Shown here: one piece after another, positions 1-64,000 of the stretch | Layout of the letters: each line of letters opens with the position of its first letter | Numbering within the stretch: position 1 is the first letter of the stretch | Virus record (IMG/VR): IMGVR_UViG_3300032236_000718 | Span: 32,001 to 96,000 of that record | From: a virus | Length of the DNA stretch: 64,000 nucleotides | Reading direction: 5' to 3' (one strand) | Translations under genes and position numbers: made by a program | The notes under the pieces: model-generated | The model's input: the letters and a program-made list of their open reading frames with translations, nothing else | Told to the model about the DNA's origin: nothing | Database searches by the model: none

Positions 1-1
1 T

Positions 2-586
2 ATTTCAGATTATAGTGATCTTTATAAACACAAGAAAGCTTTGTGGCTTACTCTCATGTCAGTTAATATTCTAGAAGGTGTTCGCTTCTATGTAAGCTTT
101 GCCTGCTCTTGGGCTTTTGCTGAGGTAAAGAAGATGGAGGGTAATGCTAAGATCATCAAGCTAATTGCCCGTGATGAGAACCTTCATCTTGCAGGTACAC
201 AGCAACTACTTAAGGTACTACCGACTGATGATCCTGACTTTGCTAAGATACGTGAAGAGACAAAGGATGAGTGCATCAAGATGTTTGTTGACGCAGTCAA
301 TCAAGAGAAAGCATGGGCTAACTATCTATTCAAGGATGGCTCAATGATAGGCTTAAATGAAGCTCTTTTGGTTGAATATATAGAGTGGATAGGGCACAAG
401 AGAATGACCGCAGTCGGTCTTCCATGTCCTTATAAAACCGGGTCTAATCCTCTGCCGTGGACGCAGAAGTGGATCAGCGGTGCTGAAGTTCAAGTAGCTC
501 CACAAGAAACTGAGATCACCAGCTATATTGGCGGTGGCGTTAAGAAGGATGTTAATAATGATTCGTTTAAAGGTTTTTCTCTTTAG
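2..586 (+). CDS. nrdB: Ribonucleotide reductase class Ia beta subunit (5'-truncated by window)
   Basis: LEGVRFYVSFACSWAF, IARDENLH iron-ligand motif and C-terminal VQVAPQETEITSY tail; frame open from window start. Confidence 0.96.
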   Translation: MSDYSDLYKHKKALWLTLMSVNILEGVRFYVSFACSWAFAEVKKMEGNAKIIKLIARDENLHLAGTQQLLKVLPTDDPDFAKIREETKDECIKMFVDAVNQEKAWANYLFKDGSMIGLNEALLVEYIEWIGHKRMTAVGLPCPYKTGSNPLPWTQKWISGAEVQVAPQETEITSYIGGGVKKDVNNDSFKGFSL

Positions 587-1361
587 TCTATTAATCGCTG
601 CATCAGCGTATGCTGCTGATCAGCAACCACCAAAACCAGTTGATACTTGTAAAGTACAGGTACCCTACGGACAACCATCAACAGTTTCAGGTCATCCTGT
701 TATTTGTCGTAATGCTTACATACTCGAATCCGATCCCGTTGCCAAGATTCCTAACTGGGTCGCATGGACACTTACACCTGACCATGCCATCGGTTGTGTT
801 GCTCGTACTAATGCTTTCGCAACTGACCAATCTCTTTTAACAGTTGGTCACGCAACGCCAGCTGACTATGCAGGATCTGGTTATGACCAAGGTCACTTAG
901 CTAATGATGCAGACATGTCATGGGATCCACAAGTAGAGCATGAGTCATTCTATATGTCTAACATGAGTCCACAGTTACCATCAGTTAATCGTGGCACATG
1001 GAAGAACCTTGAGTCTGCTGAGCGCGCATGGGTGTATAAGCTTAAGCATCCATTCACTATAATTGCTGGTAATATCTACTCAGCTAATGATAAGACTATT
1101 GGTCTTAATAAAGTTGTAGTTCCTGACTATCTCTTTAAGATTGTTACTGATGACACTACTAAGCAGACATATGCATTTTTGTTTCCACACAAAGATGGAC
1201 TAGACGCCGATTTCACTAAATACCAGGTGACGGTTGCCGACGTAGAGAAGGCGAGCGGTATCACATTCTCTATTCCTGATGCTAAGACAGTGAAGAACAA
1301 GGTCCCAGAAACGGATCTCAAGACTCTCGCAGACGACAAGAAAAAGCAATGTAAGGAGTAA
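558..1361 (+). CDS. DNA/RNA non-specific endonuclease (NucA/EndoG beta-beta-alpha-Me family) with signal peptide
   Basis: YDQGHLA (DRGH-type motif), SFYMSNMSPQ, NRGTWKNLE, VVVPDYLFKIV; ATG 558 follows AAGAAGGA and begins MIRLKVFLFSLLIAASAYA. Confidence 0.9.
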   Translation: MIRLKVFLFSLLIAASAYAADQQPPKPVDTCKVQVPYGQPSTVSGHPVICRNAYILESDPVAKIPNWVAWTLTPDHAIGCVARTNAFATDQSLLTVGHATPADYAGSGYDQGHLANDADMSWDPQVEHESFYMSNMSPQLPSVNRGTWKNLESAERAWVYKLKHPFTIIAGNIYSANDKTIGLNKVVVPDYLFKIVTDDTTKQTYAFLFPHKDGLDADFTKYQVTVADVEKASGITFSIPDAKTVKNKVPETDLKTLADDKKKQCKE

Positions 1362-1364
1362 CAA

Positions 1365-1619
1365 ATGGCCGACATAGAAATGGAAGACCTCATCAACATT
1401 CTTAAGGATACTGTTGATGATGAAGCGCAACGCACCAACATTTACCACGACCTAATCAACCTCTTCATCTCTGAAGGTGAAGACGACTTCGGCGACGTAG
1501 TCGGCATGGATGATGCATTTGATACCGCTCATGATGAAATCGAAGCTAATATGACTATTGAAGAGTCAGACTACGATGAAGAAGATGAGGAAGAACTCGA
1601 CGAAGAAGACGAAGAGTAA
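1365..1619 (+). CDS. Very acidic small protein
   Basis: 84 aa, roughly 36 D/E versus 2 K/R; AAGGAG RBS. Confidence 0.8.
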   Translation: MADIEMEDLINILKDTVDDEAQRTNIYHDLINLFISEGEDDFGDVVGMDDAFDTAHDEIEANMTIEESDYDEEDEEELDEEDEE

Positions 1620-1624
1620 TACTC

Positions 1625-2383
1625 GTGAATAGGTATCGCACCGTCTTTATATCTGACACTCATCTTGGAACTAAGATGAGCCAGTCTAGATTCCTATTAG
1701 ACTTTCTTAAATCATTTGAGTGCGATACCTTATATCTTGTTGGCGATATTATCGATGGCTGGGCGATGCACAAGAGCTTCTACTGGCCACAAGAGCATAA
1801 TGACGTTATACAGAAATTAATGCGTAAGGCTCGTAAGGGCACCAAGATAGTCTATCTTCCTGGTAACCATGACGAGTTCTTACGCAGTTTCTGTGACACC
1901 ACATTTGGTGAGATATCACTTGTAGATAAAGATATTCACACCGGTGTAGATGGCAAGAAGTATCTGGTCATGCACGGTGATCAGTTCGACGTTGTAGTAA
2001 ACAACATGAAGTGGTTATCACACCTTGGTAGCTGGGCATATGACGTGACTATTGACATTAATGTCCTATTGTCAAAGTTTAGATCCATGCTAGGCAGACC
2101 ATACTGGTCACTCAGCGCGTGGGCAAAGTACAAGGTAAAGACCGCAGTCAACTTTATAGGTGACTACGAAGAGAACCTAACATCCTATGCTAATAGCAAG
2201 GGAGCAGATGGTATAATCTGTGGGCACATTCATCATCCAAACATACGTGACATCGACGGAATTACATATATAAACTGTGGCGACTGGTGTGAGACCTGTA
2301 GCGCTGTAGTCGAGCACCTCGATGGTACGATGGAAGTGATAATGTGGAATGAGTTACGAGAATCCATGGACGTTCAACAATAA
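1625..2383 (+). CDS. Calcineurin-like metallophosphoesterase (UDP-2,3-diacylglucosamine hydrolase-like)
   Basis: SDTHLG, GDIIDGW, GNHD, HGD, GHIH motifs. Confidence 0.88.
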   Translation: MNRYRTVFISDTHLGTKMSQSRFLLDFLKSFECDTLYLVGDIIDGWAMHKSFYWPQEHNDVIQKLMRKARKGTKIVYLPGNHDEFLRSFCDTTFGEISLVDKDIHTGVDGKKYLVMHGDQFDVVVNNMKWLSHLGSWAYDVTIDINVLLSKFRSMLGRPYWSLSAWAKYKVKTAVNFIGDYEENLTSYANSKGADGIICGHIHHPNIRDIDGITYINCGDWCETCSAVVEHLDGTMEVIMWNELRESMDVQQ

Positions 2384-2768
2384 TGTAGTCGACTCAGAGA
2401 TCCTAGAGAACTATATAGGATTTGTATACATTATCACGAACCTCACAAACAATAAGAAATATATAGGCAAGAAGCTTCTAAAGAAGTCAAAGACACGCCA
2501 AGTTAAGGGTAAAAAGAAGCGCTCACAAGTTGAGTCTGACTGGAAAGACTACTATGGATCCAATAAAGATCTATTAGTCGAGTTGAACAGCGAGGGCATG
2601 GCTGCTGGTAACTTTAAGCGTGAGATACTCAGACTCTGTAAGACCAAGGGTGAGTGCACTTACTATGAAGCTAAAGCACAGTTCGATGCAGACGTGCTAA
2701 ATAAAGATGACTATTATAACGGTTGGATCATAGCCAAGGTTAGTAGGAGTCATCTACCAAAGAATTAG
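2349..2768 (+). CDS. Short GIY-YIG nuclease-family protein (T4 NrdA.1-like)
   Basis: GFVYIITNLTNNKKYIGKK, YYGS, FKREILRLC, YYN. Confidence 0.8.
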   Translation: MSYENPWTFNNNVVDSEILENYIGFVYIITNLTNNKKYIGKKLLKKSKTRQVKGKKKRSQVESDWKDYYGSNKDLLVELNSEGMAAGNFKREILRLCKTKGECTYYEAKAQFDADVLNKDDYYNGWIIAKVSRSHLPKN

Positions 2769-2857
2769 GAGAGTTGGCCGAGCGGCTTAAGGCACCTCAC
2801 TGCTAACGAGACGTACTAGAGATAGTACCGAGAGTTCGAATCTCTCACTCTCCGCCA
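2768..2857 (+). tRNA. tRNA-Ser(GCT)
   Basis: GGAGAGT/ACTCTCC acceptor, G73, encoded CCA, loop CT-GCT-AA, long variable arm, TTCGAAT T-loop. Confidence 0.93.
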
Positions 2858-2858
2858 C

Positions 2859-2866
2859 TATAAATA
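2859..2866 (+). promoter_or_regulatory. T4-type late promoter TATAAATA
   Basis: Exact TATAAATA upstream of the ATG at 2890. Confidence 0.8.
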
Positions 2867-2889
2867 GATGATCTAAGAGGGGTACATCT

Positions 2890-3648
2890 ATGAAGTCACT
2901 AATAAAAACCATGAAGAAGGTTGTACGTGAAGAGCGCGGCCTTCCACTCAATGAGACCAAGATTAGTCTTGAGTACCATGATGAACTTAATCCAAAGTTA
3001 TGGAATGGCTGGGAACTAAAGCCAGAAGTCAGACAGAAACTCTTAGACTTTGCCAAGACATGGGCTTTGTTTGCCAAGATACAACCAAGCATGATTAAAG
3101 ATATCATCATGATCGGTGGCAACACGAACTATAACTACACTCCTAAATCAGATATCGATGTGCACCTCGTGATAGATAGAAACAAGGTTAATCCTGATCG
3201 TGAGTTTGTCGATGAGTACCTACAGGCCAAAAAGGTATTATGGACGATGACACACAACGTCACAGTACTTGGTTATCCTATTGAGCCGTATGCTCAGGAC
3301 TCAGAGCAGTCACACGCAGCAGGCCAAGGTGTGTTCAGCCTCAAGAGAAACATGTGGATTCAGAAGCCTAATCATCAGAAGCTGGACTTTAAGTCTGATA
3401 AGAATCTCAAGAAGAAGGTCATGTTCTATGCCCACATGATCGATGATATGATTAAGAATAAGATGGATGCAGACGTATTCAATGACCTAAGGAAAAAGAT
3501 GGCAGACATGAGATCTGCCGGTATCGCCAAGGGTGGTGAGTTTAGCTTCGAGAATCTGGTATTCAAGGAGCTCCGTAACCGTGGATATCTTGACAAGATG
3601 AATAACTACGAGAAGACAATGAAGGACCAGCAACTTAGCCTAAAATAA
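2890..3648 (+). CDS. Pol-beta superfamily nucleotidyltransferase
   Basis: IIMIGGNTNYNYTPKSDIDVHL matches hG[GS]x9-13DhD; third acid in PIEPY; GAGGGG RBS. Confidence 0.8.
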   Translation: MKSLIKTMKKVVREERGLPLNETKISLEYHDELNPKLWNGWELKPEVRQKLLDFAKTWALFAKIQPSMIKDIIMIGGNTNYNYTPKSDIDVHLVIDRNKVNPDREFVDEYLQAKKVLWTMTHNVTVLGYPIEPYAQDSEQSHAAGQGVFSLKRNMWIQKPNHQKLDFKSDKNLKKKVMFYAHMIDDMIKNKMDADVFNDLRKKMADMRSAGIAKGGEFSFENLVFKELRNRGYLDKMNNYEKTMKDQQLSLK

Positions 3649-3651
3649 AGG

Positions 3652-3680
3652 TGTACATTATGAAAATTATGATATATAGT
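3652..3680 (+). promoter_or_regulatory. Early promoter TGTACA-N17-TATAGT
   Basis: Member of the TGTACA -35 promoter family. Confidence 0.75.
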
Positions 3681-3766
3681 GAACTTGAGATGCTAGTTAG
3701 GGAAGACATGATGAGAAATGGTTTTGACCCTGACACAGAGATTGAATTATATTGGAGTACTAGACT

Positions 3767-4036
3767 ATGATCAACCATGTTGAACTATACACAAAGCCTG
3801 ACTGTCCTTACTGCACGCGTGCAAAGCACCTGCTAAAGACTATGAACATCCCATTTAATGAGCAGATGCTCGACCGAGACTTTACGCGTGAGATTCTTCT
3901 AGAGAAGTTCCCTCACGCTAAGTCGTATCCACTAGTAGTGATCGATGGATTCCATATCGGTGGTTACTCTCAGCTTGAAGAGAAGATCAACGAGGAATAC
4001 AAGAGTGACAAGCAATTGCTTAATGAGGGAGAGTGA
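3767..4036 (+). CDS. Glutaredoxin
   Basis: CPYC active site, SYPLVVIDGFHIGGY. Confidence 0.93.
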   Translation: MINHVELYTKPDCPYCTRAKHLLKTMNIPFNEQMLDRDFTREILLEKFPHAKSYPLVVIDGFHIGGYSQLEEKINEEYKSDKQLLNEGE

Positions 4037-4037
4037 C

Positions 4038-4313
4038 ATGACGATGCAGTATACAAGGCAGAACCTATTGAATGACTTGAAGCTTCACGCTATTGAAGTT
4101 CGATTCACTAAGGTCAATGGCGAGAAGCGTGTCATGCACTGCACTCTGCAGCCACACTTACTTCCTCCTCAGACTGATATTCAGAAGCTTGAGGAGGCAC
4201 ACGACAAGAACAGCAACACAGACACTATTGCTGTGTGGGACTTACAAAATGGCGGTTGGCGCTCATTCCGTGTAGACTCGGTTGAGTATGTTCAAGCAAT
4301 TGATGGATATTGA
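4038..4313 (+). CDS. Sm-like/SH3-fold (WYL_2-like) phage protein
   Basis: VRFTKVNGEKRVMHCTL...VWDLQNGGWRSFR; start placed at ATG 4038 after GAGGGAG. Confidence 0.75.
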   Translation: MTMQYTRQNLLNDLKLHAIEVRFTKVNGEKRVMHCTLQPHLLPPQTDIQKLEEAHDKNSNTDTIAVWDLQNGGWRSFRVDSVEYVQAIDGY

Positions 4314-4314
4314 T

Positions 4315-4650
4315 ATGGCTAAGAAACTCGTGTTAGTTACTACTATCAGCACATTTGCTCACTCATACGTCTTTAGTGAAGAAGAGGGTGTTCCTAGTGA
4401 ATTAGTGCTGGACTTTATTGGTGATGATTCAGTCACTGAGATGTCGCAAACATGGATCGGTGAGCAAGTTATTGGACACCGAGACATTACATTTGAAGAG
4501 TACTTGCAGTTGTTTGACAAAGAGAATGACTATCTTAAGGACTGGACTACTGAGCAAAAGCTTAAGTTTATCATGGATCCAGAAGAGTTAGAACAAAAAA
4601 TGCAGGATCGTGTGAAAGAGCAGATGGTATCTGTGGCTATAGGATTATAA
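4315..4650 (+). CDS. Hypothetical protein
   Basis: Fills operon gap; start adjusted to MAKKLVLV. Confidence 0.7.
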   Translation: MAKKLVLVTTISTFAHSYVFSEEEGVPSELVLDFIGDDSVTEMSQTWIGEQVIGHRDITFEEYLQLFDKENDYLKDWTTEQKLKFIMDPEELEQKMQDRVKEQMVSVAIGL

Positions 4651-4651
4651 C

Positions 4652-5614
4652 ATGACAAATAAAATATGGGGTCAATCTTTTGGCTATCACTATACAGTAG
4701 AGGGATCTAACTGTGATGTAGATAGTCTTAAATCATTTGACAAAGCACAACAGTTTTTAACAGAACTGTTGTTAGTTTATTCTGCTTATCCGATCATGGC
4801 ATCAGGTTATCCAAATGTTTTTAAGTATGCTCCGGACTCTGATGCATTAGCTATACACCAAGCTTTAGTCACTGGCATGATTAGTATCTACACTAATCCA
4901 AGTGATGCTACAATCTATTTTGACATGATGGTTAATAGGTCATTTAATCCAGAACCTGTAATAGAGATGCTGGCCAAGTATTTTGGTATGAAAGTCTATA
5001 AGACTAATCATATGCGTCGTCAAGCAGATCTTAAACATATATTCACTGGTAAAAATGAAGATGATATCATAAATCATATCATCACTGGACCTAATGTGAC
5101 GTTTAATGATATATTTGCGAGAGCATTACCAGATGGTCTCGTACTTGAGTTTGGTGTTGCGGAGGGTAAGTCTATTAGAGAGATGGCTGCAGCGGCACCA
5201 GATAGAAAGATCTGGGGATTTGACTCATTCCAAGGATTGCCAGAAGACTGGAAAGAAGATGTTGGCAAGGGTGCTTTTGCTTGTGATCCACCAACAGACT
5301 TAGCTGACAATGTCGAGTTAGTCGTCGGTTGGTTTAATGAGACACTAGAGCAATGGGCTGCAAATAATCCAGGCCATTTGTCTGTCATTCATCTTGATGC
5401 AGACCTATACTCATCGACAGACTATGTGATGCGTACACTCGAGGACAGGTTCGTCGATGGTACAATCATCGTATTTGACGAGATACACGGGCATCCTGAC
5501 CATAAAGACCACGAGTATAAGAACTTCCTAGAGTTCCTAGATCGCACTGGCTTTAAGTGGGAATGCTTAGGGCAACGCACGGGCGAAGCAGCCGCCTTTA
5601 GGATCTATAAATAA
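4652..5614 (+). CDS. Fusion of inactive AdoMetDC-like domain and TylF/MycF-like class I SAM methyltransferase
   Basis: N-terminal ~125 aa align with the adjacent SpeD; C-terminal LEFGVAEGKS, GFDSFQGLPE, VVGWFNETL, HLDADLYSST, IVFDE. Confidence 0.82.
   Translation: MTNKIWGQSFGYHYTVEGSNCDVDSLKSFDKAQQFLTELLLVYSAYPIMASGYPNVFKYAPDSDALAIHQALVTGMISIYTNPSDATIYFDMMVNRSFNPEPVIEMLAKYFGMKVYKTNHMRRQADLKHIFTGKNEDDIINHIITGPNVTFNDIFARALPDGLVLEFGVAEGKSIREMAAAAPDRKIWGFDSFQGLPEDWKEDVGKGAFACDPPTDLADNVELVVGWFNETLEQWAANNPGHLSVIHLDADLYSSTDYVMRTLEDRFVDGTIIVFDEIHGHPDHKDHEYKNFLEFLDRTGFKWECLGQRTGEAAAFRIYK
5606..5613 (+). promoter_or_regulatory. Late promoter TATAAATA
   Basis: Exact match upstream of speD. Confidence 0.65.
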
Positions 5615-5650
5615 AATCACCTTAAACAATGTACATAGGAGTACTGATAA

Positions 5651-6031
5651 ATGAGTGACTACTGGGGATATCACCTCGTTCTTGACGCATCAGGTTGTGA
5701 TGCAGCATCTATCGCATCTGCTGAGAATATCACAGCCTTTGCAAAGCAATTAGTTGTAGACATCGACATGGTTCCATATGGTGAGCCACAGGTTGTTAAC
5801 TTTGGTAGTGGTAACAAGCAAGGTTATACTCTCGTTCAACTCATTGAGACGTCAAATATCTGCGCACACTTTGTAGAAGAGAATAATACATTCTATCTCG
5901 ACGTGTTCTCGTGTAAGCCATACGATCCTGTAATCGTTATTGAGTTGACAAAGCAATACTTCAAGCACACTAACTATCGCACTGCGTTCCTTGAACGACA
6001 GGCACCACCTTCGGTAGAACCTACCAACTGA
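5651..6031 (+). CDS. speD: S-adenosylmethionine decarboxylase proenzyme (pyruvoyl-dependent, phage type)
   Basis: GYHLVLDASGC, QLIETSNICAH cleavage segment, YLDVFSCKPYD. Confidence 0.88.
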   Translation: MSDYWGYHLVLDASGCDAASIASAENITAFAKQLVVDIDMVPYGEPQVVNFGSGNKQGYTLVQLIETSNICAHFVEENNTFYLDVFSCKPYDPVIVIELTKQYFKHTNYRTAFLERQAPPSVEPTN

Positions 6032-6051
6032 TAAACACTTTTGAGGATGAT

Positions 6052-7059
6052 ATGACTGAACAATATAATGCTTTTGAAGAGAATGAAATTTCAAAGAACT
6101 CACAAGGCGGCACAGAGATCACTAAGCGATCAATTGCTGCCTTGGTTGATCCAGAGTTAGCCAGTAACTTCCAGGTTATTCCTGCACGAGTTCGTGAGCT
6201 ACAAGACGATAAGATCCGTGTATACTGGCTGCATGACTTGGCTGAAGATCCTGAGGCTAATCACTTACAGAATGCCAATAGCCGTGATCGCTTCCATAAG
6301 TTTGTGTTCTCGAGCAACTGGCAATACCAACAGTATGTCGATAAGCTTGGCTTTCCACAAACAGTAGATGCTATCGTACTTGAGACACCTATCGAACCAT
6401 TCGAGCGTGTAGAGAAGAGCAAGGATGAAGTGCGTCTTATCTATTTCTCAACACCACACCGTGGATTAGAGTTGTTAGTTCCTGTGTTTGAGGAACTCGC
6501 AAAGCATCACGATAACATTCATCTCGATGTTTTCTCTAGCTATAAGATCTATGGTTGGGAAGATGCAGATGAGAAGTACGAGGCACTATTCGATCGTATC
6601 CGCAATCATCCAAAGATGACTTATCATGGATTCCAGCCTAATGACGTATTGCGTGATGCTGTCAGCAAGGCACACGTCTTAGCATATCCATCTATTTGGG
6701 CTGAGACGAGCTGCCGCGTATTGATGGAGTCGATGAGTGCCGGTCTGTTGTGTGTGCATCCTAACTTCGGTGCATTGGCTGACACGTCTGGTGGACTGAC
6801 ATCAATGTATCCATATGACACTAATCCAAATACTCACGCCAATATCTTCTACGCACATCTCAATGAGGCAGTCAACATTGTCAACACTGAGAATGCGCAG
6901 AACTATCTTGGCTTTGTTAAGTCATACGCTGATGCACGATTCAATATTCAAAAGGTATCTAGCCAATGGAATGCAATGATGCAGGGTCTATTGAAGCAAT
7001 ACCCAGACGCAGAGTCTAGAGCATTGAAGAAGAAAGAGATGTTTAGGTATAAAGTCTAA
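6052..7059 (+). CDS. GT-B glycosyltransferase (GT4-like)
   Basis: GGTE, WLHD, YFSTPHRGL, YPSIWAETSCRVLMESMSAG (Ex7E motif). Confidence 0.88.
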   Translation: MTEQYNAFEENEISKNSQGGTEITKRSIAALVDPELASNFQVIPARVRELQDDKIRVYWLHDLAEDPEANHLQNANSRDRFHKFVFSSNWQYQQYVDKLGFPQTVDAIVLETPIEPFERVEKSKDEVRLIYFSTPHRGLELLVPVFEELAKHHDNIHLDVFSSYKIYGWEDADEKYEALFDRIRNHPKMTYHGFQPNDVLRDAVSKAHVLAYPSIWAETSCRVLMESMSAGLLCVHPNFGALADTSGGLTSMYPYDTNPNTHANIFYAHLNEAVNIVNTENAQNYLGFVKSYADARFNIQKVSSQWNAMMQGLLKQYPDAESRALKKKEMFRYKV

Positions 7060-8051
7060 TGATTGTTACAAAGACTCCGTTAAGGATATCTTTCTTTGGA
7101 GGTGGAAGTGACATACCGCAGTACTACAACAAGTATCCGGGTATGGTCATCTCCACCTCTATTGATAAGAACATATACATCGCAGCCAATAAATGTCAGG
7201 CTAATCACTTCAAGATCATCTACTCACAGCTCGAGCTGACTAATCATAGGGTAGATATCAAGCATGATCGCATCAAGGCAATCATGGAATACTTTAATGT
7301 GTATGGCAATGTAGAGCTATGCAGCTTCTCTGATATTGACACAAGAGGTAGCGGACTCGGATCATCATCTACGTTTACTGTTGGTAGCCTACATGCTATG
7401 TTCGAGATGCTTGGCAAGAAGACTAATCGTCTTGAGTTAGCTGAGCTCGCGTCACATATCGAGATTAATATGTGCGGTGAGCCGATTGGTAAGCAGGACC
7501 AATATGCTGCAGCGTTTGGTGGTTTTAATGTGATTAGGTTCAACTCATCAGGAGTTGAGGTGAGACCTGTCTTTATTAAGCCATCTGTTGTTGAGGAGCT
7601 AAACGATAACTTATTGTGCTTCAACACTGGTGTCACAAGAGCAGCGTCTTCTGTGCTGAAAGAGCAGGTCAAGGGACTAGAGGGTGGCATTACGCAGAAC
7701 ACAACAATCAATCAGACATCCAGTCTTGTAGATATAGCTGAGGTAGCACTCAAGTATATAGAGAATGGACACTTAGATGACTTTGGTGCACTACTCGATA
7801 CATCATGGCGCATCAAGAAGAAGTTGGCTAAAAGCATATCAAATCCTATCATAGATATAATGTATGAGCAGGGAATGAGCTGCGGTGCACTAGGTGGCAA
7901 GCTGCTCGGTGCAGGAGGCGGTGGCTACATGCTGTTCTATATACCGAAGAGTAAACAGGCACAACTCAGAGAGACTATGGCTGAAGAGGGATATAAACAG
8001 ATGGACTTTAAGTTTACAGACAAGGGATCGACAGTGGAGCTATCAATATGA
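7059..8051 (+). CDS. hddA: GHMP sugar kinase, D-glycero-D-manno-heptose-7-phosphate kinase-like
   Basis: TPLRISFFGGGSD, GSGLGSSS, GKQDQYAAAFGG, GGKLLGAGGGG. Confidence 0.85.
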   Translation: MIVTKTPLRISFFGGGSDIPQYYNKYPGMVISTSIDKNIYIAANKCQANHFKIIYSQLELTNHRVDIKHDRIKAIMEYFNVYGNVELCSFSDIDTRGSGLGSSSTFTVGSLHAMFEMLGKKTNRLELAELASHIEINMCGEPIGKQDQYAAAFGGFNVIRFNSSGVEVRPVFIKPSVVEELNDNLLCFNTGVTRAASSVLKEQVKGLEGGITQNTTINQTSSLVDIAEVALKYIENGHLDDFGALLDTSWRIKKKLAKSISNPIIDIMYEQGMSCGALGGKLLGAGGGGYMLFYIPKSKQAQLRETMAEEGYKQMDFKFTDKGSTVELSI

Positions 8052-8638
8052 TTTTAAGCAAATACATTCACTATCTTAATCAAGCATTAGACACTATCGA
8101 CCAAGGCGATCATGCCGGTATGGTCTTTCATCTAACACACGCTGCTCGCACAAATAAGCCAGTCTATGTGTTTGGTAACGGAGGATCAGCTTCGACAGCA
8201 GACCACTTCGCGTGTGACCACTCAAAGGGTGTTTTAACAGACACAGACTTTATTCCTAATGTTATCAGCTTGAGCTCGAACATGGCATTGTTCTCCGCTC
8301 TAGCTAATGATATCGGTTATGACAGTGTGTTTAGTCACCAGCTCAGACACTTTCCTCGTGATAATGGAATAGCCATCGGTATATCAGCCAGCGGCAACTC
8401 ACAGAACGTACTTAATGGATTAAATCAGGCAAGAGAGATGGGATTCACAACCATTGGTTTGGTTGGATTTGATGGCGGTAAGATGAAGAGCGATAAAATA
8501 TGTGATATGCTAATCCATGTTAAGTCGACAAACTATGGGATTGTTGAGGACTGCCACTCGATCATCATGCATACCACATCTCAGGAGATACGTACAAGCA
8601 ATCTTAAGGGTGACCCTGACCATATCCCCAAACTATAA
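8048..8638 (+). CDS. gmhA: SIS-domain phosphoheptose isomerase
   Basis: FGNGGSASTADH, ALANDIGY, ISASGNSQN, GFDGG, VEDCH. Confidence 0.87.
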   Translation: MILSKYIHYLNQALDTIDQGDHAGMVFHLTHAARTNKPVYVFGNGGSASTADHFACDHSKGVLTDTDFIPNVISLSSNMALFSALANDIGYDSVFSHQLRHFPRDNGIAIGISASGNSQNVLNGLNQAREMGFTTIGLVGFDGGKMKSDKICDMLIHVKSTNYGIVEDCHSIIMHTTSQEIRTSNLKGDPDHIPKL

Positions 8639-8674
8639 ATAACTGTGTACATTATTGCAGACTTGATTTAATAT
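8634..8674 (+). promoter_or_regulatory. Tandem late (TATAAATA 8634) and early (TGTACA 8646-N17-TAATAT) promoters
   Basis: Both consensus elements are visible upstream of 8684. Confidence 0.7.
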
Positions 8675-8683
8675 AGGAATATT

Positions 8684-9082
8684 ATGGATAACATCATTAA
8701 GTTCCCTAACAAAAAGACACCATATACCGGTGAGCCAAAGTCCATTCAGGACGTGGAAAACATGGTCGATGAGTTAAAGATGCACCATGTCTATGAGACT
8801 TTACAGGTTTTATTGCCTATGTTGTTTACTAGACTAGACGCTGCAGGCTTTGACTTCGGTGTTGAGGAGGGAGAAGAGGATCCATTCATCAAGGACGGCG
8901 CGTTCGCTGTCGAGGCAATACGTGCCATGCTGTGTAAGTATCACGGCTTATATCACCCATTCTCAGACATCGCAGAGCATATATTTGTACCAGACGATGA
9001 GGATGAGTACGGCACATTAAAGATCGTTGAGGCGATAACAGTTAAGTTTAAAGACACCAACGCAGAGGAAGGAAACGGCTAA
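8684..9082 (+). CDS. Hypothetical protein
   Basis: ORF downstream of promoter, NIIKFP N-terminus. Confidence 0.75.
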   Translation: MDNIIKFPNKKTPYTGEPKSIQDVENMVDELKMHHVYETLQVLLPMLFTRLDAAGFDFGVEEGEEDPFIKDGAFAVEAIRAMLCKYHGLYHPFSDIAEHIFVPDDEDEYGTLKIVEAITVKFKDTNAEEGNG

Positions 9083-9094
9083 GGCCGATATATC

Positions 9095-9940
9095 ATGATT
9101 ATAGTTGACCTATCACAGGTAATGCTATCCAACCTAATGATGCAGTTAGGCAATCACACTAACGCACAGGTTGAGGAGAATATGGTTCGGCACATGGTGT
9201 TGAACTCTCTTAGATCATATCGCAGTAAGTTTGCCGATGAGTACGGCGAGTTAGTCATCGCGTGTGACAACAAGAACTACTGGCGCAAGCAGACATTCCC
9301 ATACTATAAGGCTAATCGCAAGAAGAATATCGAGAAGTCAGAGCTTGACTGGGCTAGCATCTTCGACTGCATGAATAAGATTCGTGCTGAGTTGAAGGAG
9401 TTTTTCCCATACAAGGTGATCGATATCGAGACGTGCGAGGCAGACGACATCATAGCTACGCTGGTCGGTACTAGCGTGGACGATGACGTGTTGATCCTAT
9501 CAGGTGACAAGGACTTCATTCAGCTACAGAAGTTTGATAACGTCAAGCAGTATGATCCTGTGCGTAAGAAGTGGATCACTCATGACAATCCAGCACGCTA
9601 TCTCGACGAGCATATCTTGAAGGGTGATAGCGGTGACGGTATTCCTAACGTGTTGTCGCCCGACGACGTGTTTGTGACAGGTGGCAGACAGAAGCCGCTG
9701 ACTCAGAAGAAGATCGACGCGTTCATTGAGTTGAGCATAGAGACCAAGTTCGACCATCCACAGTGGCGTAACTACTGGCGTAACAAGACTTTGATCGATC
9801 TTACTATGATTCCTAAAGAAGTACAGGAGAAGATCTTGGCTGAATACAATGGTCAGGAAGTAAAGACCAGAGACAAGTTGTTTGATTATTTTAATGCTCA
9901 CAGGTTAAAGCACCTAGTAGAGCACATTCAGGAGTATTAA
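9095..9940 (+). CDS. rnh: T4-type RNase H (5'-3' exonuclease/flap nuclease)
   Basis: YWRKQTFPYYKANRK, EADDIIA, SGDKDFIQL, LKGDSGDGIPN. Confidence 0.95.
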   Translation: MIIVDLSQVMLSNLMMQLGNHTNAQVEENMVRHMVLNSLRSYRSKFADEYGELVIACDNKNYWRKQTFPYYKANRKKNIEKSELDWASIFDCMNKIRAELKEFFPYKVIDIETCEADDIIATLVGTSVDDDVLILSGDKDFIQLQKFDNVKQYDPVRKKWITHDNPARYLDEHILKGDSGDGIPNVLSPDDVFVTGGRQKPLTQKKIDAFIELSIETKFDHPQWRNYWRNKTLIDLTMIPKEVQEKILAEYNGQEVKTRDKLFDYFNAHRLKHLVEHIQEY

Positions 9941-9941
9941 T

Positions 9942-10406
9942 ATGGGTATGGTTATAGGTGTGGCTGAGTTCCTCGAGAAGGTCTCTAAGCTAAAGTCACG
10001 TAAAGAGAAGGTCGAGGCACTAAAGGCTAATGACTTCTTCTCACTAAAGACGGTATTACAGGGTGCATTCCATCCTAATCTCGAGTGGTTATTGCCGCCG
10101 GGGCAACCACCATTCAAGCCTAACGAGCTGCAAGACCAAGAGAACATGCTTCACAAAGAGGCGCGTAGACTCGTGTATTTTGTGAAGAACGGTCAGCCTG
10201 TAAGGTCACAGACACAGCGCGAGGCTATGTTCATCGAGTTGCTTGAGGCAGTCACACCAGCCGACGCTCTGTTGCTGTGTGCCATCAAGGAGAAGAAATT
10301 GCCGTACAAGGGGATCACGGCAGACATCGTAGCAGAAGCATTCCCTGGTCTATTAGGAGAGGAGCCAAAAAAGTCAGATGGGCAAGTCGAAGCACAGCAA
10401 GCATAA
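9942..10406 (+). CDS. Conserved T4-like phage hypothetical protein
   Basis: WLLPPGQPPFKPN, REAMFIELLE, LPYKGIT, AFPGLL; usual neighbour of rnh. Confidence 0.75.
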   Translation: MGMVIGVAEFLEKVSKLKSRKEKVEALKANDFFSLKTVLQGAFHPNLEWLLPPGQPPFKPNELQDQENMLHKEARRLVYFVKNGQPVRSQTQREAMFIELLEAVTPADALLLCAIKEKKLPYKGITADIVAEAFPGLLGEEPKKSDGQVEAQQA

Positions 10407-10647
10407 CGACCGCTATGCGGACCGTGAGTATATGGACGGTTACGGCGTTACGAAGAGCAATAAGGAAAGTCGCAAAGAGAAGCGCGTAGAGTATCTACTA
10501 CGAACTAAGAATATCGACAACCTTATAGAGGAAGAGGATCAAGGACTTGACCCGATGGACTATGACTATCTCGAGGAGCTAGAGCTTCTCGACCTATTAG
10601 ATGAGAAAGGCTTGAGGCATGCCCACCTACAACTTGATGAACACTAA
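10378..10647 (+). CDS. Hypothetical protein (basic N-terminus, acidic C-terminus)
   Basis: Overlapping operon ORF. Confidence 0.65.
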   Translation: MGKSKHSKHNDRYADREYMDGYGVTKSNKESRKEKRVEYLLRTKNIDNLIEEEDQGLDPMDYDYLEELELLDLLDEKGLRHAHLQLDEH

Positions 10648-10855
10648 GACAAATGAGGAGTTTGAGATGTTCATGAGCTACTCAGAGTTAGAGAAGTATT
10701 TGGCAGAGAACCCACAGGTTCAGCAGCAGGTCTCTGCACCAGCAATTGTGTCAGGCATAGCGACCAAGCCTGACGCAGGATTTCGTGATGTACTTAAGAG
10801 GATCAAGAGAGAGAACTCTCGCGGCTTTAAGAGGAGCACTGTGAATACCTTTTAA
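10619..10855 (+). CDS. FmdB-like small protein lacking Zn cysteines
   Basis: MPTYNLMN...GFRDVLKRIK; precedes phoH as in many T4-like phages. Confidence 0.65.
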   Translation: MPTYNLMNTKTNEEFEMFMSYSELEKYLAENPQVQQQVSAPAIVSGIATKPDAGFRDVLKRIKRENSRGFKRSTVNTF

Positions 10856-10879
10856 CACTAACCAATAAGAAGAATACCT

Positions 10880-11626
10880 ATGGAAACAACCGAGCGTCTA
10901 ACGAGAAAACAAAGAAGAATAGCAAGACAGCAGGGAATTAAGCCGGAAGAGAACATAGTCAAGTTAAATTTTAGGCTCAAGTATATCGAGCCGATGACTA
11001 AGAACCAGCAGCGTGCGTTCGAGGCATACGAGGACGGTAAGAACATGATGCTACATGGTATAGCAGGGACAGGTAAGTCCTTCATATCATGCTATATGGC
11101 GATGAGAGAGATCATCGACGGTTCTGACAGGTTTAAGAAGTTGGTTATTGTTAGGTCGGTCGTGCCGACTAGAGATATGGGATTCCTACCAGGTAATAAC
11201 AAGGAGAAGACCAAGGTATACGAGGCACCGTATCAGTCTATATTCACAGAGTTGTTTGGAAGGGCAGATGCTTATGAGTATCTTAAGCAAAAGGGATTTG
11301 TCGACTTTATATCTACCTCATTTATTAGGGGTGTTACTCTTAACGACTGTATCGTGGTTGTGGATGAGATTGCTAACCTTACTATTCATGAGCTTGACTC
11401 AGTTATAACCAGAGTCGGCAAGAACTGTAAGATCTTATTCTGCGGTGACTTCAGGCAGTCAGACTTCACTAGGTATGCCGACCGAGAGGGACTAAAGGAC
11501 TTCATGAAGATCATCAATAAGATGAAGAGCTTCGAGTTCGTGGAGTTCGACGAGAACGACATCGTTCGATCCAGCATGGTCAAGGAGTATATTATAGCCA
11601 AGGATCGGTTGGGGATCATGGCCTAA
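10880..11626 (+). CDS. phoH: PhoH-family ATPase
   Basis: GIAGTGKS Walker A, MGFLPG, FIRGVTL, VVDE, GDFRQSD, DIVRS. Confidence 0.95.
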   Translation: METTERLTRKQRRIARQQGIKPEENIVKLNFRLKYIEPMTKNQQRAFEAYEDGKNMMLHGIAGTGKSFISCYMAMREIIDGSDRFKKLVIVRSVVPTRDMGFLPGNNKEKTKVYEAPYQSIFTELFGRADAYEYLKQKGFVDFISTSFIRGVTLNDCIVVVDEIANLTIHELDSVITRVGKNCKILFCGDFRQSDFTRYADREGLKDFMKIINKMKSFEFVEFDENDIVRSSMVKEYIIAKDRLGIMA

Positions 11627-11634
11627 AATAGTTG

Positions 11635-11663
11635 TGTACATTAATTTTATTATGTGATAGGAT
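11635..11663 (+). promoter_or_regulatory. Early promoter TGTACA-N17-TAGGAT
   Basis: TGTACA family with AAAATAGT UP element. Confidence 0.7.
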
Positions 11664-11669
11664 TATAGA

Positions 11670-12320
11670 ATGAGAAGAGTATTCGAGCACGAGCCGCTGT
11701 CAGCGATGTCGGTCACCAGAGTGACACTGCACGACAAGCGGTACTACGAGTGTCCGACCGGCACCTATCAGTCGGTCACCACCATCATCGGCGACCATAT
11801 GGGCAAGGAGCATCTCGACGCGTGGAGGGCTCGTGTCGGTGAGGAGCAGGCTAGCAAGATCACGACTCAGGCAGCTAATAGAGGGACTGCGGTTCACGAG
11901 TTGTGCGAGAACTACCTGAACAACCATGAGGATTTCGCTCGCAGGGCAATGCCGTCAAATATACTGACTTTCAATGGTATTCGACCAGTTCTTGACCAGC
12001 ATATAGGCAAGATATATGGTATAGAGCACATGCTATACTCACCGACGCTTAAGGCAGCAGGAACCTCTGACCTGATAGCAGAGTATGACGGCGTCAACTC
12101 GATCATCGACTTCAAGACATCTCTTAAGCCAAAACGTGAAGAGTGGATCACTAATTACTTTCTTCAGTCGACCGTGTATGCTATGATGGTGGAGGAGATG
12201 TATGGTATACCTGTCCCCCAGTTTGTGATTATTATAGCCGTTGACCATGAGGAACCACAGGTATTCGTGAAGCAGAAAGACCAGTTTGTGGACACAGTGA
12301 AGGATATATTCATTCGATGA
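11670..12320 (+). CDS. PD-(D/E)xK exonuclease (Cas4/RecB-like phage exonuclease)
   Basis: YQSVTTII, RGTAVH, AGTSDLI, IIDFKTS, YFLQ..VY. Confidence 0.9.
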   Translation: MRRVFEHEPLSAMSVTRVTLHDKRYYECPTGTYQSVTTIIGDHMGKEHLDAWRARVGEEQASKITTQAANRGTAVHELCENYLNNHEDFARRAMPSNILTFNGIRPVLDQHIGKIYGIEHMLYSPTLKAAGTSDLIAEYDGVNSIIDFKTSLKPKREEWITNYFLQSTVYAMMVEEMYGIPVPQFVIIIAVDHEEPQVFVKQKDQFVDTVKDIFIR

Positions 12321-12634
12321 CAAAGACTCATAAGATCTTAGAGTTGAAGGACGCACCGAAGGACTCGGTGAAGTTAGCCGACCTGTTGTTTAAGGCGGCT
12401 TACGAGTATTTCTGTGCCTGTATACCAGAGCAGCCGCACGACTATATACTGAAGGTTGCTCAGGACTCGGCTAACGACAAGATCAAGAATGCTATAGAGA
12501 ACTTTAAGACATATGACTGGCCGGTGTTCGAGAGTCTAGTCAATGAGATCAACACGTACCGTAAGCTGGCATCGATGAACGACACGGCTCACATGACTTA
12601 CGTCAATCCAAACAAGACGCGCTGGTCACATTAG
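12317..12634 (+). CDS. Hypothetical protein
   Basis: ATGA overlap with exonuclease gene. Confidence 0.65.
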   Translation: MTKTHKILELKDAPKDSVKLADLLFKAAYEYFCACIPEQPHDYILKVAQDSANDKIKNAIENFKTYDWPVFESLVNEINTYRKLASMNDTAHMTYVNPNKTRWSH

Positions 12635-12637
12635 TAT

Positions 12638-12666
12638 TGTACAAAATCTATACATCGTGTTAGAGT
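12638..12666 (+). promoter_or_regulatory. Early promoter TGTACA-N17-TAGAGT
   Basis: TGTACA family. Confidence 0.6.
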
Positions 12667-12672
12667 TATACT

Positions 12673-12921
12673 ATGAGAACATATGACATAACTAGAGTAT
12701 CATACGACACAAAGTTAGGCTACGCGTGGCAGTTGACCTTGCGCGAGGGGACTAATACTAGGACACAGTACCTGTATACTTACGAGAAGGCAGAGGCTGA
12801 AGGTAAAGCGTTTAGTCAGTTTAAGTATTACTATACTCACGACATGTTTAAGCTGACAGACGAGGAGCGAATACTTAAGGAACGGCATCAACAGAGAATA
12901 GCAGCTGGCGTCTACAATTAG
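12673..12921 (+). CDS. Hypothetical protein (possibly near-leaderless mRNA)
   Basis: ATG 6 nt after the -10 box. Confidence 0.65.
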   Translation: MRTYDITRVSYDTKLGYAWQLTLREGTNTRTQYLYTYEKAEAEGKAFSQFKYYYTHDMFKLTDEERILKERHQQRIAAGVYN

Positions 12922-12948
12922 GTCCACTTCTGGACCTAATTTTTTTTT
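12916..12948 (+). terminator. Intrinsic terminator-like hairpin of TAGGTCCA family
   Basis: AATTAGGTCCA-CTTC-TGGACCTAATT followed by T run. Confidence 0.8.
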
Positions 12949-13017
12949 GCACACCAGCGCATTTTTTTATGTACATTATCCCATTCTTATCGTACTGTAA
13001 GAATATAAGCTAACCAA

Positions 13018-13233
13018 ATGGATGAACGAATGTACGACTTAGAGCACGTCCTCTCCCTCACGAGATCTATACTCTCCAACGACAAGCACCAGCAGCTCAA
13101 CGCTGTGTTGGTAGCCAATATCGTAGACAAGAGTCACTGCGGTGACGGTTACTTCTCGTGGGACGGCATACTAGACGACCTGTCAGAGATACTCGGCTAC
13201 GATCGTGCAGCCGAGATACTAGCCAACTCCTAA
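13018..13233 (+). CDS. Hypothetical early protein (cassette 1)
   Basis: Directly after repeat promoter; start may be 13030. Confidence 0.7.
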   Translation: MDERMYDLEHVLSLTRSILSNDKHQQLNAVLVANIVDKSHCGDGYFSWDGILDDLSEILGYDRAAEILANS

Positions 13234-13244
13234 TAGGATCACGC

Positions 13245-13616
13245 ATGATAACACTACCAGCAGGCCGATACCTGATCGGCGACCTATGCTATCGCGACGA
13301 GTACGTGTGGGACCAGATGATCTCCACTAAGGGAATGAGTGGCACAGTACACATCCCATACGAGGGAACAGACCACTCCTTCGTCATTCTCAACACAAAA
13401 TACGGTGACGGTGCCTACGAGGACAACAACCAAAATGTCTATTATGTAGACAGCGGAACGATCGGTATCATGAGTTGGGATGAAGGCACAGGGTATAACT
13501 CACCTATGGCCAGAGTCTTCGAGTTTACAGAAAGCTTTCAGGTATACAATGACAAGGGAAAGCTGCACTTCGGCAATATCGTCATCGACACGGATCCAGC
13601 TCTAGTGCAGTCTTAA
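13245..13616 (+). CDS. Conserved phage hypothetical protein
   Basis: LPAGRYLIGDLCY, TKYGDGAY, VDSGTIGI; start ATG 13245 after AGGA. Confidence 0.75.
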   Translation: MITLPAGRYLIGDLCYRDEYVWDQMISTKGMSGTVHIPYEGTDHSFVILNTKYGDGAYEDNNQNVYYVDSGTIGIMSWDEGTGYNSPMARVFEFTESFQVYNDKGKLHFGNIVIDTDPALVQS

Positions 13617-13622
13617 CCAAAA

Positions 13623-13642
13623 TAGGTCCATATTAGGACCTA
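13623..13642. repeat. TAGGTCC/GGACCTA inverted repeat
   Basis: 7-bp stem, 6-nt loop; partial copy at 13693-13709. Confidence 0.75.
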
Positions 13643-13825
13643 ATTAAAACCGCATTAAATTAAACAAACGCGAGGTAAGGCTTCGCAAAAGCGTCCACAA
13701 TGGACCTAACCGCCCCTAGCGGTGCGTAAAAAAGTTCGTGTCAGGCGCATCTTTTTGTGTACATAAGCCACAAATCATCGTACTGTAAGAATATAAGCTA
13801 AAGCAAACACACACGGAGACACACG

Positions 13826-14053
13826 ATGAGCAATACATTCTCGGTAGCCTTAACCTTTAAGATCTCTGACTACACGCAGAGCATGCTGGACAACCTCGAC
13901 GGCTATGAGGACTACGCGGTCGAGGAGATCTCTCAGCTGTTCCAAGATCTATTAGAGCGTGAGCTGAAGCGTCAAGGCAGGACTCCTGAGCGGTTCATTC
14001 AAGATATCTGCATCAAGACGGCAGACACGATGAACGAGCTGATCGGAGAGTAA
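13826..14053 (+). CDS. Hypothetical early protein (cassette 2)
   Basis: CA-rich leader with GGAG RBS. Confidence 0.75.
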   Translation: MSNTFSVALTFKISDYTQSMLDNLDGYEDYAVEEISQLFQDLLERELKRQGRTPERFIQDICIKTADTMNELIGE

Positions 14054-14054
14054 G

Positions 14055-14082
14055 ATAGGTCCATTGTGGACCTATTTTTTTT
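14055..14082 (+). terminator. Intrinsic terminator-like hairpin of TAGGTCCA family
   Basis: ATAGGTCCA-TTG-TGGACCTAT followed by T run. Confidence 0.8.
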
Positions 14083-14168
14083 ATGTCACAGCGAAAATAG
14101 TTGTGTACATTATTCTCAACTTATCGTACTGTAAGAATATAAGCTGTGGTTACACTATGGAGACTGTC

Positions 14169-14333
14169 ATGAACATGTACACTAAGATGATCGCTGAGGT
14201 TGTAGGCTGTGACACGGATCGGGCACTGCGCATTCAGGACTATATGGAGTCTGACATGGATGTAGACTTCTCTGAGTCGTCTGAGCGTGCGCTGAAGACG
14301 CTGATCAAGATGGCTGCGGAGTCTGTGCAATGA
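14169..14333 (+). CDS. Hypothetical early protein (cassette 3)
   Basis: Start moved to ATG 14169 after GGAG; upstream part of the computed ORF is promoter. Confidence 0.7.
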   Translation: MNMYTKMIAEVVGCDTDRALRIQDYMESDMDVDFSESSERALKTLIKMAAESVQ

Positions 14334-14575
14334 GTCAGGAACTGATGATGCTGGAGCGGCTGCCTCTGGAGCGTGGCAAGCAGGTACTGAAGGAGCACCT
14401 GACTGAGGTGATCACTGATCCTGTTCAGCTGAAGATGATGCTGAACGACATCGACAGGAACTGCCGCAAGCCGTATGACGTGATGCGCATGTACTGGAAC
14501 AGCCGTCTGTCCTCTGAGGGTATGGGCGTGGCCAACTCTAGCTGGAGCCAGCGTAAAAAAGTTGTCGTGGGATAA
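14330..14575 (+). CDS. Hypothetical early protein
   Basis: ATGA coupled, GGAG RBS. Confidence 0.7.
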   Translation: MSQELMMLERLPLERGKQVLKEHLTEVITDPVQLKMMLNDIDRNCRKPYDVMRMYWNSRLSSEGMGVANSSWSQRKKVVVG

Positions 14576-14649
14576 AAATAGTTGTGTACATTATTCTTAT
14601 TATATCGTACTGTAAGAATATAAGTTGAACACACACACTGGAGACTACC

Positions 14650-15069
14650 ATGTCCACACGCTCGATGATCGCAGTCAATGATGAGACCGGCACCAAGGCA
14701 ATCTACTGCCACTTTGATGGATACCTTGAGAATGTCGGCATGAAGCTGCTGAATAACTGGAACACTCCTGAGCTCGTGAGTCAACTGATGGAGCTGGGAG
14801 ATCTCTCATCGCTGGGCACAGAGATCGGTGAGAAGCAAGACTTCGACCTACCTACCAACAGGGATTGGTGCCTAGCATACGGCCGTGACCGCAACGAGAA
14901 GGGAACAGAGGCAGGAACGTTCCACTCGCTCTTCTATGCCGAGGGAACTCACAAGGCAGTCGACTACTTCTATGTCTTTGAGAACGGCGAGTGGTCGTTT
15001 AAGCGCAATGGATACAAGTTCGGGTACTCATCCCTGAGAGAGTATGCCGAGGAACTAGCACAAAAATAA
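14650..15069 (+). CDS. Conserved phage protein (IYCHxDGY family)
   Basis: MSTRSMIA...IYCHFDGY..VG..L...GDLSSL. Confidence 0.8.
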   Translation: MSTRSMIAVNDETGTKAIYCHFDGYLENVGMKLLNNWNTPELVSQLMELGDLSSLGTEIGEKQDFDLPTNRDWCLAYGRDRNEKGTEAGTFHSLFYAEGTHKAVDYFYVFENGEWSFKRNGYKFGYSSLREYAEELAQK

Positions 15070-15157
15070 TTCGCATGACACTAAAATAGTTGTGTACATA
15101 ATCAGAAGATTATCGTACTGTAAGAATATAAGTTGAACACACACACTGGAGACTACC

Positions 15158-15472
15158 ATGAATAAAGACCGTACTCTCGCCCTCACCTACATCCTCACTG
15201 AAGCCGGTATCGATGACCTCAATGCAGTCTATGAGGCTGTGAAGGTTCGCCGTGAGGAGCTCGCCAAGCAAGTCAAGTACAGCATCGCCAAGGGCACCAA
15301 GGTGACATTCACCGCAAAGGGATCCCTCTACAAGGGTGTGGTCCTGTCCGTGAAGGTCAAGAACGCCGTGGTGGAGTGCGAGGTACCGGGCACTGCCTAC
15401 AACGGCAAGATGCAGAAGATCCCCAACACCATCGCCTATAACGTACCACTCAGCATGTTGAAGGTCGCATAA
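15158..15472 (+). CDS. Hypothetical early protein, possible SH3-like C-terminus
   Basis: Cassette promoter and GGAG RBS. Confidence 0.75.
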   Translation: MNKDRTLALTYILTEAGIDDLNAVYEAVKVRREELAKQVKYSIAKGTKVTFTAKGSLYKGVVLSVKVKNAVVECEVPGTAYNGKMQKIPNTIAYNVPLSMLKVA

Positions 15473-15555
15473 AAAGTTTGTGTGACCCGCACTTTTTTGT
15501 GTACATTATCTTATTCTTATCGTACAGTAAGAATATAAGCTGAATGGAGATTGAC

Positions 15556-15660
15556 ATGCTTACAGTGATCCTTGCCTACGCCCCCTTCATAGAGATAGCA
15601 CTCGGCGGCATTGCCGTCTGTGCAGTGTACGAGTTCTTCTTCATGGGAGACGCACAATGA
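15556..15660 (+). CDS. 34-aa hydrophobic micro-protein (not in ORF track)
   Basis: MLTVILAYAPFIEIALGGIAVCAVYEFFFMGDAQ; GGAG RBS directly after cassette promoter; ATGA coupled to next gene. Confidence 0.65.
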   Translation: MLTVILAYAPFIEIALGGIAVCAVYEFFFMGDAQ

Positions 15661-15869
15661 ACGTATCACAAGCCAGTCAGGTCATTGACAACCTTCGCAA
15701 CCGGTATAACTTCGGTCTCTTGGAGATGCTGGAGATCATGACAGACGAGTATGAGTCTGGTGGCCTCAGCTACTTCCGTCAGGTGTACAGCCTAGAGGAG
15801 CGTCAGGCATACAACGTCCTGATGGATGGCTTCCGCACCATGTTCCACGGCGATGAGGTGGCAGCATGA
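15657..15869 (+). CDS. Hypothetical protein
   Basis: GGGAG RBS, coupled. Confidence 0.7.
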   Translation: MNVSQASQVIDNLRNRYNFGLLEMLEIMTDEYESGGLSYFRQVYSLEERQAYNVLMDGFRTMFHGDEVAA

Positions 15870-16060
15870 TGCAGTCATACGTCATCATTGAGGTAGATCC
15901 TACCTACCGTGAGTCCCATGTAGTGGCAGTCTTTGACGATGAGGACGCTGCGTTTGAGGCCCGCAAGATCACTGAGGGCCGTCTCAGCGAGTCCATGAAG
16001 GACCGTGGTGTGTACCATAAGATCACGGTGTTTGAGACCAACAAGCTATACCGTGGGTGA
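15866..16060 (+). CDS. Hypothetical protein
   Basis: GAGGTG RBS, ATGA coupled. Confidence 0.7.
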   Translation: MMQSYVIIEVDPTYRESHVVAVFDDEDAAFEARKITEGRLSESMKDRGVYHKITVFETNKLYRG

Positions 16061-16071
16061 ATAGCTGCTAT
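16061..16071. promoter_or_regulatory. Palindromic operator ATAGC-W-GCTAT (copy 1 of 3)
   Basis: Copies at 16061, 16608, 19029, each 13 bp upstream of TGTAC -35. Confidence 0.7.
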
Positions 16072-16142
16072 GACAAGAATAGTGTGTACATAATCCGCAT
16101 TATGTCTTACTGTAAGAATATAATGATTATGGAGATTGAGAT

Positions 16143-16286
16143 ATGACTACCGTGTTTACTGGCCAGAAGGCCTACGTCACCCGCAAGGTTCGGGACTACC
16201 ACAAGCGTGGTTGGGCTGTCACCAAGTGCCACAAGCACCCAGACGGCTCTGAGACTTACGTGATGACGTATGTAGGAAAGCGGTAA
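16143..16286 (+). CDS. 47-aa basic protein (not in ORF track)
   Basis: MTTVFTGQKAYVTRKVRDYHKRGWAVTKCHKHPDGSETYVMTYVGKR; GGAG RBS after cassette promoter. Confidence 0.65.
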   Translation: MTTVFTGQKAYVTRKVRDYHKRGWAVTKCHKHPDGSETYVMTYVGKR

Positions 16287-16380
16287 GACCGCGCGCCCGG
16301 TGCGACTAGAGAGCACCCAGTAGGGGATCATGGCTAGCCGTGCTTCAGCGATTGATAAGCACCGGGCAAACATTTTGGAG

Positions 16381-16593
16381 ATGATGATGAAGTACGACTA
16401 TCTAAGCATCGAGCAGCTTCGGTCTGCTCTGGACCACATGGAAGCCAACTACTCTGCCGCCATGGACGGTGGGGCATACGGCTTGGCTGACGCCTTCCTT
16501 GACAAGATCACCGGTCTTGCCAATGAGCTGGCACACCGCTTCGACCACCTCATAGAGCAGGATAGCTACTCCCTTGAGGAGACCTTCGCCTGA
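16381..16593 (+). CDS. Hypothetical protein
   Basis: GGAG then ATGATGATG; exact start among the three Met codons uncertain. Confidence 0.65.
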   Translation: MMMKYDYLSIEQLRSALDHMEANYSAAMDGGAYGLADAFLDKITGLANELAHRFDHLIEQDSYSLEETFA

Positions 16594-16607
16594 TAAGCAC
16601 CTGGGGT

Positions 16608-16660
16608 ATAGCTGCTATGACGAGAATGGTGTGTACATAATTGGTTTGATGAGATACATT
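16608..16660 (+). promoter_or_regulatory. Operator palindrome plus early promoter TGTACA-N17-TACATT
   Basis: Palindrome 16608-16618, -35 at 16632, -10 at 16655. Confidence 0.7.
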
Positions 16661-16686
16661 GGTATTATAAGCAATGGAGATACAAA

Positions 16687-16896
16687 ATGACTCTCATCAA
16701 AATCACCCTTCCCACCGACACCACCCTCTTCGACTTCCTCGACTTCCTCAACGCCTACTCCGCTAAACTCGTATCATCCGACAACCTCAATATCGACTTA
16801 CCTACCCAAACTGTAACTCTTGAATTCCCATCCAAACAATCCGCTCTCTCCGCACTCGACGAGATCGGATATCCACACCAAAACGTTTTTATCTAA
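16687..16896 (+). CDS. Hypothetical protein encoded by a nearly G-free ORF
   Basis: GGAG RBS; 19 G in 210 nt by manual count. Confidence 0.65.
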   Translation: MTLIKITLPTDTTLFDFLDFLNAYSAKLVSSDNLNIDLPTQTVTLEFPSKQSALSALDEIGYPHQNVFI

Positions 16897-16920
16897 ACAC
16901 ACACATTAGGAGACACTACA

Positions 16921-17874
16921 ATGGCACACAATATCGAGATGGTCAACGGCAAGGCCCAGATGGCATACGTTGGCGAGACCCCATGGCACGGCCTTGGCAC
17001 ATCAGTCCCTGCAGACTTGACCCCAGCACAGATGCTGGAAGCAGCAGGCCTTGACTGGACTGTCCGCAAGGTTCCTGCCTTCGCTGAGGTTGCAGGCGAG
17101 AAGATCGCCGTGGGCAAGTCTGCCCTGGTACGGTCCTTCGACGACGCCCTCATCGACGTGGTCTCTGACGACTGGAACCCAGTGCAGAACCAGGAAGCGT
17201 TTGAGTTCTTCAACGACTTCGTGGCAGCTGGTGACATGGAGATGCACACTGCTGGATCCTTGCAGGATGGCAAGATCGTGTGGGGCATGGCCAAGATCAA
17301 GGACTCCTTTGAGCTCTTTGGTGGCGACAAGGTCGAGGGGCACCTGCTCTTCAGCAACTTCCACAAGTATGGCTACTCCACCGACGTTCGCTTTACCCCT
17401 ACCCGCGTGGTGTGCAACAACACCTTGGCTGTGGCTCTGGGTGAGGGCACCAACAACTTCTGCAAGATCTCTCACCGCAACAAGTTCGACGGTGACAACG
17501 TGAAGCAGATGCTGGGCATCGCCTCAGACAAGCTTGCCACCTACAAGGAGATGGCTGCTTACCTGGGTGCCAAGCGCTTCAATGACGAGTCGATCGTGGA
17601 GTACTTCACACGGGTGTTCCCTGTGACCTCCTCTGACTCCAAGAAAGAGAAGTCACGCAACGCTGAGTTGGCCATGCACGTCTTGCACGACCAGCCAGGG
17701 GCTAACTACGCAGAGGGTTCATGGTGGCAGGCATTCAACGCCGTCACGTACATGACGGACCACCTGATGGGTCGCAACTCAGACAGCCGCTTGTCGTCTG
17801 CCTGGTACGGCTACAACAAGGGCCTCAAGACAAAGGCCTTAGAGACTGCGATTGAGTTCGCAGAGGCAGCATAA
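16921..17874 (+). CDS. DUF932-family phage/plasmid protein
   Basis: PWHGLG, AGLDWTV, VQNQEAFEFF, TAGSL, TPTRVVCNNTL, GSWWQAFNAVT. Confidence 0.9.
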   Translation: MAHNIEMVNGKAQMAYVGETPWHGLGTSVPADLTPAQMLEAAGLDWTVRKVPAFAEVAGEKIAVGKSALVRSFDDALIDVVSDDWNPVQNQEAFEFFNDFVAAGDMEMHTAGSLQDGKIVWGMAKIKDSFELFGGDKVEGHLLFSNFHKYGYSTDVRFTPTRVVCNNTLAVALGEGTNNFCKISHRNKFDGDNVKQMLGIASDKLATYKEMAAYLGAKRFNDESIVEYFTRVFPVTSSDSKKEKSRNAELAMHVLHDQPGANYAEGSWWQAFNAVTYMTDHLMGRNSDSRLSSAWYGYNKGLKTKALETAIEFAEAA

Positions 17875-18221
17875 TGTTTAAACAGGAGAAGACTATGTCA
17901 CGCAGACAACGCATCATCAGCCACATCAAGCGCAACTACAGCAATGGGCAGGAGTTCCACTCCACCCGAGTGTCCCAGGAGATGGGCATCGACGTCAGCT
18001 TGGTCTCAGCCGTCATTGGCGAGATCCGTGACCAGGGCATGTTGACCATGGTACGGTCAGAGGCCGGACAGGGTGGACGCCGCCTTCGACACGTGTACGT
18101 CATGGCAAACGCCAAGTCGTCATTTGCCAAGAAGGTGTTGCAGACGATCGGCCACAAGACTCTGTCAGACTACTCGGATGAGGACATCTTGGCAGAGATC
18201 CAGCGGCGCATTGCAGCATGA
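17874..18221 (+). CDS. Winged-helix-like DNA-binding protein
   Basis: STRVSQEMGIDVSLVSAVIGEIRDQGML resembles HTH plus wing; start may be 17895. Confidence 0.55.
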   Translation: MFKQEKTMSRRQRIISHIKRNYSNGQEFHSTRVSQEMGIDVSLVSAVIGEIRDQGMLTMVRSEAGQGGRRLRHVYVMANAKSSFAKKVLQTIGHKTLSDYSDEDILAEIQRRIAA

Positions 18222-18400
18222 GGCAGCTGCTAGTACCACGGCTGGAGACCCTTCGTGAGATGTGGTCTTTGGCACTTGACCTATACACGGCTGCGGAGAC
18301 AGTGGAAGCTCCTCCCAAGACTATGCTAGTGTTGAACACCCTGATGGATGACATCGCCGAGATGATTAAGGAGATCGAGAGTGAAGAAGATCATAGTTGA
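18218..18400 (+). CDS. Hypothetical protein
   Basis: ATGA coupled. Confidence 0.55.
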   Translation: MRQLLVPRLETLREMWSLALDLYTAAETVEAPPKTMLVLNTLMDDIAEMIKEIESEEDHS

Positions 18401-18575
18401 GTATATACTAACGCCACTGGTGATGGTAGGCCCCTTCTTGTTGCTGGGGTTCATCATCTACGACTCCTACGAGCAGGAGAAGAGCCTGAGGTTTGCCTGT
18501 GAGACGCTGGGTGGGGTCTATGTCGACCACACGATCTGCATCGAGGGCAAGAACTTATTTGTAGGTGTCAAGTGA
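18381..18575 (+). CDS. Small single-TM membrane protein
   Basis: Hydrophobic N-terminus, two Cys; AAGGAG RBS. Confidence 0.65.
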   Translation: MKKIIVEYILTPLVMVGPFLLLGFIIYDSYEQEKSLRFACETLGGVYVDHTICIEGKNLFVGVK

Positions 18576-19012
18576 GTGTCGTGGTGTTTGACATCGACGG
18601 CACTATCGCCGACAACAGCCACCGCCAGCACCACCTCATGGGTGGCAAGAAGGACTGGAAGAGCTACAACGCCACCATGCTGGATGACGGCAAGATCTTT
18701 GACGTCGCCTTGTTGCTGATGGAGTTGTCCGAGAAGCACCCCATCATTCTCTGTACTGGCCGTGAGGAGGACTACCGTCCTGTCACTTGGACTTGGCTGG
18801 AGAGGAATGGTCTGGACTCGTATGTGCACGACATCTACATGCGACCACACTTGGACTATCGCTCAGATGCTATTGTCAAGGTCGAGCTCCTCAACCGTAT
18901 CAAGGAAGACTATGGTACTCCATTCCTCTGGTTCGATGATCGCCAGAAGGTGGTGGATTCTATTAGGGCACAGGGCATTCGCGTCATGCAGGTAGCCCCT
19001 GGGGACTTCTAA
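18572..19012 (+). CDS. HAD-family phosphatase (PseT/PNKP 3'-phosphatase-like domain)
   Basis: VFDIDGTIAD, CTGR, MRP..DYRSD..VK, FDDR. Confidence 0.88.
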   Translation: MSVVVFDIDGTIADNSHRQHHLMGGKKDWKSYNATMLDDGKIFDVALLLMELSEKHPIILCTGREEDYRPVTWTWLERNGLDSYVHDIYMRPHLDYRSDAIVKVELLNRIKEDYGTPFLWFDDRQKVVDSIRAQGIRVMQVAPGDF

Positions 19013-19028
19013 GCTATACTGAAACGGT

Positions 19029-19092
19029 ATAGCAGCTATGCAGCAGGGTGGGTGTACTTAATGCCCGCCCTGTAATACTATCAGAATATAAG
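19029..19092 (+). promoter_or_regulatory. Operator palindrome plus early promoter TGTACT-N17-TACTAT with AGAATATAAG tail
   Basis: Palindrome 19029-19039, -35 at 19053, -10 at 19076. Confidence 0.7.
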
Positions 19093-19106
19093 CTATGGAG
19101 ATAAAC

Positions 19107-19214
19107 ATGCTAGAGATCGGACCCAACTTAATGGTGGCTATTCAGACACTCTGTGGAGTGCTAGGCGTGTGCGCCTTGTTGTTTTTCATGTACAGACTGG
19201 TGAGTGATAACTGA
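19107..19214 (+). CDS. 35-aa single-TM micro-protein (not in ORF track)
   Basis: MLEIGPNLMVAIQTLCGVLGVCALLFFMYRLVSDN; GGAG RBS; TGATG coupling. Confidence 0.6.
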   Translation: MLEIGPNLMVAIQTLCGVLGVCALLFFMYRLVSDN

Positions 19215-19516
19215 TGACTAAGATCGTATACAACGCGTGCTTCGGCGGCTTTGGGCTGTCAGACAAGGCAGTCGCTCGCTACTGGGAGATCAAGGGATTG
19301 CCAGCGCCTGACAACTTCTCTCGGTTCGATCTGGAGGATGATCGTGCAGACCCCATCTTGGTGCAGGTAGTCGAGGAGCTGGGTCAGGATGCAGGCGATG
19401 CGTTCTCTGACCTGTATATACGCGAGCTCCCTGAGGGGACTCTGTACCGCATCGACGAGTATGACGGCATGGAGACTGTCATGACGCAGGACGAGTACAC
19501 ATGGAAGGTGGCGTGA
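19214..19516 (+). CDS. Conserved phage hypothetical protein
   Basis: KIVYNACFGGFGLS, RADPILVQVVEELG, IDEYDGME. Confidence 0.8.
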   Translation: MTKIVYNACFGGFGLSDKAVARYWEIKGLPAPDNFSRFDLEDDRADPILVQVVEELGQDAGDAFSDLYIRELPEGTLYRIDEYDGMETVMTQDEYTWKVA

Positions 19517-19833
19517 TGGGTGCAAGAGAGGACATACACGAGCTGCGTGCCGTCATAGCTACGCACGACGTGGTCTATGGTGACAGGATCAAAAGACTTG
19601 AAGAAGAGCGCGAGATGTTAATCGAAGCTTTATGGCAAGTACTTGATGATATGGGTTCTGAGGGTAAGTCTGTTTGTGGTGGAACAAAAGCAGAAGCAAG
19701 GTATGCTCTGGGTTATAATATTGATCCAGAATTAGATCATTATCCTCTTGATCGTGCTATTTCTGTTTTGGTTGAAATTGGTGACTATGAATCTGCCGAG
19801 CAAGCTTATGCAAGACTGGAAAGGTTTAAGTGA
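19516..19833 (+). CDS. Hypothetical protein
   Basis: TGATG coupled. Confidence 0.65.
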   Translation: MGAREDIHELRAVIATHDVVYGDRIKRLEEEREMLIEALWQVLDDMGSEGKSVCGGTKAEARYALGYNIDPELDHYPLDRAISVLVEIGDYESAEQAYARLERFK

Positions 19834-20102
19834 TGTTTGATTACTATTACAGCATTAACGAGAAGGTAGAAAACATTGTTTTTGCAGAATGTAAGACAAT
19901 GCCTGAAGTTCAAAAAGATGAGCGTGACTTTGAGTTGATGGCTGAGATAATTGTCGATGAATATGAAATGCACTCAGAGGTGTTCTCTATGCATGAGCCT
20001 GTATTTGTGCATTTTTGGAATGATAAATTCGAATATATCGGTGAGTACATTGTCAATATTCACACGACAAGATTGTATTATGCTAGCAAGGTTAGAAATT
20101 GA
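19830..20102 (+). CDS. Hypothetical protein
   Basis: Coupled ORF in AT-rich patch. Confidence 0.6.
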   Translation: MMFDYYYSINEKVENIVFAECKTMPEVQKDERDFELMAEIIVDEYEMHSEVFSMHEPVFVHFWNDKFEYIGEYIVNIHTTRLYYASKVRN

Positions 20103-20341
20103 TGCACATCGACGGCTTCGTGATTGTTCCTCCTCTCAATCCTTGGGATAAGAATAACAAAGATATTGTACCACACATGTCTTATGATACTTTCGGCTTA
20201 ACAGCAACGGAAGCTTGGGCTAGACATGCTCAGGCGCAACCAAGTGAGGATGACTTCTCACGGAGAGTTCAAGCTTGGCATGACAAAGGATATCGCCTCA
20301 GAGAAGCCACACTAACCATCAAGGAAAGCCCATCAGAATAA
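20099..20341 (+). CDS. Hypothetical protein
   Basis: Coupled ORF ending at next promoter. Confidence 0.6.
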   Translation: MMHIDGFVIVPPLNPWDKNNKDIVPHMSYDTFGLTATEAWARHAQAQPSEDDFSRRVQAWHDKGYRLREATLTIKESPSE

Positions 20342-20344
20342 CTG

Positions 20345-20373
20345 TGTACAAAATTCCCGATAAGGTATACAGT
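20345..20373 (+). promoter_or_regulatory. Early promoter TGTACA-N17-TACAGT
   Basis: TGTACA family. Confidence 0.7.
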
Positions 20374-20398
20374 GGGTCTATGATCAACGGAGGTAAAC

Positions 20399-20857
20399 AT
20401 GCACCCCACAGAGTACGAAGTAAATCGAATACTAATATGGATCTCTAGCCCCCAGGCAGATAAACCGTTTACGCGAGATACCATAATCAACCAGCTGGCG
20501 CCTATCAGCTTTAGACTCGTCGACTATATCCTTAATCGGGAGGTCAAGAGGGGCAGCATCTATAAGAGTGGCCCGACAGGTACGTACTACATGAGAAAGG
20601 ACTCAAACATGATGAGCGATATTGATAAGCGTCTGAGCGATCTAGAGGTCAAGTACAAGTGGCTCGAGGGAGTCGTGGCAAAGATGCACGGGAAGAAGCC
20701 AGAGAAGCAGCGACTGTGGAGTGCCACCGCCCCAATCCCTCGCGAGGTCGAGTATATCGACATCATGTACACTGACGGTCGTGTCGTTGAGAACCACTAC
20801 ATCGGTAAGATGCCTCTCGTGGGAAGTGACGTGCTGGCGTGGCGGGAGGCTAAGTGA
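20399..20857 (+). CDS. Hypothetical protein, possible N-terminal winged helix
   Basis: GGAGGT RBS. Confidence 0.65.
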   Translation: MHPTEYEVNRILIWISSPQADKPFTRDTIINQLAPISFRLVDYILNREVKRGSIYKSGPTGTYYMRKDSNMMSDIDKRLSDLEVKYKWLEGVVAKMHGKKPEKQRLWSATAPIPREVEYIDIMYTDGRVVENHYIGKMPLVGSDVLAWREAK

Positions 20858-21018
20858 TGAATATCAGGGTCTTACACTTCTTGATGACAGTAGTATTCGT
20901 GGTGCTGGGATGCACTCTACTGGGTTACGGAACAAACTGGCAGGTAGGCACAGGCACCTTCTTCATCATATGGGGAGCTGGCGGTCTACTAGAGGTCTTA
21001 TCGAATAAGGTGCAATAA
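20857..21018 (+). CDS. 53-aa two-TM membrane protein (not in ORF track)
   Basis: MNIRVLHFLMTVVFVVLGCTLLGYGTNWQVGTGTFFIIWGAGGLLEVLSNKVQ; GGAGG RBS. Confidence 0.6.
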   Translation: MNIRVLHFLMTVVFVVLGCTLLGYGTNWQVGTGTFFIIWGAGGLLEVLSNKVQ

Positions 21019-21019
21019 C

Positions 21020-21283
21020 ATGGATGAGGAAGTAAAAAAGCTCTGTGACGACCTGTGCACCGAGTGGGTCAAGAGCAATACAAACACCCCTATCCGCATG
21101 TATGAGTACACGCTCTCGGGTCGCGCTGAGAATAAGCTAGCCAGTCTCGGTAATGAAGTAGGTCGCCTACGCCGAGAGGCCGTTGTACTCAAGACAGAGT
21201 CCGAGACCTGGAAGCAGTGCTACCTCGAGCAGGTGAGAGAGAACGTATTGATGCAGGCATCTATCCTTAAAGGAGATAAGTAA
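21020..21283 (+). CDS. Hypothetical coiled-coil protein
   Basis: AAGGTG RBS. Confidence 0.65.
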   Translation: MDEEVKKLCDDLCTEWVKSNTNTPIRMYEYTLSGRAENKLASLGNEVGRLRREAVVLKTESETWKQCYLEQVRENVLMQASILKGDK

Positions 21284-21429
21284 TGAGCAACGATAAGATC
21301 GAGGAGTTTGCCATTCGAGTTGCTCTGGGCAACAACGGCGGCAAGTGGGCTACCCACTACAACGAGGACCAGAAAGAGCACTGGCGTCAGTTCATACGTG
21401 ACCTAATCAAGGAGTTAGACAATGAATAA
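21283..21429 (+). CDS. 48-aa hypothetical protein (not in ORF track)
   Basis: MSNDKIEEFAIRVALGNNGGKWATHYNEDQKEHWRQF...; AAGGAG RBS, TAATG coupling. Confidence 0.6.
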   Translation: MSNDKIEEFAIRVALGNNGGKWATHYNEDQKEHWRQFIRDLIKELDNE

Positions 21430-21841
21430 CCTATCACTAGTGATCTACCTAGCAGAGGTGATACCAAATATCGGTGGCATCTTTCTGTTCACGACGATCT
21501 TTTCTGTAATCGTGACGGTCATATCTGGCATCGTCTATCTAGTAAGTCGAACAGAGGCATATGAGTCTGAGCGTATGGGGCACAAGCACTTCCGCCTACA
21601 GGAGGAAAAGAATGCGGCCTTGGGTGCTAGGATCTTCCGATGGGCAACAGTGGCATTCTGCGTGTCAGTCATTCCAGCCAACATAATTCCCAAGCGCGAC
21701 ACCATCATGATGATCGCTGCGTCCGAGTTTGGCGAGACCGCCCTGAAGAGCGACGACGTTCAGGAGATCGTCAACCCTGCCAAGAAGATCCTCAAGAACT
21801 GGATCAACGACCAGCTCGCCCAGTCGGAGAAGAAGAAATGA
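21422..21841 (+). CDS. Two-TM membrane protein
   Basis: Two hydrophobic stretches; AAGGAG RBS. Confidence 0.75.
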   Translation: MNNLSLVIYLAEVIPNIGGIFLFTTIFSVIVTVISGIVYLVSRTEAYESERMGHKHFRLQEEKNAALGARIFRWATVAFCVSVIPANIIPKRDTIMMIAASEFGETALKSDDVQEIVNPAKKILKNWINDQLAQSEKKK

Positions 21842-22110
21842 TGGTGCACACGACAGACGACGATGACTTATGGTTCAAGAAAAGAAAGCTTGAGGGTAGC
21901 AAGCTTACACTCGAGGTGTCTCAGAGAGTAGTCGAGAAGTTCCAACGGCTCATTGGGTATTTGAGTCCTAATGACTGGCAAGAGCTCGACGCTAAATTGA
22001 TCGACTTCTCCGAGAAGATGGAGTATAAGTACCGCGTGAGCGAGTGGAAGTGCCCTATTAATATGAAGGGATGCAAGAGCAACTGTGGAGACTATGGCTG
22101 TGGCAACTGA
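21838..22110 (+). CDS. Hypothetical protein with Cys-rich C-terminus
   Basis: Start moved to 21838 (ATGA coupling); ends CPINMKGCKSNCGDYGCGN. Confidence 0.6.
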   Translation: MMVHTTDDDDLWFKKRKLEGSKLTLEVSQRVVEKFQRLIGYLSPNDWQELDAKLIDFSEKMEYKYRVSEWKCPINMKGCKSNCGDYGCGN

Positions 22111-22330
22111 TATCCCTGAGGAGTTCAAGATCGTATCTGAGGACGTCGACGCCTACCTTGAACGGCTGAAGAAGATCCTATCACTAGAGCAGCGTAACGG
22201 CAGGTACCGTGACTTCGTCATGTCCTTCGCCAACGAGCCCATGGAGATGAGCTTCGAGAAAGTTCCTGTACAGTACGACTACTGGAGGAGAATGGCTCGT
22301 CAACTATTAAATGAGTTGGAAGATGAATAA
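22094..22330 (+). CDS. Hypothetical protein
   Basis: GGAG RBS before MAVATD. Confidence 0.6.
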   Translation: MAVATDIPEEFKIVSEDVDAYLERLKKILSLEQRNGRYRDFVMSFANEPMEMSFEKVPVQYDYWRRMARQLLNELEDE

Positions 22331-22334
22331 GATG

Positions 22335-22362
22335 TGTACAAAACCACAGATCTGTGTATAAT
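22335..22362 (+). promoter_or_regulatory. Early promoter TGTACA-N16-TATAAT
   Basis: TGTACA family. Confidence 0.7.
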
Positions 22363-22394
22363 AGATATATCAAACAGCAAACAGTGAGTACATC

Positions 22395-22655
22395 ATGAAC
22401 AAGCGTAAACTAGTGACAAACAGAGAGGACTACAATATGGAAGACTATGACAACTACCACGTAGACTGCAGCTTCAGCTTCAACCAGACTGGGCACCACG
22501 ACGAGCGTTTCCCTGACACCAACATGATTATGACCTTTGACGCCACAGACGCTACTATCGACACGATGTGCCGCCAGTTCGAGACCCTTCTCAGGGCAAT
22601 GGGTTATGTCTTTGACGGTCGCCACCTCGCAATGGTCGACGGAGACCCGATGTGA
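22395..22655 (+). CDS. Hypothetical protein
   Basis: Downstream of promoter; start could be 22437. Confidence 0.65.
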   Translation: MNKRKLVTNREDYNMEDYDNYHVDCSFSFNQTGHHDERFPDTNMIMTFDATDATIDTMCRQFETLLRAMGYVFDGRHLAMVDGDPM

Positions 22656-22915
22656 GACTCGCAGAGCGAATGCTAGAGATGAGCCGCGGCATCGACCTAG
22701 ACCTTCGGGAGCTAGCTCGAGCCGCCTACTACATCGATCAGCTAGAGGCTAAGGTCGCGCAGCTGACAGCCGAGCTGGACAGCTATACTGTAAAGGATGT
22801 TACAGAAGAGGTCATGGACGTGGCCTACTACGATAACCTTCTCAAGCCTGTAATTACAGACGATGAGGAGAGACTCGCTAAGGCCAAGGAGTATGCTGAG
22901 AAGGGAATAGGATAA
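22652..22915 (+). CDS. Hypothetical coiled-coil protein
   Basis: GTGA coupled, GGAG RBS. Confidence 0.65.
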   Translation: MRLAERMLEMSRGIDLDLRELARAAYYIDQLEAKVAQLTAELDSYTVKDVTEEVMDVAYYDNLLKPVITDDEERLAKAKEYAEKGIG

Positions 22916-23205
22916 TGAACCGTCGTAGTCTATTTGGTGCTATTGCACTATCACCGCTCATGGTGGCTACCTCCTTTGCTAAGGAAGAGGTAACTGGTCA
23001 ACCGCTGAGTGAGTCTGTCAACCTCACACTACTCGCCGCTAAGAAGCCTGACGGTGAGATGATGCGACTCAGTAACGGACCACTTGTATCTTTTAATATG
23101 CCTCAAACTGATCCGGACAAAGCTGTATCTATGGCGGTAGGAGACGACGGTAACCTCTGGCTAAAGCGTAAAGACGGCCAGTGGAAGAGAGTAGCCACCG
23201 AGTAA
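22915..23205 (+). CDS. Putative exported protein with twin-arginine-like signal peptide
   Basis: MNRRSLFGAIALSPLMVATSFA. Confidence 0.65.
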   Translation: MNRRSLFGAIALSPLMVATSFAKEEVTGQPLSESVNLTLLAAKKPDGEMMRLSNGPLVSFNMPQTDPDKAVSMAVGDDGNLWLKRKDGQWKRVATE

Positions 23206-23226
23206 TAAATATCCCCGAAAGGGGAT
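23204..23226 (+). promoter_or_regulatory. Late-promoter variant AATAAATA overlapping RBS-occluding GAAA hairpin
   Basis: ATCCCC-GAAA-GGGGAT ends 4 nt before ATG 23231. Confidence 0.55.
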
Positions 23227-23230
23227 TATC

Positions 23231-23464
23231 ATGCCTGTCACCTGCGACTACCTCGCAGTGCAGTGGGATAATACAACATGGGTACGGCACGAGATGTGCC
23301 AATTCGCCAAGAGACAAGACGGCGTTGACGGTGTCTATATAGGTGCACGCTTAGAGTTTAGACCTATACTGTCAATGGACCAGGGCAAGTGCGTGGACAT
23401 GGACAAGCAGACCCATGCTCGTTACAAGATAGGTGACGTGGAGTGGGTTTGCGTAGTTAGGTAA
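23231..23464 (+). CDS. Hypothetical protein
   Basis: AAGGGG RBS. Confidence 0.6.
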   Translation: MPVTCDYLAVQWDNTTWVRHEMCQFAKRQDGVDGVYIGARLEFRPILSMDQGKCVDMDKQTHARYKIGDVEWVCVVR

Positions 23465-23473
23465 GGTATATTA

Positions 23474-24643
23474 ATGGCGCTATACATAGACCCAGATAGG
23501 GTAAGAGAGATCTCCAAGAAACTAAAGACCGGTAAAGTGTACTCTATACAGTCGACCGATGTTGTAGAACACGCCTCCGCATATGCTGCATATAGGGAAG
23601 TCGGAGGACGCGTAATGGTATTGCCTCCACATCTTACGAACGAGTACAAACAATTTGTTCAGGAATATGTCGATGACGAGTCGCAGTACGGGACTAGTGG
23701 TGTTATCGTCATGACTTCCGGTACGACTGGAAACCCCAAGATAGTAATACACAACCTAGATTCTTTTCAAAGTTGTGATATCATGATCTCGGAGTGGGGA
23801 ATAGATGAGCACACTAATGTAATAGCTACTCCTCCACCATTCACCTCTTTTTTCTGGGCCTTAATGCATGCATCATACAACTTAAACGGTTGCTCTAGAG
23901 CTATTCACGCTACTAGAGATACATTAGTAGACATTGTTGAGGAGTCTAGAGGTAGTAAATTCATCATGTTAGCCTCTCCAGGATTATTAGACTTACTAGA
24001 GGCGTCTTCTACTCACATTGACTTCTCTGGTATGGAGAGGATGATGATGGGTGGAAGTAAGATGCTAGATAGACATGTAGACATTGCTTTTAGCAGAGGT
24101 GTCAACAAGATCGTATATCAATATGCTAGCACAGAGATTATTGGTGGCCTGTACAGCTATATCCATAAAGATACTCCCAGAGAGCACTATGAGACTCTGA
24201 GTGAATCCTCAATGGGTAAGACAATACGTATAGTAGATGGTCTTCTCATGGTAAAGGGTATTGGACTAGCCAAAAATCTTCATCTTGACGATCAGGGATA
24301 CTATAACACTGGAGATATGTTTAATGTCGAGAGTGATGGTCGATATAGGTTCTTGGGCCGTGTCGACGACATGATAAAGCTAAATGGACTAAAGTGCTTC
24401 CTTACTAAGATTGAGGAGGAGTGTGAGAGGATTGGTCTTATAAACACTCTCGCAGTACCGAGACAGAGGATGGGCGTAGAATATATAGAATTACAATATA
24501 CAGACTCTACTAGGACTATCGATATCCTCTCTCTAAAGAGGGAGTTAAAGGACCTGTTATTAGACCAAGAGATACCTCGAGCCTACACTAAGGTCGACAG
24601 CATTAAAAAGACTCCTCTCGGTAAGAAGATTAGGAGACTTTAA
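23474..24643 (+). CDS. Adenylate-forming (ANL superfamily, acyl-CoA synthetase-like) enzyme
   Basis: MTSGTTGNPK P-loop, YASTE, TGD, GRVDDMIKLNG, KTPLGKK. Confidence 0.88.
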   Translation: MALYIDPDRVREISKKLKTGKVYSIQSTDVVEHASAYAAYREVGGRVMVLPPHLTNEYKQFVQEYVDDESQYGTSGVIVMTSGTTGNPKIVIHNLDSFQSCDIMISEWGIDEHTNVIATPPPFTSFFWALMHASYNLNGCSRAIHATRDTLVDIVEESRGSKFIMLASPGLLDLLEASSTHIDFSGMERMMMGGSKMLDRHVDIAFSRGVNKIVYQYASTEIIGGLYSYIHKDTPREHYETLSESSMGKTIRIVDGLLMVKGIGLAKNLHLDDQGYYNTGDMFNVESDGRYRFLGRVDDMIKLNGLKCFLTKIEEECERIGLINTLAVPRQRMGVEYIELQYTDSTRTIDILSLKRELKDLLLDQEIPRAYTKVDSIKKTPLGKKIRRL

Positions 24644-24651
24644 AATAGTTG

Positions 24652-24680
24652 TGTACAAAATCCCCATCTTGGTATAATAT
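24652..24680 (+). promoter_or_regulatory. Early promoter TGTACA-N17-TAATAT
   Basis: AAAATAGTTGTGTACA UP/-35 shared with cassette promoters. Confidence 0.7.
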
Positions 24681-24706
24681 CAAAATATAACCAAGGAGAC
24701 ACACAC

Positions 24707-25813
24707 ATGGTCAGAGGCGTAAATCTAAAGGGTAAGCCCAAGCAGAAGGTAGCTCGTAAGACAAAGTCCGAGCAGTACCTCGTTAACTTCAAGTATCTAG
24801 GCGACGAGCCAGACTCCAACTTCAAGACAGTGTCCGATCAGATCCGTGCCTTTAACTGGTACAACGCCATGTGTGAGATGGATGAGGCACGCGCGTATCT
24901 TAACGACTACCTGACAATCACGAACCGTACAGACCTATCCAAGAAACTGGATAAGGTCCCAGACTCGTTCTTCCCTACCACAGCCGCGTGGATGGCACGT
25001 ATCGCGCAGCGCAAGAAGTCCTCCATCGAGCCGCACGAGTATGACAAGTTCATGGGCCTAATCGAGACCTCTATCTCTCACGTCAAGGAAGAGAAGGCAG
25101 AGACTAAGAAGGTCGACAAGCCAAACATTCAGGATCGTATTCGCGAGCGTGGTTACGACATCATCGGCGACATCGAGGAGATGATTGATAAGGGAGAGGC
25201 ATTCTCGCTATATGAGTGGCTCAAGAAAAATGAGATCCCTGCTATGTACGCTACAAAGATTGGCGACTACTATGGCGCTGTCTGGAAAGAGATCGTCGAT
25301 GCCCAGTCAGGAACTATCGACGGCTACGAGAAGTGGACAAAGGCTCAGCTCAAGGCACGAGTAGCTTTCTACCTACAACTCATCGACGACGCTGAGCGAT
25401 ATGGCGACAACACTAAGAAGACACGAGCACCTCGTAAGAAGAAAGCTCCGACTACAGAGAAGCTGCTCAAGAACTTCAAATATCAGAAAGAGAGCAATGA
25501 GCATAAGCTTACATCTATTAATCCGGAGTCTATCATTGGTGCAAAGACTCTTTGGACTTTTAATACGAGGTATAGCACTCTTAGTGTTTATAATGCTATG
25601 GGTCCCAGTGGTCTCAGTGTTCGCGGCACTACCCTTACTAATTTTGATGAGTCAAGTTCTAAGGCTATTCAAATAGGTCGTAAGACACAAGAGCGCATCG
25701 AGACTGTACTGAAAGGTGGCAAGATCGTAGTCAAGCGTCTCATTGAGGAGATGAAGAATGACGTTAATGGTCGCATCAATGAGAATACTATTCTATTAAA
25801 GGTGATCAAATGA
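24707..25813 (+). CDS. Conserved T4-like phage hypothetical protein
   Basis: AFNWYN, SINPESIIGA, FNTRY, GLSVRGTT, NGRINENTILLK. Confidence 0.75.
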   Translation: MVRGVNLKGKPKQKVARKTKSEQYLVNFKYLGDEPDSNFKTVSDQIRAFNWYNAMCEMDEARAYLNDYLTITNRTDLSKKLDKVPDSFFPTTAAWMARIAQRKKSSIEPHEYDKFMGLIETSISHVKEEKAETKKVDKPNIQDRIRERGYDIIGDIEEMIDKGEAFSLYEWLKKNEIPAMYATKIGDYYGAVWKEIVDAQSGTIDGYEKWTKAQLKARVAFYLQLIDDAERYGDNTKKTRAPRKKKAPTTEKLLKNFKYQKESNEHKLTSINPESIIGAKTLWTFNTRYSTLSVYNAMGPSGLSVRGTTLTNFDESSSKAIQIGRKTQERIETVLKGGKIVVKRLIEEMKNDVNGRINENTILLKVIK

Positions 25814-26244
25814 AGATACTAAATGAGTGTAGCTTTATCAAGCCAGAGAACATCGCTAAGATTGAGGAGCAATATAAGGCTACGTACGTGTTCGAGACGT
25901 GCCTGCGTGCACGTGAGGGCGGGTGGGCAAACTTCCCTGCAGCGGTCTTCTATCAAGAAGAGATTTATCCTGGTGGTTCGAACTACTTTGCCCTGTATTA
26001 CGACATGGATGGTAAACTATACATCACTGACGCCGGTCCCTCTATCATCGATGAGGAGTTTACAGGCCTAGAGGCTGAGGGCGAGGTAGTATACTCTCGC
26101 TATAGACACGACTATCGTGCAGGAAAGAATGGAGCATATGTAGACGGTGGACGAGATTATTTTAAGTATGGGGGCGATTCTTTTGATGATTACAATATTG
26201 TCAAGTTTAAAGTGGTAGACGATCACCTTGAAATTGTAAAATAA
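25810..26244 (+). CDS. Conserved phage hypothetical protein
   Basis: YSRYRHDY...VDGGRDY. Confidence 0.75.
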   Translation: MKILNECSFIKPENIAKIEEQYKATYVFETCLRAREGGWANFPAAVFYQEEIYPGGSNYFALYYDMDGKLYITDAGPSIIDEEFTGLEAEGEVVYSRYRHDYRAGKNGAYVDGGRDYFKYGGDSFDDYNIVKFKVVDDHLEIVK

Positions 26245-26247
26245 GTG

Positions 26248-26279
26248 TGTACAAAATATCACACTGTGTGTTATAAATA
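26248..26279 (+). promoter_or_regulatory. Composite early (TGTACA) and late (TATAAATA) promoter of tmRNA
   Basis: TGTACA 26248, TATAAATA 26272. Confidence 0.75.
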
Positions 26280-26284
26280 ATATA

Positions 26285-26598
26285 TGCTGTTGTTGATGAC
26301 GAAAGCAGAATAGACATACTGGACGCGGGGGCGGTACCCGCCCGGTCCACCATGGATACACAAACACCCTGCGAGATTGTTGCTTTAGGGTAGGGTGACA
26401 AGAAATAGAACAGCAACTAATACTTGTTTTATTTGTGTATCTTTGATGGGCCGGAAATTAGGATCGACAGGTGTGTTAAAAGCGGACCGAGACAGAAGCA
26501 TAAATAAGTTATCTGCAAACGATAATTCACCTATTGAAATGCGCCTAGCGGCATAATTTCTTGGGTTGGCAACTTACCTCGAAACAGAAAAGTTGCAC
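26285..26598 (+). ncRNA. ssrA: Two-piece (circularly permuted) tmRNA, alphaproteobacterial type; tag ANDNSPIEMRLAA
   Basis: Acceptor piece with T-arm GCGGG-GGCGGTA-CCCGC and CCGGTCC-A-CCA (ends 26352); coding piece starts GGGCCGG (26448), giving G3.U70; tag ORF 26515-26556; outer ends approximate. Confidence 0.95.
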
Positions 26599-26629
26599 TT
26601 CACACAAACAACAAACACAGGAGACTACA

Positions 26630-26845
26630 ATGACAAAAACACCTTTTGAGATTCGTTTTGATCTTCTCAACTATGCGATGAGCCAGCTAACTGGCGAGTA
26701 TTATGCAGCCTTGGAGCGCATACGAGAGTCAACACAAGAAAATTCACCAGCTCGAAACGATGCGGTAAATCAATTAAAATATCCTACTAAGAGTGACATC
26801 ATCCTTTTAGCAGAGGATTTAAAAGCCTTCATTGACAAAAAGTAA
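26630..26845 (+). CDS. Conserved phage hypothetical protein
   Basis: MTKTPFEIRFDLL; CA-rich leader and AGGAG. Confidence 0.75.
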   Translation: MTKTPFEIRFDLLNYAMSQLTGEYYAALERIRESTQENSPARNDAVNQLKYPTKSDIILLAEDLKAFIDKK

Positions 26846-26846
26846 T

Positions 26847-26923
26847 GGTCTCATAGCTCAGCTGTATAGAGCAGCCGCCTTCTAAGCGGCAGGTCGTTGG
26901 TTAGAGTCCAACTGAGATCACCA
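26847..26923 (+). tRNA. tRNA-Arg(TCT) with U19-A56 elbow
   Basis: GGTCTCA/TGAGATC acceptor, GCCGC-CTTCTAA-GCGGC, encoded CCA. Confidence 0.93.
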
Positions 26924-26939
26924 ATGTGGAGTTCTGGGT

Positions 26940-27110
26940 ATGAATGACTTGAGTAACTACTCCGTCGATGTCTTAAAGAAGACATGCTTTCAAGATGAGT
27001 TGTCAAGCTTAAGAGTTAAGTACCCAGAACCCGATAATTTAACACGCATCATTATGGATTACCTTGATCAGCGCATCAAGGAGATCGACAAAAAATATAA
27101 GATAAAGTGA
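26940..27110 (+). CDS. 56-aa hypothetical protein (not in ORF track)
   Basis: GGAG upstream; overlaps a long hairpin. Confidence 0.45.
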   Translation: MNDLSNYSVDVLKKTCFQDELSSLRVKYPEPDNLTRIIMDYLDQRIKEIDKKYKIK

Positions 27111-27121
27111 AAGGATACCTT

Positions 27122-28669
27122 ATGAAGTTCTTGAGCATTCGCGATGGACATGACTGCAATATCTCCTACTCTGATGGCAAGACCGTAAGGTACATCAAGT
27201 TCGAGCGCAACTATCAGAAGAAGCACTACAACTGGGGCCACGAGGAAGGCGACCAGATGGAGTTCTTACTTAAAGAAGCTCAGCGTATCTGGGGTATCGA
27301 CTTCCGCGATCTCAACGGCATCGCTCTAGTAAACGACAACGCTCATCATAAGCTCGATCGCGACATCGCTCTCAATGAGATGTATTACGTTATCGACAAA
27401 GAGAAGAACCCATTCTGGGCACAGTTCAACTGTCAAGTCTTTAAGATCGATCACCACTACGCACACATGATGAGTTGCTGGCCACTTGTAAATGTACAAG
27501 ACGTGCGCACTCACTTTGTCGTCGACGGTCTAGGTGACCATGCTCGTAACACCGCAGTGTTCCAAGATAACGATCTTGTCGACTTCATCGATCGCTCTCA
27601 GAACCTTGGCATCTCTGTCATTCTCGAGCACATCGGTCAAAACTATGGCATGAAGGGAATGGTTCTCGACATCTCTGGTAAGGTTATGGCTCTCAAGTCG
27701 TATCATCAGGTTCCGGACCAATTAGCATTCGACGCTATGAACCTTGCTAAGTATCTTGGCCTTCGTAACCTCAACCACTTCATTGAGATCTCTAAGCAGC
27801 TTCAAGGATATATTGATCCACTACCGAGCGAGCAACAGCAGCTAGTCAACCTAGCTTATCTCTTGCACGTGTTTGGTGAGGAGAAGATGCCACAGTACTT
27901 CCGTCAGTTCGCTAAGCGCGATGAGGTCATTACGTATTCTGGTGGCACTGCACAGAACACTGTCATCAACACAAAGATCAAGGAAGCTTTCCCTAACTCT
28001 CATATTCCTCCTCACTGCTACGATGGTGGTCTGTCGCTTGGCGGTGTTGAGTTCCTTCGCCAACTATTTCAACAGGATCTATTTGATAACTCTAACTTCC
28101 CTTACTGGCAGTCAGATGAGGCTCCTGCCTCTACTCCATCTGCTGCTACTATCGATAAAACTGCTGAGCTTCTAGCTCAGGGTAAGATCGTTGGTTGGTA
28201 TCAGGGCAATGGTGAGATTGGCCCTCGCGCACTCGGTAATCGCTCGATCTTGATGGATCCATCTATTAAGGATGGTAAAGACATCATCAATACAAAAGTA
28301 AAGAAGCGTGAACCATATCGACCTTTCGGAGCATCTGTTCTCGCGAAATATGCTGGACAACACTTCGATGTCGACTATGAGTCTCCCTACATGCTCCACG
28401 TAGTCAATTGCCTCACCGATGACTTCCCTTCAATTCAACATGTTGACAAGACCTGCCGTATCCAGACAGTCAATGAGGATTCACAGTACTCTGTCTATCA
28501 TTCCATCATCGATAAGTTCCGCGAGAAGACTGGCATTCCTATGCTACTCAATACGAGCTTGAACGTTGATGGTAAGCCTATTGCTGGCTACATGGAAGAT
28601 GCTAAGACCTTGTTTAATGACTCTGACCTAGATGCAGTAGTCATTGGTGACGATATTATGGTTAAATAA
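27122..28669 (+). CDS. NodU/CmcH-family O-carbamoyltransferase
   Basis: GHDCNI, FER, IDHHYAH, VDGLGD, GKVMAL, SGG, EIGPRALGNRSIL, VKKREPYRPF, HVDKTCRIQTV, LLNTSLN. Confidence 0.93.
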   Translation: MKFLSIRDGHDCNISYSDGKTVRYIKFERNYQKKHYNWGHEEGDQMEFLLKEAQRIWGIDFRDLNGIALVNDNAHHKLDRDIALNEMYYVIDKEKNPFWAQFNCQVFKIDHHYAHMMSCWPLVNVQDVRTHFVVDGLGDHARNTAVFQDNDLVDFIDRSQNLGISVILEHIGQNYGMKGMVLDISGKVMALKSYHQVPDQLAFDAMNLAKYLGLRNLNHFIEISKQLQGYIDPLPSEQQQLVNLAYLLHVFGEEKMPQYFRQFAKRDEVITYSGGTAQNTVINTKIKEAFPNSHIPPHCYDGGLSLGGVEFLRQLFQQDLFDNSNFPYWQSDEAPASTPSAATIDKTAELLAQGKIVGWYQGNGEIGPRALGNRSILMDPSIKDGKDIINTKVKKREPYRPFGASVLAKYAGQHFDVDYESPYMLHVVNCLTDDFPSIQHVDKTCRIQTVNEDSQYSVYHSIIDKFREKTGIPMLLNTSLNVDGKPIAGYMEDAKTLFNDSDLDAVVIGDDIMVK

Positions 28670-28673
28670 TATT

Positions 28674-28765
28674 GGGGGTGGGTGTTGGTACACAGGGAGG
28701 CCTTATAAGCCTTTCAGCGGCAGATTACCGTTCTCGAGGGGGTTCGAATCCCTCCACCCCTACCA
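28674..28765 (+). tRNA. Non-canonical (allo-tRNA-like) tRNA with UAU anticodon and long variable arm
   Basis: GGGGGTG/CACCCCT-A-CCA; D arm GTGT-TGGT-ACAC; 7-bp anticodon stem around CT-TAT-AA; V-arm AGCGG/CCGTT; TTCGAAT. Confidence 0.85.
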
Positions 28766-28782
28766 AATTCTAGGAGATAGTT

Positions 28783-29079
28783 ATGCCGACTATTACTACT
28801 GATGTTGATTTTGATCTAGACAACATCGATGACTATGAGCTCATAGATGAGCTAGAGAGTCGTGGATATGATGTTATTGAGAGAGGTAGATCAGATGAGG
28901 ACCTCATAGAGATTCTAGAAGGTCATGGATTTACAGTATACGGCACGGGTCATAAGCCAAACATTACAAGATACTATGTCGAAAAGCTCTATGATACATA
29001 CAAGACAATGTCTCCCGAGTTTTTTCAGAAAGAGCTAAAGAAATTCTTTCGTGAACATCTAGAAACGACAGATTACTAA
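28783..29079 (+). CDS. Acidic hypothetical protein with internal duplication
   Basis: DDYELIDELESRGYDV / SDEDLIEILEGHGFTV; AGGAG RBS. Confidence 0.7.
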   Translation: MPTITTDVDFDLDNIDDYELIDELESRGYDVIERGRSDEDLIEILEGHGFTVYGTGHKPNITRYYVEKLYDTYKTMSPEFFQKELKKFFREHLETTDY

Positions 29080-29082
29080 TTC

Positions 29083-29158
29083 GGGGCTATAGCTCAATGG
29101 TTAGAGCCGGCCGCTCATAACGGTCTGGTTCCAGGTTCGAGTCCTGGTGGCCCCACCA
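29083..29158 (+). tRNA. tRNA with CAT anticodon, most likely tRNA-Ile2 (lysidine)
   Basis: 76-nt cloverleaf; GGCCG-CTCATAA-CGGTC anticodon arm; paired 1-72 and no GGG/CCC initiator stem. Confidence 0.88.
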
Positions 29159-29174
29159 AAATTAAAGGAATGAC

Positions 29175-29402
29175 ATGAAGGTAAATTTCGATCTATCTAA
29201 GTTCATGGAAGATATTGACACCATGAGACGCAGAACCAATGTCGAGTACATTGATGCTGTTGTTTTCTGGTGTGAGAAGAATAATGTTGAGGTTGAGTAT
29301 GTTGCATCTGTCATTAAGAAAGATCCAGTCTTCAAATCAAAAATACTCATGGAGGCTGAGGAGCTTAACTTTATAAAGAAAACCGCTAGCTTACCTTTCT
29401 AG
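29175..29402 (+). CDS. 33: Late transcription co-activator gp33
   Basis: EYIDAVVFWCEKNNVEVE...KSKILMEAEELNFIKK..LP; near gene 32. Confidence 0.85.
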   Translation: MKVNFDLSKFMEDIDTMRRRTNVEYIDAVVFWCEKNNVEVEYVASVIKKDPVFKSKILMEAEELNFIKKTASLPF

Positions 29403-29431
29403 TGTACATATCTACAACAGCGTGATATATT
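29403..29431 (+). promoter_or_regulatory. Early promoter TGTACA-N17-TATATT
   Basis: TGTACA family. Confidence 0.65.
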
Positions 29432-29450
29432 AAGATTATAGGAGACATGC

Positions 29451-29903
29451 GTGTTGATAGAGATCAAGGGTAAGGCAAAACATCTTAAGAAAAAAGATAT
29501 ACGTAAAGCAGCTGAGCTGTATGCAGAGTATCTTTTATCTGAAAAGCTTAGCTCACAGATTGAGCTAAAGATTATCCTATCTAAGAAGCATCTAGCTAAA
29601 GGTATTGATGGATACTGTGACTGGATGGATAATAATAAGTCACCTCGCATATTTGAGATAGTAGTAAGACCTTCTCTAAAAGCTGAAGATCTATTGCAAC
29701 TACTAGCTCATGAGATGGTTCATCTTAAGCAGTTCGCTAAGAATGAATTATTTGACTACTCGCGTGGTTCGAAGTGTCGCTTTAATGGAAAGATCTATGA
29801 TCGCGACGAGATAGACTACTGGTTCCTTCCTTGGGAGATTGAGGCTTACGGGCGCGAGCGTGGGCTTTATATGAAATATCTCGACTCTAAGAAGGATAAA
29901 TAA
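29451..29903 (+). CDS. Zn metallopeptidase-like protein (HExxH)
   Basis: LAHEMVHLKQ, PWEIEAY. Confidence 0.8.
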   Translation: MLIEIKGKAKHLKKKDIRKAAELYAEYLLSEKLSSQIELKIILSKKHLAKGIDGYCDWMDNNKSPRIFEIVVRPSLKAEDLLQLLAHEMVHLKQFAKNELFDYSRGSKCRFNGKIYDRDEIDYWFLPWEIEAYGRERGLYMKYLDSKKDK

Positions 29904-29966
29904 GTTTGAGCGCTACACAGCTCAAACAATAAAATACGATCAATATTATTAATACGGAGAATACAT

Positions 29967-30884
29967 ATGGACTTTAGTCAACTTAAATCAAATTCAGGTA
30001 AGTCGTCACTCGAGCGTCTTACCGCAGAGCTAACAAAGCTCCAAACCGGCGGTAAAACAGAGAACCGCAAAGATGACCGCTTCTGGTACCCTAATGTAGA
30101 TAAGGCAGGCAACGGCTATGCAGTTATCCGCTTCTTACCACCTCCTCAGGGCGAGGATATGCCATTCGTTCGCCTCTTCGAGCACGGATTTAAGGGTCCA
30201 ACCGGTTCATGGTACATCGAGAATTCACTTACGACACTCGGCAAACAAGACCCAGTCGGTGAACTTAATTCTCAGCTCTGGAACTCAGGACTCGACTCAG
30301 ACAAAGAGATAGCTCGCGCACAGAAACGTAAGCTCAACTTTATCTCTAACGTCTATGTCATTACTGACCAACAGAACCCCGAGAACGAAGGCAAGGTGTT
30401 CTTGTTCAAGTATGGCAAGAAGATCTTTGATAAGCTCAATGAGGCAATGAACCCAGAGTTTGCCGATGAAGACGCTATGAACCCATTTGACTTATGGGCT
30501 GGTGCTAACTTCAAGCTTAAGATTCGTAATGTCGAGGGATATCGTAACTACGATAAGTCAGAGTTTGCTAAGCCAGGTCCTCTCGCTGAAGATAGTGAGA
30601 TGGAGTCAATCTGGAAGCAGGAACACTCTCTTCAAGAGTTTCTTGACCCCAAGAACTTCAAGTCTTATGATGAACTCAAGGCTAAGTTAAACAAGGTGCT
30701 TGGTCGCGACGACTCGACACTCGGTATGACTCCAGCAGCTGCTCGCGCTAAGGCTGCACCTTCTCTCGGTGATGACTATGATGCGCCGGAGACGTCTGCT
30801 CCAGCATTTAAGTCCGCACCTGCTCCTATCGCAGATGACGATGACGATGATGGATTGGAGTTCTTTAAGAGCTTAGCTAGGTGA
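29967..30884 (+). CDS. 32: Single-stranded DNA-binding protein gp32
   Basis: DKAGNGYAVIRFLP, WYIENSLTTLG, YGKKIFDK, NPFDLWAGANFKLK, acidic tail. Confidence 0.97.
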   Translation: MDFSQLKSNSGKSSLERLTAELTKLQTGGKTENRKDDRFWYPNVDKAGNGYAVIRFLPPPQGEDMPFVRLFEHGFKGPTGSWYIENSLTTLGKQDPVGELNSQLWNSGLDSDKEIARAQKRKLNFISNVYVITDQQNPENEGKVFLFKYGKKIFDKLNEAMNPEFADEDAMNPFDLWAGANFKLKIRNVEGYRNYDKSEFAKPGPLAEDSEMESIWKQEHSLQEFLDPKNFKSYDELKAKLNKVLGRDDSTLGMTPAAARAKAAPSLGDDYDAPETSAPAFKSAPAPIADDDDDDGLEFFKSLAR

Positions 30885-30910
30885 TTTGTTCCTTTAACAC
30901 CTAGGACACT

Positions 30911-30933
30911 GGGGAGCTTCGGCTCCCCTTTTT
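30911..30933 (+). terminator. Rho-independent terminator with UUCG loop
   Basis: GGGGAGC-TTCG-GCTCCCC-TTTTT. Confidence 0.92.
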
Positions 30934-33622
30934 ATTTCTGTAGTCCTGCGGACTCTTTTAGTCTATAAGCTAATGGGTAGTCCTTACCAGGGACAAATGC
31001 TATAGTGTCTGTGTCAGCCTTAGCTCCACTAGAATTCTGTAGAATTATAGGAAGAGCTGTATTCTTCTTACTCTGTTCATATGCTGCTGTCACTGCTGCG
31101 GCATTGCCCATGATGTTACCATCATTCTTATTAGAAGTTACTAGAGTAGAAGACTTATTACCGATATTATAGATGCTCTGGGCATAATTCGGATCAGTTG
31201 CATATCCGGCCGCGGCTATAGCTGTTGCAGCCTCAGCAAACGACTTGGCATTTAATACACCAGCGTATCTATTATTCTTAGTGATAAAGTCTACATATCC
31301 CTCGGCTGACTCCTCGAGACTATTATATGCAGCAAAGCTTTGTGACATGCTCGTGTAGCCGCCACCCGAGAACTCACTGGTCATTGCTGAGACACTTCCT
31401 GCGGTGCCCTGACCCTTTATTCCAAAGGCATTGTTGCCCACCATATGTCGACCATACCCAGTCTCCTGCGCGCTCTGTGCGGCGCCAAGCTGTGCTATGA
31501 TCTCAGGATTTGGTAGACCCTTAGCTTTTGCAGCAGCCAGCACTGAGTTATACATTTTATTGTACCACTCACCCTGGCTTCCATTAAATGGTGTGCTCTT
31601 GACATTTGTGTCCAGTGTTGGGTTACCATAACTTGCTCCCACGGACCCGCCCGTGAGGCCAGATAAATTACTAGACCCTGACATGTTTAGACTACTAGAT
31701 ATACCAGAGAATGGGTTACTAAATGAAGCAGTTGCTCCACCCGAGACTACACCTTCACTACTAGAGCCAACAACAGAAGTCTTCTCAGAGCTTCCCTCAC
31801 CATAGTCGAATATGAATGACTTAGCGTTGAACTCAATATTTTTAGCATTAAAGTTCAGGCTTGTTAGTCTCTCGCTCTCACTAGCAGACAGTGGTATTAT
31901 AAGTTCACGACCATGTAGAGTGACAGGGTATCCTTCCTCAGGACCATCAGATATACCACCGTCTCTGAAACCTTTAGTTATAGTATCGAGTAAAGTTCCT
32001 TCACCACTAAAGTCTGGTAAAAAGCTTCTAATGTCTTCTAGTAGACGCTGACCAGAAGTTTTATTTAAACGTTCTTTTAGTTGTGCAGCTCTCTCTTTGT
32101 TTATCTTATCATCTAGCGCGTTATTGTATATAAAGTCACGCATGTCGTTATAGTAGACATTTGTTTGACCTTTACTTGCTGCGCTAGCTCGTCTAAGCTT
32201 CTTAGCCTCGTCTGACTTTTCCCATTCCTCGACGGCCTTATAACCTTTATTTGCTTTATCAAATGATTGTCTAGCCAGAGTCTTAAACTCTTCAAACTCT
32301 TTTAAGAAATATTCCTTGAATATCTCTATCTTTGTATCATAGTCGGGATCTGTTAAAGGATCTGTTCCTCCGAACATATCCATATAGATCTCTCTAGCAG
32401 CTTCTCCAGCATCGATCGCTAGTGAGGCAAGTGTTCCTATGTAAGGCAACACTGCTGCACCTCCACTAATAACGTTAGCAAAAAATCCAGTAAAATCCCA
32501 TTTATTAAGTCGCTCTAGACCAAAAGCTACTCCAAATAATGCACCAATTCCAATAGGCATAGCAAGACTGGCTGCTTTAGCAACTTGTTTTTTAACTAAA
32601 ATAGTTAAAAGTGTCTTATCTAGTTTGGCCATGACTTCTTGTCTGGATTTTGCCTGTAATACTCTCTCTACAGTTTGTCTAGATAAGAATGCACCTTTTT
32701 TAGTGCTAGTCACACCAATATCTTTTAGTGCAGCTTCTTGCTCAGCAGTAATTCCACCCTTAACAACCCAACCACCACCAGTAGTATGCTCGATTGCACC
32801 AGATGCTATAAGCTCGGATGTAACTACTGGCTTACCTATAATCTTCTCTGCATCAGCTAGTGTCTGCTTAGCTCCATTTAACTTACGAGAAAGTCTTAGC
32901 GCCTCTGCCTTTGAAGCAGTCTCTTCTGCTACAGTGTCGAGTGCTCTCTGCTCTGATCTTGCTATGCGGGCTTCTCTTTTTGCTTCCTCAGCGCGTGCTC
33001 TCTCCTCGACAGCTTTAGTGATTCTAGTCTGAGCTTGTCTCTCTTCTTTTGCAGCTTGTCGAGATTCTTTGCCTGCAGCTTCTGCTTCAGCTCTTGACTT
33101 TTGTGCATCAGCGATCGCCTTCTCTGCATCAATCTCTGCCTTAGCTGCTTTAGCCTCTGCCTTTGAAGCATCACGCTCTGCCTTGAGAGCCTTTGACTCG
33201 GCTTCACTCTTGATAGATTTAGCCTCTGCCTCTATTCTTCTCTCTGTCTCTTTTAAAATCTTCTTAGCAGCATTCTCTTCTGCTCTCTGCTCTGCCATCT
33301 TAGCTAATTTATCACGTAACTTCTTCCCAAGCAAGTTTAGTAATGAGTCATCTCCACCTGCTTCCTCTCTTACACCATTTTGAAGTATGTTAACAGCCAT
33401 AGACTGCTTACTAACTATAACACGAAGAGTCTCATTCATGATTCTAAATGCAGCACCGTATTCTTGAGCACGGTTGTCCGCTCTAGCTATAGTTCTTCTG
33501 CTTTCTTGGAATGCTTGGTTATACTTCTCATTAACAGTATTCAGAGCTGCATCTAGTGAGCTTAGTGCGGTGCTCACGTCACTTAATGACTCATTCTCTG
33601 ACTGTGTTTTTAAATTATCCAT
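30932..33622 (-). CDS. Tape-measure-like/tail core protein with C-terminal GH73 (FlgJ-like) glucosaminidase
   Basis: Long Ala/Lys/Glu coiled coil, TM-like segment, GGISDGP..GY..LHGRE motif, AQSAQETGYG, NNAFGIKG, GYATDPNYA. Confidence 0.8.
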   Translation of the reverse strand: MDNLKTQSENESLSDVSTALSSLDAALNTVNEKYNQAFQESRRTIARADNRAQEYGAAFRIMNETLRVIVSKQSMAVNILQNGVREEAGGDDSLLNLLGKKLRDKLAKMAEQRAEENAAKKILKETERRIEAEAKSIKSEAESKALKAERDASKAEAKAAKAEIDAEKAIADAQKSRAEAEAAGKESRQAAKEERQAQTRITKAVEERARAEEAKREARIARSEQRALDTVAEETASKAEALRLSRKLNGAKQTLADAEKIIGKPVVTSELIASGAIEHTTGGGWVVKGGITAEQEAALKDIGVTSTKKGAFLSRQTVERVLQAKSRQEVMAKLDKTLLTILVKKQVAKAASLAMPIGIGALFGVAFGLERLNKWDFTGFFANVISGGAAVLPYIGTLASLAIDAGEAAREIYMDMFGGTDPLTDPDYDTKIEIFKEYFLKEFEEFKTLARQSFDKANKGYKAVEEWEKSDEAKKLRRASAASKGQTNVYYNDMRDFIYNNALDDKINKERAAQLKERLNKTSGQRLLEDIRSFLPDFSGEGTLLDTITKGFRDGGISDGPEEGYPVTLHGRELIIPLSASESERLTSLNFNAKNIEFNAKSFIFDYGEGSSEKTSVVGSSSEGVVSGGATASFSNPFSGISSSLNMSGSSNLSGLTGGSVGASYGNPTLDTNVKSTPFNGSQGEWYNKMYNSVLAAAKAKGLPNPEIIAQLGAAQSAQETGYGRHMVGNNAFGIKGQGTAGSVSAMTSEFSGGGYTSMSQSFAAYNSLEESAEGYVDFITKNNRYAGVLNAKSFAEAATAIAAAGYATDPNYAQSIYNIGNKSSTLVTSNKNDGNIMGNAAAVTAAYEQSKKNTALPIILQNSSGAKADTDTIAFVPGKDYPLAYRLKESAGLQK

Positions 33623-35616
33623 TATCTTACTTCATCATGATTAGAATATGAGAGATTTATTGCAGGTCCAAATAATTCTTTGTATAATATGTGGGCATCG
33701 TCGGGCTCAACATTTCCTGCTATGTTAGGATTCTTTAACTTTGCAGGAATAGCTGCCTGATAGTTTGGATCTGGAGGAGAAGAAGTAGCAGATACTATAG
33801 TAGGAACAGGAGCAGAACTAGGAGCGCTGACACTCATACTTGATGAAGACACTGTCGACAGAGTAGATCCTTTTGTCGGGGCACTCATGACAAAACTACC
33901 AGAAGAGGTAGATGGAGCTTCTGCAGGAGGTGACATACTAGATCCCGATGGGATAAACATGTCCCCAGATCCACCCTCTCTAGGCATAGCAGAGAAGTGC
34001 ATAGGATCTTTATTGCTATTCCATAACATTCCCCAACCAAGGCCAAAAGATCGTGCTACCATTCCTATTGTACTAGGAAGTGTAGTCTTTGTAGATCCGT
34101 TTGGATTCTCTGATGGATTAATATCGAGAGCTGCCCCGTACGCGTGGGCACTTACTTTAGTACCATCATTTACATTCATTCTGGCTTCGTAGCCACCTAG
34201 TGCCTTGATATAACCAGGGTTATATTGATCTAGATAGTCTACAAGTCCTTGGAATCTGTCTTTGTACTGAGCTGCTACCTTTGCAGATGCTCCAGTCTTT
34301 GACTTTACAGTCGCTAATTCTGGCGGAGGGGGCATAAAGTTGCCTAGTCCACCGCCTCCATTGTTACCACCAGTACTAGAACCGGGTAGTGTTTTATTAC
34401 CGCCATAACCTTGATTATCACTCTCAGTTACGCCAGTCTGCTTAAACAGCATTCCATCAGCATTAAAAGTTATTCTATCCGCGTTGATATCGACATTTTT
34501 ATCACCGGCAGTATCTTCACGCTTACCGAGTTTTTTAAGTTCTGGATTTATAACATTAGCATCATTATCACTTTTAATCTGGAACTTAGGAGTTAGTTCT
34601 CCCTCTTGAGCTACATAGTCGGCTGACCTTACTGCAAAGTCCTTCACACCATACTTTTGTGCTACACTAGTCTTATAAGTGTTTAGATTCTCTCCAAGAT
34701 CACCGGCTTTTGCCTGCTGCTCGGATGTCATATTGTTATATGCACTTATCATATTAGCAGAGCCAGCCTCGAACTCACGAGTGGCTGCCATAGTTCTCTC
34801 AGATAAATTACTTCCTGTGTCTGATACTGTTTGTATAGATGGATTTACCTTAGTAGCATCAGCAGTCTGTATAGGTAAAACAATTTCAGGAGTTATCGAG
34901 TCATTCGCACTAATATTTTCTTCTGGAGCAGGAGGAGCTGGTGTTAAATTCTCTGATACTGGAATCGGCTTCTCTTTAGTGTCTCCTGATAACCACTTTA
35001 GTGCATATGGAATTGCCTCGGCTGCACCTACACCTAGTATTCCACCAAGTAGACCTCCGACTAAACTCTTACCTAATCCTCCACCCTGACTACCTACACC
35101 TCCCTTTGAGATGATTTGCCCGAGAAGACCAAGCATCTTGGTCATCTCTAGGTTTAGCTGCATTAGTAAATTATTAGTCTCGTTTAGCTGCTCAGACACA
35201 TACTGCATGTTTGTGTCTAAGTTTTGGCTAGTCTTTCTATTCTCGTCTTCTTCGTCCTTTAATTCCTGTAAAAATACAGATAGTTTTGGAAACATCGCGG
35301 CAAAAAGATTACGACCAAACTTTCTAGCAGCTCTACCGAATATACCTCTTTTCTTTGGCGTTTTTGGCTCATCGCCTCCAGAAGTATCAGATACTTTCTC
35401 GGCGTCTACTGCATCTTCAACTTCAGGTGGCTTCGGAAGCTTCTTATTAGCCTTAGTCTCTTGAGCCTCGGCTTGTTGCATAGACAGTTGCTCCCTGATA
35501 GTATCGGCCATCTTGCCGCCTATCTTGGTATTCAACTCGTCTATTACGTCACCTTCTTCATTTAAGGTGTATTTACGTCCTAGCCAGTTAACAACATTTT
35601 GATTTTTACTGGCCAT
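33622..35616 (-). CDS. Tail-associated protein with M15-family peptidoglycan peptidase
   Basis: GGYEAR...SAHAYGAALDINP...WG..W..KDPMHFS. Confidence 0.8.
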   Translation of the reverse strand: MASKNQNVVNWLGRKYTLNEEGDVIDELNTKIGGKMADTIREQLSMQQAEAQETKANKKLPKPPEVEDAVDAEKVSDTSGGDEPKTPKKRGIFGRAARKFGRNLFAAMFPKLSVFLQELKDEEDENRKTSQNLDTNMQYVSEQLNETNNLLMQLNLEMTKMLGLLGQIISKGGVGSQGGGLGKSLVGGLLGGILGVGAAEAIPYALKWLSGDTKEKPIPVSENLTPAPPAPEENISANDSITPEIVLPIQTADATKVNPSIQTVSDTGSNLSERTMAATREFEAGSANMISAYNNMTSEQQAKAGDLGENLNTYKTSVAQKYGVKDFAVRSADYVAQEGELTPKFQIKSDNDANVINPELKKLGKREDTAGDKNVDINADRITFNADGMLFKQTGVTESDNQGYGGNKTLPGSSTGGNNGGGGLGNFMPPPPELATVKSKTGASAKVAAQYKDRFQGLVDYLDQYNPGYIKALGGYEARMNVNDGTKVSAHAYGAALDINPSENPNGSTKTTLPSTIGMVARSFGLGWGMLWNSNKDPMHFSAMPREGGSGDMFIPSGSSMSPPAEAPSTSSGSFVMSAPTKGSTLSTVSSSSMSVSAPSSAPVPTIVSATSSPPDPNYQAAIPAKLKNPNIAGNVEPDDAHILYKELFGPAINLSYSNHDEVR

Positions 35617-36112
35617 TTATCTTAGCTAACTTTTCCTGTCCACGCATGAAGCTTGTGACACCAAGAATTGCGCCGAACGCCAAGTGTATTAAACCACCGT
35701 TAGATAAGGTTAAGCTCTGCCATGGAGTATAGGTAAATTGTACACCTAGTCCCTTAAATATTACTGGCAAGAACATGGTGATTAATGGGAATCCTATAAA
35801 GTCCATAAAGCATATTCCCATATAGAGCCATCCCATTGCTGGACGCCAGTATGCTTTTACCCAATGCTCTTCTTCTTTCTCTAGTTGCTGCTCGACAATC
35901 TCTTTGTCGATAGATGTCTGTGCTAGACCCACTGACGCTTGCGCCTGTGCAGTAGCTTGAACAGAAGCCATCTGGACTGTCTGCTGAGCCATATTAGAAG
36001 AATTCTGGTTATTATTGTTATTCACATCAATTACTGTAACTGCTGGAGCAGGTGCGGGTGCAACTGGTGCAGGATCAGTATTTTGATCATCTGGTTTTGC
36101 AAATTTAGCCAT
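35606..36112 (-). CDS. 3-TM holin-like membrane protein (GTA-holin family)
   Basis: WRPAMGWLYMGICFMDFIGFP, HLAFGAILGV..F.RGQEK. Confidence 0.7.
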   Translation of the reverse strand: MAKFAKPDDQNTDPAPVAPAPAPAVTVIDVNNNNNQNSSNMAQQTVQMASVQATAQAQASVGLAQTSIDKEIVEQQLEKEEEHWVKAYWRPAMGWLYMGICFMDFIGFPLITMFLPVIFKGLGVQFTYTPWQSLTLSNGGLIHLAFGAILGVTSFMRGQEKLAKINGQ

Positions 36113-36290
36113 TCGCGTGTTTCCTCTGTTCTTCGACCTCTTTCAGGTGTCGCATTATCATCTCTACGTAGAGGTCACGCTCAAATGGTATAAGATTCTC
36201 TACTTCAGTCATTGTGTATTTATGGTGCTGAGCCAACGAGAATACAGTGGTATAGTAGTTCTCTAAGTTGTTGTGGTTCAGCGCAGCGTA
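36105..36290 (-). CDS. 51: gp51-like baseplate hub assembly chaperone (not in ORF track; probably reached by -1 frameshift from gp26)
   Basis: YAALNHNNLENYYTTVFSLAQHHKYTMTEVENLIPFERDLYVEMIMRHLKEVEEQRKHANG; frame opens only at the T7 run. Confidence 0.8.
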   Translation of the reverse strand, partial: YAALNHNNLENYYTTVFSLAQHHKYTMTEVENLIPFERDLYVEMIMRHLKEVEEQRKHANG

Positions 36291-36982
36291 AAAAAATCAG
36301 ATAACGTTGTCAGTTCAATCTCTCGGTCATTTCCAAGGGAGTTCTTATATTTAATTACGTATGATAATTTTGGCTGATTTGCCATAAATTCTCTGACCTG
36401 CTCAAAGGTCTTGATGTCAAGATCCTCTAGATAATCTGCAATTTCTTGTAGAGTATATTGTGAGCAGTCATAGATCTCGTCACCGTCATAGATCTTGTCG
36501 ACACATCTAACAATTAATTGGAAGAATGCCTCATTTCCTGAATTTAGGAATTCCTTGTCATCATATAGAGTGACCTTAGGATACTTTAATTGTATACCGG
36601 CAGTCTTAGTGATTTTAATGACATTCTTAACATTCTCTGGAAATATCACCTCGACCTTCTTTAGGTCTATATCAAAGTCATAAATCTTATCGTCTTCTTT
36701 ATCCTTATAGGATACGCTTACAGTATCATTGACTGAGTTTGCTCTAATCTGAATAAAAAGATACTCCAAGTCAAACAGTGATAGAGAGTTTACGTCAAAC
36801 TCGTCCATGCAGCAGTTATTAACGATTTGCTTTATTGCTTGTAAGATATCACCCTCGTCTTCACTATCCTTGGCCATAAGGAGTAGCTTCTCTTCTTTAA
36901 CAAGGAATGGTCTAAACGTCAATTTCTGCTTTGAGCTTGGTACAACAAGTTGAAATTGGGGGTGCATAGTCTTAGGTAACAT
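36278..36982 (-). CDS. 26: Baseplate hub assembly protein gp26
   Basis: MLPK...PSSKQKLTFRPFLVKEEKLLL, FDLEYLFIQIRANSV, LSDFF; start after GGAG. Confidence 0.9.
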   Translation of the reverse strand: MLPKTMHPQFQLVVPSSKQKLTFRPFLVKEEKLLLMAKDSEDEGDILQAIKQIVNNCCMDEFDVNSLSLFDLEYLFIQIRANSVNDTVSVSYKDKEDDKIYDFDIDLKKVEVIFPENVKNVIKITKTAGIQLKYPKVTLYDDKEFLNSGNEAFFQLIVRCVDKIYDGDEIYDCSQYTLQEIADYLEDLDIKTFEQVREFMANQPKLSYVIKYKNSLGNDREIELTTLSDFFTLR

Positions 36983-37008
36983 AGTATACTCCAATATCTA
37001 AAATTCAG

Positions 37009-37728
37009 TTATCTTAATATCCAATTCTGTATAGCATCGCCGACAACATATGCGGCACTAGTAGGATTCTGAGCTACTCTCAGTAGAGTATCTAGTGTTA
37101 TCATACCACCTCCACCGGTGATATTAGCAGAATCAACTTTCCAATTCTTAAATGTAAACCCAACTGTAATTTTCATTAGTGAGTTTTGATTGCCCCAATC
37201 GAGACTTATATCATTCAGCGCATTAGGATAAGCATCATATAGTGTGACTTGTTTTGATAGAAAACCCTCTTGGTCAAAGACAAAAATATCTATGTCTGTC
37301 ACATAATTATCTTTATACTCTGCAGTGAAAACTGGATTTCTGAGATTTGTAGTAGTTCCTGCAAAGTCTATGATAGATGTCATCCATATATACATGTAGC
37401 GATATATAGAACTATTCTTATCAGCTATAAATGTTATGCTAGTGTCATTAAACTGTGCATTGTGAGGCATTTTCTCATTTACGCCAAGACCATATCTTCT
37501 CACATCATTTGTTTGTAAAACTAGACCTGGTATTCTTACCTGCTCTGCTCTAAACTGCATGAGTCTGCTTAAGCCAGTAGTGTCGATACCATCGCCGTTA
37601 AGTTCTGCTGTGTTTTGTAGAGTTCCCATCAGTACTCCAGAAGGTGGCATCATAACATAGAACTTACTATTAGGAAGTACTCCGTAGGCTCCTATATTAG
37701 AGCTAAAAGATGATATGTTAAATGCCAT
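37009..37728 (-). CDS. 54: Baseplate tail-tube initiator gp54-like
   Basis: Tube-fold motifs (VRIPG, TLYDAYP, ITVGFTFKNW); synteny with genes 2 and 4. Confidence 0.7.
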   Translation of the reverse strand: MAFNISSFSSNIGAYGVLPNSKFYVMMPPSGVLMGTLQNTAELNGDGIDTTGLSRLMQFRAEQVRIPGLVLQTNDVRRYGLGVNEKMPHNAQFNDTSITFIADKNSSIYRYMYIWMTSIIDFAGTTTNLRNPVFTAEYKDNYVTDIDIFVFDQEGFLSKQVTLYDAYPNALNDISLDWGNQNSLMKITVGFTFKNWKVDSANITGGGGMITLDTLLRVAQNPTSAAYVVGDAIQNWILR

Positions 37729-38333
37729 TATCTTACCTTACTGAGTGAATCTTTATAAACTGTAGCTGCAGTAGCTTTTTTAAATCTCTGCAGTGGTAAC
37801 ATCAATGCAGTATCCCAATTCTTAGGCTGCACATAAAGGTATTTATTGCCTTGTACTTGATCCCACAAATAGTGCTTCAGACATGGGGCAAAATGCTTAA
37901 ACTTAGATGAACTCTGTAAAATCTCATAGGATATTCTTAACTTTGTAGTATCATCATACTTCTTGTTGTTTGCAGTCTGGTATAATGCATCCATTAACTT
38001 AGCCCTTAGCATTGGGGGAAGATAGTGAAGATTAATTCCAAGGAATCCATCGGACTTAAATCCAATTGGGAACACTAATGGAAATGTATCATAGAATGGA
38101 AGACTATCTTTATGCTTAGGATCATAGAAGAACATATACATTTTACCGATAGACTTAATGTCAATCTTATCAACTACATTTTCTTTATCAGTAAAAGCTC
38201 TATTTGGATTTACATTCTGTGAAGAAAGTTTACTAGCAGAGTCCCTATACCAGTCACGAGCATCTTGTGTCTGGTTTGGTGTTATACCAGCATCAGATCC
38301 TGTAGTTGCAATTTGTGTAAAATAACTTGACAT
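37728..38333 (-). CDS. 2: DNA end protector gp2
   Basis: GKMYMFFYDPKHK..LPFYDTFPLV, GINLHYLPP..RAKL, LPLQRF. Confidence 0.93.
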   Translation of the reverse strand: MSSYFTQIATTGSDAGITPNQTQDARDWYRDSASKLSSQNVNPNRAFTDKENVVDKIDIKSIGKMYMFFYDPKHKDSLPFYDTFPLVFPIGFKSDGFLGINLHYLPPMLRAKLMDALYQTANNKKYDDTTKLRISYEILQSSSKFKHFAPCLKHYLWDQVQGNKYLYVQPKNWDTALMLPLQRFKKATAATVYKDSLSKVR

Positions 38334-38776
38334 TAGAAGTTTATGTTCAACTCTCTTTCAGTGAATATATGGAAGCTCCAGTTTCTGTCTTCACAGAATG
38401 CCTTTGCAGCCTCCCACTTAGCATTATTTATTCCCCAAGTATAGACCTCATTTATGTACCTCTTAGTAGCTTTCTTTTGCACTACTGGCGGAACGGTCTG
38501 GGATGATGGCTTGACTTCAATGACTGCAACCTCAATCTTACCATCAGCATTCTTCTTCTTAACATAAAAGTCAGGAAAATATCTATGTATCCTCCCGTCC
38601 ACGGGAGACCTATAGGGTATACAAAATTCCTCAGATGACCATTGAATGATGTCTTTATGACTATCTAAGTACATCATTAGTTTAAGTTCCCAGCTGGATC
38701 TATAGATGATATTAGCTGGATCGCCCTTATACTTTTCTGGGTGTTTAGGCTTAAAGTATCCCTTGTGTGTCTTCAT
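38333..38776 (-). CDS. 4: Head completion nuclease gp4
   Basis: PKHPEKYKGD, IYRSSWE, WSSEE, HRYFPDF, IEVKP, NNAKWEAA; start at MKTHKG. Confidence 0.93.
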   Translation of the reverse strand: MKTHKGYFKPKHPEKYKGDPANIIYRSSWELKLMMYLDSHKDIIQWSSEEFCIPYRSPVDGRIHRYFPDFYVKKKNADGKIEVAVIEVKPSSQTVPPVVQKKATKRYINEVYTWGINNAKWEAAKAFCEDRNWSFHIFTERELNINF

Positions 38777-38794
38777 AAGATTGACCAATTTGCC

Positions 38795-38823
38795 TATAAA
38801 TAAACTATCAAACACTATTTATA
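38795..38823. promoter_or_regulatory. Face-to-face late promoters (TATAAATA + strand 38795; - strand 38816-38823)
   Basis: Exact consensus on each strand between divergent genes 4 and 48. Confidence 0.85.
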
Positions 38824-38835
38824 AGGTAACCTTAA

Positions 38836-39801
38836 ATGGATCCAGGTTCTATCCAACAATTTGCTCAAAGCCTTTTAAGGAATTCTAATGATCCTAATGT
38901 TGTCGCCAATCAAGTAGCTGGCGCCGGTACAAATACTACATTTCCACATGATTTAGTAAATCCAGGGACAGGTAGAAACTATTATATAGACATTCAGTTT
39001 CAAGAATATCAGAGAAGATCTATCTATGATAGGGCTAAATTAGTAGCCACTAGTGGAATACAGCTACCAATTCCTAATAATCTTAGAGATCAAACTGGCG
39101 CAAATTGGCAGACGGTTGATAGTACAAATCCAGCTACTGGAGCTGCAATTGAATCTTTCTTAAATTCAAATAAGAATGCGCAGTATTCTTCTGGTGATAT
39201 TCAGGGTAGTTTATTACAAGCCGGCTCAACAATTGCAAAAACTGTAAACGGTGCAGCGGCTGGGCTAGCATCTTCTGCTTTAGCAAAGGGGGCTAATTTT
39301 ATAGGTCAAGATAAATCTACTGCAGGACAATTAGGTTCATTATTTGGAGTAGCTCAAAATCCATTTATGACTATGCTATATCAGAGTCCAGCATTTAAGT
39401 CACATACATTTGAGTGGACACTTGCTCCAAGAAATAAGTCTGAGACTGAGACACTGAATAATATTATTCAACAGTTTAAGTCAAATATGTTACCAGATAT
39501 AGTACCTAATTTAGGTGGAACACTTCTTACATATCCTAATATGGCTAAAATCACGATATATCCAAGTGGTTATCTATATGACTTCAAGTACTGTGTTGTA
39601 AAGGATCTATCGATAAACTTTGCCCCAAGTGGACCTTCGTTCTTTAATGATTCTGGAGCTCCTACTCAGGTGATACTCAGTGTTAATCTACAAGAGATCG
39701 AGTGGTTCTCAAGAAGTGATATTACAGGAGTAGGTACTTCACCAGTTGGAGGAATTCCTGTAAATCAAGCACAAGACATTAGACCTGGTGGACACGTATA
39801 A
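38836..39801 (+). CDS. 48: Baseplate tail-tube cap gp48
   Basis: IQLPIP, NPFMTMLYQSPAFKSHTFEWTLAPRN, LTYP, LQEIE. Confidence 0.85.
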   Translation: MDPGSIQQFAQSLLRNSNDPNVVANQVAGAGTNTTFPHDLVNPGTGRNYYIDIQFQEYQRRSIYDRAKLVATSGIQLPIPNNLRDQTGANWQTVDSTNPATGAAIESFLNSNKNAQYSSGDIQGSLLQAGSTIAKTVNGAAAGLASSALAKGANFIGQDKSTAGQLGSLFGVAQNPFMTMLYQSPAFKSHTFEWTLAPRNKSETETLNNIIQQFKSNMLPDIVPNLGGTLLTYPNMAKITIYPSGYLYDFKYCVVKDLSINFAPSGPSFFNDSGAPTQVILSVNLQEIEWFSRSDITGVGTSPVGGIPVNQAQDIRPGGHV

Positions 39802-40676
39802 TGGCCGAGAAGTATTTCGCTAAATTTCCATTAATATCATATGCAAATAACGCCGCAGTTAACATTGTTGAGCGCGCTAAGATAACAGACAATGTTTTTA
39901 ATAATCCGTACGTATGGTACAAATATGACATAAGAAATTTTGAGAGACCTGACCAGATAGCCGACTTTTACTATAACGATGAGTTTATGGATTGGCTATT
40001 ATACCTCTCTAATCAAATAGTTGATCCCTACTATGAGTGGTATATGTCAGATGATGTATTTTTTGCTTACATAGTCAAGAAATACAATCTTGTTACTACA
40101 AATAATATAACACTACTACAAAACAAAGTACATAGCTATATTAATAACTGGTATAATGGTGAAAAGATTAGTATTTCTGACTATAATGCTCTTCCTACTA
40201 GCCAACATAGATATTGGCAGCCTACTTACACACAAAATGATGTAATAAATGGATATATTAGAAATAAAGTCGATTGGCAACTAAAAACTAACGCGATTGT
40301 TAGCTATGCTGTTAATACAGATGCTAAATTTATCGCAAATGAGATAGTTTTTATCAATTTTGACGCAAATAATGTCGGAAAAGCTCAAGTTTTACAGTCA
40401 AATTCATCATATGTGACAGTAAATCATGTTTCTGGACACATTTATAACACACCAAGCGGCTCAAGTTACATTTATGGTACAGAAAGTGCTGCAAATGTCG
40501 TATTTACATCAGTAGTCTCAATAGCAAATAATATTATCTCAGGTGAAGAGAGATATTGGGACGCACTTATGATATATGACATGGAAAGAGCAGCAAATGA
40601 GTCAAAAAAGAGCATTAAAGTACTCGATAGAACATATTCTATGCAAGTTTCTAAGACATTAACGAAGCTATTATGA
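39801..40676 (+). CDS. 53: Baseplate wedge gp53
   Basis: YFAKFPLISY, ERPDQIADFYY, N.IVDPYYEW, NESKKSIKVL. Confidence 0.88.
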   Translation: MAEKYFAKFPLISYANNAAVNIVERAKITDNVFNNPYVWYKYDIRNFERPDQIADFYYNDEFMDWLLYLSNQIVDPYYEWYMSDDVFFAYIVKKYNLVTTNNITLLQNKVHSYINNWYNGEKISISDYNALPTSQHRYWQPTYTQNDVINGYIRNKVDWQLKTNAIVSYAVNTDAKFIANEIVFINFDANNVGKAQVLQSNSSYVTVNHVSGHIYNTPSGSSYIYGTESAANVVFTSVVSIANNIISGEERYWDALMIYDMERAANESKKSIKVLDRTYSMQVSKTLTKLL

Positions 40677-41902
40677 GCAATCCTGGTGATCTAGTAGTAA
40701 ATAGTCTGACTATAAAGGCTTCGGGAGGTACTCTAGACCTAACGAGATCTTTTAGCAGTATGCACATATATGAAAGTATATTTACACCTGGTATTGTATG
40801 TTATATTGATGTAGTAGATACTGATGACCAGATTGGAGTTATTAAACTCGTGGGTGGAGAGGCTGTAAACCTATCAATTCAAGTTCCGGGTGGCGATGAA
40901 CAGACATATAACTTCACAGTTATACACAATCACAATACAACTGGTGTGACTGCTTCTATGAAGTCAAAAATCTACACTATAAAGATGGTGTCAGATGAGG
41001 TTATACACGGACACCTTAACTATACTATTAAGTCTGCTGATACTCAGATATCAAACTTAACTAAGCAGATAGTTAAGGATCTACTACACAGTGACAAAGA
41101 GGTGATGGTAGAGGACACTCAGGGAAATCAACACATATACCTACATGGCGGTATGTCCGCTCATGATGCAATAGCTATTATAAGACAGAGAGCAGTATCA
41201 GCAGAAAACAAGTCTTCATTCTTTGTATTCTTTGAGACTAGAAGCGGTGGTAAGATGGCTTACAAGTTGTCTACTATAGAACAGCTATTCAAGGGATCTT
41301 CTGTAAAGACTTTCCAACAATCTGATGCAATTAATAATGATATAACTTCGCAGACTGATAATCAGATACTTGCTCTAGAGATACCAGCACACTTTAGCGC
41401 GCTAGACTTACTAAAAGGCGCAGCATCTGATGTTATAACATATGATTTATCTACACAGCAATACACAAAGAAAAGAATAGAGACAAATACTACAGACTAT
41501 GCAACAGGCGGTACTGGAAAGATGTTAACAGATGATGCTAAAGCTAAGTTTATAAATGCAGCAAAGAATGTTAAGCAGAAAATAGTATTGCAAGATAATC
41601 ATAGTAGAGCAAATACTCATATAGCCGAGACTATACATGATAAATCAGCTTACCTATCTGCTCTTGCACAGAATTCATTAAAGTTTAGAACATATGGTGA
41701 TTTTCAATTAGTTCCTGGTGCGGTAATCACATTAAATATACCTGTAAGATCTAGTACGACAGGTAATAAAGATAATGATAAGCAAATGTCTGGAAAGTTC
41801 TTGATATCTAGGATACATCACGACATCGGTTTAGCAAGTGAGAGTCCTAGATACACATGCGTAGTAGAGTGCATTAAGGGTAACTTGGAGAATGGCGCAT
41901 GA
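40673..41902 (+). CDS. Baseplate hub gp27-like (late control D fold)
   Basis: IYESIFTP, FVFFET, GDFQLVPG, MSGKFLISRIHH; between genes 53 and 5. Confidence 0.75.
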   Translation: MSNPGDLVVNSLTIKASGGTLDLTRSFSSMHIYESIFTPGIVCYIDVVDTDDQIGVIKLVGGEAVNLSIQVPGGDEQTYNFTVIHNHNTTGVTASMKSKIYTIKMVSDEVIHGHLNYTIKSADTQISNLTKQIVKDLLHSDKEVMVEDTQGNQHIYLHGGMSAHDAIAIIRQRAVSAENKSSFFVFFETRSGGKMAYKLSTIEQLFKGSSVKTFQQSDAINNDITSQTDNQILALEIPAHFSALDLLKGAASDVITYDLSTQQYTKKRIETNTTDYATGGTGKMLTDDAKAKFINAAKNVKQKIVLQDNHSRANTHIAETIHDKSAYLSALAQNSLKFRTYGDFQLVPGAVITLNIPVRSSTTGNKDNDKQMSGKFLISRIHHDIGLASESPRYTCVVECIKGNLENGA

Positions 41903-43590
41903 GTGAGTTTAGTTTCTTTATAGCTAAAGTAGTTAACGTTATGGACGACCCACACAAGTCCGGGCGCGTTCGTGTAAGAATATTTGGAAGACACGATGAT
42001 ATCGGTAGTTTTCCTGATGATACTTTACCTTGGGCTTTACCAATACAACCTATAACTAGCGCTGCTATTGGTAGAATAGGTACATCACCTCTAGGATTAC
42101 TACCCGGATCAAACGTTATCGGTATGTATGCGGATCCAGCGCAGCAGTATCCTATGCTTCTAGGAAGTCTTGGAAAGAGTGGCGATCCTGATGGGGGTCC
42201 TGTCCAAGATGGTGTTATATCAATTGACCATAATAAGGGTGGTAGTATACCATCATACTCGCAGTCTGGAGCTCCTCTCGATAATATAGCTTATGGGGTA
42301 TTAGCTGCCGGAGGAGTTGCCGCAGCTATTGCCTTAACTAAGAAACTATACGAGACGGGCAAGGGTCCTGATCCATCGACGCCAAATACTAAAGGCGCAA
42401 CTATGACAAATGAGGTGAAGTCGAAGCTTCATAACTCTGATGCCCCTACTACTGCTTCAGTTGATCCAAAAGATAAAGGTGGTGTACTCGATCACATAAC
42501 AAAGGTTGATCCAAGCTCTATATCTGCTACTGTTAAGGGAGCAGTTGCTGGATTAATACCTGTAGCAAAGATGTTATCAGTTAGTAGCCCTGCTGGAATT
42601 AGGTCTTTAATGCATGGATCTTTTCTTGGTGGAATAACATCACTTGCTGCACTAGCTGGAATAGGTCCAGTCACATCGATGCTTAGTAGTGCTCTTGGAT
42701 CTATTGGCATTTTACCAGAAGGAACATTTCCAGACGGAGCTAGATCAATAATAATGGGTGCAATGACTGGTATGTTAGTTGCAGCTGCTGCTAATAATGG
42801 TCGACCTGCTGCTCCACAAAAACCGGCAGCAAGTGTTCCAACTGCAACTTCTCCAAAACCCCCATCACAACAAATAGTATCAACACCGCCAAGTGGATAT
42901 ATAAAGCAATACTATGCAGCAGGAATAGATCCTTGGCCTGGTTATATTGTTTGGAAGAATCCAAAAAACTCTAGTATTGAAGTTTATACACTAAGAAATG
43001 GTGAACCTAACTGGACATCTGCAGAGCAAGAGATAACATTTAAGCACTCTAGTGATGCTCATACCGGTCTTAATAATATATTAGCAGCAGGTCTAACTGG
43101 AGCCGCTGCTGGATTAGCATTAGGTACACTTATGAAGTCTATGGGATCCTCGATACAAGATATGGGTCTCTCGAATATACTTGGTCATGGAATAAATCTC
43201 GGCTCCATACTTGGTTCAGCTCCACAACTTCTTGGATTCTTAGGAACAAGTGTTAATAAGATTGTTTCTGGTAGACTTCCTATCTCCGCACTTAGCGGTG
43301 GTTTTGCGACAGCTATGGCTGGATTTACTGTCAGTCAAGCACTACTAGCTGCTAAGAAGTCGTCAATGGATGGAATGTATAAGAAGTCAGACTTAGATCA
43401 AGATCTCGAGATATTAGAAGCAGCCTTAGCCGTGATAGCTCTTATACAAGCGTTAAATCCTGGTTCATCTTCTAGCATATCAATTCCTCTATCAAACGGT
43501 ACTATACACACAGTTGGTGGAAATACATCTACTACTACAACTACAGTAATAGGATCTAACTTATTCCAAAACTTACAACTTATATCATAG
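41899..43590 (+). CDS. 5: gp5 N-terminal OB-fold protein with long Gly/Ala/Ser hydrophobic extension
   Basis: DPHKSGRVRVRIFGRH..LPWA, G.SPLGLLPGS.V.G...D..QQYP..LG. Confidence 0.8.
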   Translation: MSEFSFFIAKVVNVMDDPHKSGRVRVRIFGRHDDIGSFPDDTLPWALPIQPITSAAIGRIGTSPLGLLPGSNVIGMYADPAQQYPMLLGSLGKSGDPDGGPVQDGVISIDHNKGGSIPSYSQSGAPLDNIAYGVLAAGGVAAAIALTKKLYETGKGPDPSTPNTKGATMTNEVKSKLHNSDAPTTASVDPKDKGGVLDHITKVDPSSISATVKGAVAGLIPVAKMLSVSSPAGIRSLMHGSFLGGITSLAALAGIGPVTSMLSSALGSIGILPEGTFPDGARSIIMGAMTGMLVAAAANNGRPAAPQKPAASVPTATSPKPPSQQIVSTPPSGYIKQYYAAGIDPWPGYIVWKNPKNSSIEVYTLRNGEPNWTSAEQEITFKHSSDAHTGLNNILAAGLTGAAAGLALGTLMKSMGSSIQDMGLSNILGHGINLGSILGSAPQLLGFLGTSVNKIVSGRLPISALSGGFATAMAGFTVSQALLAAKKSSMDGMYKKSDLDQDLEILEAALAVIALIQALNPGSSSSISIPLSNGTIHTVGGNTSTTTTTVIGSNLFQNLQLIS

Positions 43591-43599
43591 AGAATATAA

Positions 43600-44328
43600 A
43601 TGGCAGACGTCAATAATAAAAAGTATCCAGACACACAGGTGACTCCGGAATATCCATTTGCAAAGGCAACTGTAAATCCGGATGGAAGCGGTTATTATGA
43701 GGATCATACTCCTGGATACGAAGCATTTAGAAAGTTTTTCTCTGATGGTAGTCATACTGAAGTCTCAAATAGTCCAGATGGTGGTTTAGGAAGAGAAGTA
43801 AAGGCAGCCTTAGGTAAAGTATTCCATAACTTAGCGGATGGTCATAGTCATGTTGTAGGTGGCCACTCAGATGTAAATGTAGCTGGAAACCACAGACATA
43901 ATGTCGGAGGAGATCATCATGAGGAGCATGCTGGTAATAAGTACTCAGCGACTTCTGGGCATAAAATAGAGTCATCTGGTGGATCAAGTATACAACATAC
44001 ATCCGACGGTGACAAGCATCATATAACATCCGGTAATGTCATAACAGACCATAGCGGAAGTATACACACTAATATTAAGGGTGATATAATTGAGCACGTG
44101 GGTGGGCACGGGGGACTAATAGTTTCTGGTGGTGACTATGGGGTAAATATTCAAGCTGGTAATATTGATATAAGTTCTGACATTGGAAAAATACATCTAT
44201 GGTCACTAGACGAATTAAAGCTTGAGAGCCTGTCTACTATAACACTCAAAGTTGGAACTAATACTATAGTTATTAATCAATCTGGTATTACAATAACTGC
44301 AGCGGCTGTAAGTTTCGTAAAGGCGTAA
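43600..44328 (+). CDS. gp5 C-terminal beta-helix spike
   Basis: PEYPF, EDHTPG.E, His-rich VxG repeats, ITLKVG..TIVI. Confidence 0.75.
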   Translation: MADVNNKKYPDTQVTPEYPFAKATVNPDGSGYYEDHTPGYEAFRKFFSDGSHTEVSNSPDGGLGREVKAALGKVFHNLADGHSHVVGGHSDVNVAGNHRHNVGGDHHEEHAGNKYSATSGHKIESSGGSSIQHTSDGDKHHITSGNVITDHSGSIHTNIKGDIIEHVGGHGGLIVSGGDYGVNIQAGNIDISSDIGKIHLWSLDELKLESLSTITLKVGTNTIVINQSGITITAAAVSFVKA

Positions 44329-44329
44329 T

Positions 44330-44629
44330 ATGGCATTTGCACACAGAGATGGTGATACTAGAGCATGTGGAGCTACTACAATAGCCCATGGTCAAAATTT
44401 TGTAACAATAGATGGTAAGCTTTGGTCTGTTGATGGTGACAATAATACTGATAGTGGTGGGGCACTACATCATACACAATCATATATAACTATTGGTGGA
44501 ATATATGCTATATTAGTCGGAGACCATGCTAGCCCGGATGGTAAGTCTCCTGATATTATTGATGGTGGTGTTACAGCACACGATGATCCAATAGCTACTG
44601 GATCAGATAACTTTGTCGACGTATCATAG
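44330..44629 (+). CDS. PAAR-like spike tip (gp5.4)
   Basis: AHRDGD..ACGA, V.IDG, GDH, ATGSDNFV. Confidence 0.8.
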   Translation: MAFAHRDGDTRACGATTIAHGQNFVTIDGKLWSVDGDNNTDSGGALHHTQSYITIGGIYAILVGDHASPDGKSPDIIDGGVTAHDDPIATGSDNFVDVS

Positions 44630-44637
44630 GAATTCAG

Positions 44638-45060
44638 ATGTCAACGAGAGCAGATAGTTACACACAGTTAACAGGAAAAGTTGAGCAATTTAGTGACTTC
44701 TTAGTCAATTTTGACTCACATCCTATAACTGGATCATTGGGTAAGATTACAAATGAGGCGTCAGTTAGACGATCTATAATGAATCTTATATCAACAAACC
44801 TTGGTGAAAGACCTTTCCAACCATTTGTTGGATCGACTGTAAACAAAGCATTATTTGAGCCACTTGATCAGATTGCTGCATCTTCTATTAAGGAAAGCAT
44901 AGTTAAGACTATTAGTTATAATGAACCTAGGGCAAATTTACTGGATGTCACGGTATATCCTGCTACTGATAACAATAGCTTTATAGTTAATGTCGTATTT
45001 TCTCTAATAAATACAAATACACCAGTTTCAATAAATGTAGTCCTTAGAAGAGTAAGATAA
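44638..45060 (+). CDS. 25: Baseplate wedge gp25
   Basis: NEASVRRSIMNLI.T..GERPFQP..GS, LFEP, EPRA. Confidence 0.93.
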   Translation: MSTRADSYTQLTGKVEQFSDFLVNFDSHPITGSLGKITNEASVRRSIMNLISTNLGERPFQPFVGSTVNKALFEPLDQIAASSIKESIVKTISYNEPRANLLDVTVYPATDNNSFIVNVVFSLINTNTPVSINVVLRRVR

Positions 45061-46887
45061 ATGGCCAACAGCTCAATAAACCTAACATCATTGGATTTTG
45101 ACACTCTTAAGGGCAACCTAAAGACATTTATGAAATCTCAGACTAACTTCAAAGACTATGACTTTGAAGGCTCTAACATGAGCGTTCTTTTAGATGTCTT
45201 GGCTTATAACACATATCTTAATAGTTTTTATCTTAATATGGCTATTAGTGAGTCTTTCCTTGACACTGCGCAGATTAGAGACTCGGTTGTTAGCCATGCC
45301 AAAGAACTTAATTATACTCCAGGTTCTGCAAAGTCTCCTAGAGCTCTAGTAAATGTTACGGTAACATCAAATGATAATCCAACAGGAATTATAGAAATAC
45401 CAGCAGGAACTACATTTTCTGGCTATAATGCTAATGGTACGTACATCTATACAACTGATACTAACTATGTTGTCTCATCCGTCTCTAACACTTTTATATT
45501 CTCAAATGTAGCTATATACGAGGGTACTTACTTTACAGATAGTTTTTATGCTGACTATACAGTAGAAAATCAAAGATTTATGCTATCTAATTTTAATGTC
45601 GACACAGACAGTATATCTGTAAGTGTAGTTAAAGATATAGGAACAAAACCTGTATATTATACAAAAGCCGACAAGATATATGATCTAACACCAACATCTA
45701 ATGTTTACTTTTTACAAGCTGCAGCTAATAGTCTTTATGAGATAGCATTTGGCGATAATGTATTTGGTCATTATCCAGAAAATGCTTCACTTATTAATAT
45801 TACATATAGAGTAACTAAAGGAACAGAGGGAGGAGGTATTAATTCTTTCTATTTAGATAAAGACCTAGGCCCGTTTAATCAGTGTCATACAGTCGCAACA
45901 GTAGAAACAGTATCTAGTTCAACAAACGGATCTAATTTAGAGAGTATTGAGTCTATAAGATTTAGAGCACCTAGATCTTATCAGACACAAGATAGAGCCG
46001 TAACAGTTAATGACTACAAGACGCTGATAATTGATAATTTTCAAGATATAAAAGATGTGCATATTTACGGCGGACAAGATGTTCCCGGAAGCACAAAATA
46101 TGGAACTGTTTTTATATCTCCAACCACATATTCTGGTAGTGTGTTGTCTAGCCAAAGACAACAAGATTTAATAACTTTCTTAAATACAAAAAAGATTATT
46201 AATATCCAAAATGAGATAGTAAATCCTGATTATGTGTATATAGTTCCAACTATTAATACAACTATAGATTATAATAGTACTACTTTATCTCCAGCACAAA
46301 TAAAGACTATTATAAACAATTCAATTACGACATATAACACAAAGTATCTTCAAATATTTAATAATACTTTAAGATATTCTGACTTTTTATCATATATTGA
46401 TGCTTCAGATACTAGTATTGTCGGATCACATGTAGACTTTCAATTATATAAAGAGATTACACCAACACTTATTGGAAATCAAACAATAACAAGCGTTTTT
46501 AATAACGCAATTAAGCCCGGTAGTGTTACTAGTACAAGCTTCTTAACAGAAGATGGAAATACGTATCAATTAACTGACTATAATCCTAATAATGATACAT
46601 TTGTTAGAGATACTACTTCTAAAACTTATAAGACAATTAACAAGAATCCAATAATATATTTGAAGCAAATATCTGTTAATAATAATCAATCATATAAAAA
46701 AGTTGGTACAATAGACTATTCTACTGGATCTATCACAGTACAAAATTTAAATGTTGTTAGTTTCTTAGAAAATCCTGGTATTAAAGTCTTTGTTATACCT
46801 GAGAATGTTGATATTAGTGGAGTCTTTAATAACATTATCGAGATAGATACATCGACTATCAATATTAATCTGGTTCCTAAAATATGA
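45061..46887 (+). CDS. 6: Baseplate wedge gp6
   Basis: LDFDTLKGNLK, FKDYDFEGS, LLDVLAYNT, ESFLDTAQIR, QDRAVTVNDY. Confidence 0.95.
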   Translation: MANSSINLTSLDFDTLKGNLKTFMKSQTNFKDYDFEGSNMSVLLDVLAYNTYLNSFYLNMAISESFLDTAQIRDSVVSHAKELNYTPGSAKSPRALVNVTVTSNDNPTGIIEIPAGTTFSGYNANGTYIYTTDTNYVVSSVSNTFIFSNVAIYEGTYFTDSFYADYTVENQRFMLSNFNVDTDSISVSVVKDIGTKPVYYTKADKIYDLTPTSNVYFLQAAANSLYEIAFGDNVFGHYPENASLINITYRVTKGTEGGGINSFYLDKDLGPFNQCHTVATVETVSSSTNGSNLESIESIRFRAPRSYQTQDRAVTVNDYKTLIIDNFQDIKDVHIYGGQDVPGSTKYGTVFISPTTYSGSVLSSQRQQDLITFLNTKKIINIQNEIVNPDYVYIVPTINTTIDYNSTTLSPAQIKTIINNSITTYNTKYLQIFNNTLRYSDFLSYIDASDTSIVGSHVDFQLYKEITPTLIGNQTITSVFNNAIKPGSVTSTSFLTEDGNTYQLTDYNPNNDTFVRDTTSKTYKTINKNPIIYLKQISVNNNQSYKKVGTIDYSTGSITVQNLNVVSFLENPGIKVFVIPENVDISGVFNNIIEIDTSTININLVPKI

Positions 46888-48959
46888 GTATAGAGAAATT
46901 TATATCTCCGTTTGTAGAGTCTCAGTTCCCGTCTTTTTATAAGACTGAGGGGCTAAACTTTATAGCATTCGTAAAGGCATATTACGAGTGGATGGAGACT
47001 GAAGGACAAGTCATAAACTATTCTCGTCAACTCTTAGATATAGGTGACGTTGATAATAGTCTAGCTCAGTTTATGACTCACTTTAAGAATAAGTACATTA
47101 ATGGCCTTCCTGAAAATATATTAGCTGATAGACGCTTATTAATTAAGCATATAGTCGATTTATATAACTCAAAAGGAACTAAGAATTCTTATAAGTTCCT
47201 GTTTAGAATGATGTTTAATGAGGATATAGACGTTTATATCCCAGCTGATCACTTATTCTCTAGCTCTGCTGGAACATGGGTAAGACCAAAGCATATTGAA
47301 GTAGGTGATCATCCTAACTTAAAGTCTTTAGAAGGAAAAGTCATCAGGAGCTCTTCTGGAGCTACTGCAGTCGTAGACTCTTTTTCTACAAAAAGAGTAA
47401 AGGGTAAACTTATTAATGTCCTTTACCTTTCTGATATACAAGGCGATTTTTATTATGGTGAAAAGATATATTCACCTGGAATTATAGAGTTTGATAATTA
47501 TAGTCCTAAAGTATTTGGATCTTTAACAACTATCAGCATATTAAATGGTGGTGCTGGATATAATGTTGGAGATATATTAGATATTAGAGGAACAGGTTCT
47601 GATGGTCAGGCTACTGTAGCTTCTATTACACAAAACAATGGTAGAGTTGCGTTTGAACTGATTGATGGTGGATTTGGATATACTGTAAATGCTATAGTAT
47701 CAGTAGTTCCATCTAATGGATCAGGCAGTGGAGCTACTTTCTCAATAGGAGCTATTGCGGATAAGCAGATACTAAAGATATATCCAGACTCAATAACACC
47801 ATTACTTTACACTAAATTAGATCAGGACTCGGTTGGATATAACTTAATTATTAATAATGCTTCTGGGTCATTTGCTACAAATGAAAATATAACCGGTACA
47901 GGAAATAGTATTATTCTTGATGTAAGCTATATTAGCGGAGGAATATATACCGGAGAAGCACTAACAAATACGTCTATAGGTATAACCGGAGCAAATAAGC
48001 TTATTGTCTATAGAAGTGATGGTAACTTACTATATGTAACTGGATCAGAATCTGCTTTAAATTCTCCTAATTTATATAGCAGTGACACACATACTGGAGC
48101 TACATTTGTAAGTAATATTACTGGTTCTTCAGTCACTATATTAAATAAACACAATAAGATTACTGTAACAGCAAATGCAGTATTAAACAGCTCTGCTTCT
48201 AATTCAACATCTTTATATGTATATAGCATGAATGCTGACACTACACCAGTTGGATATTTTATGCCAGGAGCAACAATTACTGGTACTACTAGTAATACTA
48301 CTGCAAAGGTTGTCAGTGATACTCGTCTTACTGACTGGAATGTTGGAGGAAGTGTGTTTCCTGCAGCTTTAGGTGTTGTTAATCTTGATACAACGCTTAA
48401 TAATGCTTTACAAATAAGAAATGTTGAAATAGGAAGAATAGCATATCTTACTAATATAAATCCTGGTTCTGGATATGCATTTAACCCAACTGTTACTATA
48501 ACTGAACCTATAATATACTCCCTTGGAATTAAAGACGGTAGAGGTGGATTCTGGGGTTATGATGCAGTAGTTAAGGCTAAAGCTGGTACAGCAAATGGTG
48601 TTGTTACCTCAATAAGAGTAACCGATTCTGGAGCCGGTTATGTTCCCGATGAATATGTTTATCTTGTTAGCAATACAAATGATGTCGCTGTTTCTGGAAT
48701 AGCTATTGTGGACTCTACTGGAACTGATCGTGGATATTATGTAAATAATAAAGGATTCTTGAGCGACACCATGTATCTTCAGGATAGTAATTATTATCAA
48801 GACTTCTCATATGAGATAGCAGTCCCTAGAATGCTCGACACATATAAGAATATTGTTTTAGATCTGGTCCATCCTGTTGGTATGTCACTATTTGGAAAGT
48901 TTGCCGTATCTAGCCGAGTAGTTGGTCAGAAATCTAGACCAGTTTACTTTAATATCTAA
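46884..48959 (+). CDS. Baseplate wedge gp7-like
   Basis: SQFP.F..FIAFVKAYYEW, LYNSKGT, LQDSNYYQDFSY, HPVGM.LFG. Confidence 0.8.
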   Translation: MSIEKFISPFVESQFPSFYKTEGLNFIAFVKAYYEWMETEGQVINYSRQLLDIGDVDNSLAQFMTHFKNKYINGLPENILADRRLLIKHIVDLYNSKGTKNSYKFLFRMMFNEDIDVYIPADHLFSSSAGTWVRPKHIEVGDHPNLKSLEGKVIRSSSGATAVVDSFSTKRVKGKLINVLYLSDIQGDFYYGEKIYSPGIIEFDNYSPKVFGSLTTISILNGGAGYNVGDILDIRGTGSDGQATVASITQNNGRVAFELIDGGFGYTVNAIVSVVPSNGSGSGATFSIGAIADKQILKIYPDSITPLLYTKLDQDSVGYNLIINNASGSFATNENITGTGNSIILDVSYISGGIYTGEALTNTSIGITGANKLIVYRSDGNLLYVTGSESALNSPNLYSSDTHTGATFVSNITGSSVTILNKHNKITVTANAVLNSSASNSTSLYVYSMNADTTPVGYFMPGATITGTTSNTTAKVVSDTRLTDWNVGGSVFPAALGVVNLDTTLNNALQIRNVEIGRIAYLTNINPGSGYAFNPTVTITEPIIYSLGIKDGRGGFWGYDAVVKAKAGTANGVVTSIRVTDSGAGYVPDEYVYLVSNTNDVAVSGIAIVDSTGTDRGYYVNNKGFLSDTMYLQDSNYYQDFSYEIAVPRMLDTYKNIVLDLVHPVGMSLFGKFAVSSRVVGQKSRPVYFNI

Positions 48960-48995
48960 TTTTTACAATAAATATAAAAAACTATGGATAACTAA

Positions 48996-51900
48996 ATGAC
49001 CGCAGTCCTAACAATCCACCATTATATTGATATCATTAACTCGTTTGTACAGAATGTACTACACTCGAGAAAAGCATATTATATGTATGTTGGTAAGCCT
49101 GATTCTTGGATAGATCAATACGGTGCAAATACAAGTGTTCCATTTCCAACATCTGACTCTGTGACTCAGCACGAGTCACAACTCTATAAAGATATAATTT
49201 TTGGTAAAGAGATAACAGCTAACTCTATATCTTATATGGCTCCAAGACACAACTGGTCAAATGGAACTGTATATTCATTTTATGACCAAGATGATGGTGA
49301 TCTCTACTCTAAAAACTTCTATGTTATGACTGACAATTTTGAAGTCTATAAGTGTATAGACAATGGTGGAGGAGCTCCTTCTACAGTAAAGCCATCATTA
49401 AATTCAGCAAATGGAACATTTCAGACAGCAGATAATTATGTCTGGAAATACATGTATACAGTAGACACTGCAAATAACTCAAAGTTTACAAGTTCTGATT
49501 TTATCCCTGTTATTCCAAATTCGAATGTTGCAGGTCTAGCAGTACCTGGCTCTATTGATGCAATAAGACTAATTAACCAAGGAAGTGGTTATACGACATA
49601 TTATAGTGGTTATATTAATGGTCTAATTAATGACTATAATATATCGCTAGATAGAGGGGCTTCATCTATCAAAGATTTTTATGTTGGGTCTACAATTTAT
49701 TTAAAATCTGGTTTTGGAACTGGCCAGATGAGAAAGATAAAGGCTTACGATGGATTAAATCGTATAGTGAATGTTGATACTCCATTTGATGGCTATACTA
49801 TATTAAACGTAGCTAATGCTGCTGGTAGTTGGGCTCCTGGAGACCAAGTAACACAAAATATAGATTCTATAGCATATCTTTATTCATCCGGATTCTTTGC
49901 GCCAGGTGATCCAGTAATACAGTCAGATACACATGCTAATGGAATAATTGTTACTGCAAATGGTACTTCTCTTAATATAGTTAGAAATAGTGGAGATGTA
50001 TTATTCACGGATCAAGCTCAAGCATATCCTATAATCAATCAAACACAGGCTCCTGTTCTAAAGAACGGAACTGTTTCTGTTATGAATACTACTACACTGT
50101 TTATTAATGCAGTGTCTGGTACATTCCTAACAAATGATTATTCTGTTGGCCAATACATACAGATTGGATCTAACTCAAATAATAACGTAAGACTGATTGA
50201 GTCTGTTAATAGTAGTGTTATACAGGTTGACCTTCCATTTAACTCAGCGCTTATCTCTAATGTTCACTATCTTGTACCATATGCAACTACTCCAGATTCT
50301 ATAGTGCTAACAAGTGCTAATGGTTATATTACTAATACAAATATAAATGGTGCTATTTTACAATATAGTAATGTGTCTATATTAGGCCAGCCATTCATAG
50401 TTGGTGAGAAGGTAGACATGGTAGACATATCTAACACAGGTCAAGCTGTTTATGGAACTGTCTCTTTCTCCAATAATAATACACTAATACTGAGCGATAT
50501 CAATGGTTCTGGATTTATTGGAGAGACTGCAAATACATCTCTTACTCTTGGATTTAATTCAAATACGGGAATATTCAATCCAGGCGATGTTATAGTTGAT
50601 GCTAATGTAGCAGCTGTAGGAACTGTATCATCTGTCACACCTCAAATTGTGATAACAGCATCTGCTCTTTCTGGAAATGTAATATTTACAGTCGGAGAAC
50701 CTGTTTATCAAACAAATGGTACTGCGAATGTAGCCACAGGTATTGTATTCTCTTATGCATCTAATACTATTGTTATAGGTAGTCCCACCGGAATATTCTC
50801 TAACACTTATCAACTATTAGGTAATACATCTAATGCTAATGCTACAGTAGGAACTATAACTTCTAATAATACTATGGTAATTGGTAACGTTACTGGTGAT
50901 TTTATTGTAGGTGATAAGATAATAAATCAGACAAATAACAGTTCAAATGCAACTGTTACTAGCATTTATAGTACAAATCATTACGTAAAAGGTGAATCAT
51001 CTCTACAAAGAGCACACATCGATAAAGTAGTAGGTTATCCTAACATAACGATTAAAAATCAACTTGGTAATTTTACTCTTGGTCAAAAAATATATTCAAG
51101 AGATCCTGTTTCACTTACACAAAAAGCATCAGCTAATATAGTATCTTATTTTAACTCAATCAATGAGTCTACACAGTATTCAATATCACCAACTGTTAAT
51201 ATAGATGGTGATGGACAAGGTGCTATGGCATACTCTGTAGTTAATAATAGTATTGAACTATATTATACAAAAATAACCTCAAATAGTAATTTTTACGTTG
51301 GTGATGATATAACAGATACTACTGGTGGTGCTACTGGTATCATAACATCTATTAATTCGACAGCAATGATAGTAAATCTAACCTTAAATGAGTTTAGAAA
51401 AGATGATATCATTGTTAATAGAAATAGTGTTGGTGCTACTGTATCACAACTAGGAAAGATAATAAACGGTGTTAGTGCAGAGCTTTACTTTACAAGTTCA
51501 AATGGTACATTTAATGTCGGAGATATAATTAAAGACACAAATACTGGAGCTCAAGGTACAGTACAAGTTGCAAATAATAATTATGTCCTATTATCCTACA
51601 ATAATGGATTCTTTAATCCAGGTAATTATTTTATTAGCTCTAGAAATGTAGAGGGACAGATTAGTAGAGCTGTTGTATCTCCTTATAATATTGAAAAAAT
51701 AGTTATTACTAATACTGGTACCGGTTATACATTTGCTAATATAAGTGTTCAGGCTAATACACTCTATGGCAACGGTGCATCAGCTAAGGGTGTAATATCT
51801 CCAATTAAAGGACATGGATCTGATACTCTAGCTGAGTTAGGTGCAAGATATGTTGGAATATCGATGACATTTGATACTGGCTATAATGAAGGTTGGAAGT

Positions 51901-53015
51901 TTCCTATATCAGGAAACTTTGGTAAAGTCGGTATTATTCAAGATCCTAAGTTTGATGATGTTACAGTAAATCTAGATGCAAATAGCTTTAGTCGTGTTCA
52001 ACTAGGTTTAACTGCGCAGACTGGTGTCTTTACTGTTGGTGAGATTGTATATCAACCTAATACTTCTGCCGCCGGAATTGTTGTCTATAGTAACACGTCT
52101 TATCTTGAACTCCAGAATGTAAAGAACCAATTTAGTAATGGTGGTTACTATTCTAATGGTACAGCCTCTAATGATAATATTGTAGGCCTATATTCTGGAA
52201 TCACGGCAAACGTTAAGACTGCAAATGTCTCAGTATTCAGTGTGCAGACAAATACAGAGATTGTTACGGAGTTATCGTCTGGTGCAACTGGACTGCTCCA
52301 AATTGTATACAGTAACACTGAGCTTAAGTTATCTAATGTTTCTGGTAAATTTACAACAAGCGATACTATCTATGATCCTATAACAAATGCAGTTGCAAAT
52401 GTTGTAAGTATATACACATCAAATGGTCTGATTGACTCGAGCTCTAATTTTGCTACTAAATTTAATCAGACAGTAAGAATACCTTTAACATCCAATAACT
52501 ATGCATATATCCCATTTGAGCAGGTCATACAAGACTCTACACTTGCCAGTGGATATGTAATAGATGGAAATACTAATTTTGATGTCGTAATTAGTGGGAA
52601 TACTACAACATTTATTGTTGGTGATACATTTACTAATAATATAAACACAGTCTCTGGATACATAACTGGAATAGCAAACAGTACATATCTAAGACTATCT
52701 GGTGTATCAGGAAAACCATCAATTAATGACGTTATTACATCTGGATCCGGTGCAAATGCTACCTTAACTCATGTATATGACGTTATAATACTAGATAATG
52801 TGTCCGGAAATAAGTTCCAGAGTGGCCCTCTGACGTCTGCAACATATATTGTTGGAAAAACATCTAATGCATATGGCCAGAGTCTGCTAAATAATACAAT
52901 TATATATCCAGATCTTGTAAGGGGTACTGGGGACGTGATATATCTTAATAATATTACCCCTTTCACAGTAAATGCTACTTCGAAAGAAGACGTTAAGATC
53001 GTTATTAGTTTTTAA
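48996..53015 (+). CDS. Baseplate wedge gp8-like with large inserted beta-rich domains
   Basis: PRHNWSNGTVY, FYVMTD.FEVYKCIDN, DNYVWKYMY, PIKGHGSD..ELGA, GDVIYLNN..KEDVKIVISF. Confidence 0.8.
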   Translation: MTAVLTIHHYIDIINSFVQNVLHSRKAYYMYVGKPDSWIDQYGANTSVPFPTSDSVTQHESQLYKDIIFGKEITANSISYMAPRHNWSNGTVYSFYDQDDGDLYSKNFYVMTDNFEVYKCIDNGGGAPSTVKPSLNSANGTFQTADNYVWKYMYTVDTANNSKFTSSDFIPVIPNSNVAGLAVPGSIDAIRLINQGSGYTTYYSGYINGLINDYNISLDRGASSIKDFYVGSTIYLKSGFGTGQMRKIKAYDGLNRIVNVDTPFDGYTILNVANAAGSWAPGDQVTQNIDSIAYLYSSGFFAPGDPVIQSDTHANGIIVTANGTSLNIVRNSGDVLFTDQAQAYPIINQTQAPVLKNGTVSVMNTTTLFINAVSGTFLTNDYSVGQYIQIGSNSNNNVRLIESVNSSVIQVDLPFNSALISNVHYLVPYATTPDSIVLTSANGYITNTNINGAILQYSNVSILGQPFIVGEKVDMVDISNTGQAVYGTVSFSNNNTLILSDINGSGFIGETANTSLTLGFNSNTGIFNPGDVIVDANVAAVGTVSSVTPQIVITASALSGNVIFTVGEPVYQTNGTANVATGIVFSYASNTIVIGSPTGIFSNTYQLLGNTSNANATVGTITSNNTMVIGNVTGDFIVGDKIINQTNNSSNATVTSIYSTNHYVKGESSLQRAHIDKVVGYPNITIKNQLGNFTLGQKIYSRDPVSLTQKASANIVSYFNSINESTQYSISPTVNIDGDGQGAMAYSVVNNSIELYYTKITSNSNFYVGDDITDTTGGATGIITSINSTAMIVNLTLNEFRKDDIIVNRNSVGATVSQLGKIINGVSAELYFTSSNGTFNVGDIIKDTNTGAQGTVQVANNNYVLLSYNNGFFNPGNYFISSRNVEGQISRAVVSPYNIEKIVITNTGTGYTFANISVQANTLYGNGASAKGVISPIKGHGSDTLAELGARYVGISMTFDTGYNEGWKFPISGNFGKVGIIQDPKFDDVTVNLDANSFSRVQLGLTAQTGVFTVGEIVYQPNTSAAGIVVYSNTSYLELQNVKNQFSNGGYYSNGTASNDNIVGLYSGITANVKTANVSVFSVQTNTEIVTELSSGATGLLQIVYSNTELKLSNVSGKFTTSDTIYDPITNAVANVVSIYTSNGLIDSSSNFATKFNQTVRIPLTSNNYAYIPFEQVIQDSTLASGYVIDGNTNFDVVISGNTTTFIVGDTFTNNINTVSGYITGIANSTYLRLSGVSGKPSINDVITSGSGANATLTHVYDVIILDNVSGNKFQSGPLTSATYIVGKTSNAYGQSLLNNTIIYPDLVRGTGDVIYLNNITPFTVNATSKEDVKIVISF

Positions 53016-53030
53016 GTTTAGAGGAAGAAT

Positions 53031-56000
53031 ATGACACTTCAAACCGATCTATCCCGCTCGCCATACTTTGACGATTTTAATCCAAAGTCAAGCTATTATA
53101 GAGTTCTCTGGAAGCCAGGTAGTTCTGTACAGACACGCGAGCTTAACCAGATCCAATCCATGCTACAGGAACAGATAGCTAAGTTTGGTAAGAGCATCTA
53201 CCAAGAGGGATCGGTCATTGAGGGATGCACATTTAGTTTTGACAATAAGAAAGATTATGTCAAGATTAGCGACAACTACGCTAATAACTTTGCATTTACT
53301 ATCTCGGACTTTAAAAATCAATATGTTTATAACAATAACGGTCTAAAGGCATTTATTGTAGACACTATTAGTGGTCACCTATCAGACTATGCTACCGGAA
53401 ATACTAATACACTTTATATTAAGTATCTTAATAGTGTAACATATGCTAATGGTAATGTACAACAAAAATTTGATGCTAATGATACTCTTGTCATAACAAG
53501 TTCAGCTAATATTGCAATAGGTAATGTAATAGTAGCAAACAGTCTAACAAATCCTACTGGATATGGTTATTCTATGACTACTACAGAGGGTGTTATCTTC
53601 AAAAAAGGTACATTCCTATATGTCACACCGCAAACAATTATTGTGACACCATATACAAATGTACCAGACCAATTGTCTGTTGGTTTTGACGCTATTGAGT
53701 CGATCGACAATGCAGTTGCTAATAATTCTCTATATGATAATGCTGCTGGCTCGCCAAACTATCTTGCCCCTGGAGCCGACCGTCTCAAGATATATCCAAC
53801 TCTAGTTACTAGAGCTACACCGGATATTGCAAACAATAATTCATTCTTCTCAATTGCAGACTTTAAAAACGGTGCGGTAGTTACATTAAGACAAAATGCT
53901 CAATATGCTGCCATAGGCGCCGAGATGGCTCGTAGAACATATGAGACAAATGGTGACTTTGTTATTAATCCATTTATATTGAATACTTCAAATAAAGCTA
54001 ATACTTCTGATCCACTATATTCTAATAATGTAAATCTTATTGTTAGCCAGGGTCTTGGTTATGTAGAAGGCTATAGAGTACAGTATCTTAATAACAATAT
54101 TGTGAACTTAAGAAAGGCTACAGATTATAAGTCTGTATCTCAACAAAAAGTATCACTTAACTTTGGTTACTATGTTCTTGTAAACAATGTTGCAGGTGAA
54201 TTTGGAAGTTCTGGTGCTATTATACAAGTTGACTTATATAATACTGCATTAAACGCAGTTTCAACAGGTCATTTACTTGGAACAGCTCCTTCTGCTAGTA
54301 ATAAAATAGGAACTGCTTATGTTAAGGGATTTGCATATAGTGGAATAGGAACACCAGGAACTGGTGATGCCCAGTATGAATTATACATCTTCAATATTGT
54401 AATGAATGGTGGTTTTAGATTTGAAGATGTTAGAAATATAGTATACAATAGCTCGTCTCCTGTTGGTATAGCTGATGTGGTATTACAGTATAATGCTACT
54501 ACGGCTTCAAACACTGCAGTAATACAGTCACCACAAAATAACGGTCTTATCTATCCATTTGGCCAAAAAGCTATTGTCACTAACTCATTTGTAAATCAAT
54601 CTTTCTTATATAGAAGAAAGACAACAACTACATTTTCTACATCAGGAATAGCCACGGCAAATGTCAGCTCTTCTGGCGCAGGCGCGGGTGTGGAGTCATT
54701 CCCATATCTTGGTTTACTATCACCTGCACAGGAAAATGACTTTCATATTGTAGCTACACAGACAGCTAAAACTGCAAACTTGACAGGTAACGTTGCAGTG
54801 ACAGCATCTAATAATATTGTTACTGGTGTTAGCGGTCCTACTTCGTTCTTAACAACATTCCAACCCGGTGATTATATAACTATTAATCACTCGACTCCAC
54901 AGACAGTACAGATCGTAGCTATTGCAAATAATATATCGATGACTGTCACACCTACTATAGCAGCGACAAATGCAGGAACTACATTTACAAAAACTATTCC
55001 AGCAGGATCAGTCATTCCATTCTCTAATCGTTCAGGCAGAACAATTAATGTGTCAAGCCAACAGGCTATATTAACGATAGGTGATATGACACCGACTGGA
55101 TCTTTCTCGGCTGATGTATTCTTTAGTGTTAATAGATCAACAGCAAGTAATACAAGTCCAACTATCTCTATTAAGAAAGTAATTAATAGAGATGTCTATG
55201 TAAAGATAGACTGTTCGAATAATGTTGGAGGTGTATCTGGTCCTTGGTCACTTGGTGTTCCAGACGTTGTTAGTGTTGACGGTATCTATATTGGAACTAA
55301 TCATACGTATTCTAATACTGGAACAGACTATTCAAGTTATTTTACACTTGATAATGGCCAGAGAGATGCTCACTATGATCTAGCTAAGATCTCTATAAAC
55401 ACATCAACTGCCGGCGGTATTTTATCAAATACATCTACTATATTAGTTAAGATGACTGCATATACATACAATACCTCGCAGGGTGTTGGCTTCTTTACAG
55501 GTGATTCTTATCCTATAGATGATGTGCATGGATCTGCAAATACTAATGCAATAGTCACAGCACAGATTCCTGTTTATACAAATAGTAAGGGTAATGTGTT
55601 TGATTTAAGAGACTCCATTGACTTCCGTCCATACGCTACAAATACTGCAGTAGCAAATGCGACAACAGTTGCTGCAGCTACCATTAATCCTTCATCTACA
55701 CTAACATTTAGTAGCACACCGTATCTTCCTACTCCAGACTCTTTATTCCAGACAGATCTCTCATACTATATGAAGAGAATTGATAGAGTAATGATGAATA
55801 CTGCAGGAAGTGTTGTTGTCACAGAAGGAATTCCAGATTCAGTAAATCCAGTTGCACCTCTCGAGAGAGCTGGAATGATGACTCTTGGTTTTGTAACAAT
55901 ACCACCATATCCATCATTAGCAACAACTGATGCAAAAACATATAATAGATATGACTACGCTATAACATCTACTCTCTTACAAAATAAGAGATATACGATG

Positions 56001-57863
56001 CAGGATATCAAAAAGATTGAGAAGAGAATCGATAATATCGAGTACTATACTTCTCTATCATTATTAGAGCAGTCTGCTGCTAGCCTTCAGACAAGAAGTG
56101 CTACTACTGGTCAAAATAGATTCCAGAATGGAATCTATGTAGAGTCATTTAAGGACTTTAGCAGATCAAATACACTTGATCCAAAATACTATATTGGTCT
56201 TGATACTGCTTCCGGTGAAGCAAGACCTGCTCACTCACAATTTAAGAGTAATTTTAAATTTAATAGTCAATTGAGTACTGGTGTTGTACAACACGGCGAG
56301 CTTGTGATGCTAAACCACACAAGTAATAATATATACATATCTCAAGGATATGCTTCAAGATATAGACCATGTGTTGAGGGTAACATCTACACATATAAAG
56401 GTAATATTACTCTTACTCCATCTGGTACAGATTCACCTGATACTACAGTTGCTCCAGATATTGTTAATAATCTTGACTTAGCACAAAACTTCTTGAACTT
56501 ACAAAATGCTTGGGGTACACAGTGGGGTAACTGGGTTGTTGCTTCGTCTACAAGTAGTAATACGCTTCTTAACGCTTCAAGCACAACTACACAAACAAAT
56601 CCAGACGGTAGTAAAGATAGTACAACAAATACACAAACACTAGTTACTACACAAACAAATGTTACAAGAGTTGGAACAACACTTACAAATACAGTAAGTG
56701 ACTCCAACTTAAATCTTGGTACATTTGTCAATAATATCAGCATACTTCCATACCTAAAGGCTGCTACTATAAGATTTAAAGTTAGTGGTATGAAGCCAAA
56801 TACTAAGTTATATGCCTACTTCTCTAATGTACCAATGTCTACACACTGCTCACAGTACATATATGATACTAATGTACCTAATTCTCCAGGAGTTGGTGAT
56901 GCAAGAATACTAGCATATTTTGGTGAGTCAGCAGGATATAAGTATGGAGAATGGCGTCGTACTGGTACTGGACCTACAGTTTATGGATATATGGTTGATG
57001 CGCCGAAAGATGTCAATAATATCAATTATGCATGTACTACTGATAGTAATGGTACAGCTACTGGTATATTCTATATTCCACCTAATACATTTAAGGCAGA
57101 AGAGAATATATTTTTATTAACAGATATATCAAGCCTTGAACAAGGTGAGAATGCAGTAACAACAACTGCATCAACAACATTTTATGGATCTAAGCTAGCA
57201 TTTAGTACACAAACTTCAATATTAAGTACAAGACAGACGGTCCTTAATTCTACAGAAGTTAATGAAAGTGCTACTGTTTCCGGACTAGCTGTTGTGAACT
57301 CAACAACACTATCTCATACGGTACCACCTGCTGTTCATAATGGAGACAGTTGTGGTTGTCATTGTATTATTTGCACCAAGCTATATCAGATGGGTCTAAT
57401 GGATGAAGATACATTTATTGCTGACCAGATGTTTGGTGAGGCATTAAGAGCTTCAGACCCTGAAGTTTATTGGGGCTATATTCGTTGGGCAAAGCATGTT
57501 GTTAACTGGTTGTCTGGTGATACCCCTAATGTTATGATCTGGATCAGAGACCCAGAGAAGCGTAGAAAGAGAGAGCTCGAGCTTACAACAAAGATCACTC
57601 ATAGAATTGCTACTCCGTGGGCACAGCACATGCAGTATCTGATGGGAATGAGAGAGAAAGATAATCTAGCTGGTAGAATTATAATGGGTATTGGAAAGCC
57701 TATAAGTAAGCTTATATCGAAGCTTCCAAGATCCAAGCCGTTAGAGGAAGAGAACATAAGCAGATTCACCTCGTGTGCAATGATCGGCTTATTCTTCATT
57801 CTATATTCTATAAGTAAGGTATTTGGCGGAAGATTCGGCTTTCCAAAGACAATAAATATTTAA
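53031..57863 (+). CDS. Large virion protein, VrlC/DUF4815-like N-terminal part with extra C-terminal domain
   Basis: SPYFDDF, VQTRELNQIQS.LQ, APGADRLK, ARRTYE.NGDF, KRYTM.DI..IEKRI..IEYYTSLSLLE. Confidence 0.8.
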   Translation: MTLQTDLSRSPYFDDFNPKSSYYRVLWKPGSSVQTRELNQIQSMLQEQIAKFGKSIYQEGSVIEGCTFSFDNKKDYVKISDNYANNFAFTISDFKNQYVYNNNGLKAFIVDTISGHLSDYATGNTNTLYIKYLNSVTYANGNVQQKFDANDTLVITSSANIAIGNVIVANSLTNPTGYGYSMTTTEGVIFKKGTFLYVTPQTIIVTPYTNVPDQLSVGFDAIESIDNAVANNSLYDNAAGSPNYLAPGADRLKIYPTLVTRATPDIANNNSFFSIADFKNGAVVTLRQNAQYAAIGAEMARRTYETNGDFVINPFILNTSNKANTSDPLYSNNVNLIVSQGLGYVEGYRVQYLNNNIVNLRKATDYKSVSQQKVSLNFGYYVLVNNVAGEFGSSGAIIQVDLYNTALNAVSTGHLLGTAPSASNKIGTAYVKGFAYSGIGTPGTGDAQYELYIFNIVMNGGFRFEDVRNIVYNSSSPVGIADVVLQYNATTASNTAVIQSPQNNGLIYPFGQKAIVTNSFVNQSFLYRRKTTTTFSTSGIATANVSSSGAGAGVESFPYLGLLSPAQENDFHIVATQTAKTANLTGNVAVTASNNIVTGVSGPTSFLTTFQPGDYITINHSTPQTVQIVAIANNISMTVTPTIAATNAGTTFTKTIPAGSVIPFSNRSGRTINVSSQQAILTIGDMTPTGSFSADVFFSVNRSTASNTSPTISIKKVINRDVYVKIDCSNNVGGVSGPWSLGVPDVVSVDGIYIGTNHTYSNTGTDYSSYFTLDNGQRDAHYDLAKISINTSTAGGILSNTSTILVKMTAYTYNTSQGVGFFTGDSYPIDDVHGSANTNAIVTAQIPVYTNSKGNVFDLRDSIDFRPYATNTAVANATTVAAATINPSSTLTFSSTPYLPTPDSLFQTDLSYYMKRIDRVMMNTAGSVVVTEGIPDSVNPVAPLERAGMMTLGFVTIPPYPSLATTDAKTYNRYDYAITSTLLQNKRYTMQDIKKIEKRIDNIEYYTSLSLLEQSAASLQTRSATTGQNRFQNGIYVESFKDFSRSNTLDPKYYIGLDTASGEARPAHSQFKSNFKFNSQLSTGVVQHGELVMLNHTSNNIYISQGYASRYRPCVEGNIYTYKGNITLTPSGTDSPDTTVAPDIVNNLDLAQNFLNLQNAWGTQWGNWVVASSTSSNTLLNASSTTTQTNPDGSKDSTTNTQTLVTTQTNVTRVGTTLTNTVSDSNLNLGTFVNNISILPYLKAATIRFKVSGMKPNTKLYAYFSNVPMSTHCSQYIYDTNVPNSPGVGDARILAYFGESAGYKYGEWRRTGTGPTVYGYMVDAPKDVNNINYACTTDSNGTATGIFYIPPNTFKAEENIFLLTDISSLEQGENAVTTTASTTFYGSKLAFSTQTSILSTRQTVLNSTEVNESATVSGLAVVNSTTLSHTVPPAVHNGDSCGCHCIICTKLYQMGLMDEDTFIADQMFGEALRASDPEVYWGYIRWAKHVVNWLSGDTPNVMIWIRDPEKRRKRELELTTKITHRIATPWAQHMQYLMGMREKDNLAGRIIMGIGKPISKLISKLPRSKPLEEENISRFTSCAMIGLFFILYSISKVFGGRFGFPKTINI

Positions 57864-57884
57864 AATCTAGAGGACACATAAAAT

Positions 57885-60350
57885 ATGAAGCCTATTGGAC
57901 AGACATTTTTCGTCAATGAGCCACCATCACCTACTGGTGTGGCAGGAGTATACATCACTAAAATAGCAGTATATTTCCAATCCGTTAGTGCTACTAATGG
58001 TGTTGAGATGCAAATCAGAACAACTGAAAATGGTTCTCCTACATCAGAGAGTCTTCCGTTTGCTAGTAAAAAACTATATATCGGTGATACTTACGATGGA
58101 AATCCTGCAATTCGTGCTTCTATAGATGCCTCTGTTCCAACAATATTTGAGTTTGATACTCCTGTATTTGTTCAATCTAATAAGTCATATGCATTTGTTG
58201 TAGCTCCTATGGGCGGAGACCCTTCATATAATATCTGGACTGCAGTTGTTGGTGACCAAGATGCAACTACACAGACACCTATCTATACCAATAATGATTC
58301 TGGAGACTTATTCTTATCATCAAATGATAGAGATTGGACTCCTATTATAACCGAAGATATAAAATACCAGATATACATTGCTAACTTTACTTCTTCATCT
58401 GGATCTGCATATTTTACTACCCCTGACGAAGAGTGGATTATATTTAATAATCCAACTGCTCCATTCTATTTAAGAGAACAGATTGTATTTAGTAACGGTT
58501 ATTATAACATAGCAGTACTGACAGTTACAGGAAATACTGGAACTATTAGTATCGGAGATACAGTTTCTCAGGGCACTGCAAATGGTATTATCTATAATGT
58601 TGCAAGTGGTACAATAAGTATTAAATCTGCTACTGGAGCATTTGGTAATGGTCTCTTGCAAGATATAACTACAGGTGCAAATACTACAGTATTAACATAT
58701 TCACAGAATGTTGTAACATCTACTGGATCGAATACTATAACTGTTCCTGACTCAAGTATATTTGCTTATGGACAAGCAATACATATTTCTCCGGCTGACT
58801 TATCAACTACACAAGTTGTTAGTATAACCGCTATACCTACTGGAACAACAATACAGGTTAATAATGCTATAACATTCACATCGTCATCAGCTCGTTATGG
58901 AAGACTTATTAATGATGGTCTATTAACTGGATTTTATTCTGGTAGTAAGATTTATCCAAACACAGATAATAATTATTATGGCATTCTTGACTCTAGTAGC
59001 TCAAATAGCTCTGTTAATTTTAGTGGTATCTCTAATGTTGCTATGATAGGATTATCATCGGGATCTAGTGCTAACTTCTATAAAGTATTTGATCCAGTTT
59101 ATAATAGCATTACTCCGCAGTTGTCGTCTATAGCTCCTGCAAATACAGATCTCGTATTCTCTTTCCAAGGTCTTGCAAATAACTCTTCAAGAGATGCAGA
59201 TCCATCATTTATCCCTCTTCATAATGAAACTATTTTGGAATTAACTGACATAGAAAGAATAGCTATGTCTAGAAGTAACGAGTATTCACTTTTACCTGGT
59301 GGTAGATCTGGAACACACTCTGTTACTGTTAAAGTTGATATGGACAGCGCAAATAATAAGATATCACCTGTTGTTGATACTATTAGAACAAACGTAGTTT
59401 ATACACAAAACTTTGTACCACAAGATTATCAACTAAGTGGTTATTACCTAACTATTAATGCTACAAGTTCTGTAATCTCTAAGGGTAATATTATAACACA
59501 GACAAGTTATGGTAATACTGCTTATGGAACAGTTGAGTATGCCAATAATACATTTATTAGACTTGTAAATGTAAACGGAGCATTCTCACCTAATGCTGCA
59601 TTTACAGATAGTACTACTGCAAATACTGGTTATGTTTTTAATGCAGAAGCATTTAATGAAGCTAATAATAATGGATATTATCTTGCATCTAGATATATCT
59701 CAAAGAACATTATTCTTGCAGCAAATCAAGATTCTGAGGATATACAAGTCTATATTGGAGCATATCGTCCAGCAAATACAAATGTACACATGTATGCTAG
59801 AGTACAGCACTCTGCAGATAATGACTCATTTAGTAGTAAAGCATGGACGAGACTTGCCGAGACTAGTGATAATACTCTATTAAGTAGTAGAATAAACAGC
59901 CATGATCTTGTTGAGATAACTTATGGTTTTAACAAGAGTAAGATGCTCTATGGTGCAAATAGTATTACAAATACTTCTATTACTACTGTTACATGTCCAT
60001 CTACAATAGGTCTAACAAATAACTCATTCATATATCTACTATCAGATGCTTCAACAAAGAACTTTAATGTTAGACAAGTACTATACGTGACAAACTCCAC
60101 ATCCTTTGTCATCGATCGTGCCCCATCATTTAACTCAACAAATGCAGCAATTGGTGTAATCCCTGGGATAGAGTCTACAACCTCTGCATTCTTATATGAC
60201 CAGAACTACAATATCGTTAGATACTGCACAATAAATGATGCTGTGTATGATAGCTACATACAATATGCAATGAAGTTTATCCCAGTTGCTGATAGCACAT
60301 CACTAGTTCCTAGAGTCAGTGATCTAAGAGTTATTAACCTACAGGCATAA
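57885..60350 (+). CDS. Large virion protein, VrlC-like C-terminal part
   Basis: PIGQTFFV, F.F.TPVF, GDLFLSSN..WT..EDIKY, SRYISK.I.L, PRVSDLRVI. Confidence 0.75.
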   Translation: MKPIGQTFFVNEPPSPTGVAGVYITKIAVYFQSVSATNGVEMQIRTTENGSPTSESLPFASKKLYIGDTYDGNPAIRASIDASVPTIFEFDTPVFVQSNKSYAFVVAPMGGDPSYNIWTAVVGDQDATTQTPIYTNNDSGDLFLSSNDRDWTPIITEDIKYQIYIANFTSSSGSAYFTTPDEEWIIFNNPTAPFYLREQIVFSNGYYNIAVLTVTGNTGTISIGDTVSQGTANGIIYNVASGTISIKSATGAFGNGLLQDITTGANTTVLTYSQNVVTSTGSNTITVPDSSIFAYGQAIHISPADLSTTQVVSITAIPTGTTIQVNNAITFTSSSARYGRLINDGLLTGFYSGSKIYPNTDNNYYGILDSSSSNSSVNFSGISNVAMIGLSSGSSANFYKVFDPVYNSITPQLSSIAPANTDLVFSFQGLANNSSRDADPSFIPLHNETILELTDIERIAMSRSNEYSLLPGGRSGTHSVTVKVDMDSANNKISPVVDTIRTNVVYTQNFVPQDYQLSGYYLTINATSSVISKGNIITQTSYGNTAYGTVEYANNTFIRLVNVNGAFSPNAAFTDSTTANTGYVFNAEAFNEANNNGYYLASRYISKNIILAANQDSEDIQVYIGAYRPANTNVHMYARVQHSADNDSFSSKAWTRLAETSDNTLLSSRINSHDLVEITYGFNKSKMLYGANSITNTSITTVTCPSTIGLTNNSFIYLLSDASTKNFNVRQVLYVTNSTSFVIDRAPSFNSTNAAIGVIPGIESTTSAFLYDQNYNIVRYCTINDAVYDSYIQYAMKFIPVADSTSLVPRVSDLRVINLQA

Positions 60351-60351
60351 T

Positions 60352-60570
60352 ATGAGTGAGTATCTTAAGGTAAAAGATAGACCTGATCTTGTTAGGGATA
60401 TGCATAGTAAAGCTATCCTTAATAAAGATGTAAATGCTTTGAATAAATATAGAGAAGAGAGAGATTTTAAGTTAAGATTAGCTAATGTTGTTGAAGAACA
60501 CAATAATCTTAAAAAAGATGTCTCAGAGATAAAAGATCTGCTCACTAAAATACTAGAAAGAATCCAATAA
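60352..60570 (+). CDS. Small conserved coiled-coil protein
   Basis: KVKD.PDLVRD..SKAILN...EIKDLL. Confidence 0.75.
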   Translation: MSEYLKVKDRPDLVRDMHSKAILNKDVNALNKYREERDFKLRLANVVEEHNNLKKDVSEIKDLLTKILERIQ

Positions 60571-63569
60571 TGAGTATACCTGTTTCACAGATTACCACTA
60601 GTCAGACGTTCGGCGCGTGGCTACAGGTAACTAACTATATAACTCAAATCATATCGACAAATACGGTAACTGCCGACTCTAGTCTTGGTGGTTCTCCGAC
60701 TACTGGAAACTCATTTGTCAATGGTCATTTTGGATCAAATAATATACATGTTAGTACTGTATCAGGTGGAAACTTAACCACAACTGGTGTTTTAACAATA
60801 ACTACAAATGCTACTATTAACTCTGTAGCATCTATAGGAAATACTCTAGTAAACACCACAATTGGTTGGACTGGCGATGGTAATAATGCAATTATATCAT
60901 CATTTACTAATAACAACTCACAGTCTAAAATATCTCATACTAACTCAAGTAATGGTGTTAATGCATCGACAGACTTAGTTCTATATGATACAAATGGAGT
61001 ATTGTCTAATAATTTTATCGATATTGGTATACGTGGATCATACTATACCAATACAGCATGGACAATAAGTGGCGCATCTGATGCTTATGTTTATGTCGGA
61101 AACACAAATCTTTCTATCGGTACGGGTGGAGCAAAGTATATAAACTTCTTTGCAAACGGAATACATGCAAATAATGAGGCTATGCGTATTACAGCCGGTG
61201 CTAATGTCGGCATAGGTAATACTAATCCAGACGCAACTCTTGCTGTTACTGGAACTGCTAATGTATCTGGAAATACTACGATCGTAGGTTCTATAACCGG
61301 TGGAAATACAATATCAATTCTTGGTGCAGCAACACTATCTAATACTTTATCTGTAACAAATTCCGTTACTATGTCAAACACTCTGTTTGTAAATGGAGCT
61401 GTATCATTTGGAAATACCCTCACTGTAACTAATACATCGTCATTCTCTAATAATGTATTGGTCACAGGTAATACAGTATTATCAAATACCCTTCAAGTAA
61501 TAGGTAATACTACTTTATCTAATACTTTATATGTTGTTGGGGATACTTCACTTAACAATACACTTGAAGTCGCCGGTGCAGTTACATTATCAAATACACT
61601 CTCAGTAACTAACAGTGCAGTATTTTCTAATACTATAACAGTAACAGGTAATACAACACTATCAAATACATTACTTGTTGTTGGTGCAACTACTCTATCA
61701 AATACTCTTGGTGTTACAAACTCAGCAACATTCTCAAATACAGTTTATGTTACTGGAGCTACATATCTACTAAGTCAATTAACAGTAACAGGTAATACTA
61801 CTTTATCTAATACTCTAAATGTTGTTGGCGCAACTACTCTATCAAATACATTAAATGTAACTAATACTGCAACATTATCAAATACACTAGTAGTTGTAGG
61901 TAATGTTACATTATCAAATACAATATTAGTTACTGGAAATGCTACATTCTCTAATGATGTTCTAGTCATTGGAAATACGACACTTAGTGGTGCTTTAAGT
62001 GTTACTGGTCCGGTTGCTCTTGCAAATACTCTTTCTGTGACTGGAGCAACAACACTATCAAATACACTAAATGTAACTAATGCTACGACACTGTCTAATA
62101 CTCTTATTGTTTCTGGTGCTACAACACTATCTAATACATTAAGTGTAACTAATGCTACAAGTCTCTCAAATACTCTTAGTGTTACTGGTGCTACTACTTT
62201 AGCAAATACTTTGACTGTTAGCAATGCAGCAGTGTTCTCAAACACTATGTTAGTTACTAATACTGCAAATTTCTCAAATACGGTTAATATTACCGGTAAT
62301 ACAACCCTATCAAATAATATGTCGGTTGTCGGTTGGGTTGGAGTAGGTAATAATAGCCCTGCGGCAGTAGATAAGTTAAGAGTTGAAGGCCAGATTGGAG
62401 CTTATGGAAACGTTTGGAGTAATTCCGGTTATGTATTTGCTAACAACTTAGCTATAGTAGGTGACGGAACTAATGGATATATTACTCCAAATAATACAAA
62501 TGGTACATTAAGTTTAGGTGCCAATAATACTTCGTGGTTAGTAATAAGCGCTGTAAATTCAACTAATGCTCTTATTAATGGAGTAAACGCAAATATAAAT
62601 GCCGCATCATTTACGGTAGCTACAAACCTAATAGCTAATACTATAGGTGTGTATCATACAGGAACTGTGAATGCTGCTACCATATCGATTGGAACAGTAC
62701 TTTTTGCAAACGCAACAAGTATGACATATACAAATGCTGTTAACTTCTCTAATACATTAACCGTTGTTGGTAATACTGTATTATCAAATAATATCACTGT
62801 TGCTGGATTTGCTAGTATAGCTAATACGCTTAGTGTTACTAATGCAGTTACATTCTCAAATACTTTAACTGTTGCTGGTAAATCACAATTTAATGGAAAC
62901 GCAAATGTTGCCGGTAGCTTTGGTGTTGCTAGCTATGCTAACGTAGCAGGTAATCTAACAGTTGATGGAAACCTAGTAGTTGCCGGTACTATGGCATATA
63001 ATGGTCTAGTACAAGGAAGTCTAAACCCAACAAGTAATGCTTATACACTTGGAAATACAACAAATAGATGGGCACTGTCTGCACTATCTGGTGACTTCTC
63101 AAATACGCTTTCAGTCACTAATAGCGTAACATTCTCAAATACATTAACTGTTGTCGGAACATCAACATTTAATAAAAATGTATTAGCTAATAACTTTATA
63201 TCAAATAATTATGTTATAACAAATGGAATTGGATATACCGTATCTAATACAGTTTCTGGATTTAGTGCTATTGGTGATAACTTAATTGAGTCTATACCTG
63301 TTGCATCTTACAGATCTGCAGACTATGTTATACAGGTAACTGAGCCTTCTACAACAAATAACTATCAGATCTCAAAATTATTGTTAGTCCATAATAATAC
63401 ACAGGCATTTACAACCGAGTATGGTATATTCTATACAAATACTGCAGCTGGTCCAATTGCTACATTTAGTGCAAATGTTGACAGTGGAAATGTAAGACTA
63501 TATGCTAATGTTATATCACAGACATCTGCGGTTATTAAGTTTACAAAGACAGCTATAGTACACGAATAA
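60570..63569 (+). CDS. Tail fibre protein with ~12-aa beta repeats
   Basis: TFGAW N-terminus, MRITAGANVGIG, repeated VTGATTLSNTL, C-terminal YRSADYVIQ...HNNT.A..TEYG. Confidence 0.8.
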   Translation: MSIPVSQITTSQTFGAWLQVTNYITQIISTNTVTADSSLGGSPTTGNSFVNGHFGSNNIHVSTVSGGNLTTTGVLTITTNATINSVASIGNTLVNTTIGWTGDGNNAIISSFTNNNSQSKISHTNSSNGVNASTDLVLYDTNGVLSNNFIDIGIRGSYYTNTAWTISGASDAYVYVGNTNLSIGTGGAKYINFFANGIHANNEAMRITAGANVGIGNTNPDATLAVTGTANVSGNTTIVGSITGGNTISILGAATLSNTLSVTNSVTMSNTLFVNGAVSFGNTLTVTNTSSFSNNVLVTGNTVLSNTLQVIGNTTLSNTLYVVGDTSLNNTLEVAGAVTLSNTLSVTNSAVFSNTITVTGNTTLSNTLLVVGATTLSNTLGVTNSATFSNTVYVTGATYLLSQLTVTGNTTLSNTLNVVGATTLSNTLNVTNTATLSNTLVVVGNVTLSNTILVTGNATFSNDVLVIGNTTLSGALSVTGPVALANTLSVTGATTLSNTLNVTNATTLSNTLIVSGATTLSNTLSVTNATSLSNTLSVTGATTLANTLTVSNAAVFSNTMLVTNTANFSNTVNITGNTTLSNNMSVVGWVGVGNNSPAAVDKLRVEGQIGAYGNVWSNSGYVFANNLAIVGDGTNGYITPNNTNGTLSLGANNTSWLVISAVNSTNALINGVNANINAASFTVATNLIANTIGVYHTGTVNAATISIGTVLFANATSMTYTNAVNFSNTLTVVGNTVLSNNITVAGFASIANTLSVTNAVTFSNTLTVAGKSQFNGNANVAGSFGVASYANVAGNLTVDGNLVVAGTMAYNGLVQGSLNPTSNAYTLGNTTNRWALSALSGDFSNTLSVTNSVTFSNTLTVVGTSTFNKNVLANNFISNNYVITNGIGYTVSNTVSGFSAIGDNLIESIPVASYRSADYVIQVTEPSTTNNYQISKLLLVHNNTQAFTTEYGIFYTNTAAGPIATFSANVDSGNVRLYANVISQTSAVIKFTKTAIVHE
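61255..62320 (+). repeat. Degenerate 36-bp coding tandem repeat (VxGxTTLSNTLx)
   Basis: Many consecutive TLSNTL units in the fibre; boundaries approximate. Confidence 0.8.
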
Positions 63570-63581
63570 GGATAGACAGCC

Positions 63582-63929
63582 ATGGCATTAAAAGCCAATA
63601 TAACCATTGACCAAGGAACTACTTTCAGTACGTCAATAGCTATGTCTGACGCGGCAAATAACCCGTTAGATCTATCAGCATACACTGGATATGCTCAAAT
63701 CAGAAAATGGTATAGCTCTGTCGCCCACACTAATTTTCATGTTACACTAGCACTTGGAGCAGTGACTTTGGCATTGACACCTGAACAGACCAACCTATTA
63801 GCTCCTGGTAGATACGTATATGACTTAGCACTAGTTGATCATGCTAATGCTGTCACTCGCGTTATTGAAGGTGTCATAACAGTCACACCAAAGGTAACAT
63901 CACTATCCGATTATGCAAATACACCATAA
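63582..63929 (+). CDS. Small virion structural/adaptor protein
   Basis: NITIDQGTTF, DLSAYTG.AQIRK, GRYVYDL, RVIEG.ITV.P.VT. Confidence 0.75.
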   Translation: MALKANITIDQGTTFSTSIAMSDAANNPLDLSAYTGYAQIRKWYSSVAHTNFHVTLALGAVTLALTPEQTNLLAPGRYVYDLALVDHANAVTRVIEGVITVTPKVTSLSDYANTP

Positions 63930-64000
63930 AGATTAAGATATGGCAGTACAGGTAAGACTAGCTACAAGTGCACCGGCAATTAGGGCCAACACTGCTGCTT

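Follow-up and report, generated by a model that had tools for sequence, protein, structure and literature searches.

The window, by which we mean the whole stretch of 64,000 nucleotides analysed here, covers positions 32001-96000 of a virus record that is 164,428 bases long and 99% complete. The window genes for NrdB, glutaredoxin (grx), RNase H and PhoH identify the virus as a T4-like myovirus, and the T4-type capsid, portal and sheath genes, as we read them, also mark it as one. Two adjacent open reading frames on the plus strand, at 4652-5614 (320 aa) and 5651-6031 (126 aa), had been singled out in a preliminary description as a dead decarboxylase-methyltransferase fusion beside an intact S-adenosylmethionine decarboxylase (AdoMetDC), and both reading frames are present. 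Judged from its reading frame, Pfam matches and predicted fold, the first gene encodes a dead SpeDC-derived domain (about residues 9-125, positions 4676-5026) joined to a SAM-dependent O-methyltransferase domain of the TylF/MycF/NovP/CalS11 type (about residues 135-320, positions 5054-5611). The second encodes an intact class 1b SpeD homologue, which its signature marks as a probable pyruvoyl L-ornithine decarboxylase (SpeDC). Further downstream on the same strand, profile matches point to a GT4 glycosyltransferase (6052-7059), an HddA-like heptose 7-phosphate kinase of the GHMP family (7059-8051) and a GmhA-like sedoheptulose 7-phosphate isomerase of the SIS type (8048-8638), the latter two scoring under their equivalog cut-offs.

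The N-terminal domain of the fusion protein is a paralogue of the neighbouring protein. Residues 11-125 align with residues 6-118 of ORF 5651 at 27% identity (E 2e-12), and the profile-profile comparison of the two gave a probability of 99.3% (E 1e-20). The Pfam family AdoMet_dc scores above its cut-off for both proteins, with 34.4 bits (cut-off 25) on residues 13-123 of the fusion protein. AlphaFold2 modelled the domain with the class 1b SpeD fold (pLDDT 89.5), and the best structural match was the AdoMetDC from Thermotoga maritima (TM 0.77). Because the alignment used for this model included live homologues, we refolded the whole protein from the seven fusion sequences alone, which resulted in the same strands and helices and again matched the T. 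maritima enzyme. The dead domain scores higher as SpeDC (24-38 bits) than as SpeD (7-20 bits), indicating that it is a dead SpeDC.

Within residues 9-125 the fold is present and the catalytic residues are gone. The serine that becomes the pyruvoyl cofactor, Ser68 in ORF 5651, is replaced by Gly75 (4874-4876), a glycine in all seven fusions, and the catalytic Cys88 by Asn95 (4934-4936), as had been noticed from the sequence; at this position two of the seven fusions have Asn and the other five Asp. The catalytic histidine, overlooked in the preliminary description, is lost as well, His73 being replaced by Tyr80 (4889-4891) and by tyrosine in every fusion. Thr60 corresponds to Ala67 in the window copy, with Ala in five and Ser in two of the seven sequences. 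The domain retains G11, Y12, E/D17, T74, Y89, D91, R123 and A125.

The preliminary description had taken the intact neighbour for an AdoMetDC, but ORF 5651 reaches only 38.5 bits on the TIGR03330 equivalog model (cut-off 75.65) and bears the SpeDC signature instead. Ornithine is the substrate of many SpeD homologues from phages and bacteria (Li et al. 2023, PMC10407285; see PMC9992855 for phage enzymes), and Gln, Thr, Phe and Tyr residues are diagnostic of these enzymes (PMC10407285). All four are found in ORF 5651 as Gln63, Thr67, Phe74 and Tyr82, the positions having been mapped through Fig. S5 of PMC10407285, which names the residues in its text, and through a gene of Ca. Electrothrix. The QLIETS motif of ORF 5651 is the one found in the ODC (ornithine decarboxylase) domains of the same figure. 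Ser68, His73 and Cys88 are present and invariant among 51 homologues, and two marks of class 1b AdoMetDC are absent: Thr67, not Glu, precedes Ser68, and Glu76 occupies the position of the proline that follows the histidine. ORF 5651 scores 146-156 bits on bacterial SpeDC-type profiles against 27 on an equally deep SpeD-type profile, and its length is close to the 117-122 aa of the ODCs characterised from freshwater phages. With the Ca. Electrothrix gene it shares 45% identity. That gene lies upstream of casdc and casdh; this is the arrangement given for characterised SpeDC (PMC10407285), and it is the arrangement that links the Electrothrix gene to that activity. The genome, 99% complete, yielded no match for speE or for genes of the HSS or DHS type.

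Clade membership by itself leaves the substrate unfixed, since the true AdoMetDC of phage phiN3 falls within the ODC clade (PMC9992855); HTVC201P likewise shows that the substrate can differ near this clade (PMC9992855, PMC10407285). The phiN3 enzyme, 32% identical to ORF 5651, has Asp where ORF 5651 has the diagnostic Thr before the serine. Judging from these sequence features, ORF 5651 is very probably a SpeDC, that is, a pyruvoyl ornithine decarboxylase producing putrescine. With an ODC as the most likely neighbour, neither of the two roles suggested earlier for the pair, channelling of decarboxylated SAM or coupling of SAM depletion to methylation, applies. A different arrangement occurs in Microcystis phage MaAM05 (L013:2486-5264, MW495066), where two SpeD homologues accompany speE and speB as reported for Vampirovibrio; the second SpeD homologue fits neither the SpeD nor the SpeDC profile clearly and could be an arginine decarboxylase.

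The C-terminal part of the fusion protein is TylF/MycF-like, in agreement with the preliminary description: Pfam TylF (PF05711) matches with 52.4 bits (cut-off 23), Methyltransf_24 matches too, and the domain resembles CalS11, NovP, SpnH and MycF in both sequence and fold. It shares with these enzymes the SAM-binding motif and the acidic metal/base motifs, including D249, D251, D276 and E277, which we take to serve as metal and base (catalytic) residues, whereas its catalytic domain is shorter than theirs and the SpeD-fold partner replaces their usual N-terminal part. Mycobacteriophage proteins (O-methyltransferases PHROG 6608 and 8858) are 44-47% identical to it. Aminopropyl transfer, which had been proposed as one activity of the fused transferase, finds no backing in the domain, which has the TylF motifs and produced no alignment with a SpeE from a phage record (E 0.2); the Spermine_synth family (PF01564) has no match anywhere in the genome. 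The enzyme would use ordinary SAM for O-methylation of a sugar, probably a heptose or the glycan built by the GT4 enzyme.

In related phages, the same locus contains grx, WYL and speDC, followed by a variable cassette. Between speDC and the GT4 gene, loci L021-L120 encode a cytidylyltransferase, an SIS isomerase, a GmhB-like phosphatase, a transaldolase, an epimerase, methyltransferases, GT4 and HddA. The cassette of these T4-like phages is a near-complete route from sedoheptulose 7-phosphate to nucleotide-heptose, of which we found no published description in a literature search. GmhB, transaldolase and HddC have no match in the genome studied here. A cytidylyltransferase encoded far from its heptose genes (G000:C1:3895-4323, L171) is a homologue (51%) of the cassette gene of the relatives and may supply the nucleotide-activation step. 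Two protein families of the cassettes, of about 277 aa in nine loci (e.g., L026:5383-6216) and about 419 aa in two (e.g., L056:5369-6628), match neither Pfam nor PHROG entries. A standalone methyltransferase of 182-202 aa is present in 13 of 34 cassette loci, and eight such standalone enzymes group with the fused methyltransferase domains (SH-aLRT 86, which is weak). These standalone relatives presumably work without a dead domain, and methyl transfer itself would therefore not depend on it.

The fusion is conserved, as the preliminary description had required, in seven phage sequences that are 60-92% identical overall; in the most distant one, identity drops to 39% in the dead domain. As six other sequence clusters carry it, a frameshift, a wrong reading frame or an assembly artefact can be ruled out. 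For pairs with an estimable dS, the dN/dS of the dead domain is 0.07-0.23, indicating purifying selection, compared with 0.04-0.11 in both the methyltransferase domain and the live enzyme. With values far under 1, neutral decay of a duplicate was likewise discarded. In the tree of phage SpeDC-type proteins the dead domains all fall into a single clade, whose stem measures 3.2 changes per column, so that the sequence history of the domain appears as a burst of change followed by conservation.

In every locus for which DNA or a gene table was available, the fusion gene lies directly upstream of the intact homologue, followed, where the contig extends far enough, by GT4, the HddA-like kinase and the GmhA-like isomerase. 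We found no fusion outside the one clade in a search of 5.8 billion proteins, a search of 1.84 billion representatives, IMG/VR and the JGI metagenomes; the last three protein searches covered lengths of 176-560 aa or pattern matches only, and a standalone dead domain could have escaped them. Neither a dead copy nor a TylF gene occurs within 3 kb of 80 SpeDC loci in prokaryotic genomes, and in 32 syntenic relatives speDC is present but a dead copy is not. Among the long proteins considered as possible fusion relatives (P0009-P0011, P0013 and P0014), the three inspected are repeat proteins, and we took the set as chance matches.

We infer that the dead domain arose by local duplication of speDC, even though the sister of the dead clade is unplaced in the tree and origin from the adjacent gene is therefore unproven. 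Given the standalone methyltransferases in the cassettes and their grouping with the fused domains, the fusion most simply joined a speDC duplicate to a cassette methyltransferase within the locus. One locus (L018) combines a fusion allele near that of L009 (91% identity in the dead domain) with a speDC identical to that of L006; the alleles are thus reshuffled by recombination between the two genes. In an unrelated phage, a weakly SpeD-like reading frame (L090:1153-1563, 22 bits) lies just upstream of SpeDC and is possibly a second, independent duplicate.

The region also carries promoter-like sites, all on the plus strand. A match to the T4 late promoter consensus, TATAAATA, at 5606-5613 overlaps the last codons and the stop codon of the fusion gene upstream of speDC, where it may function as a late promoter. 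Such a site lies between the fusion and speDC in every fusion locus and is absent from unfused methyltransferases with similar C-termini. Across the whole window the late motif occurs no more often than expected by chance, so the weight of this site comes from its conserved position. Another T4-type late motif, at 2859-2866 ahead of a nucleotidyltransferase gene, could allow read-through into the fusion gene. At 3652-3680, ahead of the run consisting of grx, WYL, a hypothetical gene and the fusion, we located a putative sigma70-type early promoter, TGTACA-17 nt-TATAGT, which is the same in three relatives; L009 has TTGACA at the same place. On the coding strand, TGTACA followed by a TATA-like box is found repeatedly, at 3652, 8646, 12970-16632 and 20345-29403 of the window and elsewhere in the genome, and this repetition, together with the TTGACA of the relative, suggests that TGTACA serves the phage as the -35 element of early promoters. 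With the early-type site upstream and the late-type site at its end, the fusion may be made early, and SpeDC and the heptose genes may be boosted late.

Does the dead domain pair with the live enzyme, as the preliminary description had proposed? ESMFold2 placed the dead domain and SpeDC face to face in the canonical manner with a score of 0.72 (best control 0.01), the runs agreeing in at least 90% of contacts and the partners having a pLDDT of at least 82. Among 80 solved complexes, 58 reach the mark used; among 110 mismatched pairs, 2 do. However, the SpeD homodimer of T. maritima is already solved, and the pass therefore shows a dimer-like face and not binding of this particular pair. The heterodimer is thus structurally possible in the model, which likeness to the known homodimer can explain, whereas activation of the neighbour is unlikely for the reasons given below. 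Residues of the predicted dimer face are more often invariant than the rest (17 of 42 versus 16 of 76, Fisher p 0.02); as interface residues are also core strand residues, this counts as weak support, and it agrees as well with self-pairing as with cross-pairing. On both sides the Arg-Asp/Tyr contacts between subunits are retained. Several dead-specific interface residues are fixed or nearly so (Val62 to His and His73 to Tyr in 7/7, Leu64 to Ala in 6/7), and the interface core of SpeDC shows no clade-specific change, such changes being peripheral only.

The architecture of the active site bears on what such a pair could do. In the human enzyme, the cleaving half contains Ser and Cys, and the non-cleaving half contributes His243 and Ser229, both needed for processing (PMC1282579, PMC3975893). 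In prokaryotes two identical halves make up the dimeric enzyme, in which His68 of T. maritima is essential for processing (PMC10407285) and Ser55 dispensable (PMC3975893). As the site is built from both halves, an activating dead subunit should retain the His and the Ser/Thr, as in a class 2-like pair with a single site. The dead half in the window has neither, and, lacking the partner-serving His, would form a heterodimer with one site devoid of Ser, one devoid of His and none complete. From its residues, the dead domain could act as a brake on SpeDC, and activation of the prozyme type, as originally envisaged, is unlikely. Comparison points the same way: the 32 syntenic SpeDCs without a dead neighbour have the same interface core, and five phage ODCs of the ORF 5651 kind were active when purified alone (PMC9992855). 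The trypanosomatid prozyme displaces an autoinhibitory N-terminal extension of its partner (PMC5201418), and ORF 5651 has no extension of this kind. One caveat is the dispensability of Ser55 in T. maritima, and another is that subunits processed as a homodimer could exchange afterwards.

By analogy with human spermine synthase, we tentatively favor the view that the dead domain pairs with itself and dimerizes or stabilizes the methyltransferase, a plausible reading to which we give a little less than even weight. In one phage clade, a speDC duplicate would have lost its catalytic residues and been fused to the sugar O-methyltransferase resident in the cassette. The dead domain would have retained the sheet-to-sheet dimer face, with Tyr80 filling the former active-site pocket, and its partner would be a second copy of itself, through which the methyltransferase becomes dimeric or more stable. 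SpeDC would meanwhile make putrescine, probably boosted late in infection, and the methyltransferase would O-methylate its sugar from ordinary SAM. The loss of the partner-serving His and Thr is accounted for, since a self-pairing scaffold has no need of them. A Foldseek search matched human spermine synthase over the whole length of the fusion (E about 1e-5), and the AdoMetDC-like domain of that enzyme is a non-catalytic dimerization domain (PMC13700777). Against self-pairing stands the predicted pairing of the dead domain with SpeDC, a protein it should meet in the cell.

The phage fusion and human spermine synthase both combine a non-catalytic AdoMetDC-fold N-terminal domain with a class I SAM-binding transferase (PDB 3C6K, 3C6M for the human enzyme). 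They differ in that the transferase of spermine synthase is an aminopropyltransferase using decarboxylated SAM, whereas that of the phage is a TylF-type sugar O-methyltransferase, and in that the dead phage domain derives from SpeDC, the fusion having arisen independently. Dimerization through the domain is demonstrated for the human enzyme and presumed for the phage fusion.

A possible but doubtful alternative is dominant-negative: the dead domain would heterodimerize with the SpeDC proenzyme and block its self-processing or catalysis, perhaps also tethering the methyltransferase to the ODC. Tyr80 and Ala67 would then take the places of His73 and Thr60, which are needed for a complete site, and by symmetry the register of the model (residue 71 opposite residues 76 and 78 of the dead domain) would place Tyr80 over the cleavage site. 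The retained cross-subunit contacts and the modelled heterodimer suit this idea, the latter with the reservation about its likeness to the T. maritima homodimer. The fixed changes on the dead side of the interface, with SpeDC unchanged, also fit escape from cross-pairing. Adjacency of the two genes in every locus seen agrees with a functional pair, but tandem duplication and conserved gene order explain it too. The placement of the promoters suggests how a brake might be timed, with early fusion protein and read-through SpeDC holding putrescine down until the late promoter at 5606 gives SpeDC in excess. The full version of this idea, a timing switch in which early dead domain traps the ODC proenzyme in site-less heterodimers until the late promoter frees putrescine synthesis, with polyamine supply and glycan methylation linked in one polypeptide, we regard as unlikely. 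The promoter alone could time the ODC, and continued fusion to the methyltransferase is left unexplained by inhibition.

Two further roles appear improbable to us. In one, the vestigial site would bind putrescine or ornithine and tune the methyltransferase, so that glycan methylation would follow the polyamine level. There is precedent in human AdoMetDC and the Trypanosoma brucei prozyme, which bind putrescine between their sheets, as the titles of PDB entries agree. Asp at the Cys position in five of the seven fusions and the invariant Thr74-Gly75, Tyr89 and Asp91 would suit a binding site, but the window copy has Asn at the Cys position, the site-lining positions 82 and 84 vary, and Tyr80 would occupy the pocket. 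With much the same low probability, the dead domain has an unrelated job, such as binding a phage structure or the molecule that the methyltransferase modifies, or is no more than a tag for folding and solubility. The very long stem branch after the duplication agrees with a new role, as do the invariant dead-specific residues off the dimer face (W6, K27, Y43, S44 and P47) and a three-residue insertion near residue 50. However, conservation is enriched on the former dimer face, and an unpaired sheet face would lie exposed.

Hardly any weight is left for the model of the preliminary description, in which a prozyme-like activator of AdoMetDC tethers the transferase and channels decarboxylated SAM to it: a dead paralogue does adjoin a live one, a heterodimer can be modelled by likeness and the phiN3 enzyme of the ODC clade is a true AdoMetDC, but the SpeDC signature, the lack of speE and a TylF-type transferase unlike SpeE led us to reject channelling, and the lost His, the partnerless syntenic loci and the missing autoinhibitory extension count against activation.

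Like the trypanosomatid system (PMC5201418), the phage locus encodes a dead paralogue beside a live AdoMetDC-fold enzyme. The trypanosomatid proteins, however, belong to class 2: each has two domains, they associate edge to edge, and N-terminal autoinhibition is lifted, while the phage proteins belong to class 1b, whose single-domain subunits share active sites, with a probable ODC as the live enzyme and a dead copy without the His that would be needed. The closest precedent for the degradation itself is the fusion of SpeD with a degraded SpeDC from Victivallis vadensis (PMC10407285, Fig. S5), which also has Gly at the Ser position and has lost His and Cys; this bacterial domain has a live SpeD as its partner instead of a methyltransferase, and no separate live SpeDC is described with it. 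ORF 5651 itself resembles the published SpeDCs (PMC10407285, PMC9992855) in the four diagnostic residues, the Ser, His and Cys, and a genome without speE, and its ODC identity is read from these similarities. What distinguishes the fusion clade is the dead duplicate on a separate polypeptide, which is absent from those papers.

Dead SpeDC domains in bacterial SpeD fusions and dead AdoMetDC-fold domains on transferases, as in spermine synthase, are thus already known. In our literature search no published methyltransferase with a fused dead SpeD or SpeDC domain came up, and the combination in a phage, on a TylF enzyme and confined to one small clade, therefore appears to be new. Pseudoenzymes have barely been described in phages, and here a virus has repeated, apparently not long ago, the event from which the layout of human spermine synthase arose. 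Should inhibition of the ODC be its role, the dead domain would represent a pseudoenzyme with which a virus restrains polyamine synthesis. As fused and unfused versions coexist in related phages, the contribution of the fusion is directly testable.

Outside the window, a nucleotide-modification cluster (G000:C1:146381-153546, L170) encodes a MazG-like pyrophosphatase, a DUF1599 protein, a thymidylate-synthase-like enzyme, an unassigned 394 aa protein, a PLP enzyme and a member of PHROG 13881. As no aGPT-pyrophosphorylase match was found in the cluster, we claim no link to putrescine modification of DNA; the gene content of the cluster suggests a modified base.

Follow-up and report, generated by a model that had tools for sequence, protein, structure and literature searches.

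The phage tRNA(UAU) described here carries a long variable (V) arm whose seven-nucleotide loop has at its centre the triplet GAU, the anticodon of the major bacterial tRNA-Ile, and this arm is found almost exclusively on tRNAs with the anticodon UAU. The gene is real and conserved, and judging from its sequence it probably encodes a functional Ile tRNA for AUA codons. The GAU loop and its near-exclusive link to UAU form a strong and apparently undescribed pattern; they are the most informative feature of the molecule and were missing from a preliminary description of this DNA. We favour, with modest confidence, a reading in which the host IleRS charges the tRNA with Ile, AUA is read without TilS, and the GAU arm acts as a pseudo-anticodon that aids IleRS.

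The window, i.e. the whole 64,000-nucleotide stretch that was analysed, spans bases 32001-96000 of an IMG/VR virus whose genome, at 164,428 bp, is roughly complete. The phage is T4-like (gp23, gp20, family B polymerase) and carries 28 tRNAs and a permuted alpha-type tmRNA. The tag encoded by the tmRNA is ANDNSPIEMRLAA; the same tag was found in contigs L009 and L010, and another one in L003. The phage tRNA-His (G000:C1:157791-157864, outside the window) has G1.U72 and A73 and lacks G-1, which is the non-canonical alphaproteobacterial tRNA-His type (PMC7590224), and the host is therefore probably an alphaproteobacterium. Neither IleRS nor TilS is encoded by the phage, which thus provides no dedicated partner for the tRNA. 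A promoter and terminator scan of positions 26000-29500 returned no more sites than shuffled sequence. The features of the region are collected in Table 1.

Table 1. Features of the tRNA(UAU) gene and its neighbours (window positions; columns are those of alignment A1)
Feature	Position	Strand	Basis or remark
Permuted alpha-type tmRNA	26259-26647	+	
tRNA-Arg(UCU), usual neighbour in related phages	26847-26923	+	ARAGORN and Rfam tRNA model
Carbamoyltransferase gene	27107-28669	+	Ends 4 nt upstream of tRNA(UAU)
tRNA(UAU) gene, 92 nt with encoded CCA	28674-28765	+	ARAGORN, tRNA-Sec covariance model, covariation (60 distinct relatives)
Acceptor stem, 5' strand, 7 nt	28674-28680	+	Pairs with 28755-28761; G1.U72 wobble
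Position 8, single unpaired linker, G here, A or U in relatives	28681	+	Pairs with column 81 in 5 of 60 only
D arm: 4-bp stem GUGU/ACAC, UGGU tetraloop with G18 G19	28682-28693	+	Covariation
Anticodon arm: 7-bp stem, loop CUUAUAA	28695-28715	+	97.4% paired; both-side changes in 6 of 7 pairs
Anticodon UAU, then A37 A38	28704-28706	+	Read from sequence
V-arm hairpin: 5-bp stem (A-U, G.U, C-G, G-C, G-C), 7-nt loop CAGAUUA	28716-28732	+	RNAalifold
GAU triplet, centre of V-arm loop (putative pseudo-anticodon)	28723-28725	+	Invariant in 176 distinct UAU tRNAs
Single-stranded V-region tail CUCGA, consensus CUYGA	28733-28737	+	Near-invariant in columns 60-64 (short-D-arm body)
T arm: 5-bp stem, loop UUCGAAU	28738-28754	+	Both-side changes in 4 of 5 pairs
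Acceptor 3' strand, discriminator A73 (28762), CCA (28763-28765)	28755-28765	+	Sequence
tRNA(CAU), elongator Met or Ile2(CAU)	29083-29158	+	318 nt downstream of tRNA(UAU)

ARAGORN reported a tRNA-Ile(tat) with exactly the boundaries of the gene and with its anticodon unusually early, at position 31. At this locus the Rfam tRNA model did not reach its gathering score and the best match at relaxed thresholds was tRNA-Sec, with 38.7 bits for a cut-off of 47, a score below threshold that fits the likeness to tRNA-Sec pointed out in the preliminary description. The single-sequence fold agrees with the cloverleaf, with a modest gain over shuffled sequence (z = -1.9), and leaves a single A between the D arm and the anticodon arm.

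Relatives were collected by four pattern scans, three on viral contigs and the fourth on bacterial genomes, which together yielded 315 loci containing 3308 tRNA genes. We defined the family by a UAU anticodon together with a V-arm hairpin made of a 4-5-bp stem and a 7-nt loop NNGAUNN. Its arm sits on two very different bodies: the short-D-arm body of the window copy, found in 96 loci that represent 60 distinct sequences and give a nearly gap-free alignment (A1), and a canonical cloverleaf with a normal D arm. Across the 60 distinct relatives a cloverleaf with a 7-bp acceptor stem and a 5-bp T stem (7/5) is 99.3% paired, a percentage inflated by the filter used in collection, which tolerated no more than one or two mismatches in any stem. 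Covariation is unaffected by this filter: both sides have changed in 22 of the 27 pairs, far more than in shuffled and slid controls, and RNAalifold independently returned the 7/5 fold plus a fifth V-stem pair. The seven acceptor pairs are 100% paired and each has changed on both sides somewhere in the family. All four D-stem pairs covary (e.g. GUGU/ACAC versus GACU/AGUC) around an invariant loop GG, the two outer pairs of the anticodon stem form in 59-60 of the 60 relatives, and the V-stem pair adjoining the loop is C-G in 45 and G-C in 15. U33, the anticodon, U36 and A37 are invariant and A38 is mostly kept, while A73 is found in all 61 sequences of the alignment. Most of the anatomy first described for this gene is thereby borne out, by the sequence itself and by its 60 distinct relatives: G at position 8 and the lack of A14, the 4-bp D stem with its UGGU loop, the 7-bp anticodon stem, the long V arm, seen both in covariation and by RNAalifold, and A73, to which an encoded CCA can be added. 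The fold is likewise kept in related phages.

The preliminary description had left open whether the acceptor and T stems fold as 7/5 or as 8/4, and had placed the tRNA in the allo-tRNA class; neither statement survives the alignment. The pair 49:65 (columns 65:81), which closes the 5-bp T stem, forms in 60 of 60 relatives with four pair types (GC 27, CG 22, UA 9, AU 2), whereas the competing pair 8:65 (columns 8:81), needed for an 8-bp acceptor stem, forms in only 5 of 60. The 8/4 fold is thus rejected, and the G8-C65 pair that can be drawn in the window copy is a coincidence. The allo-tRNA class is defined by a 12-bp acceptor branch split 8/4 or 9/3, with G73 or U73 in most members (PMC5389517); the present tRNA, with its 7/5 branch and A73, fails this defining test. 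That it is nonetheless a true allo-tRNA of that class is hardly credible, although the window copy can be drawn as 8/4, scores with the tRNA-Sec model and bears the commonest allo-tRNA anticodon, UAU (PMC5389517), since it is contradicted by the pairing, by the constant A73 and by the presence of the arm on fully canonical bodies as well.

Three further observations concern the body of the molecule. The first acceptor pair (28674 with 28761; columns 1:88) is a G.U wobble in 55 of the 60 distinct short-D-arm members, the cyanophage copy included, and resembles the alphaproteobacterial His identity pair. The tertiary core lacks its usual D-loop and position-9 bases, and the CUYGA tail may substitute for them there. 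A pairing between the V loop and the T loop (GAUU with AAUC), judged by eye, was rejected: the standard fold already occupies these bases of the T loop, whose sequence varies.

The window copy meets the arm pattern with the stem GCGG/CCGU and the loop CAGAUUA at 28717-28731. When the arm motif beside a T arm was searched with the anticodon left free, all 119 viral matches were UAU tRNAs; in bacterial genomes 72 of 74 were, the other two having the anticodon GAU. A separate scan, unselected for the arm, required of a tRNA only the anticodon loop CUUAUAA and a T arm of a common type, and gave 76 distinct UAU tRNAs: 36 with the hairpin, 33 with an ordinary short variable loop and 7 with neither (more than 80 nt long, without hairpin). 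In the 36 hairpins the stem takes 13 sequences, related by compensating changes, and the loop 8, among them CAGAUUA, UAGAUUU, UAGAUUG, CUGAUUA and CAGAUAA, and in all 36 GAU occupies positions 3-5 of the 7. Over all loci, 176 of 223 distinct UAU tRNAs carry a 4-bp stem with an NNGAUNN loop, in 15 stem and 9 loop variants. Among the 2624 other distinct tRNAs of the same loci the pattern matched 13 times, 11 of them by chance and mostly in the T-arm region, so that the module is present in only two, both with a GAU anticodon; only 1 of 533 Leu, Ser and Tyr tRNAs has a 7-nt loop with a central GAU. Nor did any other long-armed tRNA of the arrays (Thr, Asn, Lys and others) present its own anticodon in a 7-nt arm loop. 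The commonest arm loop, CAGAUUA, is identical at 5 of 7 positions to the usual Ile anticodon loop CUGAUAA, which is also that of the phage's own tRNA-Ile(GAU).

The two GAU-anticodon variants with a GAU arm, L147:7859-7950 (-) in a Pyrinomonadaceae MAG and L168:1236-1331 (-), are both from Acidobacteriota, and, an apparent U34-to-G change aside, each is typical of the family. Other long arms were seen as well: a second long-armed UAU type with an arm of about CCYU-RAACA-AGG and without GAU (L012:708-798 (-), L241, L308), further rare ones, and a tRNA-Thr(UGU) of 84-86 nt, present in phage arrays (L014:11611-11695 (-), also L045, L250 and L301), whose short extra variable-region hairpin has a 4- to 5-nt A-rich loop (GCAA, GAAA, AAAAG).

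Viral carriers of the family comprise many uncultured contigs of 5 to 480 kb and two cultured phages, which make the question raised here directly testable: Sinorhizobium phage Phosso, where the gene is annotated tRNA-Ile(tat), and Synechococcus phage S-SRM01 (L321:1501-1590, MW015081.1 about 32944-33033), whose copy has the stem CCGC/GCGG, the loop CAGAUUA and no encoded CCA. The S-SRM01 copy is absent from the GenBank features and the window gene is missed by the Rfam tRNA model, so the family also matters for annotation. Both cultured phages surfaced only with another family member as query; blastn of the window copy against the phage collection gave T-arm matches only. Bacterial carriers amount to about 80 species representatives, mostly Pyrinomonadaceae and other Blastocatellia, together with Acidithiobacillus, Roseovarius, Micavibrio, Bacilli, Clostridia and others. 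In bacteria the gene usually lies in dense tRNA arrays, with up to 38 tRNAs in 8 kb; one such array lies on an Acidithiobacillus chromosome (L166). A tilS gene scored above cut-off in all five bacterial carriers tested, indicating that tRNA(UAU) is an accessory AUA decoder and not a replacement of TilS and tRNA-Ile2(CAU).

No conserved protein gene travels with tRNA(UAU), and most copies lie in pure tRNA arrays. In L003, L007 and L013 the gene is directly adjoined by tRNA-Arg(UCU). The carbamoyltransferase encoded just upstream in the window belongs to a family related to t6A enzymes; a link to tRNA(UAU) was set aside, as the Arg(UCU) and UAU genes are adjacent without it in these three contigs and the carbamoyltransferase gene is itself devoid of ATA. 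The tRNA(CAU) and tRNA(UAU) genes are neighbours in many related contigs, and genes similar to the former are annotated tRNA-Met or tRNA-Ile in phages; it may be a lysidine-dependent Ile2, in which case the phage would possess three Ile decoders.

The codon that tRNA(UAU) would read is heavily used: in 127 long ORFs ATA occurs 24 times per 1000 codons and accounts for 35% of the Ile codons. Its meaning was assessed by examining the residues aligned to ATA in homologues, a check proposed in the preliminary description. Gp6 and the DNA polymerase, which together contain 37 ATA codons, were aligned with about 58 homologues each. Opposite ATA we counted 50% I, 17% V and 14% L (13.8%), a profile similar to that of ATT/ATC (58% I, 20% V, 7% L, more precisely 6.6%) and unlike those of Leu codons, which align to 65% L, or Ser codons, which align to 46% S. 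Several ATA sites have Ile in 57-59 of 59 homologues, and His was never found opposite ATA in these two alignments. We then compared codons between this phage and L322, a contig of a related phage, in 14 orthologous genes with 53-99% protein identity. Among the 243 ATA codons examined, 103 were kept, 70 were replaced by ATC or ATT, 22 by Val codons and 22 by Leu codons, and the reverse exchange, from ATT and ATC to ATA, was equally frequent. ATA is thus an ordinary Ile codon in this phage. The conserved Ile sites and the synonymous exchange give no support to a reassignment of AUA to Leu, Ser or His, and they contradict the missense insertion of Leu or Ser that the preliminary description had offered as one of three roles; the first of its options, a TilS-independent Ile decoder, is the one that fits the data.

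ATA use is very uneven (27107-28669, +, and also 6052-7059, 16921-17874 and 24707-25813). The carbamoyltransferase gene has none in 520 codons and several genes of the GC-richer block have 0-1, while baseplate and fibre genes have 30-60 each. The gene for gp23, the major capsid protein and the most highly expressed gene checked, contains no ATA in 466 codons; ATA therefore seems to be avoided in genes whose translation has to be fastest or most accurate, and AUA decoding may be slow or error-prone. This unevenness suggests a recent gain of some genes together with ATA avoidance in highly expressed ones.

The tRNA presents the features of bacterial UAU-type tRNA-Ile, namely UAU, U33, A37 (the t6A site) and A73. 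The bases with which the D loop contributes to editing by E. coli IleRS are absent from its 4-nt D loop, so that Val may be misincorporated. U34 is a poor IleRS determinant, the anticodon best recognised by IleRS being GAU. For the E. coli enzyme, tRNA-Ile2(UAU) is a 360-fold poorer substrate than its lysidine-modified form, and E. coli ribosomes that use an unmodified UAU tRNA fail to distinguish AUA from AUG (Met) (PMC3575796). Since the arm is nearly restricted to UAU tRNAs and its carriers belong to hosts of several phyla, it most simply answers a difficulty specific to UAU. From these features we infer charging with Ile and an interaction of the arm with IleRS; IleRS is favoured since the triplet conserved in the anticodon-like loop is that of the cognate Ile anticodon. 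In the model that we propose, tRNA(UAU) would supply a heavily used codon without lysidine formation by TilS; the GAU of the V arm, placed where an anticodon would be, would restore or boost recognition by IleRS, and the arm would behave as a portable identity element working in many hosts. Put in terms of two loops with separate tasks, UAU would decode AUA, and the non-decoding GAU would be read by IleRS or another factor specific for the Ile anticodon so as to secure Ile identity, a division of labour that we put forward more tentatively, as plausible but falling somewhat short of an even chance.

Some features stand against a direct reading of the arm by IleRS. Class I synthetases approach the tRNA with the variable region towards solvent, and an arm of 4-5 bp ends far from the anticodon-binding site of IleRS. 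Moreover, t6A is a strong IleRS determinant, and the arm loop cannot carry it because U, not A, occupies the position equivalent to 37. The arm is also not obligatory, as about 40% of unselected phage UAU tRNAs have an ordinary short variable loop. In the main rival explanation the tRNA would still be an Ile decoder of AUA, with an arm that acts apart from IleRS, either by recruiting or excluding a modification enzyme for U34 or the anticodon loop, or by an effect on the ribosome that keeps U34 from misreading AUG. The geometric objection is void for a separate factor, the linkage to UAU fits any need specific to UAU, and the separation of AUA from AUG is a second problem peculiar to this anticodon (PMC3575796). 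Such a role leaves unexplained why the 7-nt arm loop should display precisely the triplet of the cognate Ile anticodon, and no conserved protein gene accompanies the tRNA. We know of no modification enzyme or ribosomal site that recognises a hairpin of this kind, and we consider this explanation unlikely.

Less likely still, and indeed quite improbable, is that the RNA works outside translation, as a decoy, sponge or regulator, for instance against a toxin or nuclease attacking tRNA-Ile. A similar role was suggested by Mukai et al. for most allo-tRNA(UAU) species, six of which showed no suppressor activity in E. coli after conversion to CUA and two of which were toxic (PMC5389517); the unusual body, missed by the Rfam tRNA model, would also suit a decoy. 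However, inactivity is just what an anticodon-dependent identity, such as that recognised by IleRS, would predict for a CUA variant, and the features required in translation are all kept here (7/5 helix, G18G19, UUCGAAU T loop, U33, A37, A73 and CCA), under purifying selection with compensating changes. The gene moreover sits among ordinary tRNAs, next to one for a rare codon, Arg(UCU), in a phage with the ATA frequency given above.

A missense tRNA, charged with Leu, Ser or His through its long arm, A73 and G1.U72 and inserting that residue at AUA, is very improbable. Long variable arms are otherwise typical of Leu, Ser and Tyr tRNAs, and together with A73 such an arm could in principle attract LeuRS; a nematode class II tRNA(UAU) is charged with Leu in vitro (PMC3333845, PMC4300185); alphaproteobacterial His identity centres on G1.U72 and A73 (PMC7590224); and Leu is slightly commoner opposite ATA than opposite ATT/ATC. 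Against this, ATA behaves as an Ile codon both at conserved sites and in synonymous exchange, and more than 1000 codons would be hit. G73 is absent for SerRS, and the V stem has only 4-5 bp. E. coli LeuRS uses D-loop and tertiary elements, which a 4-nt D loop lacking A14 and A15 does not offer. For His, the anticodon is not GUG and the residue never appears opposite ATA.

How AUA (Ile) is kept apart from AUG (Met) is a classic question about the genetic code, and the known solutions consist either in a change of the wobble base (lysidine, agmatidine, pseudouridine) or in an adapted IleRS and ribosome. If the favoured reading is true, the solution would here be carried by the tRNA, as a new kind of identity element in which an extra arm displays the cognate anticodon. 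Synthetase recognition would then be naturally split from decoding, yielding an AUA decoder for any host without TilS or an adapted IleRS, and this would explain how AUA decoding is supplied across phyla by phages and tRNA arrays. Full-text literature searches, which are no proof of absence, returned no description of a natural V-arm pseudo-anticodon, and a 2023 review of tRNA identity does not mention one (PMC9976931). Most family members share their setting with the dense tRNA arrays of phages and bacterial integrative elements, for which our full-text searches gave no paper describing the GAU arm.

Ordinary class I tRNAs with the anticodon UAU exist in Mycoplasma mobile and in lactic acid bacteria. 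As in the phage family, the UAU of M. mobile tRNA-Ile reads AUA as Ile without lysidine; there, the adaptation lies in the cell's IleRS (Arg865) and ribosome and tilS has been lost (PMC3575796), whereas the phage family is mobile, its bacterial carriers keep tilS and the adaptation appears to lie in the extra arm of the tRNA. Lactic acid bacteria also have a bacterial tRNA-Ile(UAU), as stated in the titles of references listed in PMC9976931, and a 2026 paper on IleRS still calls bacterial UAU tRNAs rare cases (PMC13752280).

[quoted passage not shown] The D arm of allo-tRNAs is a long stem with a tetraloop; that of the phage tRNA has the UGGU tetraloop but a 4-bp stem, and its tRNA-Sec score lies below cut-off. 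The phage family further differs by its 7/5 branch, its A73 and its conserved V arm with the GAU loop, a loop unmentioned in the main text of PMC5389517. The tRNA-Sec-based search of that work would probably have picked up the phage family, part of which may be listed among its allo-tRNA(UAU) sequences without the GAU loop having been noted. The nematode nev-tRNA-Ile(UAU) shares the class II-like long arm and the UAU anticodon, but it is eukaryotic, with a Leu-type body and Leu charging in vitro (PMC3333845, PMC4300185), while ATA stays Ile in the phage. With class II tRNAs in general (Leu, Ser, Tyr) the phage tRNA has the long variable arm in common, but not their set of anticodons and identity elements.

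The closest parallel to the proposed function is an engineered one. V-arm pseudo-anticodons built on allo-tRNA scaffolds serve as a synthetase handle that mimics an anticodon arm and enhances aminoacylation; this artificial system concerns His and GUG and relies on a second anticodon-binding domain fused to HisRS (Mukai 2020, PMC7590224). The phage arm, by contrast, occurs naturally, is conserved and would depend on the unmodified IleRS of the host; if it works in this way, it would provide a natural template for synthetic-biology tRNAs whose identity is independent of the anticodon.

Follow-up and report, generated by a model that had tools for sequence, protein, structure and literature searches.

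A gp26-like, probable tail assembly chaperone gene with a conserved slippery heptamer and a predicted -1 frameshift into a gp51-like extension in a distant T4-like phage

The window, that is, the whole 64-kb stretch of DNA (64,000 nucleotides) analyzed here, comprises bases 32001-96000 of an IMG/VR virus record of 164,428 bp that is 99% complete. The uncultured virus is a distant T4-like phage without a close isolate; the best blastn match of the region, and the only one found, covers 95 bases at 74% identity in S-CAM8 cyanophage records. The features in the following list are all located on the minus strand and are given in the 5′ to 3′ direction of that strand.

38333-38815, minus strand: head-closure gp4-like gene
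37728-38333, minus strand: DNA end protector gp2-like gene
37009-37728, minus strand: tail tube-like gene, directly upstream of gp26 (Pfam Phage_TTP_2, E 2.7e-9; PHROG 45 'tail tube', E 2.1e-32)
36278-36982, minus strand: gp26-like gene encoding the short (TAC-N) product, 234 aa
36290-36296, minus strand: slippery heptamer U UUU UUU, in phase with the gp26 codons GAU UUU UUU (D229 F230 F231)
36227-36282, minus strand: candidate frameshift-stimulating stem-loop, two helices, 16 pairs, 7 nt past the heptamer
36105-36290, minus strand: gp51-like -1 frame (TAC-C), 61 codons plus TAA
35606-36112, minus strand: 3TM holin-like protein, 168 aa, with three predicted membrane segments (Pfam GTA_holin_3TM, E 4e-7; PHROG 3427 'holin')
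33622-35616, minus strand: 664-aa protein with a Gly-rich hydrophobic segment and a Peptidase_M15_4 domain (Pfam PF13539, E 4e-11)
30932-33622, minus strand: 896-aa protein with a Lys/Ala/Glu-rich N-terminal half and a glucosaminidase domain (Pfam PF01832, E 1.7e-20)

The gp26-like gene starts with an ATG at 36982, which is preceded by GGAG, and ends with a TGA at 36278-36280. Its product matches the Pfam family PF12322 (T4_baseplate) over residues 8-231 (E 2.7e-54, 184.6 bits against a cut-off of 24.5) and PHROG 150 'baseplate hub' (E 2.8e-57). On the minus strand, the 3′ end of the gene reads TTA TCT GAT TTT TTT ACG CTG CGC TGA. The -1 frame is closed upstream by a TGA (36297-36299) located immediately before TTT TTT; past the heptamer, it reads TAC GCT GCG CTG AAC and continues through a total of 61 sense codons to a TAA at 36105-36107. 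The extension encoded in this frame matches PHROG 634 'baseplate hub assembly catalyst' (E 1e-22), and a tblastn search with the extension matched 553 phage records, with the alignments beginning at residue 2-3. The predicted fusion, composed of gp26 residues 1-231 and the extension, would be a protein of 292 aa (~33 kDa) with the junction ...LSDFF-YAALNHNN..., the predicted junction peptide ...LSDFF followed by YAALNHNNLENYY, and the junction-spanning tryptic peptide EIELTTLSDFFYAALNHNNLENYYTTVFSLAQHHK. The first TTG of the -1 frame in the window is codon 20 and the first ATG is codon 28; both fall downstream of the conserved LENYY segment and lack a GGAG-like motif in front of them. The sequence-only reading, which had predicted a -1 frameshift from gp26 into gp51 at the T7 run, proves to be accurate when the sequence is read directly, with regard to the gp26 3′ end, the position of the run, the remaining coordinates, the junction peptide, the TGA that closes the -1 frame, the 61 gp51-like codons and the position of LENYY upstream of the first TTG and ATG.

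The immediate neighbors of gp26 are the tube-like gene directly upstream and, past the gp51 frame, the 3TM protein, which separates gp26/gp51 from the 664-aa and 896-aa proteins. The V-G-T-H gene order of lambda would correspond here to the tube gene, gp26, gp51 and the large lytic-domain proteins. The same reading had placed the gp26/gp51 pair upstream of tape-measure-like genes; the order of the tube gene, gp26 and gp51 holds, whereas the 664-aa and 896-aa proteins are candidates for tape-measure-like proteins by position, size and composition alone. BLASTP comparison of these two proteins with T4 gp29 detected no similarity, and neither did BLASTP comparison of the large downstream proteins with the tape measure protein of Cr30. 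The 896-aa protein matches PHROG 326 'tail protein with endopeptidase domain' and its N-terminal half is probably helical. Three side observations pertain to this part of the locus. The ATG of the holin-like gene overlaps the stop codon of the gp51 frame (ATGGCTAA); a holin-like protein lodged between a chaperone and large lytic-domain proteins is unusual inside a tail module; and the 664-aa and 896-aa proteins are encoded consecutively, each with a cell-wall hydrolase domain behind a low-complexity region.

The conservation of the junction was assessed in 154 loci with usable junctions, which collapse to 110 distinct junction sequences. The sample includes 62 IMG/VR relatives of the window gp26 (44-96% identity), 80 relatives of the S-PM2 gp26 and 7 Aeh1-type loci, along with the isolates Sinorhizobium phiM7, Caulobacter Cr30, Vibrio D479 and D486, Acidovorax ACP17, Aeromonas Aeh1 and Synechococcus S-PM2, so that the 110 junctions span the clade of the window phage, cyanophages, Aeh1-like and KVP40-like phages, Cr30, phiM7 and ACP17. 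When the KVP40-like gp26 was used as the query in IMG/VR with the pattern method, no relatives were found. The alignment of gp26 3′ ends, the check that had been proposed for the predicted frameshift, yields a very clean pattern: an in-phase T TTT TTY on two Phe codons near the gp26 C-terminus is present in all 110 distinct junctions, as TTTTTTC in 64 and TTTTTTT in 46, and in every one of the 110 a gp51-like peptide follows in the -1 frame. The 0 frame terminates 1-3 codons past the slip site in the clade of the window phage and 1-2 codons past it in the other clades sampled.

T7-type runs as such are not unusual in the 64-kb window, with 4 sites compared to 10 +/- 4 expected by chance; it is the conserved position and phase of the run, rather than the run itself, that exceed chance. 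(The other T7-T9 runs of the window are limited to the plus strand, at 12940-12968 and 14075-14082.) Furthermore, the conservation extends to synonymous positions. The codon that precedes the Phe pair ends in T in 110 of the 110 junctions (GAT in 53, TCT in 26, AGT in 17, AAT in 12 and GCT in 2) while the encoded amino acid varies between D, S, N and A, for which the background shares of T-ending codons in the same genes are 0.79, 0.54, 0.69 and 0.38, respectively. The first Phe codon is invariably TTT (110/110, against a background of 0.69), and the second one is free (TTT 46, TTC 64). The FF motif is also kept by T4 gp26, which has no need of a shift, so that a part of the T-run reflects a protein-level constraint; the constraint at the synonymous sites of the heptamer, however, goes beyond what conservation of 'FF' in the protein alone can account for. 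Given that only the Z position is free, the site conforms to the X XXY YYZ pattern required for tandem tRNA slippage.

These comparative data also bear on the prospect that the locus is an artefact or a broken gene, with T7 being a homopolymer sequencing error or the product of a recent frameshift mutation in a continuous gp51-type gene. Homopolymers are indeed error-prone, and continuous T4-type gp51 genes are found in 1375 phage records. Nevertheless, the same GATTTTTTT and frame arrangement are present in 60 of the 61 readable related metagenomic contigs (44-96% gp26 identity), the single exception being GATTTTTTC, where the contig ends right after. In total, the same run, phase and short 0-frame tail recur in 154 loci from independent metagenomes and from isolates of several phage families, and the 0-frame stop 1-3 codons past the slip site is itself conserved. 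A sequencing error or a broken gene, the former of which the sequence-only reading had named as a possible refutation, is refuted by the comparative data on the 154 loci, and we assign this explanation virtually no probability.

The databases annotate gp51 as a separate protein, and the second explanation to be considered is that gp51 is indeed a separate small protein, produced either from a start of its own or by termination-reinitiation at a CTG, TTG or ATG that overlaps the TGA of gp26, such that no fusion is made. Some clades, for example those of S-PM2, phiM7, Cr30 and D486, do have an ATG, GTG or TTG within codons 3-5 of their -1 ORF that overlaps the gp26 stop, as would be expected under this scheme. 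However, a start codon in this overlapping position (NTGA) is not conserved: the corresponding codon is CTG in the window, and TTA or CTA in the loci with a TAA stop. In the clade of the window phage, conservation of the peptide FFY-x-x-L-[SNT]-H-N-x-L-x-N-Y-Y sets in at the heptamer, and a start before codon 28-45 is missing from many loci, the first ATG, GTG or TTG of the -1 ORF being codon 28 (loci L002 and L003), 34 (L043 and L059) or 45 (L008 and L054); locus L036 has none in all 63 codons of its -1 ORF. Outside of this clade, the -1 ORFs of D479, Aeh1 and ACP17 lack a usable start. In Vibrio phage D479, where TGA TGA directly upstream of the heptamer closes the -1 frame, the protein annotated as 'gp51' runs from the first start codon and is reduced to 30 aa. 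Separate initiation also leaves the synonymous-site constraint on the heptamer unexplained and does not account for T4 gp51 being one polypeptide that is colinear with the fusion (see below). Independent initiation of gp51, which had been raised as the outcome that would contradict the frameshift, is not tenable given conservation that starts at the heptamer and the startless loci, and we regard the absence of a fusion as very improbable. In the clades with an ATG, an extra free gp51 peptide may be produced beside the fusion.

Downstream of the heptamer, the RNA is predicted to be structured. The 70-nt segment 36216-36285, which begins 5 nt past the heptamer, folds with -14.6 kcal/mol (z -3.58), a value matched by none of 200 shuffles, and the mean z across the clade (42 distinct junctions) is -3.66 compared to -0.43 to +0.16 in four control windows. 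In the cyanophage-type junctions, the mean z is -2.8 (50-nt windows), with control windows at -0.14 to -0.55 (all 110 junctions); the hairpins of these junctions have the same spacing from the heptamer but differ from that of the window in sequence and register. When the two-helix structure of the window is imposed on the clade, 85.5% of the cells are paired, against 32-45% in slid controls, and both partners are substituted in four of the pairs, e.g., C-G in 21 and U-A in 9 sequences, or A-U in 11 and G-C in 11. RNAalifold alone predicted no consensus structure for either the clade of the window phage or the cyanophage-type clade. A segment of 97 nt that includes the heptamer reaches a fold z of only -1.1, the signal having come with the 70-nt segment and the named structure. 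Because the structure was taken from the window sequence, which favors it, and the aligned rows are related, the stable, partly covarying stem-loop downstream of the heptamer is supported, not proven.

The position of this structure is relevant also to the possibility that the recoding is transcriptional, that is, that RNA polymerase adds an extra U on the T-run such that the fusion is translated from some mRNAs without any change of frame. A homopolymer is indeed present (T7 in the clade of the window phage), and the T in the wobble position just ahead of it makes the run longer, a feature that would help either mechanism. The run, however, is only T6 followed by C in 64 of the 110 junctions and in most clades. 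T6 followed by C is short for efficient polymerase slippage. The one free position is exactly the Z of X XXY YYZ whereas polymerase slippage would favor a longer run, and the stable structure 6-8 nt downstream has the spacing usual for ribosomal stimulators. In addition, papers that cite the work on T4-like chaperones discussed below describe the poly-T as a -1 frameshift signal. Taken together, these features argue for ribosomal slippage, and we consider the transcriptional alternative improbable.

T4 itself carries genes 26 and 51 apart from each other and in divergent orientation, so that no fusion is possible and recoding is not needed there. The predicted fusion is limited to T4-like phages outside of the Tevenvirinae, and full-length T4-type gp51 genes, found in 1375 phage records, are all Tevenvirinae-like. 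Both T4 proteins belong to PF12322 (gp26 residues 1-206, E 8.8e-64; gp51 residues 1-201, E 3.9e-52), and accordingly gp51 is a gp26 paralog with a C-terminal extension of ~48 aa. BLASTP of the 61-aa extension from the window against T4 gp51 detected nothing. A profile of 108 extensions, when run against the 65 ORFs of the T4 locus, matched only gp51 (residues 200-245, E 1.4e-7), and a profile of the virtual fusions aligned with T4 gp51 residues 15-246 as a single colinear block that crosses the junction. T4 gp51 (249 aa) has the NYSL..MIPxER motif of the extension, as does the predicted fusion, whereas T4 gp26 (208 aa), which ends two residues past FF, i.e., at the slip site, corresponds to the short product of the window phage. 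It follows from the end of T4 gp26 at the slip site and the colinearity of gp51 with the fusion that gp26 is the short form and gp51 is the long form. Thus, T4 has two genes and the genome of the window phage has one: the 164-kb record, which is 99% complete, contains a single PF12322 match and no further gp51 paralog of full length, so that the long form could be produced only by recoding. A side observation concerns the record MG010123.1, a 32-kb 'Staphylococcus phage SAJK-IND', which encodes a protein 95% identical to T4 gp51 and is probably mislabelled or contaminated with a Tequatrovirus. Both T4 proteins, gp26 and gp51, are listed among the hub assembly chaperones; assembly requires gp51, which the particle does not contain (Leiman et al., 2010, PMC3004832).

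An AlphaFold2 (AF2) model of gp26 built from an alignment of 64 sequences (pLDDT 90.4, pTM 0.85) showed no match in the PDB at E <= 1e-3 in a Foldseek search; the only row with a high probability (0.77, not significant) was the HK97 tail assembly chaperone, 2ob9. In an exhaustive VIA search of 48,161 chains, the best matches, with Z-scores of 7-8 that are middling by the tool's own scale, were 3fgx, an uncharacterised Bacillus protein (Z 7.8, rank 1), 2ob9 (Z 7.3, rank 2, 83 residues, rmsd 3.9) and YqbN, 3klu (Z 6.9, rank 3, 84 residues, rmsd 3.5), which we take to be an XkdN-type prophage tail chaperone; the next rows had Z 5.0 and 4.1. All of these matches fall on model residues 1 to ~90; those to 2ob9 and 3klu cover 83-84 of the 104-119 residues in the two chains, at 7-16% sequence identity to gp26. 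The model thus suggests, with moderate confidence, that the N-terminal domain of gp26 resembles the HK97 tail assembly chaperone and has the TAC fold. Neither the HK97 chaperone nor YqbN has an equivalent of the C-terminal two thirds of gp26; in the model, residues ~85-228 (36296-36730, minus strand) form a separate alpha/beta domain. As an aside, residues 85-228 yield no more than weak matches to the C-terminal peptide-binding domain of Hsp40/DnaJ (Z 3.2-3.9 over ~46-49 residues) that may be due to chance.

On the evidence described above, the gp26-like gene is very probably a tail assembly chaperone gene that would yield two products through ribosomal -1 slippage. Most ribosomes would read GAU UUU UUU ACG CUG CGC UGA through to the 234-aa gp26 (TAC-N). 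Some ribosomes would pause at the stem-loop located 7 nt downstream of the heptamer, the two tRNA-Phe would slip back by one base on U UUU UUU, and translation of 61 codons in the -1 frame would then result in the 292-aa gp26-51 fusion (TAC-NC). If lambda gpG/gpGT and T4 genetics are a guide, tape-measure or hub proteins would be held by the domain common to both forms, and the extension would connect the resulting complex to the growing tail; both chaperone forms would be absent from the virion. We infer the occurrence and the frequency of the slip as well as the binding partners of the two products. To our knowledge, U UUU UUY is not among the most efficient -1 sites in E. coli, which may not be the host of the window phage.

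Xu, Hendrix and Duda are said to have described, in 2004, a conserved -1 frameshift of tail assembly genes, such as gpG/gpGT of lambda and E/E+E' of P2. The locus described here would share with these systems a -1 slip at X XXY YYZ near the end of the upstream ORF and the N-terminus common to both products; in lambda and P2, the chaperone gene is located between the tube and tape-measure genes. The differences are that no sequence similarity to gp26 is detectable, that gp26 (234 aa) is larger than typical TACs, with an extra C-terminal domain (residues ~85-228), and that the heptamer is U UUU UUU rather than G GGA AAG. The proposal of the sequence-only reading that gp26 and gp26-51 are the G/GT equivalents of the T4-like lineage is therefore supported, with the exception of T4 itself, where the two genes are separate and divergent.

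The assignment of gp26 and gp51 as the tail assembly chaperones of T4-like phages predates this analysis (Vladimirov, Gautam and Davidson, Virology 2022, doi 10.1016/j.virol.2021.11.003, as represented in papers that cite it). According to these citing papers, the T4-like phages possess short and long TAC forms (Vladimirov et al., 2022), and the picture that they convey is exactly that of the window phage. In the phage Adele paper, the poly-T sequences at the end of the TAC-N genes of T4-like phages are called 'known -1 frameshift signals', and the PRFect preprint states that, in place of frameshifting, certain T4-like phages have a short gene along with a longer fused one. One record in a phage collection labels a gp51 homolog 'tape measure protein assembly chaperone'. 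The literature covered here yielded no protein-level demonstration of the frameshift for a T4-like phage. The window locus is a further example of a published class, not a discovery, and the new content may be limited to the clade-specific structure of the stimulator and the scale of mis-annotation. With regard to the former, it is conceivable that 36227-36282 is an undescribed, lineage-specific stimulator, that each clade has tuned its short:long ratio, and that the one-gene form is ancestral, the T4 pair having evolved by duplication; we offer this scenario tentatively and would give it somewhat less than even weight.

With regard to the latter, the extension is annotated in D479 (L067, 1594-1686) as a 30-aa 'baseplate hub assembly catalyst' and carries no annotation in ACP17 (L069, 1499-1651) and Aeh1 (L070, 3218-3383). 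Because gp51 is annotated from an arbitrary start, truncated or left out, the long chaperone of ~290 aa is missing from the protein databases. The long form is thus missing for hundreds of genomes of cyanophages, vibriophages and uncultured T4-like phages, and the practical value of the present analysis lies in annotation. More generally, the gp26/gp51 frameshift fills the last apparent exception to the rule of chaperone frameshifting ('all long-tailed phages except T4'), a step that, judging from the papers that cite it, has been in print since 2022. Should the stimulator reading be true, each T4-like clade would have its own ratio of short to long chaperone.
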